This document shows, one piece after another, positions 1-64,000 of a stretch of DNA of 64,000 nt (positions are counted from its first letter, which is position 1; each line of letters starts with the position of its first letter). The notes below the pieces were generated by a model that had not been told where the DNA came from, did no database searches, and was given only the letters and a program-made list of their open reading frames with translations. This stretch comes from Dehalococcoidia bacterium (GTDB taxonomy: Bacteria > Chloroflexota > Dehalococcoidia > Lucifugimonadales > G963668185): contig CBDFLT010000009.1 of the NCBI GenBank assembly GCA_965249225.1, positions 159,593-223,592 on the forward strand, in the 5' to 3' direction. A program made the translations under genes and the position numbers.

Positions 1-1
1 C

Positions 2-337
2 TTGACCGGAATCGTGTTGGACAGGCCACACAACGGGTCGGCGGAACTGGACGTGGACGGGCTGTTTTTGGAGATAGGCGCCGATCCCCGCGTTGAGTTG
101 GCCAAGCAGCTAGGGGTTGTCCTCAACGACCAGAACGAGATCGTGGTCGACAAGCACATGCACACCAACGTAGAGGGGCTGTTCGCGGCCGGCGACTTGA
201 CCGACGCGTCCGGCGAGCTGAAGCAGACGATAACGGCCGCGGCCCAGGGGGCCATCGCCGCAACATCAGCCTACGCCTACGCGGCAGAACACCCCGAGGC
301 GTGCTCCCTACACGCCGTGGGATACGCAGTGGCGTAG
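2..337 (+). CDS. trxB: Thioredoxin-disulfide reductase family flavoprotein, C-terminal fragment (5' end outside window)
   Basis: The ORF runs off the left edge. Its C-terminus carries the FAD GD motif (LFAAGDLTD) and a QTITAAAQGAIAA tail typical of TrxB-like reductases. Confidence 0.65.
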   Translation: MTGIVLDRPHNGSAELDVDGLFLEIGADPRVELAKQLGVVLNDQNEIVVDKHMHTNVEGLFAAGDLTDASGELKQTITAAAQGAIAATSAYAYAAEHPEACSLHAVGYAVA

Positions 338-389
338 TCCCCCGATAGACTTCGACCCGGCTTTGACAGACCTCGCCAGGTCGATTCCG

Positions 390-1499
390 CTAGTGGTGGC
401 AACCTCGGGCGGCCACGTCGAACACACCCTCCACCACGCCGTTGCGGACGGCGATGTACTGGTCCCAGCGGTTAACCAGCAGGTCCTGCCAGCCGCTGTG
501 GAGGACGAACTTGTCCCCTACCCGCAGGTGTGTCGGGCCATCGGTCCTGATGACGATGTGCTCCTCGTGCAGCTCCTCGACCTTCGCCCCGGGCATGTCC
601 ACCACCGACGGGAATATGTTCCTGGGAGTGGGACCGGCCAGCGCTCTGCTGCCCACGTCTCCAACGGCGATACCGGGCCGGGGTGTGCTTATCACGGTCC
701 CCAGAATCTTGGCCGCGAAGGCAAAGTCCTCCACGAAGTCGGTCTTGGTGTCCATGACTGCGTATGTGCCTCCCTCGATCTCGGTCACCTCTGGGATGTC
801 CGTCGCCACGTCATAGGTCCAGGTCTCGCCGGATGACACCACCTTCACCTGGATGCCTTCGGCCTCGATGGCGTGTTTGACGTCCAGGCACCTTTGGATG
901 TACTCCCGCCCCTCGATCATCCGCGTCTCCCGGTCCGGCCTGGCCACGGACGGCGTCTGGTGGCTCATGACCCCCAGGAATTCGACTCCCGGCAGGTCCT
1001 GGGCCTTTTTGGCGATCTCCACGCCCCGCGGGATATCCCTTATGCCGGCCCGGCCCATCTGGGTGTCCACCTCTATGACAACGCCAATCGTCACCCCATG
1101 AGACTGCGCCGCCTGGGAGATGTCCTGGAGGTTCCGTGGGTCGTCGACCGCTACCTTCATATCGCCCCGTTTGGCCAGCGAACACAGCCTAGCGATCTTA
1201 TCTTCGGTGACAACCTGATTGGGAATGAGGATATCGTTTATCCCGCCCTCCACCATGACCTCGGCCTCGGCTACTTTGGCGGCACATACCCCACCTACCG
1301 TGCCGCCCGCGTCCATCTGCATTCGGGCCAGAAGAGGGCTCTTGATGTTCTTCGTGTGCTCCCTCATCTTGGTGCCGGTGTCACGATAGGTCTCCGCCAT
1401 TCGCCTGAAGTTGCCCTCAAGGGCGTCCATGTCCAGCAGCAGACAAGGGGTATCCAGCTCCGATATCGGGGTACCGGACTGAGGCCTATATGCGTCCAT
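390..1499 (-). CDS. PLP-dependent D-threonine aldolase / D-serine dehydratase-like enzyme (alanine racemase N-terminal fold, DSD1 family)
   Basis: 369-aa ORF with N-terminal LDTPCLLLD, a PLP-lysine context REHTKNIKSP, GGTVGGVCAAKVAEAEV, and a C-terminal small-barrel region typical of the family. Confidence 0.7.
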   Translation of the reverse strand: MDAYRPQSGTPISELDTPCLLLDMDALEGNFRRMAETYRDTGTKMREHTKNIKSPLLARMQMDAGGTVGGVCAAKVAEAEVMVEGGINDILIPNQVVTEDKIARLCSLAKRGDMKVAVDDPRNLQDISQAAQSHGVTIGVVIEVDTQMGRAGIRDIPRGVEIAKKAQDLPGVEFLGVMSHQTPSVARPDRETRMIEGREYIQRCLDVKHAIEAEGIQVKVVSSGETWTYDVATDIPEVTEIEGGTYAVMDTKTDFVEDFAFAAKILGTVISTPRPGIAVGDVGSRALAGPTPRNIFPSVVDMPGAKVEELHEEHIVIRTDGPTHLRVGDKFVLHSGWQDLLVNRWDQYIAVRNGVVEGVFDVAARGCHH

Positions 1500-1555
1500 A
1501 GATGCCCTCCCGTGTCAACGACTTGGTTCCCGCCGTCGGAGCTGCGCCGCGTCCA

Positions 1556-2686
1556 TCAGCGGTAGTGCCCCCTGGCGGCCACATCCCAAACCGCCTCCAG
1601 CCTGCCCTCGCGAACGGCTTGGATGTAATCGTACAGGTTGGCGCAGGCCCCTATCTCCCAGGGGATGAACCACACCTTGTCCTTCAGATCGACCTGGCCT
1701 CCTCCACCTCCATCCAGCTTGATGCGGCCGTGCTCGGCGCTCATAGGAAGCACCGTGGCGCCAGGAATGCTGTCAACTACTGGATGCCCCAGATCGGCGC
1801 CTATCGCTTTCTGTCCCGCGTCGAGGATGGCCATGTCCGGCTCGGGTACGCTGGTAACCGTCGCCAAAACCCTCGCCGCGCACGCAAGCTGACCGCGGTG
1901 CATCCGATACCTGGCGTCCATGAGGGCGTACGAGCCCGCCGCCACCTCCGTCACTCCAGTCATTGCGCCCGCGATCTCGTAGTTGTGCGTGCCTCCGGCG
2001 ATTACCGCCTCCACCTCTATACCCGCCTTCTCGACCATCTCCCTGGTGTCGAGGACCGGCTGAATCGCCCGACGGGACTCGGCGGCAAGCTCATCCGGGT
2101 CCTCGGCGAGTATGGCGCCTTCGTAGGTCATAAGGCCCTTGAAATTCAGGTTCGGTGCTCCCTTCACGGACTTCGCTAGGGCGACCGCCGGACCGCCCGG
2201 CTCCACGCCGCAGCGGTTCAGCCGGGTGTTTACCTCGACCGCCACGTTAAGCTCGACGCCCGCGGCACTGGCCCCCTGAGACAGGTCGCCCACGTTATAG
2301 GGGTTGTCCACCGCCACTCCGGTAGTGACTTGCCGGGCCAGCGCGCACAGTCGGCCGATCTTCTGCGGGGTCACGACCTCGTTGGCGACGAAGATATCTT
2401 TGAAGCCGGCGGAGGCGAAAACCTCGGCCTCGCCCACGGTGGTCACGGAGATACCGCCCACCGTACCGCCGGCGGCCATCTGCTTGTGGGCTATCGCCGG
2501 ACACCTGTGGGCCTCCACGTGGGGGCGAAGCTTGGAATCTCTTTGGCGGAAGAAGGAGTGGACCGTCTCGATGTTCCGCTCAAGATTCGACAGGTCAACT
2601 ACCAGGGCAGGAGTGTCCAGCTCCTCCTCAGGTGTACCGACGGCCTTGAGAATGGGCCGTTCCATTCCACCTCTCCCATATCCCAA
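1556..2686 (-). CDS. Paralogous DSD1/D-threonine aldolase-like protein lacking the canonical PLP lysine
   Basis: 376-aa ORF that aligns without gaps to the neighbour (LDTPALVVD, GGTVGGISVTTVGEAEV). The aligned lysine motif reads RPHVEAHRCP instead of HTKNIKSP. Confidence 0.65.
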   Translation of the reverse strand: MGYGRGGMERPILKAVGTPEEELDTPALVVDLSNLERNIETVHSFFRQRDSKLRPHVEAHRCPAIAHKQMAAGGTVGGISVTTVGEAEVFASAGFKDIFVANEVVTPQKIGRLCALARQVTTGVAVDNPYNVGDLSQGASAAGVELNVAVEVNTRLNRCGVEPGGPAVALAKSVKGAPNLNFKGLMTYEGAILAEDPDELAAESRRAIQPVLDTREMVEKAGIEVEAVIAGGTHNYEIAGAMTGVTEVAAGSYALMDARYRMHRGQLACAARVLATVTSVPEPDMAILDAGQKAIGADLGHPVVDSIPGATVLPMSAEHGRIKLDGGGGGQVDLKDKVWFIPWEIGACANLYDYIQAVREGRLEAVWDVAARGHYR

Positions 2687-2809
2687 AATAGGTCAGAGAG
2701 ATACTATATCACTATCCGCGCGTCCACTGGCGCGGGTGGCAGTTACCGGCTACGCCGGTGTTTTGGTATTATGGCTTCCGACGGTAGACATTCAGATGGA
2801 GAGGTTTAG

Positions 2810-3361
2810 TTGGAGCCCCAGGCGCTTGAAAACTCAGACGTCAGCCTGATGGATGGGGAACGCATAGATTCTGCCCTCGATTTAAAGGTGGGCCTCACAC
2901 AGTCTCCAGCCGACGGGGCCGATCTCCTGCTCCTCACCAACAAGCGACTCATCTACGTGTCCACCAACGGACGGCGTCGGAGGTCGGCGTTCCTGCCGGT
3001 TCGAGAGATAGCCAGCATCGAGGTCGCCGTCGACCGGAGCGGCTTTGGAGCCTACGTGTGGGCTGGGCTCGCCTTCTTGGTGGCGGGCCTGTTATGGCGG
3101 GTGATCGACCACCCCGCGGGCTCTGCGGCAGCAGCCATAGCGGTCGGGCTCATGGGGGTGTACCTGGTAGTGGAAAAGTTCATGGAGCCGGGTAAGTCCG
3201 TCGTCAAGTACAACGCGGGATCGGCGGAGCTCCAGTGTGATATCAACGGGCCAGGCGCATCGACTGACATCTACGATTTCATCAACAAGGTCTTCCAAAT
3301 GAAAGAGGGTCCCCCACAGGAGCCATCGCAGTCCGAGAGGAAATTCGTCCCGTGGTGGTGA
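2810..3361 (+). CDS. Small membrane protein with bacterial PH-like (YdbS/bPH_2-like) N-terminal segment
   Basis: 183-aa ORF with LLLTNKRLIYVS followed by two hydrophobic helices. The start is uncertain: TTG at 2810 or ATG at 2849. Confidence 0.35.
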   Translation: MEPQALENSDVSLMDGERIDSALDLKVGLTQSPADGADLLLLTNKRLIYVSTNGRRRRSAFLPVREIASIEVAVDRSGFGAYVWAGLAFLVAGLLWRVIDHPAGSAAAAIAVGLMGVYLVVEKFMEPGKSVVKYNAGSAELQCDINGPGASTDIYDFINKVFQMKEGPPQEPSQSERKFVPWW

Positions 3362-3403
3362 ACTTGGGCCCATCAACCACCCGTGAGCTTTTTCAGATAG
3401 CTA

Positions 3404-4426
3404 CTAGCCCAACCTGAGGCTAGGAACCGCGTCCAGGTCCCACTGGTGCACCGGTCCGTTCCGCAGATGGGGGTATGCTGCGGCCCCGATCATCGCGCCG
3501 TTGTCGGTGCACAGAGAGACCCTGGGCACGACCACCTCGACCGGCGCCCTTGCCACCATCTCCTTGCGTAGCAGGCTGTTGGCCGCCACGCCTCCTCCCA
3601 ACAGCACCCCTCTGGCCTCGTATTTCACGGCCGCCTCCACGGTCCGCTCCACCATGGAGTCTACTATGGCCTCCTGGAAGGCCGCGGCCACTCGGGCCAC
3701 TTCTCCCTCGTCCAGGCCGTCCTCCGGGGCCGGGTACATCCCTTTTTCCCGAGCCCTTTGGATGAGGGCGGTCTTCAAGCCGCTAAAGCTGAAGTCCAGC
3801 GTTCCCTTGACGCGGGGCCGCGGGAAACGGGCCTCATGGCCCTCGGCCCTCTCCGAGGCCTTCTGGATATAGGGCCCGCCGGGAAACCCCATCCCCAGCA
3901 CCCGTGCGGCCTTGTCGAAGGCCTCTCCGGCCGCGTCGTCCCGAGTTCGGCCCACCAGCTTGAACCGGCCGTGTCCCTCCATCAAGATCAGGTCCGTATG
4001 GCCTCCCGAGGCTATCAGACAGAGCAGAGGGAAGCCGGGACTGAGCTCAGGGTCCCTCTCCTCGAGCCACGCGGCGTAAACGTGCCCTTCCAGGTGGTTT
4101 ATTCCGATGAGGGGCAGCGCCTTGGCCAGCGCCAGACCCTTGGCCACATTGACCCCGATCAGCAACGAGCCGGCGAGGCCTGGACCGTGGGTGACGGCCA
4201 CGCCATCAAGCTCCTGCAGCTCGACCTCGGCATCCTCCAGCGCCCGCCGCACGGTCGATGCGATGGTCAAGAGGTGTTGCCTGGAAGCCACCTCAGGCAC
4301 TATACCGCCGAACGTGGCGTGAATGTCGGCCTGCGACGCTACGATGTCGGAGTGAATTACCCGGCCGTCTTCGATAACGGCGGCGGCGGTCTCATCGCAC
4401 GACGTCTCAATTCCGAGGACTTTCAC
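3404..4426 (-). CDS. tsaD: tRNA N6-adenosine threonylcarbamoyltransferase
   Basis: 340 aa with N-terminus MKVLGIETSCDETAAAV, an HLEGH metal site and GGVAAN, the classic TsaD/Kae1 signature set. Confidence 0.9.
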   Translation of the reverse strand: MKVLGIETSCDETAAAVIEDGRVIHSDIVASQADIHATFGGIVPEVASRQHLLTIASTVRRALEDAEVELQELDGVAVTHGPGLAGSLLIGVNVAKGLALAKALPLIGINHLEGHVYAAWLEERDPELSPGFPLLCLIASGGHTDLILMEGHGRFKLVGRTRDDAAGEAFDKAARVLGMGFPGGPYIQKASERAEGHEARFPRPRVKGTLDFSFSGLKTALIQRAREKGMYPAPEDGLDEGEVARVAAAFQEAIVDSMVERTVEAAVKYEARGVLLGGGVAANSLLRKEMVARAPVEVVVPRVSLCTDNGAMIGAAAYPHLRNGPVHQWDLDAVPSLRLG

Positions 4427-4537
4427 GGCTTAAAAACCATCGAGAAAACTACGCCCGGCCGCCAGGTAGTCCCTGGCGTGGCAACGCACAGACAGGCGAT
4501 GGGACTATGGTACCATCATTGGGCCATTGCACCTCTG

Positions 4538-5830
<1,293 letters not shown>

Positions 5831-5844
5831 GCCCACTTAAACCC

Positions 5845-6558
5845 TCAGGCTCCAGGGGAAGCGGCCGCGGCCTGGCGGATTCGCGATATGCCGTCGGCGA
5901 CGCTCATCTCGCTGTTGTAGACGGCCGAGCCCGCCACCAGCACCCTCGCGCCGGCGTCCACGACGGTCTTGGCCGTCCCCTTATCGATCCCGCCGTCCAC
6001 CTCTAGTTCCGCGTGTAGGCCCCGGTCATCGAGCATCGCCCTCATGCGCCGCACCTTCTCGACCATGCTCGGAATGAACGCCTGCCCTCCATGGCCGGGG
6101 TTGACGGTCATCACCAGAACCAGGGCGAGGTCCGGGAGGACCTCCTCCACGGCCGATATCGACGTGGCCGGACCCAGCGCGACGCCCGCCCCCACCTCCA
6201 CTTCCTTGATCCGCTGCACCGTCCTGTGCAGATGCACGCACGCCTCAGCGTGGACGGTGATGATGTCCGCTCCCGCCCGAGCCATGTCGCCTATGAACTC
6301 ATCCGGGGCGGCGACCATCATGTGCACGTCCAAGGGCAGGTCGGTCCACGACCTGATGGCCCGGACCATCATCGGCCCGAAAGTCAGGTTTGGGACGAAG
6401 CGTCCATCCATCACGTCTACGTGGATGTAGTCGGCCCCTCCCTTGGTGGCCTCCTCGACCTGCTCGCCCAGACGGGCGAAGTCGGCCGAAAGGATGGAGG
6501 GCGCGATCTTGATGCGCGTGCTACTCTCCACTCTCCGCCTCCAATTGGGACCTCGCAT
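5845..6558 (-). CDS. rpe: Ribulose-phosphate 3-epimerase
   Basis: [29 protein letters not shown] and a [12 protein letters not shown]-type motif. An alternative GTG start at 6531 is preceded by GGAGG. Confidence 0.9.
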
Positions 6559-7855
6559 CCTCGATGGCCCGCCTCACTTGAGAGAACGCGGTGCCGCCGG
6601 GCACATCTCGGGCCGACACCGATGACTCAACCGTGATGGAAAATACGTCCTCATCGAAAAGGTCGGAGACCCCGCGATAGTCGTCGATGGACAACTCATA
6701 GAGCTGCTTCGACTGCTCTGACGCATGGGCCAATAGACGCGCCACCACGCCGTGCGCCTCCCTGAAAGGCATCCCTTTAATGACGAGGTAATCGGCGATG
6801 TCGGTGGCGAGAAGGTGGCCGCTCCCCGCGGCCTGTCGCATCCGCTCGGTGTTGACACGCATGGTGGATACCATCCCGGTGAACGCGTCAAGCGTGGGCA
6901 ACAGCGTATCGACGGTGTCGAAGAATCCCTCCTTGTCCTCCTGCAGGTCCCGGTTATACGTCAGCGGGAGGCCCTTGAGCACGGTGAGCAGACCCAGCAG
7001 ATGCCCTAGCACACGCCCGGTCTTCCCCCGGGCGAGCTCGGCGAAGTCGGGGTTACGCTTCTGGGGCATCATGCTGCTGCCGGTCGTGTATTCGTCCGCC
7101 AGACTGATGAACCCGAACTCGTCCGAGGACCAGACGACCATCTCCTCGCCCAACCGCGAGAGGTGAACCATGCAGATCGCCGCCGCCGACTGGAACTCAA
7201 GCAAGAAGTCCCTATCGCCCACGGCGTCCATGCTATTGGAGGAGATGCGGCTGAACCCCAGCTGGTCGGCGACGAACCGGCGGTCGATGGGGTATGGCAG
7301 GCCCGCCAGCGCGCCGCTTCCCAGGGGTAGGACGTCGGCGCTCTCGCAGGCACGCTGAAACCGCTGCTCGTCCCGCCCCAGCATATCGAAGTAGGCCAGC
7401 ATGTGGTGGGCGAACAGCACCGGTTGGGCCCGCTGGAGGTGGGTGTAGCCGGGCATCACGGCCTCGGCATGCTCCTCCGCCCCGGCGACGAGGGCAGCGC
7501 GCAACCTGCGGACTGCGTCGAGCACTTGTGCGTTAACCTCCTTGGCGTACATGCGCACGTCCAGGACGACCTGGTCGTTACGAGAACGGGCCGTGTGCAG
7601 CTTGCCCGCCACGTCGCCTATTTTCTCGAACAGACGCCCCTCGATGTTCATGTGCAGGTCTTCCAGCTCTTCGCGCCAGGGGAAAGTGCCGTCCTCGATC
7701 TCACCGCGTATCGCCTCGAGCCCCTCGACGATGGACTCGGCCTCGCTCTCCCTTATGATGCTCTGCCTGGCCAGCATCTTGACGTGCGCAACCGAGCCGG
7801 CGATATCCTGCCTGTACAGCCGGCGGTCATAGTGTATCGATGACGTGTAGCTCAA
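6521..7855 (-). CDS. argH: Argininosuccinate lyase (short N-terminus, TTG start)
   Basis: 444 aa with fumarate-lyase superfamily motifs ([23 protein letters not shown]). The ORF begins at the [19 protein letters not shown] segment. Confidence 0.9.
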
Positions 7856-7960
7856 CTGGTTATCGCCCGTCTGACGTACTTTGTAGGATGATTATTCCCA
7901 CCCATCCACCCTGGACTAAGTGCGAGAACGCTCCACCAGGACACAAACTTCAACTTATTC

Positions 7961-8443
7961 CTAGTCGCCACGCCTGGGCACAAGGAAGCGGCGACGCAGC
8001 GTCAGCACGCGGTCGTCATGCTGGTTGAAGGCGCGGCTCTCGATATAGACTACGCCTCGGTCCCCCCGGCCACGGGACTCCCGCACCTCGAGGATCTCGC
8101 TTTCGGCGTATATAGTGTCGCCCTGGAACACGGGCCCATCATGGGTAATCCGCTCATACTCCAGGTTGGCGACCGCCTTGCCGGAGGTGTCCCGAACGCT
8201 CATGCCAACCACCAGACTCAAGACCAGCGCGCCGTTGACCAGTATCCGGCCATGCTGGTGGTCCTCCATGTATTTTTCGTCTATATGAAGCGGGTTGTGG
8301 TTCATGGTCAGCAGGGAGAAGAGGTGGTTGTCCATCTCGGCGATCGTCTTCCCCGGCCAATGCTTGAATACGTCGCCGGGCTTGAAGTCCTCGAGGTAGC
8401 GACCGAAGGTGTCTCTGCCGTCGTGGATCATTTGCGCAACCAC
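7961..8443 (-). CDS. MaoC-like (R)-specific enoyl-CoA hydratase / hot-dog fold dehydratase
   Basis: 160 aa containing LFSLLTMNHNPLHIDEKYMEDHQHGRILVNGALVLSLVVGMS, typical of the MaoC dehydratase domain. Confidence 0.75.
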   Translation of the reverse strand: MVAQMIHDGRDTFGRYLEDFKPGDVFKHWPGKTIAEMDNHLFSLLTMNHNPLHIDEKYMEDHQHGRILVNGALVLSLVVGMSVRDTSGKAVANLEYERITHDGPVFQGDTIYAESEILEVRESRGRGDRGVVYIESRAFNQHDDRVLTLRRRFLVPRRGD

Positions 8444-9690
8444 GGGAACTGCCTGGCGCCGAAGTTCTTGGCTGATATCTCCAGGACCTTAAGGAAGCCC
8501 TCGGCGTCGACATGGTCGTAAGTGCCCATGGCCTCCATAGACGAGTCGTCGGTGTAAAGCGAATGGGGCATCGCCTCAGGCGTGTCGTCGGCGGTCTCGA
8601 AGTGGACATCCCCCTTGTACAGACGGACGGATATGGTGCCGGTAGCCAGACGCCTGATAGGCTCCAGCGCGGCCAGCGCGGAGGTGGTGGCCAGGTCCAG
8701 CCAGTAGCCCTGGTAGATCTGAAGGCCGATCACCCTGGAGAGATGGTCGAAGAACTCCCTGGCCCGCCGGTCCAGCACGAACTGGATCAGATACTCATAG
8801 GACCTGCCGAGCATCTCCATGCCCGGAGCTTCGTACAGGCCACGGGACTTTACTCCTACGTACCTGTTTTCGACCACATGGGTACCGATGCCGACGCCGT
8901 GCTTTCCAGCCAGTCCGTTGGCCTCAGTGAAAATCTCCATCAGGCCCATCCGACGGCCGTTCAGCGCCACCGGAACGCCCTCCTCCCAGCGAACGCTTAC
9001 GACCTCGAACCGGTCTGGGGCGTCCCACGGCCACACGCCCATGCCAGGCTCAACGAAACTCGGCGCGACCCCGACGTCCTCAAGGTCGCCGGCCTCGTGA
9101 GTCAGACCGAGGAAGTTGGCGTCGGTGGAGTAACGCGCCTCACCAGCCGGTTTGATGGGCAGGCCGTTGGACCGGCAGTAGTCTATCATCTGCTGCCGGC
9201 CAGGGAAGCGGCTTACGAACTCGGAGTCCCTCCAGGGTGCATACACCACCATGGACGGCTCAAGGATGTTGCAGGCGAGCTGAAACCGCACTTGATCGTT
9301 GCCCCGGCCGGTGGCGCCGTGAAAAAACACCCCGATATCTTGGGCCCTGAGCTGAGGAAGGATCTCGCCCACGGTGACCGGGCGCGCTATTCCGGTGGTG
9401 TTCCAGTAGCCGCCTTCGTATCTGGCCTGCGCCTGGATCACCTTAAGGCCGGCCTCCGCCAGCGCGTCCCGCCCGGGGACGATGGTGGCGCTTGCGGCGC
9501 CGCAGGCCAGCATCCGGTCCTTCACGGCATCGAGGCTCTCCTCGTCCGGCTGGCCCAAATCGACGGTGAAGCAGTGGACCGAGAACCCGTGGTCACTCAG
9601 CCAATGGGTAGCCGCGCAGCTATCCAAGCCGCCCGAGACCGCACCCCCGACGAGACTGACCTCCCGCTCTTTTAGCTCACGCCAGTCCAA
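8428..9690 (-). CDS. argG: Argininosuccinate synthase
   Basis: 420 aa with the N-terminal ATP-PPase motif SGGLDS, a central GATGRGNDQVRF motif and an ARYSTDANFLG-type segment. Confidence 0.85.
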   Translation of the reverse strand: MDWRELKEREVSLVGGAVSGGLDSCAATHWLSDHGFSVHCFTVDLGQPDEESLDAVKDRMLACGAASATIVPGRDALAEAGLKVIQAQARYEGGYWNTTGIARPVTVGEILPQLRAQDIGVFFHGATGRGNDQVRFQLACNILEPSMVVYAPWRDSEFVSRFPGRQQMIDYCRSNGLPIKPAGEARYSTDANFLGLTHEAGDLEDVGVAPSFVEPGMGVWPWDAPDRFEVVSVRWEEGVPVALNGRRMGLMEIFTEANGLAGKHGVGIGTHVVENRYVGVKSRGLYEAPGMEMLGRSYEYLIQFVLDRRAREFFDHLSRVIGLQIYQGYWLDLATTSALAALEPIRRLATGTISVRLYKGDVHFETADDTPEAMPHSLYTDDSSMEAMGTYDHVDAEGFLKVLEISAKNFGARQFPWLRK

Positions 9691-9888
9691 TAGTCGAGAC
9701 CTCCGGGAATGTGCTCAACGTCACGCTCATTCCATACTTGATGAGACTATCGTAGCACTTCCGAACAACCCTGAATCTCCCAGGAGGTGTTTCGGACCCT
9801 TACTCCATACACCCCACACTAGGGTAGTTGTTCTCGCCTAACCCGCCCTGGATGGCGTCCCTGAAAGCTCCAGCCCGGGCACGATGCA

Positions 9889-11091
9889 TTAGGAGCCGCT
9901 CTGGCCCACAGCCGCGTTCAGACCAGCATCCAACCGCTCGAGTGCGTGGTCGATCTCCTCCCCAGTGACGGTCAGTGGAGGCATTAGGCGAACGGCATTG
10001 GACCTAAGAGGGTTCAGGAGCAACCCCACCTCGTTACAGGCTGAGACCACGGCCGCGGATATGTCAGAGTTGAAGAACACGGCATAAAGCAGGCCCATGC
10101 CCCTGATCTCGGATATGAACTCGTGGTTTTCTCCCAGCTTTTCCAGGCCGCGCCTCAGACGGTCGCCCATCCGTCGAGCATGGGCCGGCACGTCGTTATC
10201 GATGATGTACCTGGTCGAGGCGTTGGCCGCCGCGCAGGTCAGTGCGTTGCCTCCGAAGGTGGAGCCGTGATCGCCCGGCCGCAGGACAGCGACATGCTCC
10301 TTGGCCAGGAAGGCACCGATGGGAACACCTCCACCCAGGCCTTTGGCCAGCGTCATGACATCGGGCTCTACGCCGAACACCTGATAACCGAACAGGGTTC
10401 CGAGACGGCCGAGGCCGGTCTGCACCTCGTCCAGGATCAACAGCAGGCCCTGTTCGTCGCACCACCGTCTCACCTCCCCCAGGTACCCAGGCGACGGCAC
10501 ATTCACTCCTCCCTCCCCCTGCACCGGCTCCAGCATGACTGCGACGGTCTTATCGGTGGTCGCCTGTTTGATGGCGTCGACATCGTCGTAATCGACGTAT
10601 GTGAAGCCCTGGGGGATGGGCTGAAAGGACTCCTGGTAGTGAGGCTGGGCCGTGGCCGCCACCATGGTAAGAGTCCTGCCGTGGAAAGAGTTGTACGCGG
10701 TAATGATCTCGTAGGCGCCGTTCCGATGCATCTTGCCATACTTGCGGGCCAGCTTGACCGCCCCCTCGTTGGCCTCGGCGCCGCTGTTACAAATAAAGAC
10801 CTTGTCCAAGCAGCTGTTGTCCACCAGCGCCTGGGCGAGCTCGATCTGCGGAATGGTATAAAACTGATTAGAGGTCTGAAGCAGAGTACGCGCCTGTTGG
10901 GCGATGACATCGGCGATCACCGGGTTCGAGTGGCCGACGGCGTTCACGGCCCACCCCGAAGTGAAGTCCAGATACTCCTTTCCGGTGTCATCCCATACCG
11001 CAGTGCCCTCGCCACGCACAATGACGACCGGCTGACGGCGGGCGCAGAACATGTAATACTTGCTTTCGAGCTCCTTCCAATCGACAGGCAT
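9889..11091 (-). CDS. argD: Acetylornithine aminotransferase
   Basis: Class-III aminotransferase (GWAVNAVGHSNP, LILDEVQTGLGRLG, TLAKGLGGGVPIGA). ATG at 11091 lies 1 nt after the UPF0182 stop codon, so the longer track ORF (to 11271) is rejected. Confidence 0.85.
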   Translation of the reverse strand: MPVDWKELESKYYMFCARRQPVVIVRGEGTAVWDDTGKEYLDFTSGWAVNAVGHSNPVIADVIAQQARTLLQTSNQFYTIPQIELAQALVDNSCLDKVFICNSGAEANEGAVKLARKYGKMHRNGAYEIITAYNSFHGRTLTMVAATAQPHYQESFQPIPQGFTYVDYDDVDAIKQATTDKTVAVMLEPVQGEGGVNVPSPGYLGEVRRWCDEQGLLLILDEVQTGLGRLGTLFGYQVFGVEPDVMTLAKGLGGGVPIGAFLAKEHVAVLRPGDHGSTFGGNALTCAAANASTRYIIDNDVPAHARRMGDRLRRGLEKLGENHEFISEIRGMGLLYAVFFNSDISAAVVSACNEVGLLLNPLRSNAVRLMPPLTVTGEEIDHALERLDAGLNAAVGQSGS

Positions 11092-11092
11092 C

Positions 11093-13918
11093 CTACTCCT
11101 CTCCCTGAACCTGCTCCTCCAGGCGTTCCAGGGACTCCTCGATGCTGGACAGGTTGTCCTTGAGCCCTTGAATCGCGCCGCGGAGGCTTTCGAGCGGAGA
11201 CTCCAACCCATCCTCAGATGCCGTATCCTCCGATACAGCGGGCTCTTCGGCCACGAGTTCCCCGACCGCATCGGGCGTCGTGACCCTCGGCGGCGAGACC
11301 GCGGTCAACGACTCAAGCGCCTCTTCCACCGTGTCCTCCATCACCACCTTGTCCACCGACGCCAGGATCACCTTTTTAAGCTCGGGAAACTCGACTCCCT
11401 CCGCCTGGAGATAGATCGGTTCGGCGTATAACAGGCTCTCCCCTAGTGGGATCACCAGGAGATTGCCCCTGATGCAGAAGGAGCCCGCCTGGCAACGAAG
11501 GGTAAACCATTGAGATATGAACTGGTCGTTGTCGATCCTGGCCTCTATCTGCTCGGGGCCGTCCACCTGCCGGTCTTTGGGGAAGTTGAAAGCTATCAGC
11601 CTGCCGTAGTTCTCACCGTCGCTGCGTGCCGCCAGCCAGCCGATGAGGTTCTTACGCTGATTCGGAGTGTAGGGCATGAGCAGTACGAACTCTTCCCGCT
11701 CCTCCTGCGGCAGCTTCATTATCACGTAGTAAGGCTCCACATTTTGCAACGCCTCGCCCTGGCCGAACTTCTCCTGGGGTATGCTCCACAGGTCCTCGTT
11801 GTTGTAAAAGTTCAATGGCTCCTTCATATGGTACTTGACATACGTCAGCGCCTGGAACAGGAAGAAGTCCTGGGGATAGCGGGTGTGGGCGCGCATCGAC
11901 TCGGGCATACCGTTCTTCGGGTCGTCCATAGGCACCAACAGATCGGGAAATATCTTATTGTACGTCTTGATCAACGGGTCCTCGGCGTCGGCGATGTAGA
12001 ACCGGACCGTGCCATTGTAAGCATCGACGGAGACCTTGACGCTGTTGCGGATGTAGTTGAAGCCGCCTTCAAGGGGATCGGAGTAAGGAAAGCGGTCCGT
12101 GGTGGTGTAAGCGTCCTGTATCCAGAATATCTGGCCCTCCACAGCCACTATGTACGGGTCCTGGTCCAGCAATAGGAACGGCGCGATAGTGGAAATCCGC
12201 TCTTGTACCTGCCTCTTGTACTGAATCAGGCTGTCCCCCCTAAGCTCACCACTGATGAGGATGTTGATGTCGCCAAGCTCCCACGCGTAGGCCAGCTTTC
12301 TGAAGAACGAGCTGAGCTTTACACCTCCGGACCCGAAGTAGTTCGTACGGAATAAGTCCCCCTCTTGGGTCTGATAGTCCACCTCGTCCGTTTTGGTGTT
12401 AACGATCACGTAGTCGGTGGTGTTCTCGCCGTAGTAGATACGCGGGTTGGTAATGATCGTTTCCACCTCTCCTGCTGGGCCATCGACAGCCGACCTCGAC
12501 CCGACAGGAATGATCCCCTCGGATGGAATGTCCTTGGCCAGGAACGTGGGCCGGCCCTCACGTGTGAACTCGGTAACGGGACTCATGGCCAGGCCAAATC
12601 CGTGAGTGTAAATCAGCCTCTCGTTAACCCACGTCTGCGCATCGACCTCCAGCTTCTCCGGCGCGACCTCACGCGCGGCCAGCAGGACCTGACGATACTC
12701 GCCATCAACGACGTACCGGTCGACGTCGGCCTCCTTGAAGTCGTAGTAAGGGCGGATCAACTGGATCTGCTTGTACACGCTGGTCAGGGGGCCGTGGTCC
12801 CATAACCTGATATTGTTGACGGTCTGCAGGTTATCCGCGACGATATCGGCGGTCAACATTACGTCGGCCGGGTAGAACCTCTCCTCTACCCGATCAAGCG
12901 CGAAGCCCAACCGCGTGAACTCGATGTTGTGCGCTATGTACGGCTGCTCTTTAACGAATTCATTGGGGTTCACCGTGAACCGCTGCATCAGTCCCGGCCA
13001 CACCGCTGCGAGGACGAGGGCCATAACGACCCACAGAGCCAACGCTCCCACCAACAGCCGGACGCGCCGCATATAGGCGTTCACAAGCATAAGGACCCCG
13101 GCGCCGACGGCCACGATGGTAAGTATGAGCAGCGCCGTCTTACGGGCGTGTAGATCGGTGTACGCGGCGCCGAAGACTGCTCCATGGCCCGAGAGCACTA
13201 AGTCCCACCTGTCCAGCCAGTGCCCCAGGCCCAGAATAAACATGATGATGGCGGCGATTATGGAGACGTGCACTTTGAGAGAGGTAGTTATCTGGAACCT
13301 GACGTTCCTCAAGCTGAAGTTCACGTAGTAAATGGCCAGGGTGGCGAGCAGGATCACGATGGCGGCGCCGAGCAACCATCCCTGGACGAAGTTGAACATG
13401 GGCATGGTAAATACATAGAAGGAGACATCCCTGTCGTAGACGGGGTCCCTCACGCCAAACGACACCCCATGCAGAAACCTCAGCCACGTCTCCCACTGTC
13501 CCGCGGCGATGGCCCCGAAGATCACGCTGAAGATAATTCCCGCGCCGATAGTCCCCCATAGAACCAGCCTCTTCAGAAGCTTCACAACTTCAGGGGGCAA
13601 GGGCATCGATTCCGGCCCCTGGGAGTACCTGTTGGCGAAGTACAGGCTTGCCCCCAGAAGACACGCCATCACCACCCCACCAATCAGGAACAGGTACACA
13701 CGGGTGGCTATGATCTTGGCGTAGACACCCCTCAGTCCAAGCTGGCCGTACCAGAGCCAATCGGTGTACACGGACTTCAAGAAGTTCAGCGTCACAAATA
13801 GGAGAATTAGGGCCAGCAAGACGAGACCCCACTTGACCCAACGGCCCAGGTTGGTTGGAATCTGCTGTCCCTCGAAATCGATGGGAAACTCTGAGGTTTG
13901 CTCGAAGTCGGCAGCCAC
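11093..13918 (-). CDS. UPF0182 (COG1615) family large polytopic membrane protein
   Basis: 941 aa. The N-terminal ~300 aa has multiple hydrophobic helices, followed by a large soluble part ending GNLLVIPLGESLLYAEPIYLQAE. This matches my recollection of UPF0182. Confidence 0.7.
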   Translation of the reverse strand: MAADFEQTSEFPIDFEGQQIPTNLGRWVKWGLVLLALILLFVTLNFLKSVYTDWLWYGQLGLRGVYAKIIATRVYLFLIGGVVMACLLGASLYFANRYSQGPESMPLPPEVVKLLKRLVLWGTIGAGIIFSVIFGAIAAGQWETWLRFLHGVSFGVRDPVYDRDVSFYVFTMPMFNFVQGWLLGAAIVILLATLAIYYVNFSLRNVRFQITTSLKVHVSIIAAIIMFILGLGHWLDRWDLVLSGHGAVFGAAYTDLHARKTALLILTIVAVGAGVLMLVNAYMRRVRLLVGALALWVVMALVLAAVWPGLMQRFTVNPNEFVKEQPYIAHNIEFTRLGFALDRVEERFYPADVMLTADIVADNLQTVNNIRLWDHGPLTSVYKQIQLIRPYYDFKEADVDRYVVDGEYRQVLLAAREVAPEKLEVDAQTWVNERLIYTHGFGLAMSPVTEFTREGRPTFLAKDIPSEGIIPVGSRSAVDGPAGEVETIITNPRIYYGENTTDYVIVNTKTDEVDYQTQEGDLFRTNYFGSGGVKLSSFFRKLAYAWELGDINILISGELRGDSLIQYKRQVQERISTIAPFLLLDQDPYIVAVEGQIFWIQDAYTTTDRFPYSDPLEGGFNYIRNSVKVSVDAYNGTVRFYIADAEDPLIKTYNKIFPDLLVPMDDPKNGMPESMRAHTRYPQDFFLFQALTYVKYHMKEPLNFYNNEDLWSIPQEKFGQGEALQNVEPYYVIMKLPQEEREEFVLLMPYTPNQRKNLIGWLAARSDGENYGRLIAFNFPKDRQVDGPEQIEARIDNDQFISQWFTLRCQAGSFCIRGNLLVIPLGESLLYAEPIYLQAEGVEFPELKKVILASVDKVVMEDTVEEALESLTAVSPPRVTTPDAVGELVAEEPAVSEDTASEDGLESPLESLRGAIQGLKDNLSSIEESLERLEEQVQGEE

Positions 13919-13927
13919 TTTATTCGC

Positions 13928-14842
13928 CTAACCGATCCGCGTTCCCAACGCCTTGCCCTCCAGGATGTCCAGGAGAGCCCGTGGCCTGCGCCCGTCGATA
14001 ATGTGAGCGGCGTCTACAGTGCCCAGAGCTTTAAGACACGCCTCCAGCTTCGGAATCATCCCACCCCCTACCACTTTTGAAGACACCAAGCCCATGGCAC
14101 GACGCTCGGTAAGCCGGGAGATCAGGCGACGAGACGGTAAGAGAACGCCCTCCACGTCCGTGAGGAATACGAGACGCTTCGCGTCCAGCGCCGCGGCGAT
14201 CTCGCCCGCCGCGGCGTCGGCGTTCACATTAAGAAGCGAACCCGAGAGTTCAGAACCATCATCACGGTGGACCGCCACCGGGGCGATAATAGGAATAGAG
14301 CCGGAATCGAGAACGGCCTGGATGGGGCCAGTGTCAACGCTTTTCACCCTCCCCACCAGTCCCAGTTCAGGGTCTTGGATCTCGCACTGTAACATGCGCC
14401 CATCCACCCCACTCAGCCCTACCGCCTTGCCACCGATGCTGAGTATGGACCCCACCAGTTGCTTGTTGACAAGCCCCGTCAACACAGCCACGACGATCTC
14501 CAGACTCGCCTTGTCGGTCACCCGAAGTCCCCGGACAAACCTGGGCCGGACGCCCTGCTTTATCATCCAGTCGGAGATCGTCTTGCCGCCACCGTGCACC
14601 ACCACGGCCCGAATACCTTTACGCTGAAGAACCACGAGGTCCTCCAGGGTGGTATCGTGGTCTCCAAACGTACTTCCGCCGATTTTGACAACTATCGTCC
14701 CATCGGGATCCGGTGCCTCCTTTGGAGTGCTGCGAATATGCGAGTCTGACAGGGGTTCTTGGTCCGGCGAGCCCTGCTCGGAGTTCTGTGGCCGCTCACC
14801 GGAGCGAGGTCCCTGCGATTCCATAAACACGAGGTCGGTCAA
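13928..14842 (-). CDS. argB: Acetylglutamate kinase (with ~50-aa low-complexity N-terminal extension)
   Basis: Amino-acid kinase motifs VVKIGGS, VVVHGGG and VNADAAAGEIA. Confidence 0.85.
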   Translation of the reverse strand: MTDLVFMESQGPRSGERPQNSEQGSPDQEPLSDSHIRSTPKEAPDPDGTIVVKIGGSTFGDHDTTLEDLVVLQRKGIRAVVVHGGGKTISDWMIKQGVRPRFVRGLRVTDKASLEIVVAVLTGLVNKQLVGSILSIGGKAVGLSGVDGRMLQCEIQDPELGLVGRVKSVDTGPIQAVLDSGSIPIIAPVAVHRDDGSELSGSLLNVNADAAAGEIAAALDAKRLVFLTDVEGVLLPSRRLISRLTERRAMGLVSSKVVGGGMIPKLEACLKALGTVDAAHIIDGRRPRALLDILEGKALGTRIG

Positions 14843-14846
14843 ACGA

Positions 14847-16064
14847 TCAAGTGCTGTAAGCGGAATTCAGGGTAACGTACTCCTCGGTGAGATCGCAGCC
14901 CCACGCCGTAGCGCTGGCGTCGCCGATATTGAGGTTGGCTCGCAGGCGCACTTCGGGCACGCCCATACTGCTCACCACCGCCTCATGGAAGAAGGGTATG
15001 GCGCTCCCCTCATGCACAATATGGATGTCGTTGACGAAGAGGTCGATCTTGGTCTCGACGACCTCAGCGCTGCTATTTCCAATGGCGGCTAACACCCGTC
15101 CCCAGTTAGGGTCGAGCCCATGCACCATGGCCTTGACCAGGACCGAGGCGGCCACCCCCCTGGCGGCGTCACGGGCGTCGGCCAACGTCTTCGCCCCGTC
15201 CACAACCACCTCGATCACCCTCTCGGCCCCCTCCGCGTCGCGGACGATCTCCTTAGCCAGCCCTATGCAGACGTAGGTCAGCGCCTCTTGGAACGAATCG
15301 GCCGAGGCCGAGCCGGCATTGATAACAGGGCCGCCGGCAGCGCCGTTCGCCAGCGCCAGCACAGTGTCGTTGGTGCTCTGGTCGCGGTCGACCGTAATCA
15401 TGTTGAAGGAAGAGTTCACCGACTCAGCAAGGGCGTCCTGGAAAAACCCAGCCTCAACTCGGGCGTCCGTGGCGATGAAACAGAGCATTGTGGCCATATT
15501 GGGGTGGATCATGGCGGCACCCTTGACGGCGCCTCCGATGATGATCCTATGTCCATCCGACTCTATGGATATGGCGATCTGCTTCGGCCGTGTATCGGTG
15601 GTCATGATGGACCGAGCAAACCGCTCGCCACCGTCCGTGCCGACTTTGATTTCGCCGATGTTCTGGCGAATGAGGCCCATGGGCAGCTCCATGCCTATGA
15701 TGCCGGTGCTGCACACCAGGGTCTCATCGGGCTTGATGCCGACGTGGGCGGCCGCCAACGCGGCCATCTCCTCGGCGTCCTTGATGCCCTGTTCCCCCAC
15801 GAGGCAGTTGGCGCAGCCGCTGTTGGCCACAACCGCCTGAGCGGATTGCCTCTTCGCACGCCGACGGCTCACCGTCACCGACCCCGACTCGACAGAGTTG
15901 GTGGTGAAGGTGGCCGCCAGCACAGCAGGCTGATCCGACAGAAGGATGCCCAAGTCCAACACGTCGTCCCCCTCCGACTTGAGTCCCGCGAATGTCCCTC
16001 CAGCGGAAAACCCCTTGGCGGAAGTAACGCCTCCACCCTGAATAAGCTCGATCATTGCCAGCAT
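14847..16064 (-). CDS. argJ: Bifunctional ornithine acetyltransferase / N-acetylglutamate synthase
   Basis: 405 aa with the autoproteolytic site context ATMLCFIATDA and a C-terminus ending YVTLNSAYST, typical of ArgJ. Confidence 0.9.
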   Translation of the reverse strand: MLAMIELIQGGGVTSAKGFSAGGTFAGLKSEGDDVLDLGILLSDQPAVLAATFTTNSVESGSVTVSRRRAKRQSAQAVVANSGCANCLVGEQGIKDAEEMAALAAAHVGIKPDETLVCSTGIIGMELPMGLIRQNIGEIKVGTDGGERFARSIMTTDTRPKQIAISIESDGHRIIIGGAVKGAAMIHPNMATMLCFIATDARVEAGFFQDALAESVNSSFNMITVDRDQSTNDTVLALANGAAGGPVINAGSASADSFQEALTYVCIGLAKEIVRDAEGAERVIEVVVDGAKTLADARDAARGVAASVLVKAMVHGLDPNWGRVLAAIGNSSAEVVETKIDLFVNDIHIVHEGSAIPFFHEAVVSSMGVPEVRLRANLNIGDASATAWGCDLTEEYVTLNSAYST

Positions 16065-16262
16065 CGGTCGTCCTTAACCATGTCCAACCGTGCGCGTTAA
16101 TCTGGATGCGATGCGGCGCACGCAACGACGGAAGTATAGCATACAGGCCGGGTGGCGAAAAGCGACGGGCCTCCGAGCCATCGGGGCGGACCCGCTTTTG
16201 GAAGGACATCGGCCACCGATTTTCCTGCTACAATCGGACCATAAATTAGCCGCTGGACGCTT

Positions 16263-16691
16263 GTGGGTACTTCATTAGGCCGATTCGAAGTGGTTGAGCA
16301 CACTGCCGACGTGGCCGTTGTGGCCACCGCAGATACCCTGGCGGAGGCCTTGTCCCTCGTCGCCACAGGCATGTTCAGCGTCATAGCCGATCTGGACACC
16401 GTCTCAAAGACGCACTCCGTCAAGGTGGCGGTCTCCTCCACAGACACCGAGGCGCTCGTGGTCGACTGGCTCAACGAGCTACTCTACCGGTACGAGGCCG
16501 AAGGGTTCCTGCCCAAGGAGCTCCACGTTTCGGTCGACGAGGGTAATGTAGCCCTCAACGCGGAGTGTCTGGGAGAGCCATTCGACCCCGGACGCCACCA
16601 GCTCGGCACCGCCGTCAAGGCGGCTACCTACCACCTACTGCAGGTGTCGCGCGACGGCCAGTGGGGTATTCGGGTCGTCCTTGACGTGTAG
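16263..16691 (+). CDS. Archease (RtcB activator)
   Basis: 142 aa with N-terminal FEVVEHTADVAV and C-terminal VKAATYH motifs. It lies immediately upstream of rtcB. Confidence 0.8.
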   Translation: MGTSLGRFEVVEHTADVAVVATADTLAEALSLVATGMFSVIADLDTVSKTHSVKVAVSSTDTEALVVDWLNELLYRYEAEGFLPKELHVSVDEGNVALNAECLGEPFDPGRHQLGTAVKAATYHLLQVSRDGQWGIRVVLDV

Positions 16692-16736
16692 CCTAGCCTC
16701 TGATCAGTCAGCGTACGCTGAGAGGAATCTGCCCAC

Positions 16737-18194
16737 ATGGCCCGCACCGACGCGCTGAAAAGGCTGGACGAAAACCGCTGGGAGCTCCCTCAGGACTCCA
16801 GGCCTGGGATGCGAGTCCCCGGACTGCTGTTCGCCGACGAGTCACTGCTCAAGCTGATAAAAGACGACCCCTGCATAGACCAGGTGGCCAATGTAGCCTG
16901 CCTGCCAGGGATTGTTGGATACTCCATGGCCATGCCCGACATCCATTGGGGCTATGGCTTCCCCATAGGGGGCGTCGCGGCCACCGAAGCCGATGGCGAA
17001 GGTGTAGTATCTCCCGGAGGCGTGGGCTTCGACATCAACTGCGGCATCCGCCTTCTGCGAACGGACCTCCTGGAGGCCGAGGTGCGCCCCCATCTCGAGG
17101 ACCTAGTGGCAACGCTGTTTCGGGAGATTCACACGGGGCTGGGACAGGGCGGACGGCTCCTGCTCAAGGCGAAGGAGGTCGACCAGGTGCTTGCACAAGG
17201 GGGCGCCTGGGCTGTGAAGCGTGGCTTCGGCCATCCAGAAGACCTGAAGACGACCGAGGAGGAGGGGTGCATGACGGGCGCCGAGCCCAGCGCGGTCGGC
17301 GACCGCCCCAAGAAACGTGGCGCCCCTCAGCTGGGGACGCTCGGCTCTGGAAACCACTTCCTCGAGGTCCAGGCGGTGGATGAAATCTTCCACGCCGACG
17401 CCGCCAGGGCGATGGGGATTCATGAGGTGGGCCAGGTAACCGTCATGGTCCACTGCGGCTCCCGTGGGCTGGGCCACCAGGTGTGCACGGACTCGCTACG
17501 GGCCATAGACGCCGCTAGCAAACGCTACGGCATCAATGTCCCTGACCGCCAGTTGGCATGCGTGCCCGTGTCATCTCCGGAGGGCGCTACCTACATGGCC
17601 GCCATGCAGGCCTCGGCCAACTTCGCCTGGGCCAACCGCCAGTGCATAGCTCATCTGACCCGTGAGTGCTTCGAGCAGGTGTTCAGCCGTTCCTGGGAGG
17701 ACATGGGCATCTGGCAGGTGTACGACGTCAGCCACAACATGGCCAAGATCGAGGACCACGTAGTAGAGGGCCGGCGAAAGCGGCTCTGCGTCCATCGAAA
17801 GGGTGCCACGCGGTCCCTTCCACCCGGCCACCCCGACATACCGGAACGCTACCGGGACATCGGCCAGCCGGTAATGGTGCCGGGGGACATGGGCCGCTAC
17901 TCCTTCCTGGCCGTGGGAGGACCGAAGGCGATGGAAGAGTCGTTCGGCTCCAGCGCCCACGGCGCCGGGCGAGCCGAGAGCAGGACCAAGGCGAAGAAGC
18001 TGCTGAAGGGACGGGACATCCGTCAGGAGCTGGCGGATCAGGGTATCGTAGCCATGGCCCGTGGGTGGGCCGGGTTGGCGGAGGAGGCGTCCATAGCCTA
18101 CAAGAACGTAGAGGACGTCATGCGGGTCTCCGAGAGCGCGGGCCTCTGCACCAAGGTGGCGCGGCTGCGGCCCCTAGGGGTGATCAAGGGCTGA
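16737..18194 (+). CDS. rtcB: RNA 3'-phosphate/2',3'-cyclic phosphate ligase RtcB
   Basis: 485 aa with MPDIHWGYGFPIGG, FDINCGIR, GSGNHFLE, HCGSRGLGHQ and SAHGAGR. Confidence 0.9.
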   Translation: MARTDALKRLDENRWELPQDSRPGMRVPGLLFADESLLKLIKDDPCIDQVANVACLPGIVGYSMAMPDIHWGYGFPIGGVAATEADGEGVVSPGGVGFDINCGIRLLRTDLLEAEVRPHLEDLVATLFREIHTGLGQGGRLLLKAKEVDQVLAQGGAWAVKRGFGHPEDLKTTEEEGCMTGAEPSAVGDRPKKRGAPQLGTLGSGNHFLEVQAVDEIFHADAARAMGIHEVGQVTVMVHCGSRGLGHQVCTDSLRAIDAASKRYGINVPDRQLACVPVSSPEGATYMAAMQASANFAWANRQCIAHLTRECFEQVFSRSWEDMGIWQVYDVSHNMAKIEDHVVEGRRKRLCVHRKGATRSLPPGHPDIPERYRDIGQPVMVPGDMGRYSFLAVGGPKAMEESFGSSAHGAGRAESRTKAKKLLKGRDIRQELADQGIVAMARGWAGLAEEASIAYKNVEDVMRVSESAGLCTKVARLRPLGVIKG

Positions 18195-18246
18195 CAATTA
18201 GAACCCTTCTTCATCCTCTGACGAGTACCCCACCGGCGGGGCATCC

Positions 18247-19677
<1,431 letters not shown>

Positions 19678-19857
19678 GTTCTCCTAATTCGTTAAGGGCG
19701 TCGTGTCAGACCTTACATACAGCTATGCAAAATCGCCTATTAGTCCGTATGCGTGCACTCCGCCGGGCAGGTCCATTTTGAATCTCTCTCAATACAATTG
19801 TACTCTTCTCAGGTCTCGACGTCAGCCAAACTGTGGAGAGGCGGCCCAGGGCTTCCG

Positions 19858-21609
19858 CTATTCGTCGACAGTTACAATGTAAACGCCCTTGGCCCTGTCG
19901 AGGAGGGAGTTCTCGTAGCTATAGTGAGCGTAGATAAGAACCCGCTGCCTCCCATCGGTCAGCCGCTGGCGCGCGAAGGGAACCGGGTTCCATCCCACCA
20001 TCCTCAACAAGCGCGTCTTGCTCTCGACGGTGGATTGAAGGCCCTGGAAGTCGATGGTGAGGTAGTTGACGGTCATGGCGAAATCGTCTGCCACTTCCTT
20101 GCCGGTTAGTAGAATGGACATCGATCCGCGCTCACCAGAGGACGGAGGTTGACCAATAACCATCCAGGTCAACGCATGGTCCCAGGGGACGACCTTGGCG
20201 AAGCCCTCCGGATATTGAGCGAATTCGCCTCCGCTAACGTCGGCGACCCACAGACCCCCGCCCTGCTCCTCGAACCCGTACAGGACCGAGAAGAGGTATC
20301 CGTCGTCGCCGGTGAGATACGGAGAGTGGCTATAGAGATGCTCTGGACGATTTGTCTCCGTATCGGTCGGAAGCGGGTACTGGACAAGCTGGTAGGAGTC
20401 CGGATCATCGACATCCACCGTGTACACCGACTGCCAGCGCGGATCGGCCGACCCACCATCCGATGGGTCCGGCCAGCCCTCGGTGCTCAAAAGTAGGTAG
20501 GTAGAGTCCTCGCGCCGGATAGGCATGGCCGTCAGGATGGCGCCCGGCGCTACGTAGACCACTTCTGGATTGCGCATAGAGGGGTCGGTCCTTATCACGA
20601 GGTTACGCCGCTCTCTATCCGGCTCTTGGGGCCGCCATATAAGATGATATACTTCCTCACCCGCCTTGCGAGTCGCTCGCACTTGATCGCAGTCCCGCAG
20701 ACCTTCTACTCCCAGCGACTGCAGGCGGGCCTCTCGCCAGTACCGGTTGGTACCAAAGAACGTGGAATCACGGCCATGAGGCGCGGCAGACGCCTGGCCT
20801 ACCATCTCCATGAGAGACCCGCCTCCATTATTTGCATCCGGACCAGGAACGTTGGGAAGGAAGCCTATTGAAGTGAGGAGGTCCTGGTACGCGCGGGACG
20901 ACACGGCCTCACGGTAGATCTCGCACATCTTGGGGGCCAGATGCGCCGGGGGCTCTCTCTGCAATTCGAAGGGAAGGGCCAGTATCTCCTCCTCGTACTC
21001 GCGCGCAATTTGGGAGGTGCCTGACACCAGGGTCACGGCGTCCACGAGGAAGTGGGTTGGGCCGCTGGTCCCTGGTTTGGCGCTTCGCCACTCATCGGGT
21101 ATCCGGTCGGGTATCACCAGAAACGAGCCGTCGGGGAAGACCTCGCTGATAGTACCGGTCGTCTCTCGCCCAGGCCGGTACTCAAAGGTGATGCGGTGGA
21201 ATAGGGTACGGGCGCCCACGGGGTCCTGGAGTTTGCGCAACACGTCCCGGTCCAACGGCACTCCCAGGCGCCGGTGCAAACGCTCGACCTTTTGGCTGGG
21301 GTGCTCGCCGACAAGCTCAGATTCGATGGCCAGCAGGTCGAGATAACGGACCCCAGTCTCGTGTGAAAGCCGGACCTTTGCCCTGCCCTCCCACTCCACA
21401 ATCATCTCAGGAAGCCCAGCAACAGGAACCTGAACTCCGGACTCGGTCTCTGCCACGAACCCGGGTTTGACCAGTTGGGCCACCGAGGGTACGTCCACGT
21501 CCTCAGTGGAATCCCCTCCGCAAGCCAAGGCTAGAGCCAAGAAGGCTCCAAGCATGCTCAAGCACAAGGCCTTGGGAAGACTCGCGCCGCGGGAGTTCGA
21601 TCCACCCAT
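19858..21609 (-). CDS. Hypothetical secreted lipoprotein (no recognisable domain)
   Basis: ATG at 21609 is preceded by GAGGAGG. It has a signal peptide with a lipobox (LALALACGG). It lies ~120 nt downstream of the archaellin array on the same strand. Confidence 0.5.
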   Translation of the reverse strand: MGGSNSRGASLPKALCLSMLGAFLALALACGGDSTEDVDVPSVAQLVKPGFVAETESGVQVPVAGLPEMIVEWEGRAKVRLSHETGVRYLDLLAIESELVGEHPSQKVERLHRRLGVPLDRDVLRKLQDPVGARTLFHRITFEYRPGRETTGTISEVFPDGSFLVIPDRIPDEWRSAKPGTSGPTHFLVDAVTLVSGTSQIAREYEEEILALPFELQREPPAHLAPKMCEIYREAVSSRAYQDLLTSIGFLPNVPGPDANNGGGSLMEMVGQASAAPHGRDSTFFGTNRYWREARLQSLGVEGLRDCDQVRATRKAGEEVYHLIWRPQEPDRERRNLVIRTDPSMRNPEVVYVAPGAILTAMPIRREDSTYLLLSTEGWPDPSDGGSADPRWQSVYTVDVDDPDSYQLVQYPLPTDTETNRPEHLYSHSPYLTGDDGYLFSVLYGFEEQGGGLWVADVSGGEFAQYPEGFAKVVPWDHALTWMVIGQPPSSGERGSMSILLTGKEVADDFAMTVNYLTIDFQGLQSTVESKTRLLRMVGWNPVPFARQRLTDGRQRVLIYAHYSYENSLLDRAKGVYIVTVDE

Positions 21610-21731
21610 CTCGCGCCTCCTCACCCGTGCCTCTGCCGAGCCTCCTCCGCGAGACCAGTCATGTCGCCCGGCGCAGAGCCAATTGGAGAACGCCACAGCC
21701 CAACGCATGTGTTACCCGGTAACGGACTCCG

Positions 21732-22325
21732 CTAATTCAAGTCCATGACCGTGGTAAGCTCGACCGGGGTTTTCCGTTGAAGGTTCAATACTGCGCCGAC
21801 GGCCGGCTTGAGCTGGATGGTGAACTCTTTGTCGGTCGTCAGCTTTGTGGTTATCCCCGAGATATCGGCGTCGATCTCAACGGTCTCTCCAGGGTTGACC
21901 AGGCTGCCACTGCCGGACAGCCAGGTGGGCGTCCAGGTGGACAGGTTTACGCTCTGGTCGGCGTCTATATATGTGACGACCGCCGCGTTGACGCCCGACG
22001 TGGACAGGTTTACAGCCGCCCCGCTTTTCGAGGCGTTGGTCACCTGGAACTTGATGTTGGTGACGTTGGACGGAGTGCTGGTGGATATGGCGATGACGGA
22101 GCCCCGCAATACCAGCGTAGACGACACCTCCTCGAGAGAACCCAGGATCGTTTGCTTGCTCTTCTCCGAGCTAAGCAGCCCCGTGCTCAAAATCGTGAAG
22201 GCGAACACCGACGCCACCACCACGAACGCGATGAGCACAATAGCCGTCTCTAGGCCAGTGATGCCCCGTTGGCCGTGCACGACCCGGAGGAATGACCTGC
22301 CCACTGACCTGAGAGTTGGTTTCAT
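21732..22325 (-). CDS. Archaellin-type (archaeal flagellin / class III signal peptide) protein, paralog 1
   Basis: ATG at 22325 is preceded by GAGGAGAG. N-terminus ...GQRGITGLETAIVLIAFVVVASVFAFTILSTGLLSSEKSKQTILGSLEE. Conserved C-terminus KEFTIQLKP.VGA. Confidence 0.8.
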   Translation of the reverse strand: MKPTLRSVGRSFLRVVHGQRGITGLETAIVLIAFVVVASVFAFTILSTGLLSSEKSKQTILGSLEEVSSTLVLRGSVIAISTSTPSNVTNIKFQVTNASKSGAAVNLSTSGVNAAVVTYIDADQSVNLSTWTPTWLSGSGSLVNPGETVEIDADISGITTKLTTDKEFTIQLKPAVGAVLNLQRKTPVELTTVMDLN

Positions 22326-22460
22326 CTGGGCACTCTCCTCTGATGATTGACCCTGGACCCTCTTTATCGCTCTAATGCCGAGGGCCGACCACCCGAGAAC
22401 ATCTCTGAGATGACCGGCCCCGATGAGCCGAAAGGCCACGGCTCGCAGGAGGGTATAATT

Positions 22461-23021
22461 CTAATTGAAGTCTATTATCGTAGTCAGCTCAGCCGGGGTC
22501 GTCCTGCTCACTATCAGCGACGCGCCCACGTTGGGCTTGAGCTGGATGGTGAACTCCTTGTTTGTGCTGAGCTTGGTGGTTAACCCCGAGATATCGACGT
22601 TGATCTCCACCGTCTCTCCGGGGTTGACCAGGGAGGAGCTGCCCGTAAGCCAGGTAGCTGTCCAGCTGGTCAAGTTCGAGGACTGGTCGGCGTCTACATA
22701 GGTCACGATGGCCGAGTTAACGCCCGACGTTGCCAGGTTCACAGCCTCACCGCTCTTTGAGGCGTTGGTCACCTGGAATCTGACATCTGTAACGGTGAAC
22801 GGTGTGCTGGTGGATATCCCCAACACTGAGCCGCGAATGACCAGCGTCGCGGCCGCCTCTTCCAGTCCACCGATTATGGTCTCCTTGCTCTTCTCAGAGC
22901 TAAGCAGCCCCGTGCTCAACACCGCGAAGGCGAACACCGACGCCACCACCACGAACGCTATGAGGACGATGGCCGTCTCAAGCCCCGTGATCCCCCTCTG
23001 GTCGTTCTCTACCTTTGCCAT
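22461..23021 (-). CDS. Archaellin-type protein, paralog 2
   Basis: Probable start MAKVENDQRGITGLETAIVLIAFVVVASVFAFAVLSTGLLSSEKSKETIIGGLEE. Conserved C-terminus NKEFTIQLKPNVGASL. Confidence 0.8.
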   Translation of the reverse strand: MAKVENDQRGITGLETAIVLIAFVVVASVFAFAVLSTGLLSSEKSKETIIGGLEEAAATLVIRGSVLGISTSTPFTVTDVRFQVTNASKSGEAVNLATSGVNSAIVTYVDADQSSNLTSWTATWLTGSSSLVNPGETVEINVDISGLTTKLSTNKEFTIQLKPNVGASLIVSRTTPAELTTIIDFN

Positions 23022-23191
23022 CCGCCCCGTTGCCCATGTAAATAATCGTTTCACTTCGGACTTACCCCCATTCTGCGTTTTTGTCTTTGTTTCCGCTCTC
23101 CAAACGTGCCCTTCAGCCACCACCTACTCGGTCTTACCGGGCCCGACTTTTGCGCCTAAAGCCTGATGAAAGACCGCACCTTCGATTACCG

Positions 23192-23794
23192 CTAGTTCAG
23201 GTCGATTACCGCGGTCAGCTCCGCCGGGGTCGTCCTGGTTATCAGCAGCGTCGCGCCCACGTTGGGCTTGAGCTGAATGGTGAACTCCTTGTTTGCATTT
23301 AGAGGTGTGGTCGAGGCCAGGGTGGACAGATTGACCAAGACCTCCACCGACTCACCGGGGTTCACCAGATCGCCACTCCCCGTCAGCCACGTAGGAGTCC
23401 ACTGGGTTATGTTGAGGACCTGGTCGGAGTCGATGTAGGTGACGATGGCCGAGTTGAGGCCTGAATTGGACAGGTTCACGGCCTCTCCGCTCTTCGACGC
23501 GTTGGTCACCTGGAACTTGACGTCCTGTATCTGGGTGGCCGTGCTCGTGTCTCGTGTGGCGAGAATAGAACCTCGGATCACCAGCGTCGCGGCCGTCTCC
23601 TCCAGTCCGCCGATTATGGTCTCCTTGCTCTTCTCAGAGCTAAGCAGCCCCGTGCTCAGCACCGCGAAGGCGAACACCGACGCCACCACCACGAACGCTA
23701 TGAGGACGATAGCCGTCTCAAGCCCCGTGATCCCCCGTTGATCTTGTCTCAGATTGAGGCTTGGTCTCGTTACGCCCTTTACTAACCTTTTCAT
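23192..23794 (-). CDS. Archaellin-type protein, paralog 3
   Basis: ATG at 23794 is preceded by GAGGAAGG (an alternative ATG is at 23809). N-terminus ...QDQRGITGLETAIVLIAFVVVASVFAFAVLSTGLL, near identical to paralog 2 at the DNA level. Confidence 0.8.
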   Translation of the reverse strand: MKRLVKGVTRPSLNLRQDQRGITGLETAIVLIAFVVVASVFAFAVLSTGLLSSEKSKETIIGGLEETAATLVIRGSILATRDTSTATQIQDVKFQVTNASKSGEAVNLSNSGLNSAIVTYIDSDQVLNITQWTPTWLTGSGDLVNPGESVEVLVNLSTLASTTPLNANKEFTIQLKPNVGATLLITRTTPAELTAVIDLN

Positions 23795-23821
23795 TTGATC
23801 CTTCCTCATAAGGGGTTTGCC

Positions 23822-24415
23822 CTATTGCAGGTCCATCACCTGAGTCAACTCGGCCGGAGTCTTCCGGCTCACCACCACCACGGCCCCTACCGTGGGCTTC
23901 AGCTGTACTGTGAACTCTTTGCCAGCTCCCAACTTGGTAGCCAGCCCTGAAACGTCCACATCGATCTCGACCGTCTCCCCAGGGTTTACCAGAGGACCGC
24001 TTCCCGCTAGCCAAGTCGCCGCCCACGAGCTCGAGTTGACAGACTGGTCATCGTCAATATAGGTGAGAATGGCGGCGTCGAGGCCGGAGGCCGACAGATT
24101 TACGCTCTCACCGCTTCGGGAGGCGTTGGCCACCTGAAACTGGATGTTGGTGACGCTGAACGGAGTGCTGGTGGATGTGGCGACGACCGATCCCTTCAGC
24201 ACCAGGGTGGCGGATGTCTCCTCGAGAGCGCCGATTATGGTCTGTTTGCTTTTCTCGGAGCTAACGAGCCCAGTGCTCAAAATTGCAAAGGCGAACACCG
24301 ACGCCACCACCACGAACGCGATAAGGACGATAGCGGTCTCGAGACCTGTGATTCCCCGCTGGTCATCCCAGGTAGGCCTAGCGATCCCGCCCGGCCCACT
24401 CACTACGTGGCCCAA
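23822..24415 (-). CDS. Archaellin-type protein, paralog 4
   Basis: TTG start at 24415 is preceded by GAGGGGG. N-terminus ...DDQRGITGLETAIVLIAFVVVASVFAFAILSTGLVSSEKSKQTIIGALEE. Confidence 0.75.
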   Translation of the reverse strand: MGHVVSGPGGIARPTWDDQRGITGLETAIVLIAFVVVASVFAFAILSTGLVSSEKSKQTIIGALEETSATLVLKGSVVATSTSTPFSVTNIQFQVANASRSGESVNLSASGLDAAILTYIDDDQSVNSSSWAATWLAGSGPLVNPGETVEIDVDVSGLATKLGAGKEFTVQLKPTVGAVVVVSRKTPAELTQVMDLQ

Positions 24416-24576
24416 ATTACCCCCTCTTTCACGCGTCTGCTGGAAACCGGCGTTTCCGATCTCGACTGAAGGCTAGGTACTAACCTGGATTCCATATTAG
24501 CGGCTTCCACACACCGGGTACAGAGTGTTTGCCCACATGTTTTGTTGGGGGGTAGCGGAGTGAATCAGGGACTTCC

Positions 24577-24595
24577 CCCCACAGGCCCTGTGGGG
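24577..24595. promoter_or_regulatory. Perfect 9-bp inverted repeat with 1-nt spacer (CCCCACAGG-C-CCTGTGGGG) in the divergent archaellin / response-regulator intergenic region
   Basis: Read directly from the sequence. It could be an operator or a leader hairpin; the function is unknown. Confidence 0.3.
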
Positions 24596-24705
24596 TTCCA
24601 CTGTCGGGCCATGGGTGCTAGCACCTATTCGGTACGTGCCGGCATTGAAGAGCCGCGCACCCGATTGGGGCCGGTGGCACCCGGTGTACTGGGGCAAAGC
24701 CTGGC

Positions 24706-24735
24706 TTGCGGCGACGGCGACTACGCTCGTATAAT
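24706..24735 (+). promoter_or_regulatory. Candidate sigma-70 promoter for the response-regulator gene
   Basis: TTGCGG, an 18-nt spacer, then TATAAT. A GAGGAAG RBS lies 8 nt before ATG 24774. Confidence 0.35.
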
Positions 24736-24773
24736 GGCCTCTCGTAATAGACCCGTTTGAGGAAGCTCCCGCA

Positions 24774-25376
24774 ATGCCACCCGCGGATGCTCAGGGAAAA
24801 GTCAAAGTTCTCCTAGTCGAGGATGAGGACCTTTACAGGGACCTCCTTGGCGCGGCCCTGTCTCAGCAAGATCGCTTCGAAGTGATCGGCGCGTTCTCCG
24901 ACGGGAAAGAGGCCCTGGAGGCTGCCGCAACTCTGAAGCCAGACGTCGCGATCCTTGATATCGAGTTGGGAAGCGGTATGAACGGGATTCAAGTGGGGTT
25001 ACTGCTACGCAGGGAGCTGCCCGACATGGGAATCATCCTGCTCTCCAACCACGGAGACCCGCAATTCGTGTCCTCACTTCCCAAGGAAGCGATCACCGGC
25101 TGGTCCTACCTTCTGAAGAAAACCGTCTCTGACATCTCCGCGCTTGGGCGGGCGATAGAAGGCGCCGTATCCGGCTTCGTGGTGCTCGACCCTCAGATCG
25201 TGGAGGCGGCCCAGCCCAAGTCGGGAGGTCTGCTATCTAAGCTCACGCCCCGCCAGTTCGAGGTAGGGCGTGACGATGGATCGGTACAGCCCAGAGTGAA
25301 GGCGGTGCTTACGTTTCTCCGTGAAAGCCAGGCCCTGGGGGGCGGATTCACCACCCCGGAGACGGGCACCGAATAG
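24774..25376 (+). CDS. NarL/FixJ-type response regulator with incomplete LuxR-type HTH
   Basis: REC domain (VLLVEDEDL, DVAILDIELG, the K in SYLLKK). The output domain starts LTPRQFEV but lacks the expected L.L.A.G.SNKEIA helices. Confidence 0.7.
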   Translation: MPPADAQGKVKVLLVEDEDLYRDLLGAALSQQDRFEVIGAFSDGKEALEAAATLKPDVAILDIELGSGMNGIQVGLLLRRELPDMGIILLSNHGDPQFVSSLPKEAITGWSYLLKKTVSDISALGRAIEGAVSGFVVLDPQIVEAAQPKSGGLLSKLTPRQFEVGRDDGSVQPRVKAVLTFLRESQALGGGFTTPETGTE

Positions 25377-25478
25377 TACCATAGACACGTCACCTCCACC
25401 GGGGAATTTCTATGAAGAGGATCACGTGTGTCGACTCGGGGTCTTTGGCATCGGCGTCCACAAAAAGAGGAAGGCGCG

Positions 25479-25841
25479 ATGAACCGTAAGATCATGCTTG
25501 TGGACGATGAGCCTGATTTCGTTGAGTTGGCGAAGGACCTCCTGCAACACGAACCCGACCTCACGGTCGTGGGTCACGCGGCAAGTGGCAAGGAGGCGCT
25601 CGCACTCCTCCCAACGTTGAAGCCAGAGGTCGTAATCCTGGATGTCAACATGCCGGAGATGGGTGGGTTCGAGGTAGCGGGGCGGTTGTTGAACGTCAGT
25701 CCTTCGACGAAGGTGATATTAGTAAGCACCATCGACGATCCCCAATACGACTCCATGGCGCAGTCGGTCGGGGCAGCGGCGTTCCTGACAAAGAAGAGGT
25801 TCTCGGCTGAGGCGGTACTAGCTGCCCTTAACCAGACCTAG
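25479..25841 (+). CDS. Single-domain CheY-like response regulator
   Basis: MNRKIMLVDDEPDF, VVILDVNMPEMGG and FLTKK. ATG at 25479 is preceded by AAGAGGAAGG. Confidence 0.8.
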   Translation: MNRKIMLVDDEPDFVELAKDLLQHEPDLTVVGHAASGKEALALLPTLKPEVVILDVNMPEMGGFEVAGRLLNVSPSTKVILVSTIDDPQYDSMAQSVGAAAFLTKKRFSAEAVLAALNQT

Positions 25842-25892
25842 CCCAGACCACCCGCCGCGCCCGGTCTGGCCGCCCCCGTCGCAACACCGCTA

Positions 25893-27056
25893 TCACACCG
25901 CCGTGCGATTGTTGTCCCCGGCAACCGCCGGGACTGTCGCATTAGGCTCTAGGTTTCTAAGGGGCAGACGGACGCTGAGCCGTGTCCCTGCCGGGGGACC
26001 TAATGTGCTCTGGATGTCCCAGGTGCCTCCCGTCACGCCAACACGGTCCTCGATAGCGTTCAGGCCGAATCCCAGCTCCATCTGGGATGTGTCGAAGCCG
26101 CGGCCGTCGTCCTTGATCGACATCTCGAGGATCCGGCCCTCGTCAACTCCAAGGCTGACCTCCACCGAACTGGCCTTGGCGTGTCGGCGCACGTTGTTCA
26201 AACCCTCCTCAAGAATCCTGTATGCCACGAGGCGCACTTCCTCGGGTATCCGGTTCTCTACAGGGTCATCCAGCTTCACCAACTCCGGGCTGGATTGCAA
26301 TGAGACACTCAGGTCTTCTTTCATCTGAGCAAGGAGGCTACGCACGGCGGGCAGTAAGCCGATGCGGATTATGGAGGGATGTAAGAGGTGGCTGGCCTGT
26401 CTGACCTCCCGCTCCCGAATTTGCTCCACCTCATCCCTGATCCGCACAAGGAGTTTTTTCGCTTCCGCGGGGTCCGAGTCCAACATCGCCTCACATTCAC
26501 CCAGGCGGTGCCAGGCGAGGAGTAGGCTCGTCTGGACTCTACCGTGGAGCATCTCGGCGATCTCCTTGCGAACCGAATCCTCCGCGGTGGTGATCCGCTC
26601 TCTCGATCGCCTCAAGTCATCTTCGGCACGCACGCGGGTGGTCACCTCGAGGCTCAGTTGACGGTTGGCCTCCCGTAGCTCTTCGACCCTTCGCTCGACC
26701 CGGTTCTCCAGCTCCAGGTTAGCGAACTCCAACTCGTCGCGCTGCTTTGAGATCGTTCGCCACCCTCTCCACACGATAAATACCAGGCCGCCATACGTGA
26801 TGATGAAGCCACCGCCCAACGTTCCGTACGTCACCGACCTGAGGTTGCGCAGGTCACGGCTGATTTCTGAGATAGACTGCCGATTAGCCACTTGTCCAGC
26901 CCCAGTAGGAGCGCCAAACGTCTGCTGTTCCAGGGTCTCGAGATCACTGTTGAGTCCCACGGTAATGACCACTGAAATGACCACACCGAGCACCACCATG
27001 ATCACGCCGCCGAGGACGCAAAATCGGACGAGTAGATTTTCGTTTCGATCGTTCAC
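25893..27056 (-). CDS. Membrane sensor histidine kinase (HisKA_3 + HATPase_c)
   Basis: Two N-terminal TM helices, a coiled coil, an H-box EMLHGRVQTSLLL, LHPSIIRIGLLPAVRSL, an N-box LEEGLNNVRRHA, G1 DDGRGF and G2 GFGLNAIEDRV. Confidence 0.8.
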   Translation of the reverse strand: MNDRNENLLVRFCVLGGVIMVVLGVVISVVITVGLNSDLETLEQQTFGAPTGAGQVANRQSISEISRDLRNLRSVTYGTLGGGFIITYGGLVFIVWRGWRTISKQRDELEFANLELENRVERRVEELREANRQLSLEVTTRVRAEDDLRRSRERITTAEDSVRKEIAEMLHGRVQTSLLLAWHRLGECEAMLDSDPAEAKKLLVRIRDEVEQIREREVRQASHLLHPSIIRIGLLPAVRSLLAQMKEDLSVSLQSSPELVKLDDPVENRIPEEVRLVAYRILEEGLNNVRRHAKASSVEVSLGVDEGRILEMSIKDDGRGFDTSQMELGFGLNAIEDRVGVTGGTWDIQSTLGPPAGTRLSVRLPLRNLEPNATVPAVAGDNNRTAV

Positions 27057-27445
27057 ATCTACAACCTAGCTTTTCACTGCGCGGGAGGTGCAGTTAGATG
27101 GCCCCGTTGGGGCTCCGCGTCGGTTCACGCGCTACCGGGGACTCCCCCTCATCAGAAAGGGCACCCCACAACGTTATGTAACGTAAAATATACACTTGGG
27201 GCAAGTCAAGGAACAGATCGGAGTCGTTTGCCTTGTTCCGGGTTTAGGCGTCCGGCACCCCACGCAGCAGACTCACGGTAGGTCACCCGACACATAATCC
27301 GTTCAGGACTGGCATCGGTAGCTCAGCGCCCGGAGAAGGCTTTCACCAGGATGCGAATCAGCAGCCGGTCCAGAGCTGGCGCCCACACTCAGAGGCCACA
27401 CTCCTGTAACAGAGGAGTTTCATAGGAGCCGACCGAAGTGAGCCT

Positions 27446-28021
27446 TCACGGGTTGGCGTTCAGCCACGCCTCGATGTTGCCAAAGTACTTCTGAAGCTCC
27501 TCCTCCAATCGGGGGCCGGGGTCTATATAGGTAAACCCTCCGTTCGTCCCCTTACCGGTGTTGGGGGCAAAGCCGTATTTGCCGACCAGGGACGCCATCT
27601 GCCGCTTCGCCTCCTGGAGGTCCAGGCAAGGTTCCGACTGCCCTGGTGCCACGGGGTCTCTGCCGCAATGAGTGATTATCAGGCCGTCGATGTTGGTCCG
27701 CACGATGGGTCGCTCCCCATCGTCGATACGGGTCTTATAATCGATTGGGGCCAGCGTGCCATCCTGGAGCTGCTGGAACAGCTGCTCAAGCCTGCCTTTG
27801 ACCGCCTTGAGATCGTCAAAGATGGCCTGGACGGTCGCAGGTTCGAGATCGGGGCGTTCCGATGGTGGTATGGGAATGGACGTGGCAACCACCACTCCCT
27901 TGTCGGGCTCATCGTGGGTCAGCGACGACGGCAAGGGAGCTTCGAGGGAGGAAGAGCAGCCGCCCCACGCTACCGCTAATACGATCAGTGCCAATATGGG
28001 GAGTAAGCGCATGTGTGACAC
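27446..28021 (-). CDS. Hypothetical lipoprotein
   Basis: Signal peptide with a lipobox (LAVAWGGCSS). No recognisable domain. Confidence 0.45.
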   Translation of the reverse strand: MSHMRLLPILALIVLAVAWGGCSSSLEAPLPSSLTHDEPDKGVVVATSIPIPPSERPDLEPATVQAIFDDLKAVKGRLEQLFQQLQDGTLAPIDYKTRIDDGERPIVRTNIDGLIITHCGRDPVAPGQSEPCLDLQEAKRQMASLVGKYGFAPNTGKGTNGGFTYIDPGPRLEEELQKYFGNIEAWLNANP

Positions 28022-28098
28022 CTAGTTTAATTTCACGTTATCTTATCATAGCTAAGGCCATGCCTGGCCTAGCAGGGTGCCACGGGAGGCCCCATGAG

Positions 28099-29085
28099 TC
28101 AGAAGACGGCTATGGGGTTGACGGGCGAGCCGGTGCCATACTGGACCGGCAGAGGAGCGACGGTCATCGAGAACTCCCATCGGTTACGCTCGGCGCATGC
28201 CTTGGACAGCTTACCTAGGTTGGCGTTGTCGATGAGCCACAGCCCCAAGATCGGGATTCCGATCTGATGGACCGGGAGCTCCGGATGATCGTAGCCGCTG
28301 GGCACCACGTCGTTGGCCGCGTCGGACCCAAGCATGGCTATGTCCCGCTCACGGAACCAGGGCACGCAGGCGGCGTGGGTCCCCGCAGTCGGCCCCTCCA
28401 GGTCCACCTGGCCCGTCTGGTGATAGCGCTCAAGATGTCCGTTACGTACGAACAGGACGTCCCCCGACTCCACTCTTACCCCCTGGGCCTTCTCCGCCGC
28501 CTCGAGCTCATCCGGGAAGATGGGCTCTCCAGGCTCCAGCCACGGGACACCTCGGAGCCTGGCTATGTCCAGCAGAACGCCCCTGGTCACCACACCCTCG
28601 GACAGCAGGTCAACCGCCCCCGCCCTCGCCCCCTCCTCCGCGCTGACCATCTTTGACGGAAACCCATTGTACATCTGGCCGTTCCAGAAGACGTGGCAGA
28701 GGGAGTCCAGGTGAGTGATGCTGAAGTCGTGATACTGAAAGCCGATGAAGTCCCCCGACATCTGCAGACCCTCGCTCACCTCCCCGGTTATGTACCCTTC
28801 CCCCGAATAGGTGACGTACCGAAGAACGTTGGACGTCGGGTCTCTGGGCGGGTCGGTGTGGATCGTCCAGGCGCAGGACACCGACACGCCCTCCTTGACC
28901 AAGGACGCGGCCTGTCTCCGCTTCTCCTCGGTTATAAGGTTAACGGTCCCCAGCTGGTCTTCGGCGCCCCAGCGCCCCCAATTGGACAGCGACTCGGCGT
29001 ATTTCAGCACCTCTTCTTTTGTGGGTACAGCGCCCTTAGACACGGTCTCCTCCCTTCTTTTCTTCATAACTGTGAACGTCAACAC
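28099..29085 (-). CDS. Cyclase-family protein (kynurenine formamidase-like fold)
   Basis: NWGRWGAEDQLGTVNLIT near the N-terminus and a HxGTHxD-like region, typical of putative cyclases (PF04199-like). Confidence 0.65.
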   Translation of the reverse strand: MLTFTVMKKRREETVSKGAVPTKEEVLKYAESLSNWGRWGAEDQLGTVNLITEEKRRQAASLVKEGVSVSCAWTIHTDPPRDPTSNVLRYVTYSGEGYITGEVSEGLQMSGDFIGFQYHDFSITHLDSLCHVFWNGQMYNGFPSKMVSAEEGARAGAVDLLSEGVVTRGVLLDIARLRGVPWLEPGEPIFPDELEAAEKAQGVRVESGDVLFVRNGHLERYHQTGQVDLEGPTAGTHAACVPWFRERDIAMLGSDAANDVVPSGYDHPELPVHQIGIPILGLWLIDNANLGKLSKACAERNRWEFSMTVAPLPVQYGTGSPVNPIAVF

Positions 29086-29214
29086 AGCCTAGCACACTGC
29101 GGTACCAGCCATGGATCAATGGCCACGGGAAGTGCGGCAAATGGACGTTGACTATAACATAGAGACCTGATTACATTCGTGTTTATCTGATTTGACGCCG
29201 GAAGGAGGCGGCCT

Positions 29215-30438
29215 ATGGCCGGGCAAACTAATGGTCACTCCGACGGTAGGCCTCCCGAGCTGATCGAGAATCATCGGCAAGGACGGATACTGGAGCGGTC
29301 ATTCTACACCGATCCGGCCGTGTTCGAGCTTGAGGCGGAGAAGATCTTCCACAAGTACTGGCTCTACGCCGGGCACGTCAGCCAGATACCGAATCCGGGC
29401 GACTACTTCCTCCGAAATGTCCTGGACGAGTCGTTGATAATCATCCGGGGCGACGACGGCCAGGTGCACGCCCTGTACAACGTCTGCCGTCATCGGGGTT
29501 CGCAGATCTGCTGGGAAGAAACCGGCCATATGGGCAACCTGGTATGTCCCTACCATGCCTGGGTCTACAAGCGGGACGGGTCGCTCAAGCACGCCCGGCT
29601 GTTTCCCGAGGACTTCGACAAGTCGCGGTTCGGGCTCCACCGTGCGCCTGTGGAGGTCCTGGAGGGGTTCATCTTCTTCAGCCTGTCGAACGAACCGGTC
29701 GACTTCGAACCCGTTTCGAGAGACCTCCGACCGCATCTGGAGTGGCATGACTTCGGTAGTGCCAAGGTGTGCCACACTGAGTACCTCGATCTCCATGCCA
29801 ACTGGAAGATCCTCAACGAGAACGCGCGCGAATGCTACCACTGCGGCCCGGCCCACCCCGACTTGTGCAGGGCCGTACCGTTCGCCGCGGCAACCGGCGC
29901 TCCGAAATACGTGCCGGAAGAAGAGCGACTTAACAAGCTCGCGGAGGCCCGATGGAGCGAGATTGGCCTACCCGCCCGAATGGTCGACCAGACGGTCGAG
30001 ACCTGGTACCAGGCTTTCCGCCTCCCCCTCTTCGAGAGTCACGTCAGCTTCACCCTGGATGGCCGAGCGGTGGCGCCCCTGATGGGATACTTCGAGCGAC
30101 CGGAGGACGCAGGGCAGCTGACCATGGGCATCCTTCCAACGTTTTGGTTTGAAGCCAGTTCAGACTACGCCGTGGTGATGTGCTTTACACCGGCGGAGCC
30201 GGCCCTGACGAAGCTTAAGATGGACTGGCTGGTCCGTGGAGATGCGGTCGAGGGCCGTGACTACCAGGTGGAGCAATTGACGGAGATGTGGCGAGTAATT
30301 AGCGGGCAGGACTGGCAGCTATGCGAAGGAGCCCAGGTAGGGATCAGCTCTCGCCACTACGCGCCCGGGCCCCTGGCAGGTGTCGAGTCGTGGCTTGATA
30401 CGCTGGTCCAGTGGTATCTAGGTCAGTTGAAGAGCTAG
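29215..30438 (+). CDS. Rieske [2Fe-2S] aromatic-ring-hydroxylating oxygenase alpha subunit-like protein
   Basis: Rieske motif CRHRGSQIC...CPYHAW, with a C-terminal catalytic SRPBCC-like domain containing ECYHCGPAH. Confidence 0.8.
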   Translation: MAGQTNGHSDGRPPELIENHRQGRILERSFYTDPAVFELEAEKIFHKYWLYAGHVSQIPNPGDYFLRNVLDESLIIIRGDDGQVHALYNVCRHRGSQICWEETGHMGNLVCPYHAWVYKRDGSLKHARLFPEDFDKSRFGLHRAPVEVLEGFIFFSLSNEPVDFEPVSRDLRPHLEWHDFGSAKVCHTEYLDLHANWKILNENARECYHCGPAHPDLCRAVPFAAATGAPKYVPEEERLNKLAEARWSEIGLPARMVDQTVETWYQAFRLPLFESHVSFTLDGRAVAPLMGYFERPEDAGQLTMGILPTFWFEASSDYAVVMCFTPAEPALTKLKMDWLVRGDAVEGRDYQVEQLTEMWRVISGQDWQLCEGAQVGISSRHYAPGPLAGVESWLDTLVQWYLGQLKS

Positions 30439-31663
30439 GGAACCTCTGAATAACCCTTCATATGCTGGATTGAATTGATTGCAGGGGTAGTTCGAAGATG
30501 TTCAATTCTTTGCGATGGCCCATCAGGCTGTTGCGGCCCTAAATCGGGTCTGTTTGGGCTTCGAAAGCGGGCTCTGCCGGGGGCGTGTCGCCGCTATCAA
30601 CCTGATTTGGGCGCACTTCTCTCTCGTCACACCGCCAAGTGGCGCTCGGCTGTCATCAAGTTGGCAAACCCCAGCAGCAACGCCAGCCGTTGCGTGTTCT
30701 TGGCCAGTCCACGATACCGCACCTTGGCGTAGCCAAAGTGACGCTTCACATACAGGAACGGATGCTCCACCTTCGCCCTGACCGACGCCTTGCGCTTCTC
30801 CGCCAACGCCTCCTCGCTTTCAGGTGCTAGCTGCCGACGCCGACCGGGCTTCATCGCCACGCGCCACTCCACATCCAACTCTCGGTTCTCCTCCCGCTTA
30901 TCGACTCCCTGATACCCCGCATCGCCCCACACCCGCGTCTCTCCACCGTGTAGTAACCGGTGAGTTTCGGTCACGTCATGCACGTTCGCTGATGTCATAG
31001 CTACACTATGCACCACCCCTGTCTCTTCGTCCGCCCCGATGTGCACCTTCATACCGAAGCTCCACTTGTTGCCCTTCTTGGTCTGGTGCATCTCTGGGTC
31101 ACGCTCCCGGGCACGGTTCTTAGTCGACGACGGCGCCTCGATGATGCTCGCGTCCACTATAGTCCCCTCCCGAAGACGAAGCCCCTGAGTCTCCAGGTGG
31201 ACGTTGATGGTCTTGAACAGACCTTCGCCAAGATCGTGCTCCTCCAGCAAGTGGCGGAAGTTCAGGATCGTCGTCTCGTCAGGCAGAGGGCCCGACAGCC
31301 TCAGGCCCACGAATCGCCTCACCGACTCGACCTCGTATAGCATGTCTTCCATCCCAGGGTCGCTCAGGTTGTAGAACAGCTGCACGCAGTGTATGCGAAG
31401 CATCGCCGACAGCTCATACGGATGCCGGCCTCGGCCAGCCTCGGGATAGTATGGTCGAATGCGACTCTCCAACTGTCCCCACGGTATCAGACCGTCCATG
31501 CGCTCCAGAAACAGCTCCCGCCGAGTCTTGCGCTTCTTACACTCGTACTCCAGGTCCGCAAATGTCGGCTGGTTCATCTACTCTTGCTCCCGTCCTTAGT
31601 CAGTTCGTCTCCACTTGTCATGGTACTATGCCACCATAATCCACGGACTTGTTCAGAGTATCC
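30439..31663 (-). mobile_element. IS5-family insertion sequence, complete copy (1225 bp)
   Basis: Terminal inverted repeats GGAACCTCTGAA / GGATACTCTGAA (10 of the first 12 nt match, resembling the IS5 GGAAGGTGCGAA ends). Flanked by a 4-bp direct repeat CTAG at 30435-30438 and 31664-31667. Encodes a single transposase. Confidence 0.9.
30627..31577 (-). CDS. IS5-family DDE transposase
   Basis: 316 aa, strongly similar along its length to E. coli IS5 transposase as I recall it (TFADLEY, RPYYP..GRGRHPY, MLRIHC.Q..YNLSD, IIEAPSSTKN..RERDPEMHQTKKGN.W.FGMK.HIG, VEHPF...K..FG..K.RY.GL.KN). Confidence 0.9.
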   Translation of the reverse strand: MNQPTFADLEYECKKRKTRRELFLERMDGLIPWGQLESRIRPYYPEAGRGRHPYELSAMLRIHCVQLFYNLSDPGMEDMLYEVESVRRFVGLRLSGPLPDETTILNFRHLLEEHDLGEGLFKTINVHLETQGLRLREGTIVDASIIEAPSSTKNRARERDPEMHQTKKGNKWSFGMKVHIGADEETGVVHSVAMTSANVHDVTETHRLLHGGETRVWGDAGYQGVDKREENRELDVEWRVAMKPGRRRQLAPESEEALAEKRKASVRAKVEHPFLYVKRHFGYAKVRYRGLAKNTQRLALLLGFANLMTAERHLAV

Positions 31664-32686
31664 CTAGAATCCTCTTTGATATACCTGAAACCGGTTACGG
31701 GCGGTCTCCGTTACGTAGAGCCGTCCTTCTTCATCCAGTTTCACCGACGCCGGGCCACAGAAGTAGGGCTCAGTCTGGGATGAGACCAGGTACGGCGTGC
31801 TGTAGCGAGAAGACAACTCAGGCATAAGGTCGGCCTTGTCTCGGAGCGCCCTTTCCTCCGGGTTGCCGGCATAGTACTGCTCGGCCCACTTGGAGTTGGT
31901 GGCCTGGCCTCTCAACATCACGACGAAACCGCCATCCGGCCCCAACACCTGCACGCGTTCATTCCCCCAGTCGGCGACGTAGATGTACCCCTCCGGGTCC
32001 ACGGCTACCGAGGCGGGCCGGTGGAACTGACCGTCACCCTGTCCAGACTCGCCGAACTCGGCCAGGAACCGGCCATCCGGGGTGAACTTCTGTATCCGGT
32101 CGTTGCGCCAGTCGGCCACGTACACGTCGCCATGCGAGTCTAACGTGATACCCCACGGCAGGTTGAACTGGCCTTCACCATCGCCAAACTCGCCCCACTG
32201 AAGAAGATATTCGCCGTCGGAGGTGAACTTCTGGACCCGGTTGTTGTTCTGGTCCACGACGTACACGTTGCCCTCGGCGTCGAAGGCGAGCCCTGAGGGT
32301 CCGTCGAGCTGTCCGTCGCCTGTGCCGAGCTCCCCCCATCTACCCAGGTATTTACTCGATGACTCGAACACGCTGATGCGGTGGTTGTACTCATCGGCGA
32401 CGTAGACGCGCTCCCGGCTGTCCATGGCGACGGCGGCCGGCAGCCTGAACTGGCCGTCTCCATCGCCGTGGGAGCCGATCTCGTAGAGGTAGTCCTCGTC
32501 GAGGGTCAATACGCCGACCCGGGAAAAGAAGGGCGCGCCCCGATTCAGGAGGAAGATACGCCCATCCCTGCCAACCGCCAGATCGACGGGGTCCTTGAAC
32601 CCACGGCCGAGCTGTTCGTTGTTTACGAACCCGATGGTCTTCAGATAGGTCAGCGTGAACGGCTTGGTGGCGCCCTGTGTGCTCAA
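31664..32686 (-). CDS. NHL-repeat six-bladed beta-propeller protein
   Basis: Six repeats of the G.GDGQF..P.GVAVD..G.IYVAD..N.R(I/V)Q.F type. Confidence 0.8.
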   Translation of the reverse strand: MSTQGATKPFTLTYLKTIGFVNNEQLGRGFKDPVDLAVGRDGRIFLLNRGAPFFSRVGVLTLDEDYLYEIGSHGDGDGQFRLPAAVAMDSRERVYVADEYNHRISVFESSSKYLGRWGELGTGDGQLDGPSGLAFDAEGNVYVVDQNNNRVQKFTSDGEYLLQWGEFGDGEGQFNLPWGITLDSHGDVYVADWRNDRIQKFTPDGRFLAEFGESGQGDGQFHRPASVAVDPEGYIYVADWGNERVQVLGPDGGFVVMLRGQATNSKWAEQYYAGNPEERALRDKADLMPELSSRYSTPYLVSSQTEPYFCGPASVKLDEEGRLYVTETARNRFQVYQRGF

Positions 32687-32815
32687 TTCTTACCCTATTG
32701 ATCGTCAATTGAAGAGAGACGGCGTCCAATCACGATAATTCCAGCTGCTGGGTGCATGAGGTCCCATCGCGGGGACCCTGTGCCAGATACACGCCGGGGG
32801 AGACAGGAGGGATGG

Positions 32816-34258
32816 CTAGGCCAGCTGGTACTCTCTCATCGAGGCGATGAGACCGAGCAGCTCACCGACGCGTTTCTCGCTCGCGTCACCACGCTCATGC
32901 CCCTTCAGCGATAGGTCCCCTTGCTTCGCCGCTTGTTCGACCAGCGTGGCCCGCGTCTCCTCCGACACGTCGATCGGCCCCATCAGGTCGAGGCAGCTAT
33001 CCACCAGGTGCTCGGGCGAGAAGACGCCGCCGTTCTGAGACGCAAGCCTATCGATTATGGCCCGCACGCCGGGCTTTTCCACGTCTGACAACTCATCGGC
33101 GGCGAAGTTGACCCGCTCCACCAGCGACCCGCTGTTTATCCACTCGGCCCCCTCGTGCCAGCCCTCCACCGACGGCGGGTTCATAAGGGCCTGGCCCATA
33201 TAGGCGTTTATGTTCGCGAACTCGATCATATCCAGCGTGGGCCTGGTGACTCCTCCGCTGAGCCGCAGGGTCCCTACTACCATCTCTGCAGGGCCCTTCA
33301 CTCGCCCAAAACGTGCCTCATTCGACTTGAAGAAGTCGGAGTTGAACAGCGCCCGCAGCACCGAGCGGATCTCGTGATCGCTCTCCATGTAGGCGTTGGC
33401 TAAGGTCTCGATGGCGTCAGGGTTTCGGGGAGGGGTATGGGGCCACTGGGGCACCGGCGCCTCGTCGGCCACGAAGAAGTCGAACAGGTGCCGGGCGACG
33501 AACCGTGCCGTGGCAGGCTGACGGCATATGATGTCTATGATGTCCTCGCCGTTGAAACGGCCCGTCTCCCCCAAGAACGTCTTCTCTCCGTCATCGTGGT
33601 CGTAATCCCGATAGTTGAAATGGTAACCAAGGTGATTGTAGGGCCAGATGGAGTTCATGCTAGAGCGATACGACATATACTCGGCGTTGCCAACTGTCCA
33701 TCCGGTGAAGGCCCGGGCGCACTCCTTGAGGTCCTGCTCGGTGTAGTTGCCGACCCCCATCGAGAACAGCTCCAGCAACTCTCTGCCGTAGTTCTCGTTG
33801 ATAGCATCCCCGTGGTTCGTGTCGTTGTTGAGGTAGATGATCATGGCCGGGTCTCTCGACAGCTCCAGCAACAGCTCGTCGAACCTCCCCAGACCGTACT
33901 GCCGAAACATATCGACCTGACCCAGGACCGGCATGGTGGCGGTAATTGTGGAGTGACTTGTGGGGAGCACGCCGTGCCAAAAGAGGGCGATCTTCTCCTC
34001 CAATGGGCACTTGGTGGTTACCATGCGGTACTGCCAGTAAGCACCGATGGCGTTTTCCTCCACGTCGAACGTGCGGAAGTTCTCGTGGTAGCGTCGAATG
34101 ATGTCGTCCGGCATGTTCTGGGGGTCACCGGGATGGAGCAGCTCCTCTACCGCCGCCTCGTAACCCATCGCCTGGTAGTGCTCAAGCTCATCCCGCGTAG
34201 CCCCGAATCCGGCCCGACGCAGCAGATGCGCCGTCAGCGCGACATCTTTGTCGCTCAT
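32816..34258 (-). CDS. DUF1800 family protein
   Basis: 480 aa with N-terminal AHLLRRAGFGAT, typical of DUF1800. It is paired with a downstream DUF1501 gene, as is usual. Confidence 0.7.
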   Translation of the reverse strand: MSDKDVALTAHLLRRAGFGATRDELEHYQAMGYEAAVEELLHPGDPQNMPDDIIRRYHENFRTFDVEENAIGAYWQYRMVTTKCPLEEKIALFWHGVLPTSHSTITATMPVLGQVDMFRQYGLGRFDELLLELSRDPAMIIYLNNDTNHGDAINENYGRELLELFSMGVGNYTEQDLKECARAFTGWTVGNAEYMSYRSSMNSIWPYNHLGYHFNYRDYDHDDGEKTFLGETGRFNGEDIIDIICRQPATARFVARHLFDFFVADEAPVPQWPHTPPRNPDAIETLANAYMESDHEIRSVLRALFNSDFFKSNEARFGRVKGPAEMVVGTLRLSGGVTRPTLDMIEFANINAYMGQALMNPPSVEGWHEGAEWINSGSLVERVNFAADELSDVEKPGVRAIIDRLASQNGGVFSPEHLVDSCLDLMGPIDVSEETRATLVEQAAKQGDLSLKGHERGDASEKRVGELLGLIASMREYQLA

Positions 34259-34262
34259 AACT

Positions 34263-35411
34263 TTACTTCTTCAGGAAGTCGAACTGCTCGAACGTGCCGT
34301 TGACTATCGGCGCAGCCTCCAGACCCATCCACTGGTCCAGAAGCGTCGCGTACGTGCCCCGAAAGTCGTTGTTGGCTTGCCAGTCTCCGTCCAACTGGTC
34401 CTTCTCCTCTATCGATGGGTACTCTCCGTAAAACCCACCCTTCACCGACCCCCCTATCACAAACGACATTCCCCCTGAGCCATGGTCCGTACCCGACCCG
34501 TTGTCCGTGATCCTACGTCCAAACTCCGTGAACACCAGGATCGCTGTGTCTTCTTCTCTTCCTTGACCCTTCAGGTCGTCCATGAAGTCGCGTATCGCCG
34601 TCCCTAACTCTGTCCACAGCTTCGCATGTACCGACAGCTCAGACGCATGCGTGTCGTAGCTCCCGTGCTCCGCATAGTAGATCCGTGTTCCCAAGTCCGC
34701 CGTCAGCACTCGCGCTATGTCTCGCATACTCTGTGCTATTCCGTTGGACGCGTACTCCACGTTCGACTCGTACTTCTCTGGAGCCGTCCTCAGTATGTCC
34801 GCTCCCTTCAACGCTCCCGTACCTGTCTGTCCCAAAAACTCCATCACCGCATCACTACCCTCGGACGCTCCGTACATCTTCCCAAACGCCTCCAGTGCGT
34901 ACTCTCGCAACCACTGGTCCTGTACGTCCGGAAACAGTCCGTACGTCTCCAGGTTCCCCACCGACGCCACAGGTACCCCACTACAGTGCAGAGACCTAGG
35001 CAACCCTCGCCCAAAGTTCACTCCCGTCAGTACGTTCTCTCCCTTAGGGTCCAATTCCCTTATCGCCCTTCCCAACCACCCCTCATCTCCCACTTTCTCC
35101 GGCTCCGCCGTGTGCCATATGTCCATCGACCTGAAGTGCGATCGGTTAGGGTTCGGGTATCCTGTCCCCAGTATTATCGCCACCTTCCCCTCGTCCCATA
35201 GCTCCTTTATCGGTCCCATCGTCGGGTGGAAACCCACCTCGTCGTTTATCTTCAGCACTTCCTCCGCCTCTATCCGCACCGTAGGGCGATAGTCGTAGTA
35301 CAACCCGTTCGTGTACGGCACCACCGTGTTCATCGCGTCGTTGCCGCCCGATAGCTGCACTACCACCAAATTCCTCTTCTGGCCGTTGCTTCCGTTCCCT
35401 TTACTCCCCAT
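34263..35411 (-). CDS. DUF1501 family (sulfatase-fold) protein
   Basis: LVVVQLSGGNDAMNTVVP, SHF.S...W and TEFGRR...NGSGTDHG motifs. No obvious Tat signal. Confidence 0.7.
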   Translation of the reverse strand: MGSKGNGSNGQKRNLVVVQLSGGNDAMNTVVPYTNGLYYDYRPTVRIEAEEVLKINDEVGFHPTMGPIKELWDEGKVAIILGTGYPNPNRSHFRSMDIWHTAEPEKVGDEGWLGRAIRELDPKGENVLTGVNFGRGLPRSLHCSGVPVASVGNLETYGLFPDVQDQWLREYALEAFGKMYGASEGSDAVMEFLGQTGTGALKGADILRTAPEKYESNVEYASNGIAQSMRDIARVLTADLGTRIYYAEHGSYDTHASELSVHAKLWTELGTAIRDFMDDLKGQGREEDTAILVFTEFGRRITDNGSGTDHGSGGMSFVIGGSVKGGFYGEYPSIEEKDQLDGDWQANNDFRGTYATLLDQWMGLEAAPIVNGTFEQFDFLKK

Positions 35412-35598
35412 TTATCCGCTCCTTACTGGGTCTGTGGGTAGAGTTTACACCTGCCGGAGGCCGCGTCAAGACTGTGTTGGGATCAGGCGCTCCAGGGACA
35501 CGAACACAAGGCTCACGGCCTCGGACCCCTGAAGGCCGTTCGATTATATCATCTACGCCACAGATATGGAACCGAGGAGTCTTTCCCGCATCGCCTCT

Positions 35599-37038
35599 TT
35601 AAAGCGGCGGCGGTCGCCAGCCGCCCAGGTCCATCTCGATTCGTCGAGCAACCGCCAGCGCCACATCCTCGCGCCATGGCCCGGCTACGACCTGCACCCC
35701 GATGGGCAGCCCCTCGGCCGAGGTGCCACCCCGCACGACCGCCCCAGGCCAGCCGGTCAGATTATAGGCCATGGTGTACAGCTCCGTGAACCTGTGCACA
35801 GTTTGATAGGTACCATGTGGAATAGCGGGGTAGCCATGGACGGGACAGAGTATGACGTCATAATCACCCATGAAGGCCAGCATGGAGCTCCGGTACTCAT
35901 CCCAACGGACCATCATGGCCGTAAGCTCGGCGATGGACGTTGAGCTGTCACCCTCGTAGGCCAGCTCGTTTTCTATAAATGGATGGACCTCAGTGGTCCC
36001 TACGCTCTCTAATACCGCCCGGATGGCGGCGCCGCCATCCGCTCCGAACAGCCCCGCTCCAAACTCCATGGTTTCGTTGAGGGCTTCCGGCATGTCCTCT
36101 TCAACGCGCATGCCTGCGTCGGCCAGGGCCGAGGCGGCATCTCGAATGGCCGCGCTGGTCTCAGCCGTCGGCTTCACGTCGCCGACATCGGTATGGAAGG
36201 AGACCCGTAGGTGGCTTACGTCAACCTCATCGGCGTCGCCCAGGGACATGGGGACCACTCCCGGGTCCACACCGTCCACGCCTGCGATGACCGCCAGCAC
36301 CAGCGACAGGTCTTCAACAGACCTGGCCAGCGGACCGATGCCCCACATGGGCTTTTGCAGTCCGTCGGACCGCGGGAAGTGGCCGGTGGCTGGCACACGG
36401 CCCGTGTTGGGCTTAATTCCAGCGATGCCGCAGTAATGGGCCGGTTGACGAATGCTCCCGCCTGAGTCGCTGCCGATGCCAAAGGGCGAACCGCCGGACG
36501 CGATGATGGCCGCTTCGCCTCCGCTGCTGCCTCCAGGGGTCCGCGACAGGTCGTAAGGGTTATTGGTCCTCCCATAGATGAGGTTGTCACTCTCGCCCGC
36601 AAGGGACAGCTCGGGTAGGTTGGTCTTTCCCAGCAGGATCGCGCCTGCGCCTCGCAGCCGCGCCACCACCGTGGCGTCCTGCTCTGGAACAAAGGACGCC
36701 CTCCCCTTCGTGCCCCCCGTGGACACCACGCCGGCCGTCTCCAGGGCGTCCTTGATGGTCATGGGCACTCCGTGCAACCGGCCTTTGTAGTTTCCCTTCG
36801 CCAGCGCTGAGTCGGCCGCCCGGGCCTCGGAAAGCGCTCGCTCCGCAGTCACTACGACGACGGCGTTCAGCGCGGGGTTGACCTCTTCGATGCGGCGTAG
36901 GTGGGCGTCGACTACTTCCTCCGACGACACCTGCTTCTCACGGATCATCTTCGCCAGGGAGGTCGCCGATTCGAAGACCAGTTCGTCCATTTCACCACTC
37001 CCGATTTCCGGATTGTCCCGGAATGCTTCCGAGCTCAA
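35599..37038 (-). CDS. Amidase-signature family amidase
   Basis: 479 aa with the GGSSGGEAA signature and the preceding KD / GGS context. Confidence 0.85.
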   Translation of the reverse strand: MSSEAFRDNPEIGSGEMDELVFESATSLAKMIREKQVSSEEVVDAHLRRIEEVNPALNAVVVVTAERALSEARAADSALAKGNYKGRLHGVPMTIKDALETAGVVSTGGTKGRASFVPEQDATVVARLRGAGAILLGKTNLPELSLAGESDNLIYGRTNNPYDLSRTPGGSSGGEAAIIASGGSPFGIGSDSGGSIRQPAHYCGIAGIKPNTGRVPATGHFPRSDGLQKPMWGIGPLARSVEDLSLVLAVIAGVDGVDPGVVPMSLGDADEVDVSHLRVSFHTDVGDVKPTAETSAAIRDAASALADAGMRVEEDMPEALNETMEFGAGLFGADGGAAIRAVLESVGTTEVHPFIENELAYEGDSSTSIAELTAMMVRWDEYRSSMLAFMGDYDVILCPVHGYPAIPHGTYQTVHRFTELYTMAYNLTGWPGAVVRGGTSAEGLPIGVQVVAGPWREDVALAVARRIEMDLGGWRPPPL

Positions 37039-37257
37039 GCGGCGGCCGGAAATTATCCCAGAACCCGCACCGTTTGCGTCCCTCCATGCGGTCCTGCATC
37101 CGAGTTACCCCACCCCTGGCAACGAAGAGGGAAAGGAGACACTCACGGGGAAGCCATGCACAGGAACGGCAGGCTTGACAACGACATCGTCCCAAGGCTA
37201 CGGAAAACCCAGGAATGCAAAAGGGGACGACGCAGGGAGGCTACCTATCTCTATTCA

Positions 37258-37299
37258 AGAGGCCTCCCGGCGGTTTACCAACACACCCGGGAGGCCTCT
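37258..37299 (-). terminator. Strong stem-loop downstream of the solute-binding-protein gene
   Basis: Perfect 13-bp stem AGAGGCCTCCCGG / CCGGGAGGCCTCT with a 16-nt loop, 22 nt after the stop codon. There is no clear U-tract. Confidence 0.45.
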
Positions 37300-37320
37300 A
37301 TACAGACTCTTGAGCCTGCG

Positions 37321-38706
37321 TTACTGGCGGGTTGCCAGCCACTCTCTGAAGTTCTCTACCGCCTCAGGGTTCGCGTCCCGCCATCTCTCCATCGTCTCCT
37401 GACCAAGCTTGGCGGCCTCTGCGGGGGTCATATCCCCGGTAAAAATGCTACCGCCGGCAGGATAGAGCCAGTCATCTATCACAGGTGGACCGATGAACCA
37501 CAGCCCAAACGCCGACCCTTTTACGAAGGTCAGATCGTACCTGTCCTCGTCAAGGCCGGGTTTTAGCCACTCCCGCTCGAACCGCGTGCTCCCCATTATC
37601 GCCCCGGTGATGTCGTACTGGGCCCGCATGCGCTCGGACTCGTGCATCAAGGCGATGAAGTCCGCGGCCGCTTGTTTGTGGTCGGACCATTGGGTTACGG
37701 AGATGTAGTGGATGCCCAGGGGCTGTTTGGTCCCAAGGGCTCCATCCGTAAAGCGCGGGGTGAGCATCACACCGATATTGTCTCTCCCCATCGACCTCGC
37801 CCACTGCTCGATCGCGGACTCGCCGGACATGACCATCGCCGCTTTACCCTGGGGGAACAGGTCCCAGCCCACGTAACTCGGGATCGACATCACTTCATCA
37901 ACGAAGAAATCGTTGTCGATCAGCTCTTGTATGCGAGTCCACGTCTCGACGTACTCAGGGTCGTCCAGCTTGGCGCCACTGCCGAGATAAGCGTCGTACC
38001 ACTCCTGCGTGGTGTTCAGCCCTTGTGCCTGGATCATCATCCAGGGAAGGTCGACCAACCACTGGTCTTGCAACCCGAAGGCGATGGGCGTAATCCCGAT
38101 GGCGTTGAGCGCATCGCCGGCCGCCAGGAACTCGTCCCAGGTCTGTGGCGGATTATCGGGATCAAGGCCAGCCTGCTCGAACAGCAGTTTGTTGTAAGTC
38201 CAGTACATACCGACATTGTAGAGCGGCGCGGAGAAGGTTTCGCCCCGCCACGAGGCATATGCTTTCTGGACCGGGACGATGTCATCGAGCACCTCTGGGA
38301 TGAGATCGTCCAGTGGTGCAAGGTCGCCGTTCCACATGGAATCGAGCATCCAACCCGACGCCCAGAAGAACTGGAGATCGGGTCCCTCTCGCGCCGCCGC
38401 GGCGGCTATGGCGGTTGGAGTCAGGCTCTCCACGGTCTGCCGGACTAGTTTGATGTCGATGTGAGGATTCCGCGCCTCATAGATCTCGGCCGTGTCCTTC
38501 AGCCATCTCTCCCAACCAGGCAGCTCCTCTTCACCCCACCACCAAAACACGAGGTCGAACGACTCAGGAGGCTCAGGGGCCACCTCCACCTCCACGATCT
38601 TCTCCACAATCACCTCTTTGTCTTCGCCGCAGGCCGAGGCCAATAGCCCTAGTAGCCCCAGCCCGATGGCAAACGCCACCAAATGCCTGTATCGTCCACT
38701 AAACAT
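37321..38706 (-). CDS. ABC transporter extracellular solute-binding lipoprotein (family 1, sugar-type)
   Basis: Lipobox LLASACGE, about 460 aa, with composition and motifs (FWWWGEEE, FFWASGW) typical of SBP_bac_1. No permease or ATPase genes are adjacent. Confidence 0.7.
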   Translation of the reverse strand: MFSGRYRHLVAFAIGLGLLGLLASACGEDKEVIVEKIVEVEVAPEPPESFDLVFWWWGEEELPGWERWLKDTAEIYEARNPHIDIKLVRQTVESLTPTAIAAAAAREGPDLQFFWASGWMLDSMWNGDLAPLDDLIPEVLDDIVPVQKAYASWRGETFSAPLYNVGMYWTYNKLLFEQAGLDPDNPPQTWDEFLAAGDALNAIGITPIAFGLQDQWLVDLPWMMIQAQGLNTTQEWYDAYLGSGAKLDDPEYVETWTRIQELIDNDFFVDEVMSIPSYVGWDLFPQGKAAMVMSGESAIEQWARSMGRDNIGVMLTPRFTDGALGTKQPLGIHYISVTQWSDHKQAAADFIALMHESERMRAQYDITGAIMGSTRFEREWLKPGLDEDRYDLTFVKGSAFGLWFIGPPVIDDWLYPAGGSIFTGDMTPAEAAKLGQETMERWRDANPEAVENFREWLATRQ

Positions 38707-38928
38707 GTCCTTCTCTCCTTCTACTACAACTACTACAAAATCTTCAGCACTCGGGAGTTGGGATTCATAACAAAGCCGTGGATTCGTCGCAAGGTCTCAG
38801 CGCGTACAATCACGGTGCCAACCTTACCAGGTAATCCACCGGTGTCAAGCCTAGGATAACAAGGTACCTGTCACCAAACCCGCCGCTGACCTGGGACAGA
38901 CTAAATGTCCGCTCAGAGGCCGTGGTGG

Positions 38929-39954
38929 CTACCTGAAATGTGGCATTACCTTTTCACCGATAAGCCTCATGGACCGTTCGACATGTCGGGGGTCCATTTC
39001 CCCGGTGTCGAGGGTGGACAGCAGGTTGCGAACACCCAGGTCTCTCAACTCGGCGATCTGGTCGGCGGCCTGACCAGGTGTCCCCACGATGAACGCCTCC
39101 TGAAAGTCATGCTCCACGGGATCGATCGGCGGAGTGTGGACTCCGGCGGGGTTGTATTGCTCTAGGGCCTGGTGTTCGTGGGCCATCCGACGCCGATGGC
39201 CCTCCTCGGCCACCTCCCGAGCCTCGGAGTAATCGTCCGCCACGAACATATGTCTGGCCACCCACGTCTCATCGAGGACCCTTTCCGCGGTCTCTTCGGA
39301 CAGCCCCGCCTCTTGCATGGCCTCGTGGTATATTCCAAGCAGCCTGCTGATGTCCTCTTTCGAGTGAACCGCCAGGAGGATGGGACGGCCGACTTTGGCC
39401 ATGGCGACGATGGAACCTTCGCTCGAGCACGCCCGGACCAGCGGCGGGTGTGGCTTCTGGTAAGGCCGTGGCCGTAGCATGGGAAAGGCCACATGGAAAA
39501 ACTTCCCCTCGTACCGCAGGTTCTCGGTTGTCCACGCCTTCACGAGAAGGTCTTCGGCCTCGGCCAGGCGTTGCCGTCCCTCTTCCAGGGTCAGGCCGAA
39601 GCCGATGTACTCGTAGTGGTTGAAGCTGGAGCCTCGCCCGATGCCCACGATGAGCCGCCCATGACTCAGGTTGTCCAGAAGGGTGGCCTGAGCGGCCAAC
39701 CGCACCGGATGGTGCAGGGCCAACTGGACCACGGCGAACCCTATCTTCACCCGCTTCGTCCTGACGGCCACGGCGGCGCCGAATGTCAGGGGGTCGACGT
39801 AGGCGGTGGTGCCGTCGAAGTGGTGCTCGGTTAGCCACACCGCGTCGAATCCGACCTCCTCGGCCAGCTCCGCCTCACGCAATGCGCTGTCGATCACCTG
39901 CCCGTCGTTTTCCGGGTTTCGGCTTAGCGGGAACATGAAGGTCCCAAAGCGCAT
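38929..39954 (-). CDS. Luciferase-like (LLM class) flavin-dependent oxidoreductase
   Basis: MRFGTFMFP...GFDAVWLTEHHF, LGIGRGSS and PYQKPHPP motifs. Confidence 0.8.
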   Translation of the reverse strand: MRFGTFMFPLSRNPENDGQVIDSALREAELAEEVGFDAVWLTEHHFDGTTAYVDPLTFGAAVAVRTKRVKIGFAVVQLALHHPVRLAAQATLLDNLSHGRLIVGIGRGSSFNHYEYIGFGLTLEEGRQRLAEAEDLLVKAWTTENLRYEGKFFHVAFPMLRPRPYQKPHPPLVRACSSEGSIVAMAKVGRPILLAVHSKEDISRLLGIYHEAMQEAGLSEETAERVLDETWVARHMFVADDYSEAREVAEEGHRRRMAHEHQALEQYNPAGVHTPPIDPVEHDFQEAFIVGTPGQAADQIAELRDLGVRNLLSTLDTGEMDPRHVERSMRLIGEKVMPHFR

Positions 39955-40021
39955 GAGGCTCTCCTGGCGCTGGGCGGCTCTCAGACTTGTGTCAATGCCT
40001 TAAATCCACACGCGGTCCCGG

Positions 40022-41392
40022 CTATGGCGCGGGGTTGATGTTGAAGTTCAGCCGGAAGAAGTTCGCCGGGTCGTACTTGCGCTTGACCTGCACCAGTCGC
40101 TCGTAGTTCGGCCCATACGACGATCGGACCGGTTCCACGCCGCAGTCGTCCTCAGATAGGTAGTTCACGTACCGTCTTTTGGACAAAAAGCGCCCCATTT
40201 CTTTGTAAGTCTCCCGGGTCCAAGTCACGTTCTCGTCGGTGTCTGTGGGATCGAGCCAGACCGAAATCATGAGGAAGTCGTACCCCGGATTGCGGTGAGG
40301 GTAGGCGGTCGCAGTGTCGGGCACGCGAGTCACTTCCCCGTGGAAGAGCTCGAGGCCTAGGCCGCTCATCGGCGATGGGCAGCTCGCGAAGCAATCGACC
40401 ATCGTGTCGATGGCGTCGTCAGATAGCTCCTCGACGAAGCTCGACTTGTAGTAGTTAAGGGAGCCCGCCGGATTGGCTTCATCGGCCATCATATTCACGG
40501 CCGTATAGGGCGTCGGGCCGATCTCGGTCTGGACCGGCGACCCGAAAGTGAGCAGAGGCTGGAGGTCCTTCTCGGCCTGTTCCGGAGGGTCGAGATGACA
40601 GAAGGCCGCAGCGGCCATCTTCTGTCCAGAGCCGTCTGGCGCATGAACGAGGTCCACATTGACGGCGAGCTCGTCCGGCAAGGCGGCCGTGAAGTCTCGA
40701 TAGAACCGCAGAAACTCGCCGGCAGCACGGTACGGGTGGAGGACCACCCCCCAGGTGACCATAGGTCCCACGGCATAGAGACGATACTCGAAGGATGCTA
40801 CCACACCGAAGTTGCCGCCGCCGCCGCGCAGCGCCCAAAAGAGATCCTCGTTCTCCTCTTCGCTGGCCACGAGTATACGGCCGTCGGCGGTCACCACCTC
40901 GGCCGAAATAAGGTTGTCGGCCGCCAAACCGTACTTCCCCATGAGCCAGCCGATGCCACCGCCGAGCGTCAGTCCGGCTATCCCGGTGGTCGAAACGACG
41001 CCGCCGGTCACTGCGAGCCCGTGTAGCTGGGTCTCACGGTTGAACTCCCTCCAGGTTACACCACCCTGCGCTCGCGCGGTTCGCCTCGCCGGATCGACGT
41101 GGATGCCCTTCATCCTCGATAGGTCGATCATGATCCCACCTTCGGTCGTGCCCTTGCCGGCGATGCTGTGCCCGCCTCCTCGGATCGAGACCTCGAATCC
41201 GTTCTCGCGGGCGAAGTTCACCACAGCTACGATATCGCCCACACCCTGGCACTGAGCGATGAGCGCCGGGCGTTTGTCGATTATGCCGTTGAAGACGCAA
41301 CGCGTCTGCTCGTAGCCCGTATCTCTTGGACGAAGAAGGGCTCCCTCGAACCCCTCCAGCGCAGCCATCAGATCATCAGTTAGATCCGTCAT
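40022..41392 (-). CDS. FAD-binding (FAD_binding_4) oxidoreductase with C-terminal BBE domain
   Basis: IRGGGHS, GGVVSTTGIAGLTLGGGIG and a C-terminal YDPANFFRLNFNI (berberine-bridge-like). Confidence 0.8.
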   Translation of the reverse strand: MTDLTDDLMAALEGFEGALLRPRDTGYEQTRCVFNGIIDKRPALIAQCQGVGDIVAVVNFARENGFEVSIRGGGHSIAGKGTTEGGIMIDLSRMKGIHVDPARRTARAQGGVTWREFNRETQLHGLAVTGGVVSTTGIAGLTLGGGIGWLMGKYGLAADNLISAEVVTADGRILVASEEENEDLFWALRGGGGNFGVVASFEYRLYAVGPMVTWGVVLHPYRAAGEFLRFYRDFTAALPDELAVNVDLVHAPDGSGQKMAAAAFCHLDPPEQAEKDLQPLLTFGSPVQTEIGPTPYTAVNMMADEANPAGSLNYYKSSFVEELSDDAIDTMVDCFASCPSPMSGLGLELFHGEVTRVPDTATAYPHRNPGYDFLMISVWLDPTDTDENVTWTRETYKEMGRFLSKRRYVNYLSEDDCGVEPVRSSYGPNYERLVQVKRKYDPANFFRLNFNINPAP

Positions 41393-41464
41393 TCGTCCAC
41401 CTGTCTTCTAGCTCAAGATGCAGAAGGAAGATTCCCCACATCAATATGACCTGCCACCGGTCTT

Positions 41465-42512
41465 TTAGTTCCTGAACGCGGGGATCACATGCTTCCCAAA
41501 TAGCTCTATGGACCGCATGGTCTTCTCGTGGGGCATCTGATCGCTCTGCATCATAAGGATGATCTGGTCGGCACCCGACTCCTGATGGCGCTTGACTCCT
41601 TCGATACAGCTTTCAGGGTCTCCAGCCACGATTATGCCCTGCTCGGAGAGGGTCCGGGCATCCAGTTCCCGAAAGACATCCAGTTCGAACTTTTTCGCTC
41701 CCTCTTCAAGGCCCGAGTCCTTGCCAAGCATGGTCCTGAAGGCCATTTCAAGATGGTCCGGAACACCACCCCAGGCGTTCAACAGATTTTTATATAAATC
41801 TACCTGGTCTCTCGAGTAAGGGCGGCCAGGGCCCATTGCGGCCTTAATGGCCTGGGCACCCAGCTCCTGCGCCTCTTCGTTATTGTCTCCACAGTGCCCT
41901 ACGGTGTAGTTTGCCCACTGATCGTTGATGAAAGCCCCCACCGGCTTGGCCCTCTTGACATCGGTCTTGTACTCTCGAATTTGCTCAGCCAGGGTAATCG
42001 GTGCGTAGGAGGAGTACGTCAGGACACCTACACCTTTCTCCGCGGCTATCTTATACATCACAGAATCGCGAAGTGGACACCCAGATAGGAGGATGAGGCT
42101 TCTGGAAAGGCTTGGGTTGAATGCGTCGAAGCGGGACATCTCAAAACCGGCCCTTCCATGAGAACTCATCCCTGAGCCATATTTGAGGTATCATTTCGAT
42201 GGCCTCCTCCCACATGGCCCGGGAGTCCCTGGGGTCTACACCGAATCCCTCGTGCTCATAGGCGGTACTGCGGCCGGTGCCGAACCCCAGCCGGATTCGC
42301 TTGGTTATCCAGCTCAGGGCACCGTAGACAACCTCTGGACAGGAGGACGCGGAGAAGGTGTTCAGGAAATGGTGCTCCGTAAACCACAGATATTCGAAGC
42401 CCACCTCGTCGGCGAGGACACACTGCTCCAGCGTTTCCTCCACCAGGCTGTTCTCGTCCACCACTCCATCGGAGAAAGGACGCTCCATCTCAAAGAGCAG
42501 TCCAAATTTCAT
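41465..42512 (-). pseudogene. Disrupted LLM-class flavin oxidoreductase gene
   Basis: The N-terminal (42141-42512) and C-terminal (41465-42169) pieces are in different frames. There is an in-frame TGA at 42141-42143. The canonical QPKPFQKPHPPIW motif (42081-42119) is readable only in the N-terminal frame after that stop. About 30 aa are missing after RIRLGFG relative to the intact paralog at 38929-39954. Confidence 0.7.
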
Positions 42513-42750
42513 GAGGGGTCTCCCGCCCGTACACGCCTAACGTTACTGAGCCGAAAATTACTATAGCGACTACCTTGCGGAAAAAGGGAAGGCGTATCCA
42601 GAATGAAGTAGAGCCTAGCACCGCCTCTTAGGGGTGTCAAACACTCGAAGACGGGCCCGACGCCGTCATTACCTGTGTCCATATAACTCTGTGCCATAAT
42701 GGAAGCATCGCCGAATTAGGATTCTGAAAATTTGGCGACGGGAGGCGACC

Positions 42751-44004
42751 GTGCCGAAACGAGTACATCACGTAGTAAGACGGCCGGGGAGGAGACCGGA
42801 AGACCCGGATGTGGAGATACCCGTCGCAGAAGACCTGGGCACAATCCCAGGCATCCCGCTAAGGGAACGGGACCTCTCCTTCTACAGCAGGGTATATCCT
42901 CTGGAAGACGTCGACTCAAATACCACCGCTGACATAGCATGGGGTCTTACCGTATTAAACGAGGAGATGGCTAAGCAGCGGAATAAGTATGACGAAATAT
43001 ACGATCGTGACGACAAAGAAGCGGACGTCTCTGGTGAATTGGAGCCTATGGCTCCGTCTGATCACACAAGAGACGTCACAGAGGACATTCGCCAAAAGGC
43101 CAGGGAGATAGGTTTCGGTGAGGTAGGATTCACCAAATACGATCGAAGGTACACATATACCACCAAAAAAACTTGGGCCAAGTTCGACCATGCTATCTGT
43201 TTGGCCCTGGAGCAGGACTACGTACAGACTGAAGCCACCCCCAGCATGGAGTCCGAGGAGGCCCACTTCGGCACCTATGAGATTGGAGCAGCCCTTTCTC
43301 TAAAGCTGGCTTCTTACATTCGCTCGATAGGCTACCACGCTCAGATCCACAGTCCTACAGATAGCAGCGGAGCCTATATACCCATGTTCGTGAGCGCCGG
43401 TCTGGGTCAACTGGGGGCCAACGGTCAGCTTCTGTCGCCTCACTTTGGGTCCCGGTCCCGGCTGACTATAGTCACTACCGACGCTCCGGTAAAGCACGAT
43501 AAACCGATAGACTACGGCATAAACAAATTCTGCCAGCTCTGCCAGGTATGCGTGAACCGCTGCCCCGGTCGAGCCTTGACTCGGGACAAGATTTGGTGGC
43601 GCGGCGCGGAGAAGAACAAGGTCATCTACAAGCAATGTTTTCCAATCATGTCCAGCTACGAGGGCTGTGGTGTCTGTATCAAGGTTTGCCCCATCCAGCG
43701 CTACGGAATGAAGCCGGTGATGGAGCACTATATTGCTACTGATCAAGTGCTGGGCAAGGGCACCCATAACCTGGAGGGTTACTCCATGCGGGGCAAGGTG
43801 TATTTCGGCCCCGGCGAAATGCCCCACTTCGACCGTCAGCTCTTCATGTTCCCTCACGGACTAAAGGAAGATGTGGTCTTCCACGAGTTCAAGAAGAAGC
43901 TGGACGAGGATGGTATGCCATCCAATGAAGAATTAACGGATTTCGCCACCAAGGTCGGAGAAATCCTAGAGGAAAAAACTTCCACTACCCGGTCGGGTAC
44001 CTAA
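42751..44004 (+). CDS. Reductive dehalogenase / QueG-superfamily Fe-S protein (cytoplasmic, no Tat signal)
   Basis: AGLGQLGANGQLLSP.FGSR.RL..V.TDAP...DKPIDYGINKFCQLCQVCVNRCP followed ~35 aa later by CGVCIKVCP. This is the hallmark two-cluster arrangement of RdhA/QueG. The start is uncertain (GTG 42751). Confidence 0.55.
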   Translation: MPKRVHHVVRRPGRRPEDPDVEIPVAEDLGTIPGIPLRERDLSFYSRVYPLEDVDSNTTADIAWGLTVLNEEMAKQRNKYDEIYDRDDKEADVSGELEPMAPSDHTRDVTEDIRQKAREIGFGEVGFTKYDRRYTYTTKKTWAKFDHAICLALEQDYVQTEATPSMESEEAHFGTYEIGAALSLKLASYIRSIGYHAQIHSPTDSSGAYIPMFVSAGLGQLGANGQLLSPHFGSRSRLTIVTTDAPVKHDKPIDYGINKFCQLCQVCVNRCPGRALTRDKIWWRGAEKNKVIYKQCFPIMSSYEGCGVCIKVCPIQRYGMKPVMEHYIATDQVLGKGTHNLEGYSMRGKVYFGPGEMPHFDRQLFMFPHGLKEDVVFHEFKKKLDEDGMPSNEELTDFATKVGEILEEKTSTTRSGT

Positions 44005-44031
44005 AGCCAGTAAGGTCTATCTCTTAAACAA

Positions 44032-44244
44032 GTGGTCAAACGAGGTCAGTTCGAAAAGAAACACCTGGATGCTCTGTATGAGGAGCTGAGGCGAAACTGG
44101 AAGGGAAAAACAGAGTACGAACAGCTACTTCGAGACCTCAATTTGGGCGTTGCCCTCTTTGATGCTGGCCGCCCCATAAGCAATGAGATAGATCCCAGGG
44201 TGATAGCTCTTATAGAGAAACACAAACCCCAAAAGCAGCTTTGA
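44032..44244 (+). CDS. Small hypothetical protein (70 aa)
   Basis: ORF only, charged and helical in composition. It is followed directly by repeat copy A. Confidence 0.3.
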   Translation: MVKRGQFEKKHLDALYEELRRNWKGKTEYEQLLRDLNLGVALFDAGRPISNEIDPRVIALIEKHKPQKQL

Positions 44245-44251
44245 CCTGCCC

Positions 44252-44295
44252 CCGGTTAAGGTCGGGGCACCCCTTATAGTACGGAGCGTCATGCC
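44252..44295 (+). repeat. 44-bp direct repeat, copy A
   Basis: CCGGTTAAGGTCGGGGCACCCCTTATAGTACGGAGCGTCATGCC. It matches copy B with a few substitutions and a 1-nt indel. Confidence 0.8.
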
Positions 44296-44297
44296 TG

Positions 44298-44735
44298 GTG
44301 GCCGTGGCCGTTGGCGCCGAGAGCCCTGTACGCAACGCCTGGGGTGCCTACGACATGAAGGCACCCGATGGCACGAAGATTGAGGTCAAGTCCGCTGCGT
44401 ACGTACAGTCCTGGCATCAGAAAGAGCTCTCGAGAATACAATTCGGTATCAAGAAAACCCTGGAGTGGATGCCCGAGACCAATGATTTCGGCAAAGAGAA
44501 GAAACGGCAATCGGACGTATACGTCTTCTGCCTGCTGGCACAGAAGGAAAAACGCCAGGTCGATCCGCTAGACCTGGAGCAGTGGGAGTTCTACGTCATT
44601 CCGACTTCGGTTCTTGATACCCAATTCGGAGACAGGCAGAGTATTTCACTAAGTAAGGTGACCGCTCACAGCCAGGCCTGCAACTTCCACCAGTTGGGAG
44701 AAGCGGTGAGAACAGCTTCAGCCTGGGCCGGTTAA
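44298..44735 (+). CDS. Hypothetical protein with PD-(D/E)xK nuclease-like motif
   Basis: 145 aa with a GTG start. YDMKAPDGTKIEVKSA fits D-x(n)-E-x-K and is followed by a hydrophobic strand DVYVFCLL. No family-level identification was possible. Confidence 0.4.
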   Translation: MAVAVGAESPVRNAWGAYDMKAPDGTKIEVKSAAYVQSWHQKELSRIQFGIKKTLEWMPETNDFGKEKKRQSDVYVFCLLAQKEKRQVDPLDLEQWEFYVIPTSVLDTQFGDRQSISLSKVTAHSQACNFHQLGEAVRTASAWAG

Positions 44736-44770
44736 GGTCGGAGCACCCCTCTATTACGGAATGTCATGCC
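44728..44770 (+). repeat. 44-bp direct repeat, copy B
   Basis: CCGGTTAAGGTCGGAGCACCCCTCTATTACGGAATGTCATGCC. It overlaps the stop codon of the 145-aa ORF and lies 100 nt from the tRNA-Arg 3' end. Confidence 0.8.
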
Positions 44771-44869
44771 CCGCATGGCAATTTGCAGACAGAAATCGTG
44801 TGCCGCAGCCCCGATTTCTTTCGTAGTATTGGGGACTAGCTTTTCCTGTCTATTAAGGCATGGAGGCCA

Positions 44870-44944
44870 TGGTACCCCTGCCGGGACTCGAACCCGGGCA
44901 CGCGGTTTAGGAAACCACTGCTCTATCCTCTGAGCTACAGGGGC
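44870..44944 (-). tRNA. tRNA-Arg (anticodon CCT), CCA encoded
   Basis: Hand-folded cloverleaf: acceptor GCCCCTG/CAGGGGT, D arm GCTC-AGAGGATA-GAGC, anticodon arm GTGGT-TTCCTAA-ACCGC, T arm CCGGG-TTCGAGT-CCCGG, 3' ACCA. Confidence 0.9.
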
Positions 44945-45101
44945 AAGCCTATCGGAATGGTCGAAACGCCTCCGCGTCCATATACTAGTGCATCGAGGCG
45001 GGCGACGCCAGCGGCTGGCGGTCCCGGCGCAGGCCCGCAGGCCACGCCATGGCATCTGGCAAAATCGAGCGGCGTGCTTCGAATCCTCCACGGTGGGGCG
45101 T

Positions 45102-45980
45102 ATGAAAGTTCACCTGGTAGATGGAACTTACGAGCTATTCAGGGCCTACTTCGCTATGCCCTCGTCAACGGCACCCGACGGACGCGAGGTCCGCGCCGTG
45201 CGAGGGCTTATCCAGACGCTACTGGTATTGCTGAGACAGGACGACGTCAGCCACGTCGCCTGCGCCTTCGACCACACAATTCCATCGTTCAGGAACGAGC
45301 TGTTCGACGGGTACAAGACCGGAGCTGACGTGCCGGCGGACCTCATAGCCCAGTTCGATCTGGCTGAGCAGGCGGCGTCGGCGCTGGGCCTTGTTGTGTG
45401 GCCCATGGTCGAATTCGAGGCCGACGACGCCATCGCAACCGCCACGCAGCGTTGGGTGGACGATTCGGAGCTGGCGCAGGTGGTTATCTGCTCCCCGGAC
45501 AAAGACCTGATGCAACTGGTAATGGCGGATCGGGTGGTCTGCCTGGACCGGCGCAACAACATCTTTTACGATGAGGCCGGGGTGCGAGCGAAGTTTGGAA
45601 TCAACCCAGCCTCGATACCCGATTACCTGGCGTTGGTCGGTGACGCGGCGGATGGGATCCCGGGAATCTCCGGATGGGGTGCCAAGTCCAGCTCAGCGGT
45701 CCTCAACAGGTATGGGCATATCGAGAGCATCCCCGGCAGCGCCGCCGACTGGGACGTGACCGTACGGGGAGCTACAAGTCTGGCCTCGGCCCTGGCTGAG
45801 CACCAAGAGGATGCCTTGCTCTACAGACGGTTGGCCACATTGCGCACCGACGTTCCGTTGAAAGAGACGCTGGCAGACCTCAAGTGGAAGGGCGTACGAA
45901 GGCCGGTGTACCAGACCATGTGCAAGGACTTGGGACTCGACAGGCTGATAAGCCTTCCCCACAGGTGGGACGACAGCTAG
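45102..45980 (+). CDS. 5'-3' exonuclease / flap endonuclease (Pol I N-terminal-domain-like, stand-alone)
   Basis: MKVHLVDGTYELFRAYFAMPS, EADDAIAT, SPDKDLMQLV and an H3TH region DYLALVGDAADGIPGISGWGAKSS. The real start is ATG 45102, within the longer track ORF. Confidence 0.8.
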   Translation: MKVHLVDGTYELFRAYFAMPSSTAPDGREVRAVRGLIQTLLVLLRQDDVSHVACAFDHTIPSFRNELFDGYKTGADVPADLIAQFDLAEQAASALGLVVWPMVEFEADDAIATATQRWVDDSELAQVVICSPDKDLMQLVMADRVVCLDRRNNIFYDEAGVRAKFGINPASIPDYLALVGDAADGIPGISGWGAKSSSAVLNRYGHIESIPGSAADWDVTVRGATSLASALAEHQEDALLYRRLATLRTDVPLKETLADLKWKGVRRPVYQTMCKDLGLDRLISLPHRWDDS

Positions 45981-46000
45981 AGCCACGAGTCGTTGGGGTG

Positions 46001-46072
46001 TACCCCCGGCGGGACTCGAACCCACGCCTCTGGCTCCGGAGGCCAGTGCTCTATCCGCTGAGCTACGGGGGC
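46001..46072 (-). tRNA. tRNA-Arg (anticodon CCG), CCA not encoded
   Basis: Hand-folded: acceptor GCCCCCG/CGGGGGT, D arm GCTC-AGCGGATA-GAGC, anticodon arm CTGGC-CTCCGGA-GCCAG, T arm GTGGG-TTCGAGT-CCCGC, discriminator A. Confidence 0.9.
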
Positions 46073-46296
46073 AACGAATCTCAACTATAGCAACTCACCA
46101 AATTGAGAACAAGCAGGGATTCGATAATCGGGTATTCCAATCGTTGGGTAGCTCGCCGGACTCTTCGTCCGGTCCCCCTGAGCGGACTCAGAACGACATA
46201 GGCAAAGGAATGCAACTTCATAGCCCTGCAGACCGCCAAGCGGAGGCAAATTGACGCAACAACCCAGATATTCTCCTATTCTGAACGACAATGGGC

Positions 46297-46325
46297 TTGA
46301 CATCTCTTCCTGGGGTGCATAAGAT
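46297..46325 (+). promoter_or_regulatory. Candidate sigma-70 promoter upstream of collagen-like gene 1
   Basis: TTGACA, a 17-nt spacer, then TAAGAT, ~125 nt upstream of ATG 46451. Confidence 0.4.
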
Positions 46326-46450
46326 TAGGCCGCCGTGTGGACGAGTCCGCCGCGTATGACGGGTAACTACGAGACCGTAAAATTCTAGCTCAAGTCTTAT
46401 CGCACCGGCGGCTCATTAACCGAACTGGATTCTTCCAAAAAGGGGGTCAG

Positions 46451-46987
46451 ATGAGAAGCCGCGTTTTCCCGAAGGGCATGATTTTTGTCCTGCTTTTCTC
46501 CGTACTCTCGATCTTCGCTCTCATGGCCTGCGCGGGATCGGATGGTGACACGGGCGCTGACGGATCTGCGGGCGCCACGGGACCCGCCGGATCTGACGGA
46601 GCCACAGGATCTGCTGGACCTACGGGTCCTGCCGGATCTGCGGGCGCCACGGGCGCTGACGGATCTGCGGGCGCCACGGGACCCGCTGGACCTCCTGGTC
46701 CTCCTGGCCCGTCCGCGGACGCACCGGCCGCTAACCTGTTCGCCACGGGCGCAGAGCCGGGTGGAACCGCAACAGTCTGGGGGTCGGGATTCGCCGCCGA
46801 CGAGGCTGTCACTCTAGCCGTATCAGGCAGTGGTGGCCAGACGGTGCTTGGAAGCGCCGAGGCGAACGATAGTGGCGCCTTCGTTGCGGACGTAACCGCG
46901 GACCTAGACGCCGGAATTTATACCCTCCTTGCCCTCGGTGACGGCGGATCGGAAGCAACCGCCCCGCTGATGGTGGGCTCTAAGTAA
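46451..46987 (+). CDS. Collagen-like (Gly-X-Y) repeat lipoprotein with one C-terminal Ig-like module
   Basis: Lipobox LMACAG, about 19 uninterrupted GXY triplets ([19 protein letters not shown]...GPPGPPGP), then [16 protein letters not shown]...[21 protein letters not shown]. Confidence 0.8.
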
Positions 46988-47071
46988 CCGGATTTTTGGC
47001 CCCCTCACCGGTGAGTACCACGGATGAGGGATGGAGCCCCTACAGCGCGGTTAAGAGGTAACTGGGCTATC

Positions 47072-47101
47072 GAGCCCCCGCTTGAGATCAAGCAGGGGCT
47101 C
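47072..47101 (+). terminator. Stem-loop downstream of collagen-like gene 1
   Basis: GAGCCCCCGCTTG-agat-CAAGCAGGGGCTC (12 of 13 paired), ~85 nt after the stop. The U-tract is weak. Confidence 0.35.
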
Positions 47102-47367
47102 GGTTCATATGTTCGGAGGTGTTCGCCGGAAGCAGCTCCTCATCCGGCAGCCCAGCGGAGTCCCACCATGCCGGTAGACCAGAACTCACTGACACCTCAA
47201 GTCGCCCAACCCATCTCCGTCTACCTCGATGAACCCTTCCACTCCGATGGCGTACGATCGGAAACGACCACTCAAATTCCACACCTCGGGTCCCACTAAT
47301 CAGAGCTCAGATGGTATTGCTCAGATAGTTTGGCGACCTGATAGGGCTCTTCCAAACAGGGGGTCAC

Positions 47368-48192
47368 ATGAGAACGCGAGTTTCCATGAATTGGATGGTT
47401 GTCGCCCCGCTATTATTTGCATTCTCGATAATCGTTCTCATGGCTTGTCGAGGACCAGAGGGCGAGCCTGGACAGCCCGGACTTCCCGGGAACGAAGGCG
47501 TGATTGGGCCACCGGGCTCTCAAGGTGACCCGGGCCTACCCGGCAATCCCGGCAACCCGGGCCCGCCTGGACTCGGCGGACCGGCAGGACCGCCAGGGGA
47601 AGCGGTCTCTCCTCAAGCCGTAATTACCCTAAACGAGAGCCGGCTGAGTATGTCCGACCCTGTGGAGGTCATGGGATCGGGCTTCATCGACGGCGAAGAG
47701 GTTACCGTCACCCTCGAAATCGATGGGACCCTCATTAGACTTGTCGGCACAGCAACGGCCAACGAGTCTGGCGCGTTCATCATCACCGCCGATGAGTTTG
47801 GCGGCGACGCGTCAACCAAATCGGCGGCGATCGGAGCACGGACCGTGCTCGCGGAAGGCTCAGAGGGAAGCAAGGCCAGCGTGCCCGTAATTATCACGGA
47901 AGCAACCCCACCCACTACTCCGCCCTCCGCCAGCCTGTTCGTGGAGCCAACGAAACCCACTGGGACATCCGCCGTCTGGGGAGCAGGCTTTCGCGCCGGG
48001 GAGCTGGTTACCATTACTGCGCTAACATCGAGCAGCGGAGGCCCGATTCTTGGAGCCATCGAGGCAAACGAAAACGGCTCCCTGAGCACGATAATTACTG
48101 TCGATTTGGACCCCGGAATCTACACTCTCAAGGCCGTTGGGGCAGCCGGTTCGGAGGCGACCGCGCCTCTGGTTATCTCCGAGAACAAGTAA
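47368..48192 (+). CDS. Collagen-like (Gly-X-Y) repeat lipoprotein with two C-terminal Ig-like modules
   Basis: Lipobox LMACRG, about 16 GXY triplets ([16 protein letters not shown]...GPAGPPGE), and two copies of the module seen in the paralog. The RBS/leader TCTTCCAAA.AGGGGGTCA.ATGAGAA is shared with gene 1. Confidence 0.8.
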
Positions 48193-48207
48193 CACCCCAT
48201 CGGAGTG

Positions 48208-48236
48208 GAGGGGCGAGACCGGCTATTCGTCCCCTC
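48208..48236 (+). terminator. Stem-loop downstream of collagen-like gene 2 (convergent with corC-like gene)
   Basis: GAGGGGCGA-gaccggctat-TCGTCCCCTC with one bulge, 16 nt after the stop. Confidence 0.35.
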
Positions 48237-48294
48237 GAAGCCATGTCAGGTTGCTCGTTTGTCCTCAGACAAGCGGCGCCTCCTCCCAGCGGCC

Positions 48295-49557
48295 TTATTC
48301 TGAGCTCGAATCGCCAGGCTCGGGAGCCGACCTGGTAACCCGCAGCTTCTTGAGGCGCCGACCGATCGTAGAGACCACCTCGATCCTCAGCCCATCGGAT
48401 TCGACAGTGTCGCCGGGGCTGGGTATCTTCCCCAAGTGCTGATATACGAAGCCTCCAACCGTATCGAAGCCATCGCCCTCGAGCGTAACCTCCAGCAGCT
48501 CGTGAAGTTGGTCGACGCTCACCCGTGCGTCGAGCATGAACTCGTTCTCCCCGATCGTCACCACCTCGGGCCCGCCGATATCGAACTCATCCTCTATCTC
48601 GCCCACGATCTCCTCAAGGAGGTCCTCTATGGTCACGAGCCCCGAAACGCCACCGTACTCGTCCACGACGATGGCCATGTGGACACGCCGCTCCTGGAAC
48701 TCCCTCAAAAGCTCCTCTAGAGTCTTGGACTCAGGAATAAACAGCGCAGGACGAATCATCTCTTGTTCGACAACCGAAGTGGCACCCTCATTATGGTTAA
48801 GGTAACGCAATACGTCCCTGGAGTACGCAATCCCCTCGATGTGATCGATGTTGTCGCGGTAGATGGGAATCCTGCTGTGGCCCGATCCAAACATCAACTC
48901 CGCGAGATCGGACAGGGATGTCCCGGTCTCGGCGGCGACGACATCAGGACGGGGGGCCATGATCTCGCGGGCCACCGTTTTGTCCAACTCCACCACGCCC
49001 CGGATCATACGCCGCTCATGCTCATCCAGAGGCTCGCCATCGGAAGCGGCCGGCTCACCTGCAGATGCGCCTGCCGGCAGTTCTCCCCGCGCTGACAGCG
49101 CGCCGCTTATGATCTTCGACTGTGTCCACAGAAGCGGAAGGAAAAGCCAGGTTAGCCATCGGGCCAGGAAGGCGAACCTGAGAGAAGCCGTTTCCCCGTA
49201 TACGCGCGTGAAAATACCTGTATATGTGTGGACGAACCCAACAAATATGAGCAACCCCGCAGAAATCACGGTAACAAATGGCCAGCCGACGCCTCCCCTC
49301 ACGATGACCAGGGCCACGACCGAGATCACGCCTCCGGTTAGCGCAAGAAACCTGAGGACCGAGAGGCCGCCCGCGGGGCCCATGGGCAGATCGAACAGAG
49401 ACTCCAGCGTGCGGGCCCCTGACACACCCTGTGACACCAGCTGATGCACCCGTTCTCTTTGCATGGCGGAGATGCTGGCCTCAAGAAGGGCGACGGCAAT
49501 GAACACGAGCAGGGACAGCGCCAGTGCTAGAGTGGATAATGAGCTATCGGTTTCCAC
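48295..49557 (-). CDS. Hemolysin/CorC-family protein (DUF21 - CBS pair - CorC_HlyC), putative divalent-cation efflux
   Basis: Four N-terminal TM helices, REIMAPRPDV, a CBS pair, and a C-terminal transporter-associated domain (GDGFDTVGGFVYQHLGKIPSPGD). Confidence 0.8.
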   Translation of the reverse strand: METDSSLSTLALALSLLVFIAVALLEASISAMQRERVHQLVSQGVSGARTLESLFDLPMGPAGGLSVLRFLALTGGVISVVALVIVRGGVGWPFVTVISAGLLIFVGFVHTYTGIFTRVYGETASLRFAFLARWLTWLFLPLLWTQSKIISGALSARGELPAGASAGEPAASDGEPLDEHERRMIRGVVELDKTVAREIMAPRPDVVAAETGTSLSDLAELMFGSGHSRIPIYRDNIDHIEGIAYSRDVLRYLNHNEGATSVVEQEMIRPALFIPESKTLEELLREFQERRVHMAIVVDEYGGVSGLVTIEDLLEEIVGEIEDEFDIGGPEVVTIGENEFMLDARVSVDQLHELLEVTLEGDGFDTVGGFVYQHLGKIPSPGDTVESDGLRIEVVSTIGRRLKKLRVTRSAPEPGDSSSE

Positions 49558-49655
49558 TACAAACTTTCCTGGGTTCCCGTGGCATCGTTTCGGACGACAG
49601 CGGCAGAGGTCGTTACAAATTCGCTATAGATGCAAAACGTGCGGGCCAAGAACCC

Positions 49656-51008
49656 TTACCGCTTTCTCTTTCTCTTGGGACGCACCTTTGCCGGGACACC
49701 TACCGCCAGCGAATCGGGGGGGACATCGTCGGTTACTACGGAGCCGGCCCCGGTTGACGATCGTGCCCCTATGGTCACAGGGGCTACCAACATGGAATCG
49801 GAGCCGATAAAGGCATCGTCCCCAATAGAGGTGTGGTGCTTGTTGACGCCGTCGTAGTTACAAGTGACGGTCCCAGCGCCGATGTTTACCTTGGAGCCGA
49901 GGTCGGCATCTCCGACATAACTGAAATGGGCCGACACCGTTCCCGGCCCTAGACGGCTGTTCTTGACCTCGGCGAAGTTGCCGATATGGACGCCGGTCTC
50001 AAGGAGGCTGCCCCACCGGATATGACTGAAGGGCCCCACTCCCACATCGTCCGCGAGCCTGGACTCCTCTACTACCGATGCCACGACACGGCAACGGTCA
50101 CCAATCGAAGAGTCGATGATCAGGGTATTCGGCCCCATCTCACAGAGAGAGCCGATCCGAGAGCTCCCCTTGATATGGGTGTTAGGGAGGATAACGGTGT
50201 CCGCGCCCAGTTCTACGCCCGCGTCTATGTACGCGGTAGCCGGGTCGGGCATGCTCACGCCGCGCAGCATCCACTCCTCTCGAATTCGCCGTCGGAGCTC
50301 GGCCTCTACCCCGGCCAGCTGGACCCTGGTGTTGACGCCGACGACCTCATGCGGATCGCTGGTCTGCACGGTCTCCACATGGAGACCGTGTTGGGTTGCA
50401 ACCGATGCCAAGCCGGTAAGGAATATCTCTCTGACGGACGACGGGGCGATTCCTTTGAGGGCTTCCCAGAGCCATTCGGTCTGGAAGCCGTAGATCCCGG
50501 CGTTTACCTCGGAAATCGCCAGCGTTCTCTCGTCGGCCTCACTCTCCTCCACGACCGCCGTTACGCGACCCGAATCGTCTCTAGTCACCCTCCCGAAACC
50601 GTCTGGGCGGTCCAGGGTCGAGGTCAGCATGATGATGCGGAGATCACCTTCCGTTTGAAGCCGCATTATGCGCTTGAGGGTGTCAGGACGGATAAGAGGC
50701 ACGTCGCCGGACAATACGGCGACGGATTCGACCCCAGCAAGGAACGGCTCAGCCTGGAGCAGGGCGTGGCCGCTTCCAAGGGGTTCTGATTGCTCCGCGT
50801 AGGTGACACCATCACCCAGCGCGTCCCGGATGGCCTGATAGTCGGATGGAACGACCACCACGATGGGCGTAAAGCCCGCATCGCGGGCCGCGTCAACGAC
50901 CAGACCGACCATTGGCCGGCCACAGACCGGATGAAGCACCTTGGGGGTGCTGGACTTCATACGGCTACCCTTGCCAGCGGCGAGAACAACGGCTGCGGAT
51001 GTGGCCAT
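49656..51008 (-). CDS. glmU: Bifunctional UDP-N-acetylglucosamine diphosphorylase / glucosamine-1-phosphate N-acetyltransferase
   Basis: VVLAAGKGSRMKS, YAEQSEPLGSGHA, and C-terminal left-handed beta-helix hexapeptide repeats. Confidence 0.9.
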   Translation of the reverse strand: MATSAAVVLAAGKGSRMKSSTPKVLHPVCGRPMVGLVVDAARDAGFTPIVVVVPSDYQAIRDALGDGVTYAEQSEPLGSGHALLQAEPFLAGVESVAVLSGDVPLIRPDTLKRIMRLQTEGDLRIIMLTSTLDRPDGFGRVTRDDSGRVTAVVEESEADERTLAISEVNAGIYGFQTEWLWEALKGIAPSSVREIFLTGLASVATQHGLHVETVQTSDPHEVVGVNTRVQLAGVEAELRRRIREEWMLRGVSMPDPATAYIDAGVELGADTVILPNTHIKGSSRIGSLCEMGPNTLIIDSSIGDRCRVVASVVEESRLADDVGVGPFSHIRWGSLLETGVHIGNFAEVKNSRLGPGTVSAHFSYVGDADLGSKVNIGAGTVTCNYDGVNKHHTSIGDDAFIGSDSMLVAPVTIGARSSTGAGSVVTDDVPPDSLAVGVPAKVRPKRKRKR

Positions 51009-51028
51009 GGGTCTATCTTAAAAACGGA

Positions 51029-51068
51029 ACCCGCCTGGCGCACGACAAAATGCTGTCGCGCAAGGCGG
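51029..51068. other. Extended imperfect hairpin in the glmU / dehydrogenase divergent intergenic region
   Basis: CCCGCCT.GCGC(ac)GAC - aaaatgct - GTCGCGC.AGGCGGG, 21-60 nt upstream of the glmU ATG on the minus strand. The function is unknown. Confidence 0.25.
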
Positions 51069-51229
51069 GCTGTCGAGGATCACTCTCCTGAAGAATCGTC
51101 CACTTCGCGCTCATCGTAGCAGGGCGTAAACTCGGGTGTCAACCTAAACCCCGTCGTTCAACCTGGACTTTGCGGCACTCCTGGATTATCCTAAGGCCGC
51201 TTCGAAACTGCCTTGCCAGAGGGATAAAC

Positions 51230-52258
51230 GTGGCGAATTACAAAGTGGTAACCCAAGCTCGGCCCGAGGGCGCATTCGACTTTGGAAGCCCCGACTTCGC
51301 GCTGGAAAGGGAGGTCCTCGCACCTATCGGCGCGGAGCTTATAGCCGTCGAATCCACCACCGAGAAGGCCTTCATCACCGAGGCGCTGGACGCAGACGCC
51401 ATACTGGCTGGAGACTATCAACTGACCGAGAAGATAATAAAGTCCCTCAGGAAGTGTAAGGTGATCTCCCTGCCGAGTGTCGGGTTCGATCAGGTCGACA
51501 TACCGGCCGCAACGGCACGAGGAATTCCCGTCACCAACGTACCGGACACGTTTATAGAGGAGGTAGCAGACCATACGGCCGCCCTGATACTCGGGACCTT
51601 TCGAAGGCTGAGGACTATGGACATCATGTCCCGCGAAAACAGGTGGGACGATGGCCGGCCGCTGATCTCGCGATATCCGCGGCTGATGGGCCAGACCCTG
51701 GGCTTCATCTCCTTTGGCAACATTCCCAGGGCCGTTGCGGCCCGCATGAAGCCCTTCGGCATTCACATGATCGCCCATGACCCTTTCGTTAAGGAAGTGA
51801 CTATCACTCAGCAGGGAGTGGAGCCTGTAGGGATTACAGAGCTACTGCAGCGCTCCGACATCGTCTCCAATCACCTGCCCGGCTCCCCTGCTACCCGCCA
51901 CTTCATGACCGAGGAGAGGTTCCGCCTCATGAAGCCCCACGCCATCTTCGTCAACACCGGACGGGGTGCTACGGTGGACGAGAAGGCCCTGATCAAGGCG
52001 CTGGAGGAGGGCTGGATAGACACGGCCGGGCTCGACGTGCTTGAGCAGGAGCCCCCGGACCCGGAGAATCCCTTGCTTCACATGGACAACGTGATCCTGA
52101 CGCCCCATGTGGCCTCGGCCTCGGCCAGGATGGGGCCTGAGTCGCAGCGCCGTGCGGGCTGGGAAATCGGGCTGGTGCTACAGGGCCGTTGGCCCATGTC
52201 GTGCGTCAACCCTACCGTGCTGGAGAAGTCTGGCCTGAAACGGTGGCAGCCGTACTAG
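51230..52258 (+). CDS. D-isomer-specific 2-hydroxyacid dehydrogenase (CtBP/PGDH-like)
   Basis: NAD-binding region GFISFGNIPRAVAARM, the catalytic triad context (NTGRG, PHVAS). A probable GTG start at 51230 lies within the longer track ORF. Confidence 0.8.
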   Translation: MANYKVVTQARPEGAFDFGSPDFALEREVLAPIGAELIAVESTTEKAFITEALDADAILAGDYQLTEKIIKSLRKCKVISLPSVGFDQVDIPAATARGIPVTNVPDTFIEEVADHTAALILGTFRRLRTMDIMSRENRWDDGRPLISRYPRLMGQTLGFISFGNIPRAVAARMKPFGIHMIAHDPFVKEVTITQQGVEPVGITELLQRSDIVSNHLPGSPATRHFMTEERFRLMKPHAIFVNTGRGATVDEKALIKALEEGWIDTAGLDVLEQEPPDPENPLLHMDNVILTPHVASASARMGPESQRRAGWEIGLVLQGRWPMSCVNPTVLEKSGLKRWQPY

Positions 52259-52276
52259 CTAACATCAGAAACGTTG

Positions 52277-52948
52277 CTACTGCAACAGCCTGAAACTCCT
52301 CACCACCGACTCGCAAGTTTCCAAATCTTGTGGGGATGCTGGCAGGGTCATTCCACAACCAACTCCCCAACCAATTAGTCCGTCGACGGTGTTAAGGTCA
52401 AAGCTTCGCCACTTCGGTGTCACGCGAGGATCCAAAGAGGGCGAGTAGTAGTATTCCGCATCTGTCATAATCCCCTCCTTATCACCTAGGAGCACCACAG
52501 CCTTTGTATGCAGTTTGTAATCCGTCAGAAATTCTCGTTCGGCCTTATTGACAGCTTCGAAGTACTCAGCGACCCCTACGTCGTAAGGTAAAGCTTCGAC
52601 GACTATAACTATGTTGGGATCGTATCCCTCTTGTGTAGGTACCCCCGCAAAGAAGACGCCACTTCCTTCTGGGAGCGGCACGTCAGACTCCAAGCTCTCC
52701 AAGAGTTCAGCCACAAATTCGTCTAGTTCTTCCGTTAGTGAGAGCGCCAGTTCCCAGTGACTAGGATATGAAATAGAAAAGCGCTTCGATTCGTCTGTGA
52801 AGGCAACGAAGTCAGCAGGGATCGTTGGGATTGGCAGTGGCTCGAAGGTAGGTGGCGCTTGGACGGTGGCTGGCGTCTCATCCCTTCCACAGGCCATGGT
52901 GGTGATCACCACCGCCACAATCAATGTGCCAAGGGACAACTTACGCAT
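52277..52948 (-). CDS. Hypothetical lipoprotein (PsbP/DcrB-like sandwich possible)
   Basis: Signal plus lipobox (VVITTMACG) and an FSISYPSHWEL motif. By eye the GC content is noticeably lower than the surroundings. An alternative start is at 52966. Confidence 0.4.
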   Translation of the reverse strand: MRKLSLGTLIVAVVITTMACGRDETPATVQAPPTFEPLPIPTIPADFVAFTDESKRFSISYPSHWELALSLTEELDEFVAELLESLESDVPLPEGSGVFFAGVPTQEGYDPNIVIVVEALPYDVGVAEYFEAVNKAEREFLTDYKLHTKAVVLLGDKEGIMTDAEYYYSPSLDPRVTPKWRSFDLNTVDGLIGWGVGCGMTLPASPQDLETCESVVRSFRLLQ

Positions 52949-53028
52949 CGGTCTCTCTACCTCCATTCGAGCTGGCCGCTTAGATTGGGACGCCCTCAAC
53001 AATATCACGGTTACAGGCCAATGAAAGG

Positions 53029-53616
53029 CTACGATGCCTTGCCACTTTTCTTCTTTGATCGCGACGCTGGCGCCGGCCGCTTGAGGGCGATTATATTGGT
53101 CAAATCAATGGCATTAGTTAGGCTGCCGACCGCCTGCAACGCCGATAGCAACGCCAACCGATCAAGCGCGTTCCTGCCTATAAGGCGCGCCGCGTGCGCC
53201 AATGAGATTTCGTCATCCGTCAGGAACTTGGCTTTTTCAGCGTTGATGATCTTGGCGTTGAGATCTTCGCCCTTGATGCCCTTAGCCTCCAGCGCTTCCT
53301 CCACGGCAGCTCGGCAGAACGACACAGCGCCCCTATAGGAAGCACCGTAAAAACACAAAATCGCCTCTTTGAGCATCTCCCGTGCGTTTTCGTCCACTGC
53401 CTCGTCTATGTCCCCTTGATATAACCTCCCTGGGAGATACTGAATAATATTTTCCTGTATCTCAAAGACGGTCAAGTTGTGGCAATGACCGCATGTGAGC
53501 GAGCCCCGCAGGACATCCTGCCGAATATAGTCCTCAGTTACGCCGCCGCCAAAGCCTGGGACTATCTGGTCGATTTTCCGGGTACGGCCGCACCAGGCGC
53601 AGGGAATAGTTGCCAT
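53029..53616 (-). CDS. Zn-ribbon + DUF4145-like domain protein
   Basis: ATG at 53616 is preceded by GGGAGAA. It has CAWCG...CGHCHN cysteine pairs and a C-terminal helical region (FLTDDEISLAHAARLIGRNALD) resembling DUF4145. Confidence 0.4.
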   Translation of the reverse strand: MATIPCAWCGRTRKIDQIVPGFGGGVTEDYIRQDVLRGSLTCGHCHNLTVFEIQENIIQYLPGRLYQGDIDEAVDENAREMLKEAILCFYGASYRGAVSFCRAAVEEALEAKGIKGEDLNAKIINAEKAKFLTDDEISLAHAARLIGRNALDRLALLSALQAVGSLTNAIDLTNIIALKRPAPASRSKKKSGKAS

Positions 53617-53832
53617 GAGATTCTCCCTAGTCACAGATATGGAAAGTGTACCAGGTTCGCCCTTGATTTCCCGCCTGTTCAACTTGGGGCCTCTCGAGAT
53701 ACGCAAGACACTTAACTTGTCCGGCAGAATACAAGCTGCTACAATTTGGCAGGCTGTCTCGCATGCCCTCCTGGCCCATTCGGCTCTACTGAGGAGGGCT
53801 GATTAATACAGGGCACAAGGAGTAACTTCGTA

Positions 53833-54915
53833 TTGGGACCAATAAACGTAGCGATCATAGGAATCGGTAACTGCGCCTCCGCCCTCGTACAGGGCGTCTA
53901 CAAGTACCAAGACGCCGTCAATGGCTCCAAGATCCCCGGCTTAATGCACCCAGTCTTGGGCGAGTACGGCGTTGGGGACATCAACTTCGTGGGCGCCTTC
54001 GACGTAGACAAGGGAAAGGTCGGCCTGGACCTGTCGGAGGCCATATTCGAGCCACCCAACAACACCATCCAGTTCCAGGAAGTCCCTCACATAGGCGTCA
54101 CGGTGCAGCGGGGGATGACACACGATGGCCTTGGCCGATACGTGGCAGACCTGATCAAAAAGGCTCCCGGACCCACGGCCGATATAGCCGGGACCCTGCA
54201 AGAGCGCGAGGTCGACGTGGTGGTCAACTATCTCCCGGTTGGGTCGGAAGAGGCCACGAAGTGGTACGCCGAGCAGGTGCTGTTGGCGGGCTGTGGGTTC
54301 ATCAACTGCATCCCCGTATTCATCGCCAGCGGCGAAGGCCAGTACTGGCAGCGGCGGTTCAAGAAGGCCGGCGCCCCTCTCATTGGGGACGACATCAAAT
54401 CGCAGGTCGGCGCCACTATCACCCACCGGGTATTGACCCGGCTCTTCATGGACCGCGGGGTAGAGCTGGAGCGCTCGTACCAGCTCAACTTCGGCGGCAA
54501 CACCGACTTCCTGAACATGCTGGAGAGGGATAGGCTGAAGTCGAAGAAGGTCTCCAAGACCAAGTCCGTCACCTCGCAGCTAGACCATAAACTCGAAAGC
54601 GAAAACATGCACATCGGCCCCAGCGACCACGTTCCCTGGCTATCGGACAGGAAGTGGGCATACATCAGGTTGGAGGGCAAGAGCTTCGGCGATGTTCCCC
54701 TCAACATGGAGTTGAAGCTGGAGGTATGGGACAGCCCCAATTCGGCAGGGGTCGTCATAGACGCCATCCGTTGCGCCAAGATCGCAAGGGACCGAGGCAT
54801 TGGAGGCCCTATTACCGGGCCATCGGCGTACTTCATGAAGTCGCCGCCAGTCCAGTACACAGATGAGGAAGCCAGACAGATGGTGGAGGACTTCATAGAG
54901 GGGAAGGGCGCATAG
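53833..54915 (+). CDS. ino1: myo-Inositol-1-phosphate synthase (short prokaryotic type)
   Basis: 360 aa with a TTG start, an N-terminal Rossmann motif [27 protein letters not shown], and the overall length and pattern of bacterial/archaeal MIPS. Confidence 0.8.
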
Positions 54916-54998
54916 AGAACAGGCCCTCCTCCCACTTGACTTCCTCAGGGTGGACGGTACACCCTAGACGGACACGGTAGCCCCGCGAGGGAGTTTGT

Positions 54999-56141
54999 AT
55001 GGAGCGCCCCATCAAGGTCGGCCTCGTATCGCCCTACGACCTCGCGTTTCACGGGGGAGTAAACGACCACATAAATAAGCTGGGCGCCCAATTCCGGGCC
55101 TGGGGCCACACGGTCAAAGTTATCGCTCCGTGCTCGGCCCCTCAAAGGATCTCCGACCCAGACTTCATCCCCATGGGCAGGCCTGTTCCCCTTCCCAGCG
55201 GTGGCTCCATTGCCAGGATCTCACTCTCGGTCTGGCTGCTCCCCAGGATCAAGGCCATGCTCCAGCGCGAGGCGTTCGACGTAATCCACCTGCACGAGCC
55301 CTTCGCCGGCTTCGTCAGCCTCTGGACGATCAGAGCGTCCGACTCGATCAACATCGGCACCTTTCATACATTTCGCGGCCACAAGCTTTACAATGTGGGC
55401 TTCAAGCGACTGGCCAAACCATACTTCGCGAAACTTCACGGTCGCATCGCCGTATCGAAACCGGCCTCCGATTTCATCAGCCGCCATTTCCCCGGGGACT
55501 ACGCACTGATCCCGAACGGAATCCAGGTGGACGACTTCGGCCCGTCCGTGGAGCCCTTCCCGCATCTTAGGGATGGGAAGACCAACCTGTTGTTCGTAGG
55601 CCGGTTGGAGAAGAGAAAAGGCCTCAAATACCTGCTTGGCGCCTACAGCCAGCTAAAGTGGAAGTGGCCTAACCTGCGTCTAGTGGTCGTCGGATCGGGT
55701 ACACCCGACGCCGACTCATACCGCATCATGAGCGAGCGCAACCTGCAGGATGTGATCTTCGCGGGCAGCGTCTCGGAAGCGGACAAGATCAGGTTCTTCA
55801 AAAGCGCGGACATCTTCTGCTCCCCTGCCACTGGCAAGGAAAGCTTCGGTATGGTCTTGCTCGAGGCGATGGCCGCGGACAAGCCCGTGGTGGCCACGGC
55901 CATCGAGGGCTATTCCAGCGTCGTCACCCATGATCACGATGGGCTGCTGGTGCCCCCAAAGGACGATGAAGCGCTGGCCGATGCCATCGGCACCCTACTC
56001 GAAAGCCCGGAGCTTCGGGCGAAGCTGATCTCCAATGGGCGACGGACCGTACAGGAGTTTCGGTGGGAACGGGTCGCGGGCCGGGTGATGGACTACTACT
56101 GGAACTACCTAGAGACTAAACAAGCCGTACTGGCCCGGTAA
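54999..56141 (+). CDS. GT4 glycosyltransferase, PimA-like (phosphatidylinositol alpha-mannosyltransferase-like)
   Basis: Colinear with mycobacterial PimA as I recall it (FDVIHLHEP, GRIAVS, IPNGIQVD, GKESFGMVLLEAMAA). Confidence 0.7.
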   Translation: MERPIKVGLVSPYDLAFHGGVNDHINKLGAQFRAWGHTVKVIAPCSAPQRISDPDFIPMGRPVPLPSGGSIARISLSVWLLPRIKAMLQREAFDVIHLHEPFAGFVSLWTIRASDSINIGTFHTFRGHKLYNVGFKRLAKPYFAKLHGRIAVSKPASDFISRHFPGDYALIPNGIQVDDFGPSVEPFPHLRDGKTNLLFVGRLEKRKGLKYLLGAYSQLKWKWPNLRLVVVGSGTPDADSYRIMSERNLQDVIFAGSVSEADKIRFFKSADIFCSPATGKESFGMVLLEAMAADKPVVATAIEGYSSVVTHDHDGLLVPPKDDEALADAIGTLLESPELRAKLISNGRRTVQEFRWERVAGRVMDYYWNYLETKQAVLAR

Positions 56142-56302
56142 TCCTGCAAAGGCAATTCCACGGCCATGGCTTTCGCCTCCAAACGGAACACCTAGGAAAG
56201 AAGTGTCCGCCGCCCGTTAGTCCGTCGAAGCTCGAAGCGGCCCAATGTCCCCGATTGCTGCTTGGCTACGATTGATCACGCCGGCGGTCCTGGGAGGCCA
56301 GC

Positions 56303-56938
56303 GTGACGGTGAAAGGTGACCATCTGCCCCATCTATTGAGCCGAACCGCCGCACGACGGGCGCTTTCCACCTACCTGGAAGAACCGGCCGCTAGAACACT
56401 GGCCCGGATCGGCGTATCCCCAAACGCGATTACGCTTCTCGGGCTGCTCGTAGCAGCCGCTAGCGGAGTCCTTGTAGGTTTCGGTTACCTGCTGGCCGGA
56501 GGGGCCGTACTGCTTGCCTCGGGCGCGTTGGACTTGCTGGATGGTGCCCTCGCCAGGAGGAAGGGCCGAGTGACCCGGTTCGGTGCTCTCCTCGACTCTG
56601 TGGCGGACCGCGTCTCGGAGGCGGCGATCCTCCTGGGCATCCTTGTTTTCTACCTGGACGAGGCCGACGACCCCGGCGTAATTCTCGCCTACCTTGCCCT
56701 CGCCGGCTCCCTGATGGTCAGCTACGTACGGGCGCGAGCGGAAGGACTGGGGATCGACTGCGAGGTAGGAGTCATGACCCGGCCCGAGCGGGTAGTGGTG
56801 CTGGTGATAGGGTTGATTGTGAGCAACTGGTGGCTACCGATGCTCCTAGGTGTCTTAGGGCTGATCGCCGCATTGACCCTTCTCACATCCATCCACCGGC
56901 TGTTCCACGTCTGGCGCCAGGTAAAGGGCGGGGAATAA
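56303..56938 (+). CDS. CDP-alcohol phosphatidyltransferase (phosphatidylinositol-phosphate synthase-like)
   Basis: Signature D..DG..AR........G...D...D present (DLLDGALARRKGRVTRFGALLDSVADR), with ~6 TM helices. Confidence 0.8.
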   Translation: MTVKGDHLPHLLSRTAARRALSTYLEEPAARTLARIGVSPNAITLLGLLVAAASGVLVGFGYLLAGGAVLLASGALDLLDGALARRKGRVTRFGALLDSVADRVSEAAILLGILVFYLDEADDPGVILAYLALAGSLMVSYVRARAEGLGIDCEVGVMTRPERVVVLVIGLIVSNWWLPMLLGVLGLIAALTLLTSIHRLFHVWRQVKGGE

Positions 56939-57034
56939 GGCTGGTACCCGGTCGGCCCGCTCCTTCTGCGACGGGACCACTCGAATTACACACATCTTGC
57001 TCTCAACCACAGAAAAGAGCAGAGGCGGCAGGCG

Positions 57035-57132
57035 CGCAGCCGTGTGGTCCCCACTCGAGGAGCCAAGTGCCAGTGCAGTAAGCTGCAGCCGTGTGGTCCT
57101 CACTTGAGGAGCCAAGCACCGGTACGGTAAGC
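57035..57132. repeat. Tandem direct repeat, 2 x 49 bp, intergenic
   Basis: GCAGCCGTGTGGTCCCCACTCGAGGAGCCAAGTGCCAGTGCAGTAAGCT is followed immediately by GCAGCCGTGTGGTCCTCACTTGAGGAGCCAAGCACCGGTACGGTAAGCT. Confidence 0.85.
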
Positions 57133-57202
57133 TAAAATATGCGTACGCCGCACTAAATCTGTCGAAAACGCGGCGTTCCCACGGGAGCACTCAGGAGTAG
57201 CG

Positions 57203-57928
57203 ATGCCGATCCTTCAGCAACGAGACCAGGATGCGGTCCGGCGGAGGTTGGACAATGAGCTGAAACGAGATGTCAACGTCACCCTCCTGACACGGTCGAA
57301 TACCGGCCTGTTTATTCCTGGCCGCGAGTGTCCTACATGCCACGCGACCCAGGAGCTTCTTGGAGTGTTGACGGCCCTTTCCCCGAAGATCAAGCTTGAC
57401 GTGATCGACTATTACGGGAGTCCCGAGGATGCTCAATCCCGCGGCGTTGAAAAGATACCGGCGGTCATCATCGGCGCCGACGGTAGCGAAAACGCCAGAT
57501 TCTACGGGCTGCCGGCTGGATTCGAGTTCGCCGTCTTGGTGGACAGCGTCGTCACCGCTTCAACCGGACGAAGTCCCCTATTGCTGGAGACTCGCCGGCA
57601 GCTGAAAAGGCTAAAAGACGATGTCCACATACAGGTGTTCGTCACTCCCAACTGCCAGTACTGCCCTAACGTGGCCCGATTGGCCCACGCAATGGCCCTC
57701 GAAAGCCCAAACGTCGTCGCCGACGTAGTACAGGTACAGGAGTTCCCGCACCTGGCCCGCATGTACAAGGTCATGGGGGTGCCCAAGACCGTTATCAACG
57801 ACACCATACAGTTCACGGGGGCCGTCGACGAGGACGAGTTCATGGAGCGGGTCTTGAAGGCCGTCGGAGCGGCGGAGCAGGAAGGTGACAGCGACGAAGA
57901 GCTTTTGGCGCAGACCACGCCGATCTGA
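57203..57928 (+). CDS. Glutaredoxin/thioredoxin-like protein disulfide oxidoreductase with two thioredoxin-fold units (PDO-like)
   Basis: Two CxxC sites (CPTC in unit 1, CQYC in unit 2). The architecture resembles archaeal/Aquificae PDO-type proteins. Confidence 0.65.
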   Translation: MPILQQRDQDAVRRRLDNELKRDVNVTLLTRSNTGLFIPGRECPTCHATQELLGVLTALSPKIKLDVIDYYGSPEDAQSRGVEKIPAVIIGADGSENARFYGLPAGFEFAVLVDSVVTASTGRSPLLLETRRQLKRLKDDVHIQVFVTPNCQYCPNVARLAHAMALESPNVVADVVQVQEFPHLARMYKVMGVPKTVINDTIQFTGAVDEDEFMERVLKAVGAAEQEGDSDEELLAQTTPI

Positions 57929-57950
57929 GCATTCACGCAGCGGTGAGACG

Positions 57951-59438
57951 ATGCTGAAAGGCCCACTAATAGTACTGCTGCTGACCCTGATAACGCTGCT
58001 GCCCGCAACGTCGGCTCGCGCCGACGACGGGACAATCGAGATCATCTCCACCAGCGTCGTCAGCGAATTCCCCGAGGGAATCAGGTTCAGTCTGGAGGCC
58101 AAGAGCGACAAGGAAATCGAAACGGTGGCCGTACGGTTCAAGATCGGACAGCAGACGGCTGGGGCGTACAACTACCTCGACTTCGAGCAGGGCACGCTGA
58201 TCGACTCCGAGCTTTTTTGGAGGACCAACACCTCCGTCCGGTACATACCACCTGGCACCGTCATTAGGTACAGCTTCGAGGTCGAGGACGTCGATGGGGG
58301 CTTCTTAAAGACGGCGCAGGAGGTTTTTACCTACCACGACGCGCGGTTCACCTGGGAGGAGATCTCAGATGGCCCCGTTACGGTGGCGTACCACGGGCCG
58401 GTTAAGTCGCGGGCGCAGACCATTCTCGAAACCATCGTCGAGACCTTCAGCATAATGGGACCCCTTCTTGGAGCCGACATCGAGGCCCCTCTCAGGGTGA
58501 CGGTGTACAACAACGTCAAGGAGATGCTGCAGGCGTTGCCTCCTAGGAGCGCCACCATAAGCCGGGAGCTGATCACCGAGGGCCAGGCGTTCACCAACGT
58601 CGGTACGCTGCTGATATTGGGCAGCAGCCGGCTTTACGTGGGAACCTCAGCTCACGAGGCGGTCCACATACTCACCCACCGCGCCGGGGACAGCACGTTC
58701 CGTCGGGTCCCCTCATGGCTGGACGAAGGCCTGGCCGAGTTCGGCAACCCCGAGCCGGGCTACTCCTACGACATAGCGCTGGACTTCGCCCTCGAGACGG
58801 ACCGGCTCATGCCCATTACGTTCATGGAGACCACACCGGGCGACCCTGAGGACGTGATCATTTTCTATGGAGAGGCCCGAAGCATCGTCCGGTTCATGGT
58901 ATTCCAGTACGGCCCGTTCGCGATGAGGGATTTGATAGCCGATCTCAAGAGCGGGACCAACATGGACGACGCGCTCGAGAAGCTGTACGGCGTTGATCGT
59001 ATAGGCCTGGAAAACCTGTGGCGGGAGGCGATTTACGCGCCTCTCTACGAGCCACCGGACCTTGAAGCGGCGCGCCCAACAGCGGTGCCGCGGCCTACCG
59101 TGCTGCCATACACCTTAACTCCGCAGCCGCAGGCGGAGGCCATCGGAGGGACGGGACCAACCCCTGAGCCTGAGCAACAGGCCACGGAAACGCCGACGCG
59201 CGAACCGGAGCCGACGGCCACGTCCGCACCCGTGACAGCCGCCCGCGACACAGCGGAGCCCACGGCGACAACGGTCGTTCAGCCCAAAGCCCCGGAGGAT
59301 GAACCCGAAGGAGGCGGGGGAGGATGCAGCGCGAGACCCGGTGGCGCCCCAGGCGCAGGTGAGGTCTCCACGGCCGTATTGCTTGTGGGGTTGGTAGGCC
59401 TGGCCGTGAGGCGGCGCGTGGGCAGGCCAAGGGGCTAG
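57951..59438 (+). CDS. Secreted MA-clan zinc peptidase-like protein with Pro/Thr/Glu-rich linker and C-terminal anchor
   Basis: Signal peptide MLKGPLIVLLLTLITLLPATSARA, HEAVH plus downstream WLDEGLAEF, and a C-terminus GGGGGCSARPGG...VSTAVLLVGLVGLAVRRRVGRPRG. The start is ATG 57951, within the longer track ORF. Confidence 0.6.
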   Translation: MLKGPLIVLLLTLITLLPATSARADDGTIEIISTSVVSEFPEGIRFSLEAKSDKEIETVAVRFKIGQQTAGAYNYLDFEQGTLIDSELFWRTNTSVRYIPPGTVIRYSFEVEDVDGGFLKTAQEVFTYHDARFTWEEISDGPVTVAYHGPVKSRAQTILETIVETFSIMGPLLGADIEAPLRVTVYNNVKEMLQALPPRSATISRELITEGQAFTNVGTLLILGSSRLYVGTSAHEAVHILTHRAGDSTFRRVPSWLDEGLAEFGNPEPGYSYDIALDFALETDRLMPITFMETTPGDPEDVIIFYGEARSIVRFMVFQYGPFAMRDLIADLKSGTNMDDALEKLYGVDRIGLENLWREAIYAPLYEPPDLEAARPTAVPRPTVLPYTLTPQPQAEAIGGTGPTPEPEQQATETPTREPEPTATSAPVTAARDTAEPTATTVVQPKAPEDEPEGGGGGCSARPGGAPGAGEVSTAVLLVGLVGLAVRRRVGRPRG

Positions 59439-59582
59439 CGGCCGGTCTCAAGGCCAGCTGACGCAACCCGGCAACCTAACCCTTCCCGATGTCATCAGGT
59501 CGATTTCGACCAACATCTCCAATTCGCCATCGTACCACCCAATTGAGTACCATGTCGGAACGATAGTCGTTTTTAACGAGGT

Positions 59583-60818
59583 GTGTCGATGGTAGGTTGG
59601 GCCACGCGTCAGATCGGCCACACCTGGTTTACGAGAGACCCTTGGCTGGGCCTGTGGATATCGGCGCTGGCCGTGGGCCTGGTGGCGATTCCCATGTCCC
59701 TGACCCAGGGAGAGCTACCGCTGGGCGGGGACCACATCAAGTACATCGCCATGGCGGAAGAGCCGTTCGGCGACGATCCGCTAACCCGTGTGGCGCCGGC
59801 AAGCTGGCGACCGCTTACGCCTCTGTTGGTGTTCATATCTCCGCTTCCTCTCAAGGCCAGCTTTTACCTGATTTCGTTCATAGGCCTGGTGTTGGCCTCA
59901 TATTTTCTCTATCTATATCTGAGAGACCTCAATTTCACCACCCGGTATCGGATTTACGGGGTGGCGCTCTTCGCAACCCTCTTTTACGCGGTTGGGCATA
60001 ACCTTCGGGAGTTTTACCTGACAGACCCAGTAGCGCTGGCCAGTATCGCCCTGGCTTTTTTGCTCTTCGGCAGACGTCGCTACCTGCTGCTCAGCATCGC
60101 ACTCGCAGTCGCCGCCCTGAACAAAGAGGTGGTCTTGCTGGCCTTCCCCGCGTTTTTCCTGATAGGCCTCAGTCGAGGTCATCGGAATGAGTTGATACGA
60201 AACGCGGTTATCATCGTTGCGGTCTTCATCCCGGCAGCTATCGTGCACACAATTGCCCGGATATCAATCGACCCGGTCAACGAGTACACATTCGTGGACA
60301 TGGCTGAGGCCGTGTTCGAAATCAGATTTGGAGACAGCGTCTGGGATGCGCCGTCGGAGCTTGTCAGATGGTCATTGTTAACATGGGGAGTCCTGGCAGT
60401 CCTCTTCCTCGTGGACCCCGTTCGGAGGCTCAAACAGGTCGTCCTTGTGCGCCCTTGGGTGTCGGTGTTCATGGTGAGTATTTTCATACAGATAGTGTTC
60501 GGAAGCGCCACCGAACGGCTTCTGGTCTACGCGTTTCCGGTCATGGTGCCCATTGGGCTTGCCATGATAGCGGACCTGTCCGGTTCGTTGAGCGTCTCGG
60601 ACCTAAAGCTGACCCTGCTGCTCCTGGTCCCCCACCTGCTTCTATTCTTCATGCAGGTGACCCTCGACATACACACGACAAACATTGGCATAGCGGCGGC
60701 TGTGGCGGTCCTGGTGCTCTCTTGGATCGCACTCCAGGCGCTATCCCTCATTCGTACTAGGAGGGGGGTTGAGGGCGCGGAGCCAACGCGCGCATCAGCC
60801 CTGTTTGCAGACTATTAG
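59583..60818 (+). CDS. Polytopic integral membrane protein (possible GT-C-type glycosyltransferase)
   Basis: 411 aa with >=9 predicted hydrophobic helices. No specific family was recognised. The GT-C suggestion rests only on topology and proximity to the PI/PIM genes. Confidence 0.4.
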   Translation: MSMVGWATRQIGHTWFTRDPWLGLWISALAVGLVAIPMSLTQGELPLGGDHIKYIAMAEEPFGDDPLTRVAPASWRPLTPLLVFISPLPLKASFYLISFIGLVLASYFLYLYLRDLNFTTRYRIYGVALFATLFYAVGHNLREFYLTDPVALASIALAFLLFGRRRYLLLSIALAVAALNKEVVLLAFPAFFLIGLSRGHRNELIRNAVIIVAVFIPAAIVHTIARISIDPVNEYTFVDMAEAVFEIRFGDSVWDAPSELVRWSLLTWGVLAVLFLVDPVRRLKQVVLVRPWVSVFMVSIFIQIVFGSATERLLVYAFPVMVPIGLAMIADLSGSLSVSDLKLTLLLLVPHLLLFFMQVTLDIHTTNIGIAAAVAVLVLSWIALQALSLIRTRRGVEGAEPTRASALFADY

Positions 60819-60855
60819 GCCATGGGGGGACAGAGCCTGGTGCGAAGTGTGGAGC

Positions 60856-61824
60856 CTACCTGGTCCTGGGGTTCAGAACGTCGTTTAGAGCGTCTCCCAG
60901 CAGGGACCACGTCACCACAAGCAAGGTAGCGGCAAACCCAGGCGCCAACAGCAACCACGGCTTGTTCTGGAGGGCCGACAGGCTTCCCCCGTCCAGCAGC
61001 ATCGTGCCCAGGCTGGGCCTGGGTGGCTGGATTCCAAGTCCCAACCAGCTCAAGATTATCTCGGTGCCCACCACCGTTCCCATACCCAGGGTTACGGTGA
61101 TGACGATGGGGCTGATGGCGTTGGGAAGTAGATGGGTAAAGAGTATCCTGGGAGTCGACGCGCCCATGCTCCTCGCGGCATCGATGAATTGAGTCTCCTT
61201 CAGCACCAGGACCTGGCCTCTCACCAGCCGCGCCATTGCAATCCAGCTGAAGGAAACGAGGGCCAGCGACACGACCACGTAGTCGGCCACCCCCGCATTC
61301 TGCAGACCGTCCAGGAAAGTGTGGTCCTCGATCCACCCCACCCACACCCGCATCCTGGGCCTTAGGGTCGCCGCGAGGATGATCGCCAGGAGAATGTCGG
61401 GAAAGGACGAAAACAGCTCCCCGATCCTCATGATAATGGAGTCGATCCGGCCTCCAAAATACCCGGACACAAGGCCCAGCGAGATGCCGATTAGCAGGCT
61501 GCCGGTGGCCATCGCCACCACCGTGAGGATAACGGTGTTCTGTATCCCCCACAACACCCTGGTGAAAACATCCCGTCCGGCGAAGTCGGTACCGGCGATA
61601 TGTCGAAGGCTGGGCGGCTGCGCCTGAAGGGCCGTGTAGTCCAGTTCCCGGTAGCTGTAAGGAGAGACCCAAGCGGCGAAGATCCCACCCGAGTACAGCA
61701 GGACCAGCGCGACAATGCATGCCATGGCGATTTTCTTGCGGACCAGCCGGCTCAACGCCCGCGCCAGGTGCCCTCTGGACTTCGCCGGCTTGGCCAAATT
61801 CTGGCTAAGCGCCTCTACAGCCAC
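60856..61824 (-). CDS. ABC transporter permease, DppC/OppC-type
   Basis: 322 aa with 6 TM helices and the EAA-loop region (FIDAARSMGASTPRILFTHLLPN). Confidence 0.8.
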   Translation of the reverse strand: MAVEALSQNLAKPAKSRGHLARALSRLVRKKIAMACIVALVLLYSGGIFAAWVSPYSYRELDYTALQAQPPSLRHIAGTDFAGRDVFTRVLWGIQNTVILTVVAMATGSLLIGISLGLVSGYFGGRIDSIIMRIGELFSSFPDILLAIILAATLRPRMRVWVGWIEDHTFLDGLQNAGVADYVVVSLALVSFSWIAMARLVRGQVLVLKETQFIDAARSMGASTPRILFTHLLPNAISPIVITVTLGMGTVVGTEIILSWLGLGIQPPRPSLGTMLLDGGSLSALQNKPWLLLAPGFAATLLVVTWSLLGDALNDVLNPRTR

Positions 61825-61840
61825 GTCGCCCGTGCCCTCT

Positions 61841-62773
61841 CTACTTGTAGCGGATTCGTGGGTCGATGAACGCGTAAGCGATGTCGGCCAGCAGGTTCGC
61901 CAGAACGAACGCGCCCGCGGTTATCATCGTGATCGCCATGACCACCGGATAGTCTCTCTCGAAGATGGAGTCGATAAGGAACCGCCCAATGCCGGGGATT
62001 CCAAGTATCCTCTCAGTTATAAAAGCGCCGCCCAGGAGTCCTACCAGGGCGAACGCCATAATCGTGACAACCGGGATCAGGGCGTTCTTGAGAATGTGTC
62101 TAGAGTCGATCGTGAACTCGGACAGCCCCTTTGAACGAGCGGTCCGGATGAAATCCTGTCCCATTACGTCGAGGGTGCTGGCTCGCATAAGGCGCGTAAT
62201 ACCCGCCACCCCCGGCACTCCCAGGGCGATAGCAGGGATCACGATCCGCGCGTCGAACAGGCCACCCCAACCCGCGCATGGGACCCAGTGGAGCTTCAGG
62301 CAAAGTCCCCATAGCAAGGCGGGGATGGTGACCATGACCGGTATCGACATGAGCAGAATAGCGGTGGCCACCGTCGCAGGGTCCTCCCACCGGCCCTGTC
62401 GGTGGGCGATAAGGAACCCCAGAGGCAGGCCCACGCCCAGGCTGATCACCAAGGCGGCGATCCCCACCTGCGCCGACACCCACAGCTTGGGACCTATCAG
62501 GCCCAGCACTGAACGCCCCGGGAACCTGAAGCTTTCCCCGAAGTCGCCGTAGCGGACCACGTCCCACATGTAGTCGCCGTACTGGACCATATAAGGCCGG
62601 TCGAGGCCCAATGATTCGCGCAGAACCGTCGCGCGCTTCTCGTCGTAACGGTTGCCGAGCATTATGGTGACGGGATCGCCGGGGACGAAGCGGAAGAGGG
62701 CAAAGGTGACGAAGGAAACGGCGAAAAGCAGGACCGGAAGCCAGATCAACCGGCGCGCTATGTAGACCCACAT
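61841..62773 (-). CDS. ABC transporter permease, DppB/OppB-type
   Basis: 310 aa with MWVYIARRLIWLPVLLF, an EAA loop (FIRTARSKGLSEFTIDSRHILKNALIP) and a C-terminal DPRIRYK. Confidence 0.8.
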   Translation of the reverse strand: MWVYIARRLIWLPVLLFAVSFVTFALFRFVPGDPVTIMLGNRYDEKRATVLRESLGLDRPYMVQYGDYMWDVVRYGDFGESFRFPGRSVLGLIGPKLWVSAQVGIAALVISLGVGLPLGFLIAHRQGRWEDPATVATAILLMSIPVMVTIPALLWGLCLKLHWVPCAGWGGLFDARIVIPAIALGVPGVAGITRLMRASTLDVMGQDFIRTARSKGLSEFTIDSRHILKNALIPVVTIMAFALVGLLGGAFITERILGIPGIGRFLIDSIFERDYPVVMAITMITAGAFVLANLLADIAYAFIDPRIRYK

Positions 62774-62896
62774 CGTCCGCCTCCAGCCTAATGGCTTAAC
62801 TCACGCCCAACGGATTCTCAGACGTCAGGTACAAAACGTCAAGCTGCCCCGGCGGTTGCGCGGGGCAGCTTTCTTGGGGCAATTCGTGAATGTTAG

Positions 62897-64000
62897 GGAA
62901 CCTCTGAATAACCCTTCATATGCTGGATTGAATTGATTGCAGGGGTAGTTCGAAGATGTTCAATTCTTTGCGATGGCCCATCAGGCTGTTGCGGCCCTAA
63001 ATCGGGTCTGTTTGGGCTTCGAAAGCGGGCTCTGCCGGGGGCGTGTCGCCGCTATCAACCTGATTTGGGCGCACTTCTCTCTCGTCACACCGCCAAGTGG
63101 CGCTCGGCTGTCATCAAGTTGGCAAACCCCAGCAGCAACGCCAGCCGTTGCGTGTTCTTGGCCAGTCCACGATACCGCACCTTGGCGTAGCCAAAGTGAC
63201 GCTTCACATACAGGAACGGATGCTCCACCTTCGCCCTGACCGACGCCTTGCGCTTCTCCGCCAACGCCTCCTCGCTTTCAGGTGCTAGCTGCCGACGCCG
63301 ACCGGGCTTCATCGCCACGCGCCACTCCACATCCAACTCTCGGTTCTCCTCCCGCTTATCGACTCCCTGATACCCCGCATCGCCCCACACCCGCGTCTCT
63401 CCACCGTGTAGTAACCGGTGAGTTTCGGTCACGTCATGCACGTTCGCTGATGTCATAGCTACACTATGCACCACCCCTGTCTCTTCGTCCGCCCCGATGT
63501 GCACCTTCATACCGAAGCTCCACTTGTTGCCCTTCTTGGTCTGGTGCATCTCTGGGTCACGCTCCCGGGCACGGTTCTTAGTCGACGACGGCGCCTCGAT
63601 GATGCTCGCGTCCACTATAGTCCCCTCCCGAAGACGAAGCCCCTGAGTCTCCAGGTGGACGTTGATGGTCTTGAACAGACCTTCGCCAAGATCGTGCTCC
63701 TCCAGCAAGTGGCGGAAGTTCAGGATCGTCGTCTCGTCAGGCAGAGGGCCCGACAGCCTCAGGCCCACGAATCGCCTCACCGACTCGACCTCGTATAGCA
63801 TGTCTTCCATCCCAGGGTCGCTCAGGTTGTAGAACAGCTGCACGCAGTGTATGCGAAGCATCGCCGACAGCTCATACGGATGCCGGCCTCGGCCAGCCTC
63901 GGGATAGTATGGTCGAATGCGACTCTCCAACTGTCCCCACGGTATCAGACCGTCCATGCGCTCCAGAAACAGCTCCCGCCGAGTCTTGCGCTTCTTACAC
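62897..64000 (-). mobile_element. IS5-family insertion sequence, second copy (truncated by the window edge)
   Basis: Visually identical to 30439-31542 (offset 32458). It has the same orientation, and the left flank is TTAG instead of CTAG. Confidence 0.9.
63085..64000 (-). CDS. IS5-family DDE transposase (5' end beyond window)
   Basis: The translation is identical to the 30627-31577 transposase over the visible part. Confidence 0.9.
   Translation of the reverse strand, partial: CKKRKTRRELFLERMDGLIPWGQLESRIRPYYPEAGRGRHPYELSAMLRIHCVQLFYNLSDPGMEDMLYEVESVRRFVGLRLSGPLPDETTILNFRHLLEEHDLGEGLFKTINVHLETQGLRLREGTIVDASIIEAPSSTKNRARERDPEMHQTKKGNKWSFGMKVHIGADEETGVVHSVAMTSANVHDVTETHRLLHGGETRVWGDAGYQGVDKREENRELDVEWRVAMKPGRRRQLAPESEEALAEKRKASVRAKVEHPFLYVKRHFGYAKVRYRGLAKNTQRLALLLGFANLMTAERHLAV

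Follow-up and report, generated by a model that had tools for sequence, protein, structure and literature searches.

The locus described here raises the question of how a set of archaellins is used in a bacterium when the genes for the motor are not nearby, and which of the surrounding genes belong to the same system. Archaella have been discovered in bacteria only recently. The window, i.e., the whole 64-kb stretch of DNA that was analyzed, encodes an RpoD sigma factor (Pfam), indicating a bacterial host, and all close homologues come from Chloroflexota, Dehalococcoidia, or SAR202 MAGs. The archaellin array and the flanking genes named in the preliminary description were all recovered where it had placed them.

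Four intact archaellin genes are arranged in tandem on the minus strand (positions 21732 to 24415; PF01917, E values from 1e-18 to 1e-21). The first, arlB1 (23822 to 24415, minus strand, 197 aa, E = 3.6e-18), has a TTG start codon preceded by AGAGGGGG. It is followed on the same strand by arlB2 (23192 to 23794, 200 aa, reading frame open to 23809, E = 6.5e-21), arlB3 (22461 to 23054, 197 aa, GTG start, E = 2.3e-19), and arlB4 (21732 to 22325, 197 aa, E = 5e-19). All four products matched PF01917 with 66.9 to 75.8 bits, against a cutoff of 29.5, over profile positions 1 to 161 of 162. The two that were tested against TIGR02537, arlB1 and arlB2, scored 29.4 to 31.7 bits (cutoff, 20). The best match of arlB2 among solved structures was PDB 9i5h, a flagellin chain of 183 aa (E = 7.8e-31), whose mature chain begins at the residue aligned to I22 of the archaellin. 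The preproteins carry a class III signal peptide with a predicted cleavage site between G21 and I22, and the motif G-I-T-G-L-E-T-A-I-V-L-I-A-F-V-V-V-A is invariant across the array. The four genes encode true archaellins (ArlB) that belong to the Chloroflexota clade. Pairwise dN/dS values of 0.18 to 0.31 (dS, 0.65 to 1.4) show purifying selection on all four paralogues, although these values mostly reflect older history.

No component of the archaellum motor was detected in the window. Domains of T2SSE, T2SSF, KaiC-like ArlH, and Peptidase_A24 were absent from the approximately 58 open reading frames searched with Pfam across the 64 kb. A tblastn search of the same sequence, for which the machinery loci of 24 Chloroflexota archaellum regions supplied ArlF/G, ArlH, ArlI, ArlJ, and ArlCDE-like queries, yielded no match with an E value below 0.019; the query families were confirmed as ArlI, ArlH, ArlF/G, and ArlJ. 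The 64 kb contained no complete arl cluster, in which arlB is contiguous with arlF/G/H/I/J, and no machinery gene lay within 20 kb on one side of the array or 37 kb on the other. Tad and type IV pilus genes (TadA/PilB ATPase, TadB/C or PilC, and prepilin peptidase) were likewise not found in the 64 kb, and the best 120 of 7,899 matches to ArlI included none on a contig of 917,650 bp, the length of the contig to which the window belongs. Both the Pfam and the tblastn results therefore bear out the preliminary description in that the array is uncoupled from assembly and motor genes within the 64 kb.

This separation is a common layout in Chloroflexota and has already been reported. Among 83 archaellin loci, 47 either showed machinery or had flanks of 8 kb or more on each side, and 23 of these 47 lacked ArlH/I/J. 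Five MAGs (CBDFKS, CAZQRP, JAJCYW, JAJRZP, and JABIHL) contained both a complete and an orphan archaellin locus. The arrays of the closest relatives (L007, L008, L089, L090/91, L009, and L172) had no machinery within the examined flanks, and in several relatives the array still has four to six intact copies. In a distance tree, machinery was absent from every locus of the archaellin clade to which the window belongs; therefore, the coexistence of satellite and motor loci is shown in other Chloroflexota clades only. "Candidatus Lucifugimonas marina" has six flaB genes beside flaGFHIJ, six more scattered in the genome, and FlaK elsewhere (PMC10444878). Functional archaella have been published for bacteria of this group. 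In Chloroflexota, the PibD/PilD peptidase is encoded outside the archaellum locus (PMC12488501). The window adds little to the basic fact, since both the archaella of Chloroflexota and the scattered flaB copies have been published (PMC12488501, PMC10444878).

The gene that follows the array on the same strand (19858 to 21609) encodes a predicted lipoprotein of 583 aa with an N-terminal alpha/beta region and a C-terminal beta-propeller. It gave no match in Pfam or NCBIfam, and a PDB search returned generic propeller matches only; the AF2 model had a pLDDT of 87. The protein has a signal peptide and the sequence LALAC (within M-L-G-A-F-L-A-L-A-L-A-C-G-G-D), and Cys is the majority residue at this position in the family alignment. 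The preliminary description proposed this protein as a candidate accessory factor of the array; such a factor might, for example, serve as an anchor or as a chaperone for the array in a monoderm envelope. The position of the gene, which is separated from the end of arlB4 by 122 bp that contain no terminator-like site, and the modeled propeller of a predicted surface lipoprotein would suit this role. However, the gene has a strong ribosome-binding site of its own, and its family does not accompany archaellins. It comprises 55 homologue clusters, every source-named one of which is from a Chloroflexota MAG; no archaellin was found within 10 kb in any of four other Chloroflexota contexts of the family, and none of 84 archaellin loci contained a homologue. 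Instead, two homologues share a different conserved neighborhood (S6-SSB-SurA-Hom-lipoprotein-glyoxalase-ArsC). Because the family never adjoined archaellins in these other contexts and loci, the adjacency is coincidental; synteny brings the accessory-factor reading close to refutation, and we regard it as highly improbable. The lipoprotein is a neighbor and not a part of the system.

The conserved neighbor of the array is the two-component module. Of the neighborhood of lipoprotein, archaellins, and two-component genes, the part that recurs in relatives is the module together with the archaellin genes. In the window, a 358-bp divergent intergenic region (24416 to 24773), presumed to hold the array promoter, separates arlB1 from a NarL/FixJ-type response regulator (24774 to 25376, plus strand). 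A single-domain, CheY-like response regulator (25479 to 25841, plus strand; Response_reg, E = 3.8e-23) and a sensor histidine kinase with a membrane anchor (25893 to 27056, minus strand; NarX/UhpB/LiaS or HisKA_3-like type) follow. The same order, with both regulators facing the kinase and the archaellin gene divergent from them, recurs in the same orientation in L009 and L090/91, where orthologues of the single-domain regulator hold the same position. L008 keeps the order without the single-domain regulator, and the arrays of the close relatives L007, L089, and L172 have no two-component module. Complete loci (L019, L035, L045, L067, and L074) also have an orthologue of the NarL-type regulator upstream of arlB and divergent from it, and the gap between this regulator and the first arlB is about 340 to 700 bp in 11 related loci. 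In 80 unrelated loci with a HisKA_3 kinase, no archaellin was present. The intergenic region matched no Rfam family, and a comparison of regulator-arlB intergenic regions revealed no convincing shared motif or common operator.

The preliminary description called the kinase a HisKA_3 protein. HATPase_c was found above the cutoff (31.9 bits), and residues 124 to 367 gave MctS/UhpB/LiaS/NarX-like matches, all below the equivalog cutoffs of NCBIfam, but HisKA_3 was not reported by Pfam at an E value of ≤0.01. The sequence E-I-A-E-M-L-H-G-R-V-Q occurs in this kinase, which shares 46 to 49% identity with the L008 kinase and 35% with those of L009 and L090; the L090 orthologue has a weak HisKA_3 match. 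The regulator is NarL-like in its family and its intact receiver but not in its output domain. Pfam found Response_reg alone, and an in-frame deletion of 111 bp (37 codons) has removed the LuxR/GerE helix-turn-helix (HTH), which orthologous regulators in relatives, including that of L008, carry. The alignment with the L008 orthologue (60% identity) has a single gap of 37 residues, over the HTH, and the NarL/MctR profiles of NCBIfam match positions 1 to 136 in the window, compared with 1 to 200 in L008. Because the HTH is deleted, the two-component control first suggested cannot work through the local NarL-type regulator, and with the DNA-binding domain lost, control here is probably broken or rewired. 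In relatives, conserved gene order suggests that the module most likely tunes archaellin transcription. The module may nevertheless be decaying rather than regulating, because the regulator in the window lacks the HTH and the orthologous kinase of marine relatives bears a nonsense codon.

Taken together, the comparative data and the literature best support a satellite filament-subunit locus tied to a two-component module, as the preliminary description had considered. We regard this reading as probable, with the motor genes elsewhere in the genome, the module as the conserved partner in relatives, and the lipoprotein as an unrelated neighbor. The array, physically separated from arlCDE/F/G/H/I/J and the signal peptidase, would be transcribed from the region upstream of arlB1, with transcription in relatives tuned by the divergently encoded kinase, single-domain receiver, and NarL-type regulator. 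A PibD/PilD-type peptidase would process the archaellins, and an ArlI/ArlJ machine encoded elsewhere would polymerize them. The four old, diverged paralogues may supply alternative or mixed filament subunits.

Two other readings were weighed against the satellite locus. The array could be a relic that remained when the lineage lost its motor genes or stopped swimming, with archaellins and regulators decaying and no filament made. The deleted HTH, the nonsense codon in the marine kinase, and the lack of machinery in the archaellin clade of the window would fit this, as would identical IS copies near the array and in L007 and the fact that no archaella were observed on cultured SAR202 cells (PMC10444878). 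However, none of the four reading frames is disrupted, residues of the signal peptide and the core are invariant, the dN/dS values are low even if mostly of older origin, and intact multicopy arrays persist in relatives, so that a relic appears unlikely. Even less probable, in our judgment, is that a bacterial Tad or type IV pilus system polymerizes the archaellin-like proteins, or that they make up a nonrotating adhesive fiber, without an archaellum motor. The absence of motor genes from the 64 kb and from the clade's loci examined is in line with this possibility, and Tad pilus genes are present in about one-third of the genomes of Chloroflexota (PMC12488501). Against it, the window is equally devoid of Tad and type IV pilus genes, its archaellins have the same length as the solved Chloroflexota swimming-filament subunit and clearly resemble it, and orthologues of the adjacent regulator adjoin complete archaellum loci. 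We know of no case in which archaellins are assembled by a Tad system.

A linkage of NarL/HisKA_3 two-component genes to archaellin genes was not found in the searchable literature. The window removes a false lead, the lipoprotein, and points to a candidate regulator, a NarL-type response regulator that is divergent from archaellin genes, often together with a kinase, in both satellite and complete loci of distant Chloroflexota. The decay of such modules, by HTH deletion here and by a nonsense codon in the marine lineage, bears on whether abundant ocean and subsurface bacteria really swim. A broader proposal, tentative and somewhat doubtful, is that in one clade of SAR202-type Chloroflexota the arrays are, as a rule, not linked to the motor and have acquired a bacterial HisKA_3/NarL system of their own, with an extra single-domain receiver; in a more extreme variant, these genomes would lack arlHIJ entirely and rely on a different type IV filament machine. 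If true, no regulator of a bacterial archaellum would have been proposed before this dedicated system, a bacterial signaling module grafted onto an archaeal organelle, with filament subunits switched or mixed according to conditions.

Compared with the archaellum loci of Litorilinea aerophila and other Chloroflexota (Sivabalasarma et al. 2025, PMC12488501), the window shares the archaellin family and clade, the class III signal peptide, and the mature N terminus I-T-x-L-E-T-A-I. The signal peptidase is outside the locus in Litorilinea-type genomes too (PMC12488501), but in those genomes a single locus runs from arlB into arlCDE/GF/HIJ, whereas the window has no machinery near its array. The SAR202 member "Ca. 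Lucifugimonas marina" (Lim et al. 2023, PMC10444878), also of the class Dehalococcoidia, resembles the window in having archaellins away from flaGFHIJ. Its genome also shows a complete cluster, whereas the 64 kb of the window show none, and the window's satellite is an array of four genes next to a two-component module, an arrangement not described in that study. In Haloarcula marismortui, flaA2 is on plasmid pNG100 and flaB is beside the fla genes; in haloarchaea, a gene at a great distance from those for the motor can encode a major filament archaellin, and the paralogues respond differently to conditions (PMC6528647). That case concerns single unlinked genes in an archaeon and not a four-gene array in a bacterium, and regulation there is by salt and involves no bacterial two-component system (PMC6528647). 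The kinase core and receivers of the window match NarX-NarL, UhpB-UhpA, LiaS-LiaR, and MctS-MctR at subthreshold scores, with no equivalog cutoff reached. The copy of the regulator in the window differs from NarL/FixJ-type systems in lacking the HTH, and the regulators of archaellin loci add to such systems a conserved C-terminal tail, h-P-R-V-x-A-V-L-x-Y-L.

The four archaellin genes lie on the minus strand as arlB1 (23822-24415), arlB2 (23192-23794), arlB3 (22461-23054) and arlB4 (21732-22325). In a Pfam scan of the ORFs, each product gave a full-length match to PF01917 (E-values 3.6e-18 to 6.5e-21), and the two tested against TIGR02537, arlB1 and arlB2, matched above the cut-off. The N-terminus Q-x-G-I-T-G-L-E-T-A-I-V-L-I-A-F-V-V-V-A is invariant in all four. 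The best match among solved structures was 9i5h, a 183-aa flagellin chain (E 7.8e-31), whose first residue aligns with archaellin I22; cleavage is therefore predicted after G21. Pairwise identity between the paralogues is 64-73%, and dS of 0.65-1.4 with dN/dS of 0.18-0.31 indicates that they are old duplicates under purifying selection. An N-A-S sequon (N98-A99-S100 of arlB2) is invariant in 10 of 10 archaellins of the window's clade, in which further N-x-S/T sites are frequent; 9i5h, a bacterial archaellin, has no Asn at the aligned position. The window also encodes a bacterial RpoD, and when GTDB species genomes were searched for archaellin loci, the 80 best were all from Chloroflexota/Dehalococcoidia/SAR202 MAGs. 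With a top archaellin identity of 58%, this collection does not include the window's own genome.

No T2SSE ATPase, T2SSF/ArlJ platform, KaiC-like ArlH or A24 peptidase was detected by Pfam in the approximately 58 ORFs of the 64 kb. The Chloroflexota machinery proteins of related loci, verified as ArlI (T2SSE), ArlH (KaiC), ArlF/G and ArlJ (NF004703, E 4e-127), were all searched against the window by tblastn, and the best match had E 0.019. These results indicate that there are no motor genes or recognizable pseudogenes for 20 kb on one side of the array and 37 kb on the other, and the uncoupling from machinery noted in the preliminary description thus holds within the 64 kb. The Pfam content includes arginine biosynthesis, RtcB/archease, RpoD, SAR202-style oxidoreductases, transporters and IS5 transposases; the archease-RtcB RNA ligase pair (16263-18194, plus strand) adjoins the arginine biosynthesis genes and RpoD. 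A polytopic 411-aa ORF (59583-60818) was considered as an ArlJ-like platform and rejected, given its weak ALG3/GT-C match, its glycolipid gene context and the lack of a tblastn match with 24 ArlJ proteins. The gene set at 53833-56938 and 59583-60818 resembles a phosphatidylinositol-glycolipid pathway, with an inositol-1-phosphate synthase, a GT4 glycosyltransferase, a CDP-alcohol phosphatidyltransferase and a 10-TM GT-C-like protein.

Uncoupling of archaellin genes from the motor is not unusual. ORFs were clustered from 83 archaellin loci, and among the 47 with machinery or with 8 kb or more on each side, ArlH/I/J were present in 24 and absent from 23. Five MAGs (CBDFKS, CAZQRP, JAJCYW, JAJRZP and JABIHL) contain a complete locus together with an orphan one; in CBDFKS, L019 is complete, L020 holds a lone archaellin, and L030 is a four-gene array beside a NarL-type two-component pair. 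In "Ca. Lucifugimonas marina," six flaB genes adjoin flaGFHIJ and six more are scattered (Lim et al., PMC10444878). The earlier proposal of a satellite locus is supported. The loci with the archaellins nearest to the window's, L007 (78% identity), L172 (65-70%), L008 (about 60%), L089, L009 and L090/L091, all lack machinery in the flanks examined, and no locus with machinery fell into the clade of the window's archaellins in the distance tree. The coexistence of satellite and motor is therefore shown only for other Chloroflexota clades.

Upstream of arlB1, Pfam identified the receiver domain of a NarL-type response regulator (RR; 24774-25376, plus strand), a single-domain receiver RR (25479-25841, plus strand) and a sensor kinase with HATPase_c (25893-27056, minus strand). 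Read in archaellin orientation, the kinase points forward, the single-domain RR and the NarL-type RR point backward, and the four arlB genes point forward. This order and these strands are repeated in L009, a locus from a Dehalococcoidia MAG closely related to a marine population, and in the loci of that population, L090/L091, which come from TARA and from a second ocean metagenome; the layout of L008 differs only in lacking the small RR. Identity to the window in these module-bearing relatives was 42-60% for the NarL-type RR and 35-49% for the kinase. The complete, machinery-bearing loci L019, L035, L045, L067 and L074, and likewise the truncated loci L048 and L055, carry an RR orthologue scoring 90 bits or more that is divergent from the first arlB and a few hundred bp upstream of it. 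The divergent RR-arlB arrangement was found in 11 related loci and the window, that is, in 12 of the 72 loci with enough upstream sequence, and the archaellin-linked RRs share a distinctive tail, h-P-R-V-x-A-V-L-x-Y-L, after the LuxR helix-turn-helix (HTH). As a negative control, an archaellin was found in none of 80 loci (517 kb) around unrelated HisKA_3-type kinases from JGI metagenomes, which were only 27-38% identical, their search patterns being too generic for a reciprocal synteny test. The two-component module is thus a conserved neighbor of the archaellin array. The two main papers on bacterial archaella do not mention a two-component system or an RR of this kind, and no publication combining archaellin, Chloroflexota and response regulator was found in the searchable literature; the conserved archaellin-linked module is the sole potentially new element of the locus. 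A small lipoprotein-like ORF adjoining the kinase (191 aa, 27446-28021, minus strand, with the sequence A-W-G-G-C) has no Pfam or NCBIfam match and no homologue in related loci L001 to L091.

When the window's NarL-type RR is aligned with its L008 orthologue, one clean in-frame gap, 37 codons (111 bp) long, spans the whole HTH (LuxR/GerE). The deletion, near 25260, spares the receiver domain and the conserved C-terminal tail. NarL/MctR profiles consequently match only the first 130 or so positions, versus about 200 in L008. The small RR and the kinase of the window are intact, as is the receiver domain of the NarL-type RR. In L090 and L091, two independent marine assemblies, the gene for the orthologous kinase is interrupted at locus coordinate 8362 by a nonsense codon, TGA in place of CGA; the related L009 keeps CGA. 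These results indicate that the module is conserved yet decays repeatedly. Of the two-component link suggested earlier, the synteny stands, but local control is probably disabled by the loss of the HTH. Rfam detected no structured RNA in the RR-arlB intergenic region, and alignment of 11 such sequences gave no common block or operator motif. The 10-11-mers AGTACACCGGG and CATGTGGGCA are common to 24416-24773 of the window and the RR-arlB intergenic regions of L045, L067 and L074, which are complete archaellum loci of a distant group; neither the alignment nor Rfam accounts for them.

The gene for the predicted 583-aa lipoprotein (19858-21609, minus strand; product identical to P0001) lies downstream of the array on the same strand, with no terminator found between it and arlB4 (fold z-score, -0.43), and its product had been proposed as an accessory factor. 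It has no Pfam or NCBIfam match. Its homologues form 55 clusters of unnamed proteins with 37-50% identity, and every one with a named source is from a Chloroflexota MAG. Neither archaellin nor machinery occurs within ±10 kb of four homologues, two of which share a different conserved context, S6-SSB-SurA-homoserine dehydrogenase-lipoprotein-glyoxalase-ArsC, and homologues are absent from all 84 archaellin loci tested, indicating that the adjacency is coincidental. The AlphaFold2 model (pLDDT 87, pTM 0.87) is confident and has an N-terminal alpha/beta region and a C-terminal beta-propeller; Foldseek against the PDB returned generic propellers alone (E about 1e-4). The accessory role was not borne out and is now extremely improbable. 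A trio made up of collagen-repeat ORFs, CorC and a GlmU-like gene (46451-46987, 47368-48192, 48295-49557 and 49656-51008) is separated from the lipoprotein gene by about 27 kb. On L001, the contig of the closest lipoprotein homologue, the trio (13735-17036) is 2-5 kb from the homologue, which suggests a rearrangement or insertion between them.

Two IS5-family copies (30436-31542 and 62894-64000) are 100% identical, in direct orientation and 32 kb apart. L007, a 180-kb ENA contig whose lone archaellin shares 78% identity with arlB2, carries at 1-1014 a copy 100% identical to the window's over 1,014 bp, and the contig's composition is similar (GC 0.595, tetranucleotide r 0.96). The contig may belong to the same or a sibling genome. 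The stretches 41465-44735 and 52277-53706 have lower GC, low GC3, unannotated ORFs and a DUF4145 protein, and two tRNA genes lie nearby (44873-44944 and 46001-46072). Both stretches may represent foreign DNA that has integrated.

Taken as a whole, the likely mechanism is that of a satellite array served by machinery encoded elsewhere. Transcription would start in the 358-bp region upstream of arlB1, a class III peptidase would cut the pre-archaellins, and ArlI/ArlJ from elsewhere in the genome would polymerize them, with the paralogues supplying alternative or mixed filament subunits. In relatives, the two-component module would adjust archaellin transcription; in the window's genome, this control is probably broken. 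The array could instead be a decaying relic. The regulator beside it has lost its HTH, and the archaellin genes themselves are full length and under purifying selection; we regard a relic as unlikely. Less probable still is that a different type IV filament machine assembles these proteins, or that they form a non-motility fiber: the 64 kb has no Tad or type IV pilus gene either, and the closest solved structure is a flagellin chain.

Archaella of Chloroflexota have been described before. They are present in cultured SAR202 (PMC10444878). Litorilinea aerophila has functional archaella with a solved filament structure, and the gene for the signal peptidase lies outside the locus (PMC12488501). 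In the archaeon Haloarcula marismortui, the filament is built mainly from a plasmid-encoded archaellin whose gene is far from the fla genes (PMC6528647).

Follow-up and report, generated by a model that had tools for sequence, protein, structure and literature searches.

Positions 21732 to 24415 of the window (i.e., the whole 64-kb stretch of DNA that was analyzed) harbor four tandem, paralogous arlB genes, which are most likely part of the archaeal-type archaellum system that Chloroflexota of the Dehalococcoidia/SAR202 type acquired horizontally. The preliminary description of this DNA had placed four same-strand open reading frames (ORFs) in this interval, in exact agreement with the ORF list. 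The first gene of the array, arlB4 (positions 23822 to 24415, minus strand), has a TTG start and encodes a 197-amino-acid (aa) pre-archaellin with a leader that ends in DDQRG, directly before ITGLE (PF01917, E = 3.6e-18, in addition to a TIGR02537 match). On the same strand, it is followed by arlB3 (23192 to 23794), encoding a 200-aa pre-archaellin with leader end QDQRG, again before ITGLE (PF01917, E = 6.5e-21), by arlB2 (22461 to 23054), with a GTG start and a 197-aa pre-archaellin as its product (PF01917, E = 2.3e-19), and, as the last gene, by arlB1 (21732 to 22325), also specifying a 197-aa pre-archaellin (PF01917, E = 5e-19). The true starts of all four genes lie downstream of those implied by the longest ORFs, and the products are identical to public gene calls (P0012, P0001, P0003, and P0009 for arlB4, arlB3, arlB2, and arlB1, respectively). 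Each gene was claimed to have its own Shine-Dalgarno sequence, and a purine-rich, Shine-Dalgarno-like motif is indeed found 5 to 10 nucleotides before the start in 4/4 cases (GAGGGGG for arlB4). None of the four copies has a disrupted frame, leader, or Shine-Dalgarno motif.

Family membership, fold, and predicted cleavage site

Profile searches placed the four proteins in the archaellin family. PF01917 (Arch_flagellin) matched all of them end to end (model positions 1 to 161 of 162), with scores of 67 to 76 bits versus a gathering score of 29.5 (E values between 3.6e-18 and 6.5e-21), and TIGR02537 (arch_flag_Nterm) scored 28 to 32 bits versus a cutoff of 20. The conserved block that had initially been singled out, QRGITGLETAIVLIAFVVVASVFAF...LSTGL.SSEKSK.TI, is common to all four. 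None of the proteins matched an N_methyl/pilin, Flp, or flagellin N/C profile, even at E ≤ 1, which led us to reject an assignment to any of these bacterial families. An AlphaFold2 model of the arlB3 product (pLDDT of 80) consists of an N-terminal helix (residues 24 to 65) and a nine-strand beta-sandwich. When this model was compared to the PDB with Foldseek, the top 17 matches were all archaellin chains (E values of 6e-13 to 3e-07), the first being 9i5h (ArlB of Litorilinea aerophila, from the cryo-EM structure of its archaellum), followed by 16 archaeal archaellin chains. Both the archaellin-type identity put forward in the preliminary description and the reported lack of resemblance to bacterial pilins, FliC, and Flp are thus borne out, the former by profile searches as well as by structural comparison.

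The N termini of the array proteins display the class III signal peptide pattern: a short, charged leader with a glycine at position -1 (QRG), followed by the hydrophobic helix. According to the structure paper (PMC12488501), mature L. aerophila ArlB begins at Ile29. The start of its cryo-EM chain, ITALETAI, aligns to ITGLETAI of the array proteins, with the residue after QRG aligning to residue 1 of the mature chain. On the basis of this mature end, the pre-archaellins of the array are predicted to be cleaved between QRG and ITGLE, in the same register and in line with the class III cleavage context that had been recognized beforehand.

Comparison with known archaella

The alignment between the arlB3 product and L. 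aerophila ArlB (PDB 9i5h/9sie/9sii) covers residues 22 to 199 (E = 7.8e-31). As judged by similarity search, the best solved relative is bacterial (L. aerophila, E = 8e-31, ~41% identity), with the best archaeal match at E = 2e-18; the crenarchaeal archaellin of Aeropyrum pernix came second among solved structures. The preliminary description had compared the proteins to crenarchaeal FlaB/ArlB, but their closest relatives are the bacterial archaellins of Chloroflexota.

L. aerophila builds an archaellum filament that it uses for swimming (Sivabalasarma et al., Nat Microbiol 2025, PMC12488501), and it is the only organism for which a rotating, swimming-driving filament has been shown within the bacterial archaella; PDB entries 9SIE and 9SII represent its published archaellum structure (PMC12488501). 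Its ArlB (9I5H/9SIE/9SII) belongs to the same family, has the same fold, is 39 to 43% identical to the window proteins over the whole mature protein, and shares their cleavage register (mature N terminus I-T-x-L-E-T-A-I). Additionally, the two are from the same phylum and the same horizontally acquired arl2-type system, which derives, by published phylogeny, from euryarchaeal donors with arl2-type clusters (PMC12488501). However, L. aerophila, a member of the Caldilineales, carries arlB and the motor genes in one locus, whereas the four copies in the window stand alone, and archaellum function, demonstrated in L. aerophila, is something that we here infer from genes. The 5-residue loop containing its metal ligand D121 is, in pairwise alignment only, absent from the window proteins, and, of the L. 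aerophila metal ligands (mature numbering), only E134 is invariant in them, an observation that counts against reading the array as part of an archaellum system.

"Candidatus Lucifugimonas marina" (SAR202; locus L070) is a member of the Dehalococcoidia, to which most of the closest metagenome-assembled genomes (MAGs) are assigned. It shares with the window a tandem, multicopy flaB/arlB array, with additional flaB copies scattered at a distance from flaGFHIJ, and, divergently upstream of the array, a regulator of the NarL type. However, its archaellins are only ~37% identical to the window proteins, and six tandem flaB genes directly precede the flaGFHIJ motor genes (with six further copies scattered), whereas the window array is motor free. 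In cultured SAR202 strains with the full cluster, neither archaella nor motility was seen (Lim et al., Nat Commun 2023, PMC10444878), which counts against an archaellum-system reading of the array. Finally, archaeal archaellins (e.g., A. pernix, 7TXI; Methanospirillum hungatei, 5TFY; Methanocaldococcus villosus, 7OFQ) share the Pfam family, the class III leader, the helix plus beta-sandwich fold, and the occurrence in multicopy tandem arrays but are only distantly similar (16 to 27% identity), come from archaeal hosts, and are not known to have a bacterial NarL-type two-component system as a partner.

Divergence among the four copies

Overall, the four array proteins are 65 to 71% identical. 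Given their pairwise nucleotide identities (63 to 90%), dS values (0.56 to 1.4), and dN/dS values (0.14 to 0.30 for all arlB pairs), arlB1 to arlB4 are old paralogues, not the product of an assembly duplication, and all four copies are under purifying selection. The 5' parts of arlB2 and arlB3, which code for the helix, are 90% identical at the nucleotide level; since dS is 0.12 in this part versus 0.79 in the globular part, local gene conversion between the two 5' parts is suggested.

A chloroflexotal host

The preliminary description had called the neighborhood bacterial, and its landmarks were all located in the window: a sigma-70 gene (18247 to 19677), a gene for GlmU (49656 to 51008), two IS5-type transposase copies (30627 to 31577 and 63085 to 63957) that are 100% identical to each other, and two lipobox proteins. 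One of the latter (27446 to 28021) lies beyond the regulatory genes discussed below; the other (19858 to 21708, minus strand; ~580 to 616 aa; lipobox LALAC followed by GG) is encoded directly 3' of arlB1 and on the same strand. No Pfam domain was matched by this second protein, and no homologue of it was found in 80 related loci (L001 to L080). Downstream of arlB1, this lipoprotein without a recognized domain is accompanied by sigma-70 and RtcB.

All named relatives of the sigma-70 factor are from Chloroflexi, Dehalococcoidia, SAR202, or Ardenticatenaceae, the best non-self match being 67% identical. Scanning GTDB species genomes for archaellin relatives succeeded with an alignment as the query (a single-protein query gave no relatives), and the best 80 of 460 archaellin-encoding places were all in Chloroflexota, at 37 to 59% identity. 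The array archaellins are at most 59% identical to proteins of GTDB species representatives, with 78% identity to the nearest metagenomic protein. Other window genes, encoding a 5'-3' exonuclease (68%), a DUF1800 protein (75%), and a DUF1501 protein (55%), also have their matches in this set of related loci, which belong to Chloroflexota MAGs or to the same metagenome. The host is a bacterium of the Chloroflexota, of the SAR202/Dehalococcoidia type.

A NarL-type regulator and its probable kinase next to the array

Between arlB4 and a divergently oriented response regulator gene lies an intergenic region of 358 bp (24416 to 24773) that, by its position only, is presumed to hold the promoter and operator of the array. 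Scanning positions 21.4 to 24.9 kb for sigma-70 promoter and terminator consensus sequences yielded nothing beyond chance, and promoters of Chloroflexota may not fit that consensus. The response regulator (24774 to 25376, plus strand) is of the NarL/LuxR family and is 60% identical to its orthologue beside the arlB array of locus L002, a 37-aa gap aside. This gap corresponds to an in-frame 111-bp (37-aa) deletion, seen in the assembly sequence at ~25,255 to 25,265, that removes the GerE/LuxR helix-turn-helix and leaves the receiver as the only Pfam domain; among 14 orthologous regulators, the deletion is unique to the one in the window. The lack of a helix-turn-helix counts against the archaellum-system reading. 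A single-domain response regulator (25428 to 25841, plus strand; 137 aa, receiver only; PF00072, E = 3.8e-23) is tied to the array by position only. The next gene (25893 to 27056, minus strand) encodes a 387-aa membrane histidine kinase with a HATPase_c domain, which shares 49% identity with its counterpart next to the L002 arlB array and 35% with that of L003 and probably acts together with the NarL-type regulator.

Homologous NarL-type regulators were found upstream of 14/72 surveyed arlB arrays, divergently oriented in 13/14 cases, and this regulator-arlB module is also found at motor-linked loci. While the recurrent linkage is a direct observation, regulation of the array by the two-component system would be a plausible extension of it. 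Among Chloroflexota arlB arrays, the position just upstream shows a strong enrichment of NarL-type regulators, sometimes together with their kinase.

Motor genes and detached arrays

In archaea, arlB arrays are normally located directly upstream of arlCDE/X-F-G-H-I-J. The single-locus layout arlB-arlCDE-arlG/F-arlH/I/J does not apply to the array reported here: within the 64-kb window, no ArlH/I/J, ArlF/G, or ArlCDE was found, which counts against an archaellum system, and no Peptidase_A24 prepilin peptidase was present among the window ORFs scanned. In Chloroflexota, a prepilin peptidase has been reported outside the archaellum locus. The source contig (917,650 bp) is unrepresented in the best 120 of 7,145 ArlI relatives, each with 58% or more identity to the query; this contig is not the only one in the genome. 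Similarly, the related MAG CBDFJV01 carries arlB at two places on a 3.2-Mb contig that is likewise unrepresented among the best 120 of 7,145, and a bacterial cluster for type IV pili, with genes for an N_methyl pilin, PilM, T2SSF, and T2SSE, lies ~2 kb away from one of these arlB copies. Motor-linked and motor-detached arrays were found together in one genome in CBDFKS01 (L028 versus L040) and in CBDFKU01 (L041 versus L038), and motor-detached arlB copies are common among the surveyed related loci. For published archaella of Chloroflexota, too, tandem arlB genes and extra copies away from the motor have been described (Lim 2023, PMC10444878; Sivabalasarma 2025, PMC12488501). The array supports the view that motor-detached, multicopy arlB arrays are normal in SAR202-type genomes.

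Proposed role of the array

As part of an archaellum system, each arlB product would be made as a preprotein whose class III leader is short and basic, and a PibD/ArlK-type prepilin peptidase encoded elsewhere would cut it after the glycine of QRG. The mature archaellin, starting with ITGLETAI, would place its hydrophobic N-terminal helix in the filament core, with the beta-sandwich facing outward. Subunits might then be polymerized by the ArlI ATPase and the ArlJ platform, together with ArlH and ArlF/G, from another locus, after which the same ArlI/ArlJ machine would rotate the filament for swimming. The four diverged archaellins could supply the filament with major and minor subunits or with alternative ones. 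Transcription of the array is probably under the control of the adjacent histidine kinase and NarL-type regulator, the latter here without its DNA-binding domain.

Alternative explanations

An assembly artifact, with an archaeal fragment mis-joined into a bacterial contig, was entertained solely on the grounds that other members of the family are archaeal; no supporting evidence was found, and the idea is extremely improbable. Tetranucleotide continuity, a check proposed at the outset, is preserved: GC content is 0.575 to 0.62 over the array block, versus ~0.60 in the window, and the tetranucleotide distance of the block (z ≤ 1.8) is below that of two other window parts. With no break in composition, a chimeric contig is not indicated, and, taking conserved gene context into account as well, we rejected it. 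Moreover, every one of the closest archaellin relatives comes from a Chloroflexota contig, with several of these contigs spanning 0.7 to 3.2 Mb, and an independent 725-kb contig shows the regulator-kinase-arlB arrangement as well, so that a mis-join is effectively refuted already. A different matter is whether the genes still belong to a working archaellum. The array could have been silenced or be a remnant in decay: the DNA-binding domain of the regulator is deleted, the motor is possibly absent, and the genes would be intact only because the loss was recent. The clean, in-frame removal of 37 aa in just one of 14 orthologous regulators would fit such a scenario, and the identical IS5 copies point to recent genome flux. 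However, the helix-turn-helix deletion is one seen in the assembly, and loss of this domain could equally lead to constitutive expression; with intact frames, leaders, and Shine-Dalgarno motifs and dN/dS well below 1, we consider decay very unlikely.

Alternatively, the proteins might be orphan archaellin-like subunits without a rotary archaellum, forming a nonrotating adhesive or structural fiber or relying for assembly on a bacterial type IV filament machine (Tad or type IVa) in a genome that lacks ArlI/J. The lack of motor genes within 64 kb, the absence of ArlI from both the source contig and the 3.2-Mb CBDFJV01 contig among the best 120 of 7,145 relatives, and the proximity of a CBDFJV01 arlB copy to type IV pilus genes all speak for this explanation. 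Against it, every archaellin hallmark is kept, the genes are under purifying selection, related genomes and a cultured SAR202 strain carry motor-detached copies alongside complete motor loci, and the regulator-arlB module is present at motor-linked loci too, which makes an orphan set unlikely in our view. It is highly improbable that archaellin arrays under NarL-type control, lacking ArlI/J, have their products polymerized into a nonrotary fiber by a Tad/type IVa machine; if true, archaellins polymerized by a bacterial type IV machine would constitute a chimeric bacterial-archaeal filament system.

Significance

Regarded as archaellin genes of an acquired archaellum system, the four copies are one more, fairly divergent example of the published Archaea-to-Chloroflexota archaellum transfer and change no concept. 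The preliminary description had mentioned archaellum-like loci in a few Chloroflexota; since these archaella are now well documented, with descriptions dating from 2023 to 2025, the novelty of the array was overrated. Because the archaella described in those years include the SAR202/Dehalococcoidia type, the array is a further example of bacterial archaellin genes rather than a discovery. What may be new is the NarL-type regulator upstream of arlB arrays, along with its variant lacking a helix-turn-helix. The divergent position of such regulators upstream of arlB arrays in Chloroflexota suggests that a bacterial two-component system came to govern the machine imported from archaea, an arrangement absent from the papers on archaella of Chloroflexota that we consulted, and the variant without a DNA-binding domain is a possible natural test case.

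Archaellin genes and their products

Between positions 21732 and 24415 of the window, four consecutive open reading frames lie on the minus strand: arlB4 (23822-24415; 197 aa), arlB3 (23192-23794; 200 aa), arlB2 (22461-23054; 197 aa), and arlB1 (21732-22325; 197 aa). The gene starts used here are those with Shine-Dalgarno-like motifs, in keeping with the preliminary description, which had given each gene its own Shine-Dalgarno sequence, and every residue of the products matches the public gene calls (P0012, P0001, P0003, and P0009, respectively; source contig, 917,650 bp). The products share 65 to 71% overall identity, with an N-terminal block (QRGITGLETAIVLIAFVVVASVFAF...LSTGL.SSEKSK.TI) that is invariant across all four. 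The same description took these to be tandem archaellin-type genes with no likeness to bacterial flagellins or pilins, a view borne out on both counts: all four products matched the whole PF01917 (Arch_flagellin) model (E values of 4e-18 to 7e-21; 67 to 76 bits, above the gathering score of 29.5) as well as TIGR02537 (archaellin/type IV pilin N-terminal domain), while none matched a bacterial pilin, Flp, or flagellin profile, even at E≤1.

By sequence, the top solved relative was chain 9i5h_C (identical to 9sie and 9sii; E value of 7.8e-31), from the cryo-EM structure of the Litorilinea aerophila bacterial archaellum, with window archaellin residues 22 to 199 aligned to chain residues 1 to 182. 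Since this chain starts with ITALETAI, and since Ile29 is reported to be the first residue of the mature L. aerophila subunit once its class III signal peptide has been removed (PMC12488501), the window archaellins are predicted by homology to be cleaved between QRG and ITGLE, in the very register of the class III leader initially proposed. Structural modeling led to the same family. In the AlphaFold2 model of ArlB3 (pLDDT of 80), a helix (residues 24 to 65) is followed by a beta-sandwich, and a Foldseek search of the PDB retrieved the L. aerophila archaellin first (41% identity) and then those of Aeropyrum pernix, Methanocaldococcus villosus, Methanospirillum hungatei, Halobacterium salinarum, and others, with 17 archaellin chains in total ranking ahead of FlaF and unrelated Ig-like folds. 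In the pairwise alignment, the five-residue loop of L. aerophila ArlB that contains metal ligand D121 is absent from the window archaellins, whereas E134 is kept, as the glutamate of NPGE.

With pairwise nucleotide identities of 63 to 90%, dS values of 0.56 to 1.4, and dN/dS ratios of 0.14 to 0.30, the four genes are old paralogues, and purifying selection acts on all of them. Within the arlB2-arlB3 pair (22461-23794), the helix-coding 5' parts (90% nucleotide identity; dS of 0.12) are far closer to each other than the globular parts are (74%; dS of 0.79), which suggests that the former were homogenized by local gene conversion inside the array. A fifth archaellin (P0008; 196 aa), 66 to 70% identical to the window's four, is encoded on an 84,424-bp contig that may belong to the same source genome.

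Host and contig integrity

The bacterial neighborhood that had been described was confirmed: the window encodes a primary-type sigma-70 factor, UPF0182, arginine biosynthesis enzymes, RtcB, GlmU, a 5'-3' exonuclease, ABC transporters, and two IS5-type transposases, together with two tRNA genes, and no rRNA genes were found in its 64 kb. Named relatives of the sigma-70 factor (best non-self match, 67% identity) were all from Chloroflexi, Dehalococcoidia, SAR202, or Ardenticatenaceae. Likewise, scanning a single genome for each GTDB species yielded 460 archaellin-encoding places, the best 80 of which were all in Chloroflexota (37 to 59% identity), mostly Dehalococcoidia/SAR202 metagenome-assembled genomes (MAGs) but also cultured "Ca. 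Lucifugimonas marina" JH545. Other window genes also have counterparts in related loci: the 5'-3' exonuclease (68% identity; L011) and the DUF1501 protein (55%; L005) in two Dehalococcoidia MAGs, and the DUF1800 protein (75%) on L001, the metagenome contig bearing the closest accessible archaellin. A chimeric contig, for which a coverage or composition break had been named as the sign, is unsupported: the arlB block shows no shift in GC content, and its tetranucleotide distance from the window mean (z≤1.8) is smaller than that at 3.6 to 6.3 kb or 41.4 to 45 kb.

The latter region (41400-45000) is the strongest composition outlier in the window (GC content of 0.54 versus 0.60; tetranucleotide z up to 3.2) and may be an integrated island; it contains a 234-aa open reading frame without a recognized domain and a 417-aa 4Fe-4S protein gene and ends at tRNA-Arg(CCT) (44870-44944). 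The two IS5-family elements (30436-31542 and 62894-64000, the second truncated at the window edge) share 100% identity along 1,107 bp and encode a DDE_Tnp_1 plus DUF772 transposase, domains also found in a 316-aa transposase on L001. Elsewhere on the plus strand, two neighboring genes (46451-46987 and 47368-48192) both encode collagen triple-helix repeats, and a row of genes for myo-inositol-1-phosphate synthase, a GT4 glycosyltransferase, and a CDP-alcohol phosphatidyltransferase (53833-56938) resembles a gene cluster for making an inositol phospholipid or glycolipid.

Motor genes and related loci

No genes for ArlH, ArlI, ArlJ, ArlF/G, ArlCDE, or an A24 peptidase were found in the 64-kb window, nor was any protein of the 917,650-bp source contig among the best 120 of 7,145 matches in an ArlI homology search. 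Across 81 sequences, including the window, surveyed with a profile from 32 archaellins and with L. marina ArlH and ArlI as probes, ArlH/ArlI genes lay within 10 kb downstream of arlB in about one-third of the loci. The remainder were arlB-only; some had three to six genes in an array (L002, L011, L040, L043, L048, L050, and L065), and L081, from outside these 81 sequences, is a further arlB-only array, of four genes. Both kinds of locus occur in single genomes (CBDFKS01, motor-linked L028 versus L040; CBDFKU01, L041 versus L038; and JADFFS01). The motor-detached arlB array is a described feature of the SAR202-type clade.

Two further loci showed other arrangements. In a related Dehalococcoidia MAG (CBDFJV01 contig_7, 3.2 Mb; L083, 10001-18654), approximately 2 kb separate a single motor-detached arlB gene from an oppositely oriented bacterial type IV pilus cluster, which encodes an N_methyl pilin, an FHA/PilM protein, T2SSF, and an MshEN-T2SSE ATPase. 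Another MAG from the same metagenome (ERZ26167216 ctg494919; L082, 6065-13076) has a motor-linked locus with one full arlB gene and, upstream of an ArlI-type ATPase gene, two short archaellin-like open reading frames (87 and 92 aa) that look like fragments of a disrupted arlB copy.

A NarL-type regulator linked to arlB

Directly downstream of arlB1, a minus-strand gene (19858-21708) encodes a lipobox protein of approximately 600 aa without a Pfam match or a homologue in 80 related loci; its cotranscription with the array is possible, and the sigma-70 gene comes next. Upstream of the array and divergent from it is a NarL/LuxR-family response regulator gene (24774-25376, plus strand). Next come a gene for a single-domain response regulator (25428-25841) and one for a histidine kinase (25893-27056). 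A 725-kb metagenome contig (L002), the closest of the accessible relatives that have long context, shows the same module (orthologous regulator, 60% identity; kinase, 49%), with five arlB genes in tandem and one more close by. A clean in-frame deletion of 111 bp (37 aa) has removed exactly the GerE/LuxR helix-turn-helix from the window regulator, leaving the receiver domain alone; the helix-turn-helix is present in the L002 orthologue and in all other arlB-linked orthologues.

Among the 72 Chloroflexota arlB arrays with upstream sequence available, 14 (L002, L003, L012, L028, L032, L035, L047, L060, L064, L065, L070, L077, L078, and the window) had a NarL-type regulator within 1.5 kb upstream, divergent in 13; the 14 include several motor-linked loci and cultured SAR202 strain JH545. 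Comparable matches numbered only four in the remaining 1.2 Mb of these loci, giving a nominal P value of approximately 1e-18 for loci that are phylogenetically nonindependent. No mention of such a regulator was found in the archaellum papers checked for it.

Interpretation

The best-supported reading is that arlB1 to arlB4 are ArlB paralogues of a Chloroflexota archaellum. Their products would be polymerized and rotated by an ArlI/J/H plus ArlF/G machine encoded at another locus, with the several copies acting as major and minor, or alternative, subunits; the prepilin peptidase is reportedly encoded outside the archaellum locus in Chloroflexota and is PibD-like in SAR202. Swimming by a bacterial archaellum filament has been demonstrated in L. 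aerophila (PMC12488501). We hold this reading with less than full confidence, since neither filaments nor motility were seen in cultured SAR202 (PMC10444878) and since the adjacent NarL/LuxR regulator is damaged.

That archaellum-like loci had been noted in Chloroflexota, as the preliminary description stated, is correct. Archaellum genes were reported in a Chloroflexi MAG (Hug 2013, as related by citing papers) and in SAR202 isolates (Lim 2023; PMC10444878), and Sivabalasarma 2025 (PMC12488501) found the archaellum in 243 of 3,780 Chloroflexota genomes and added cryo-EM and motility data from L. aerophila. Only two leads may be new: the regulator linkage and the natural helix-turn-helix deletion. 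The phenomenon of Chloroflexota archaella is thus already established, and the window represents one divergent new member, its array detached from the motor as previously noted for SAR202.
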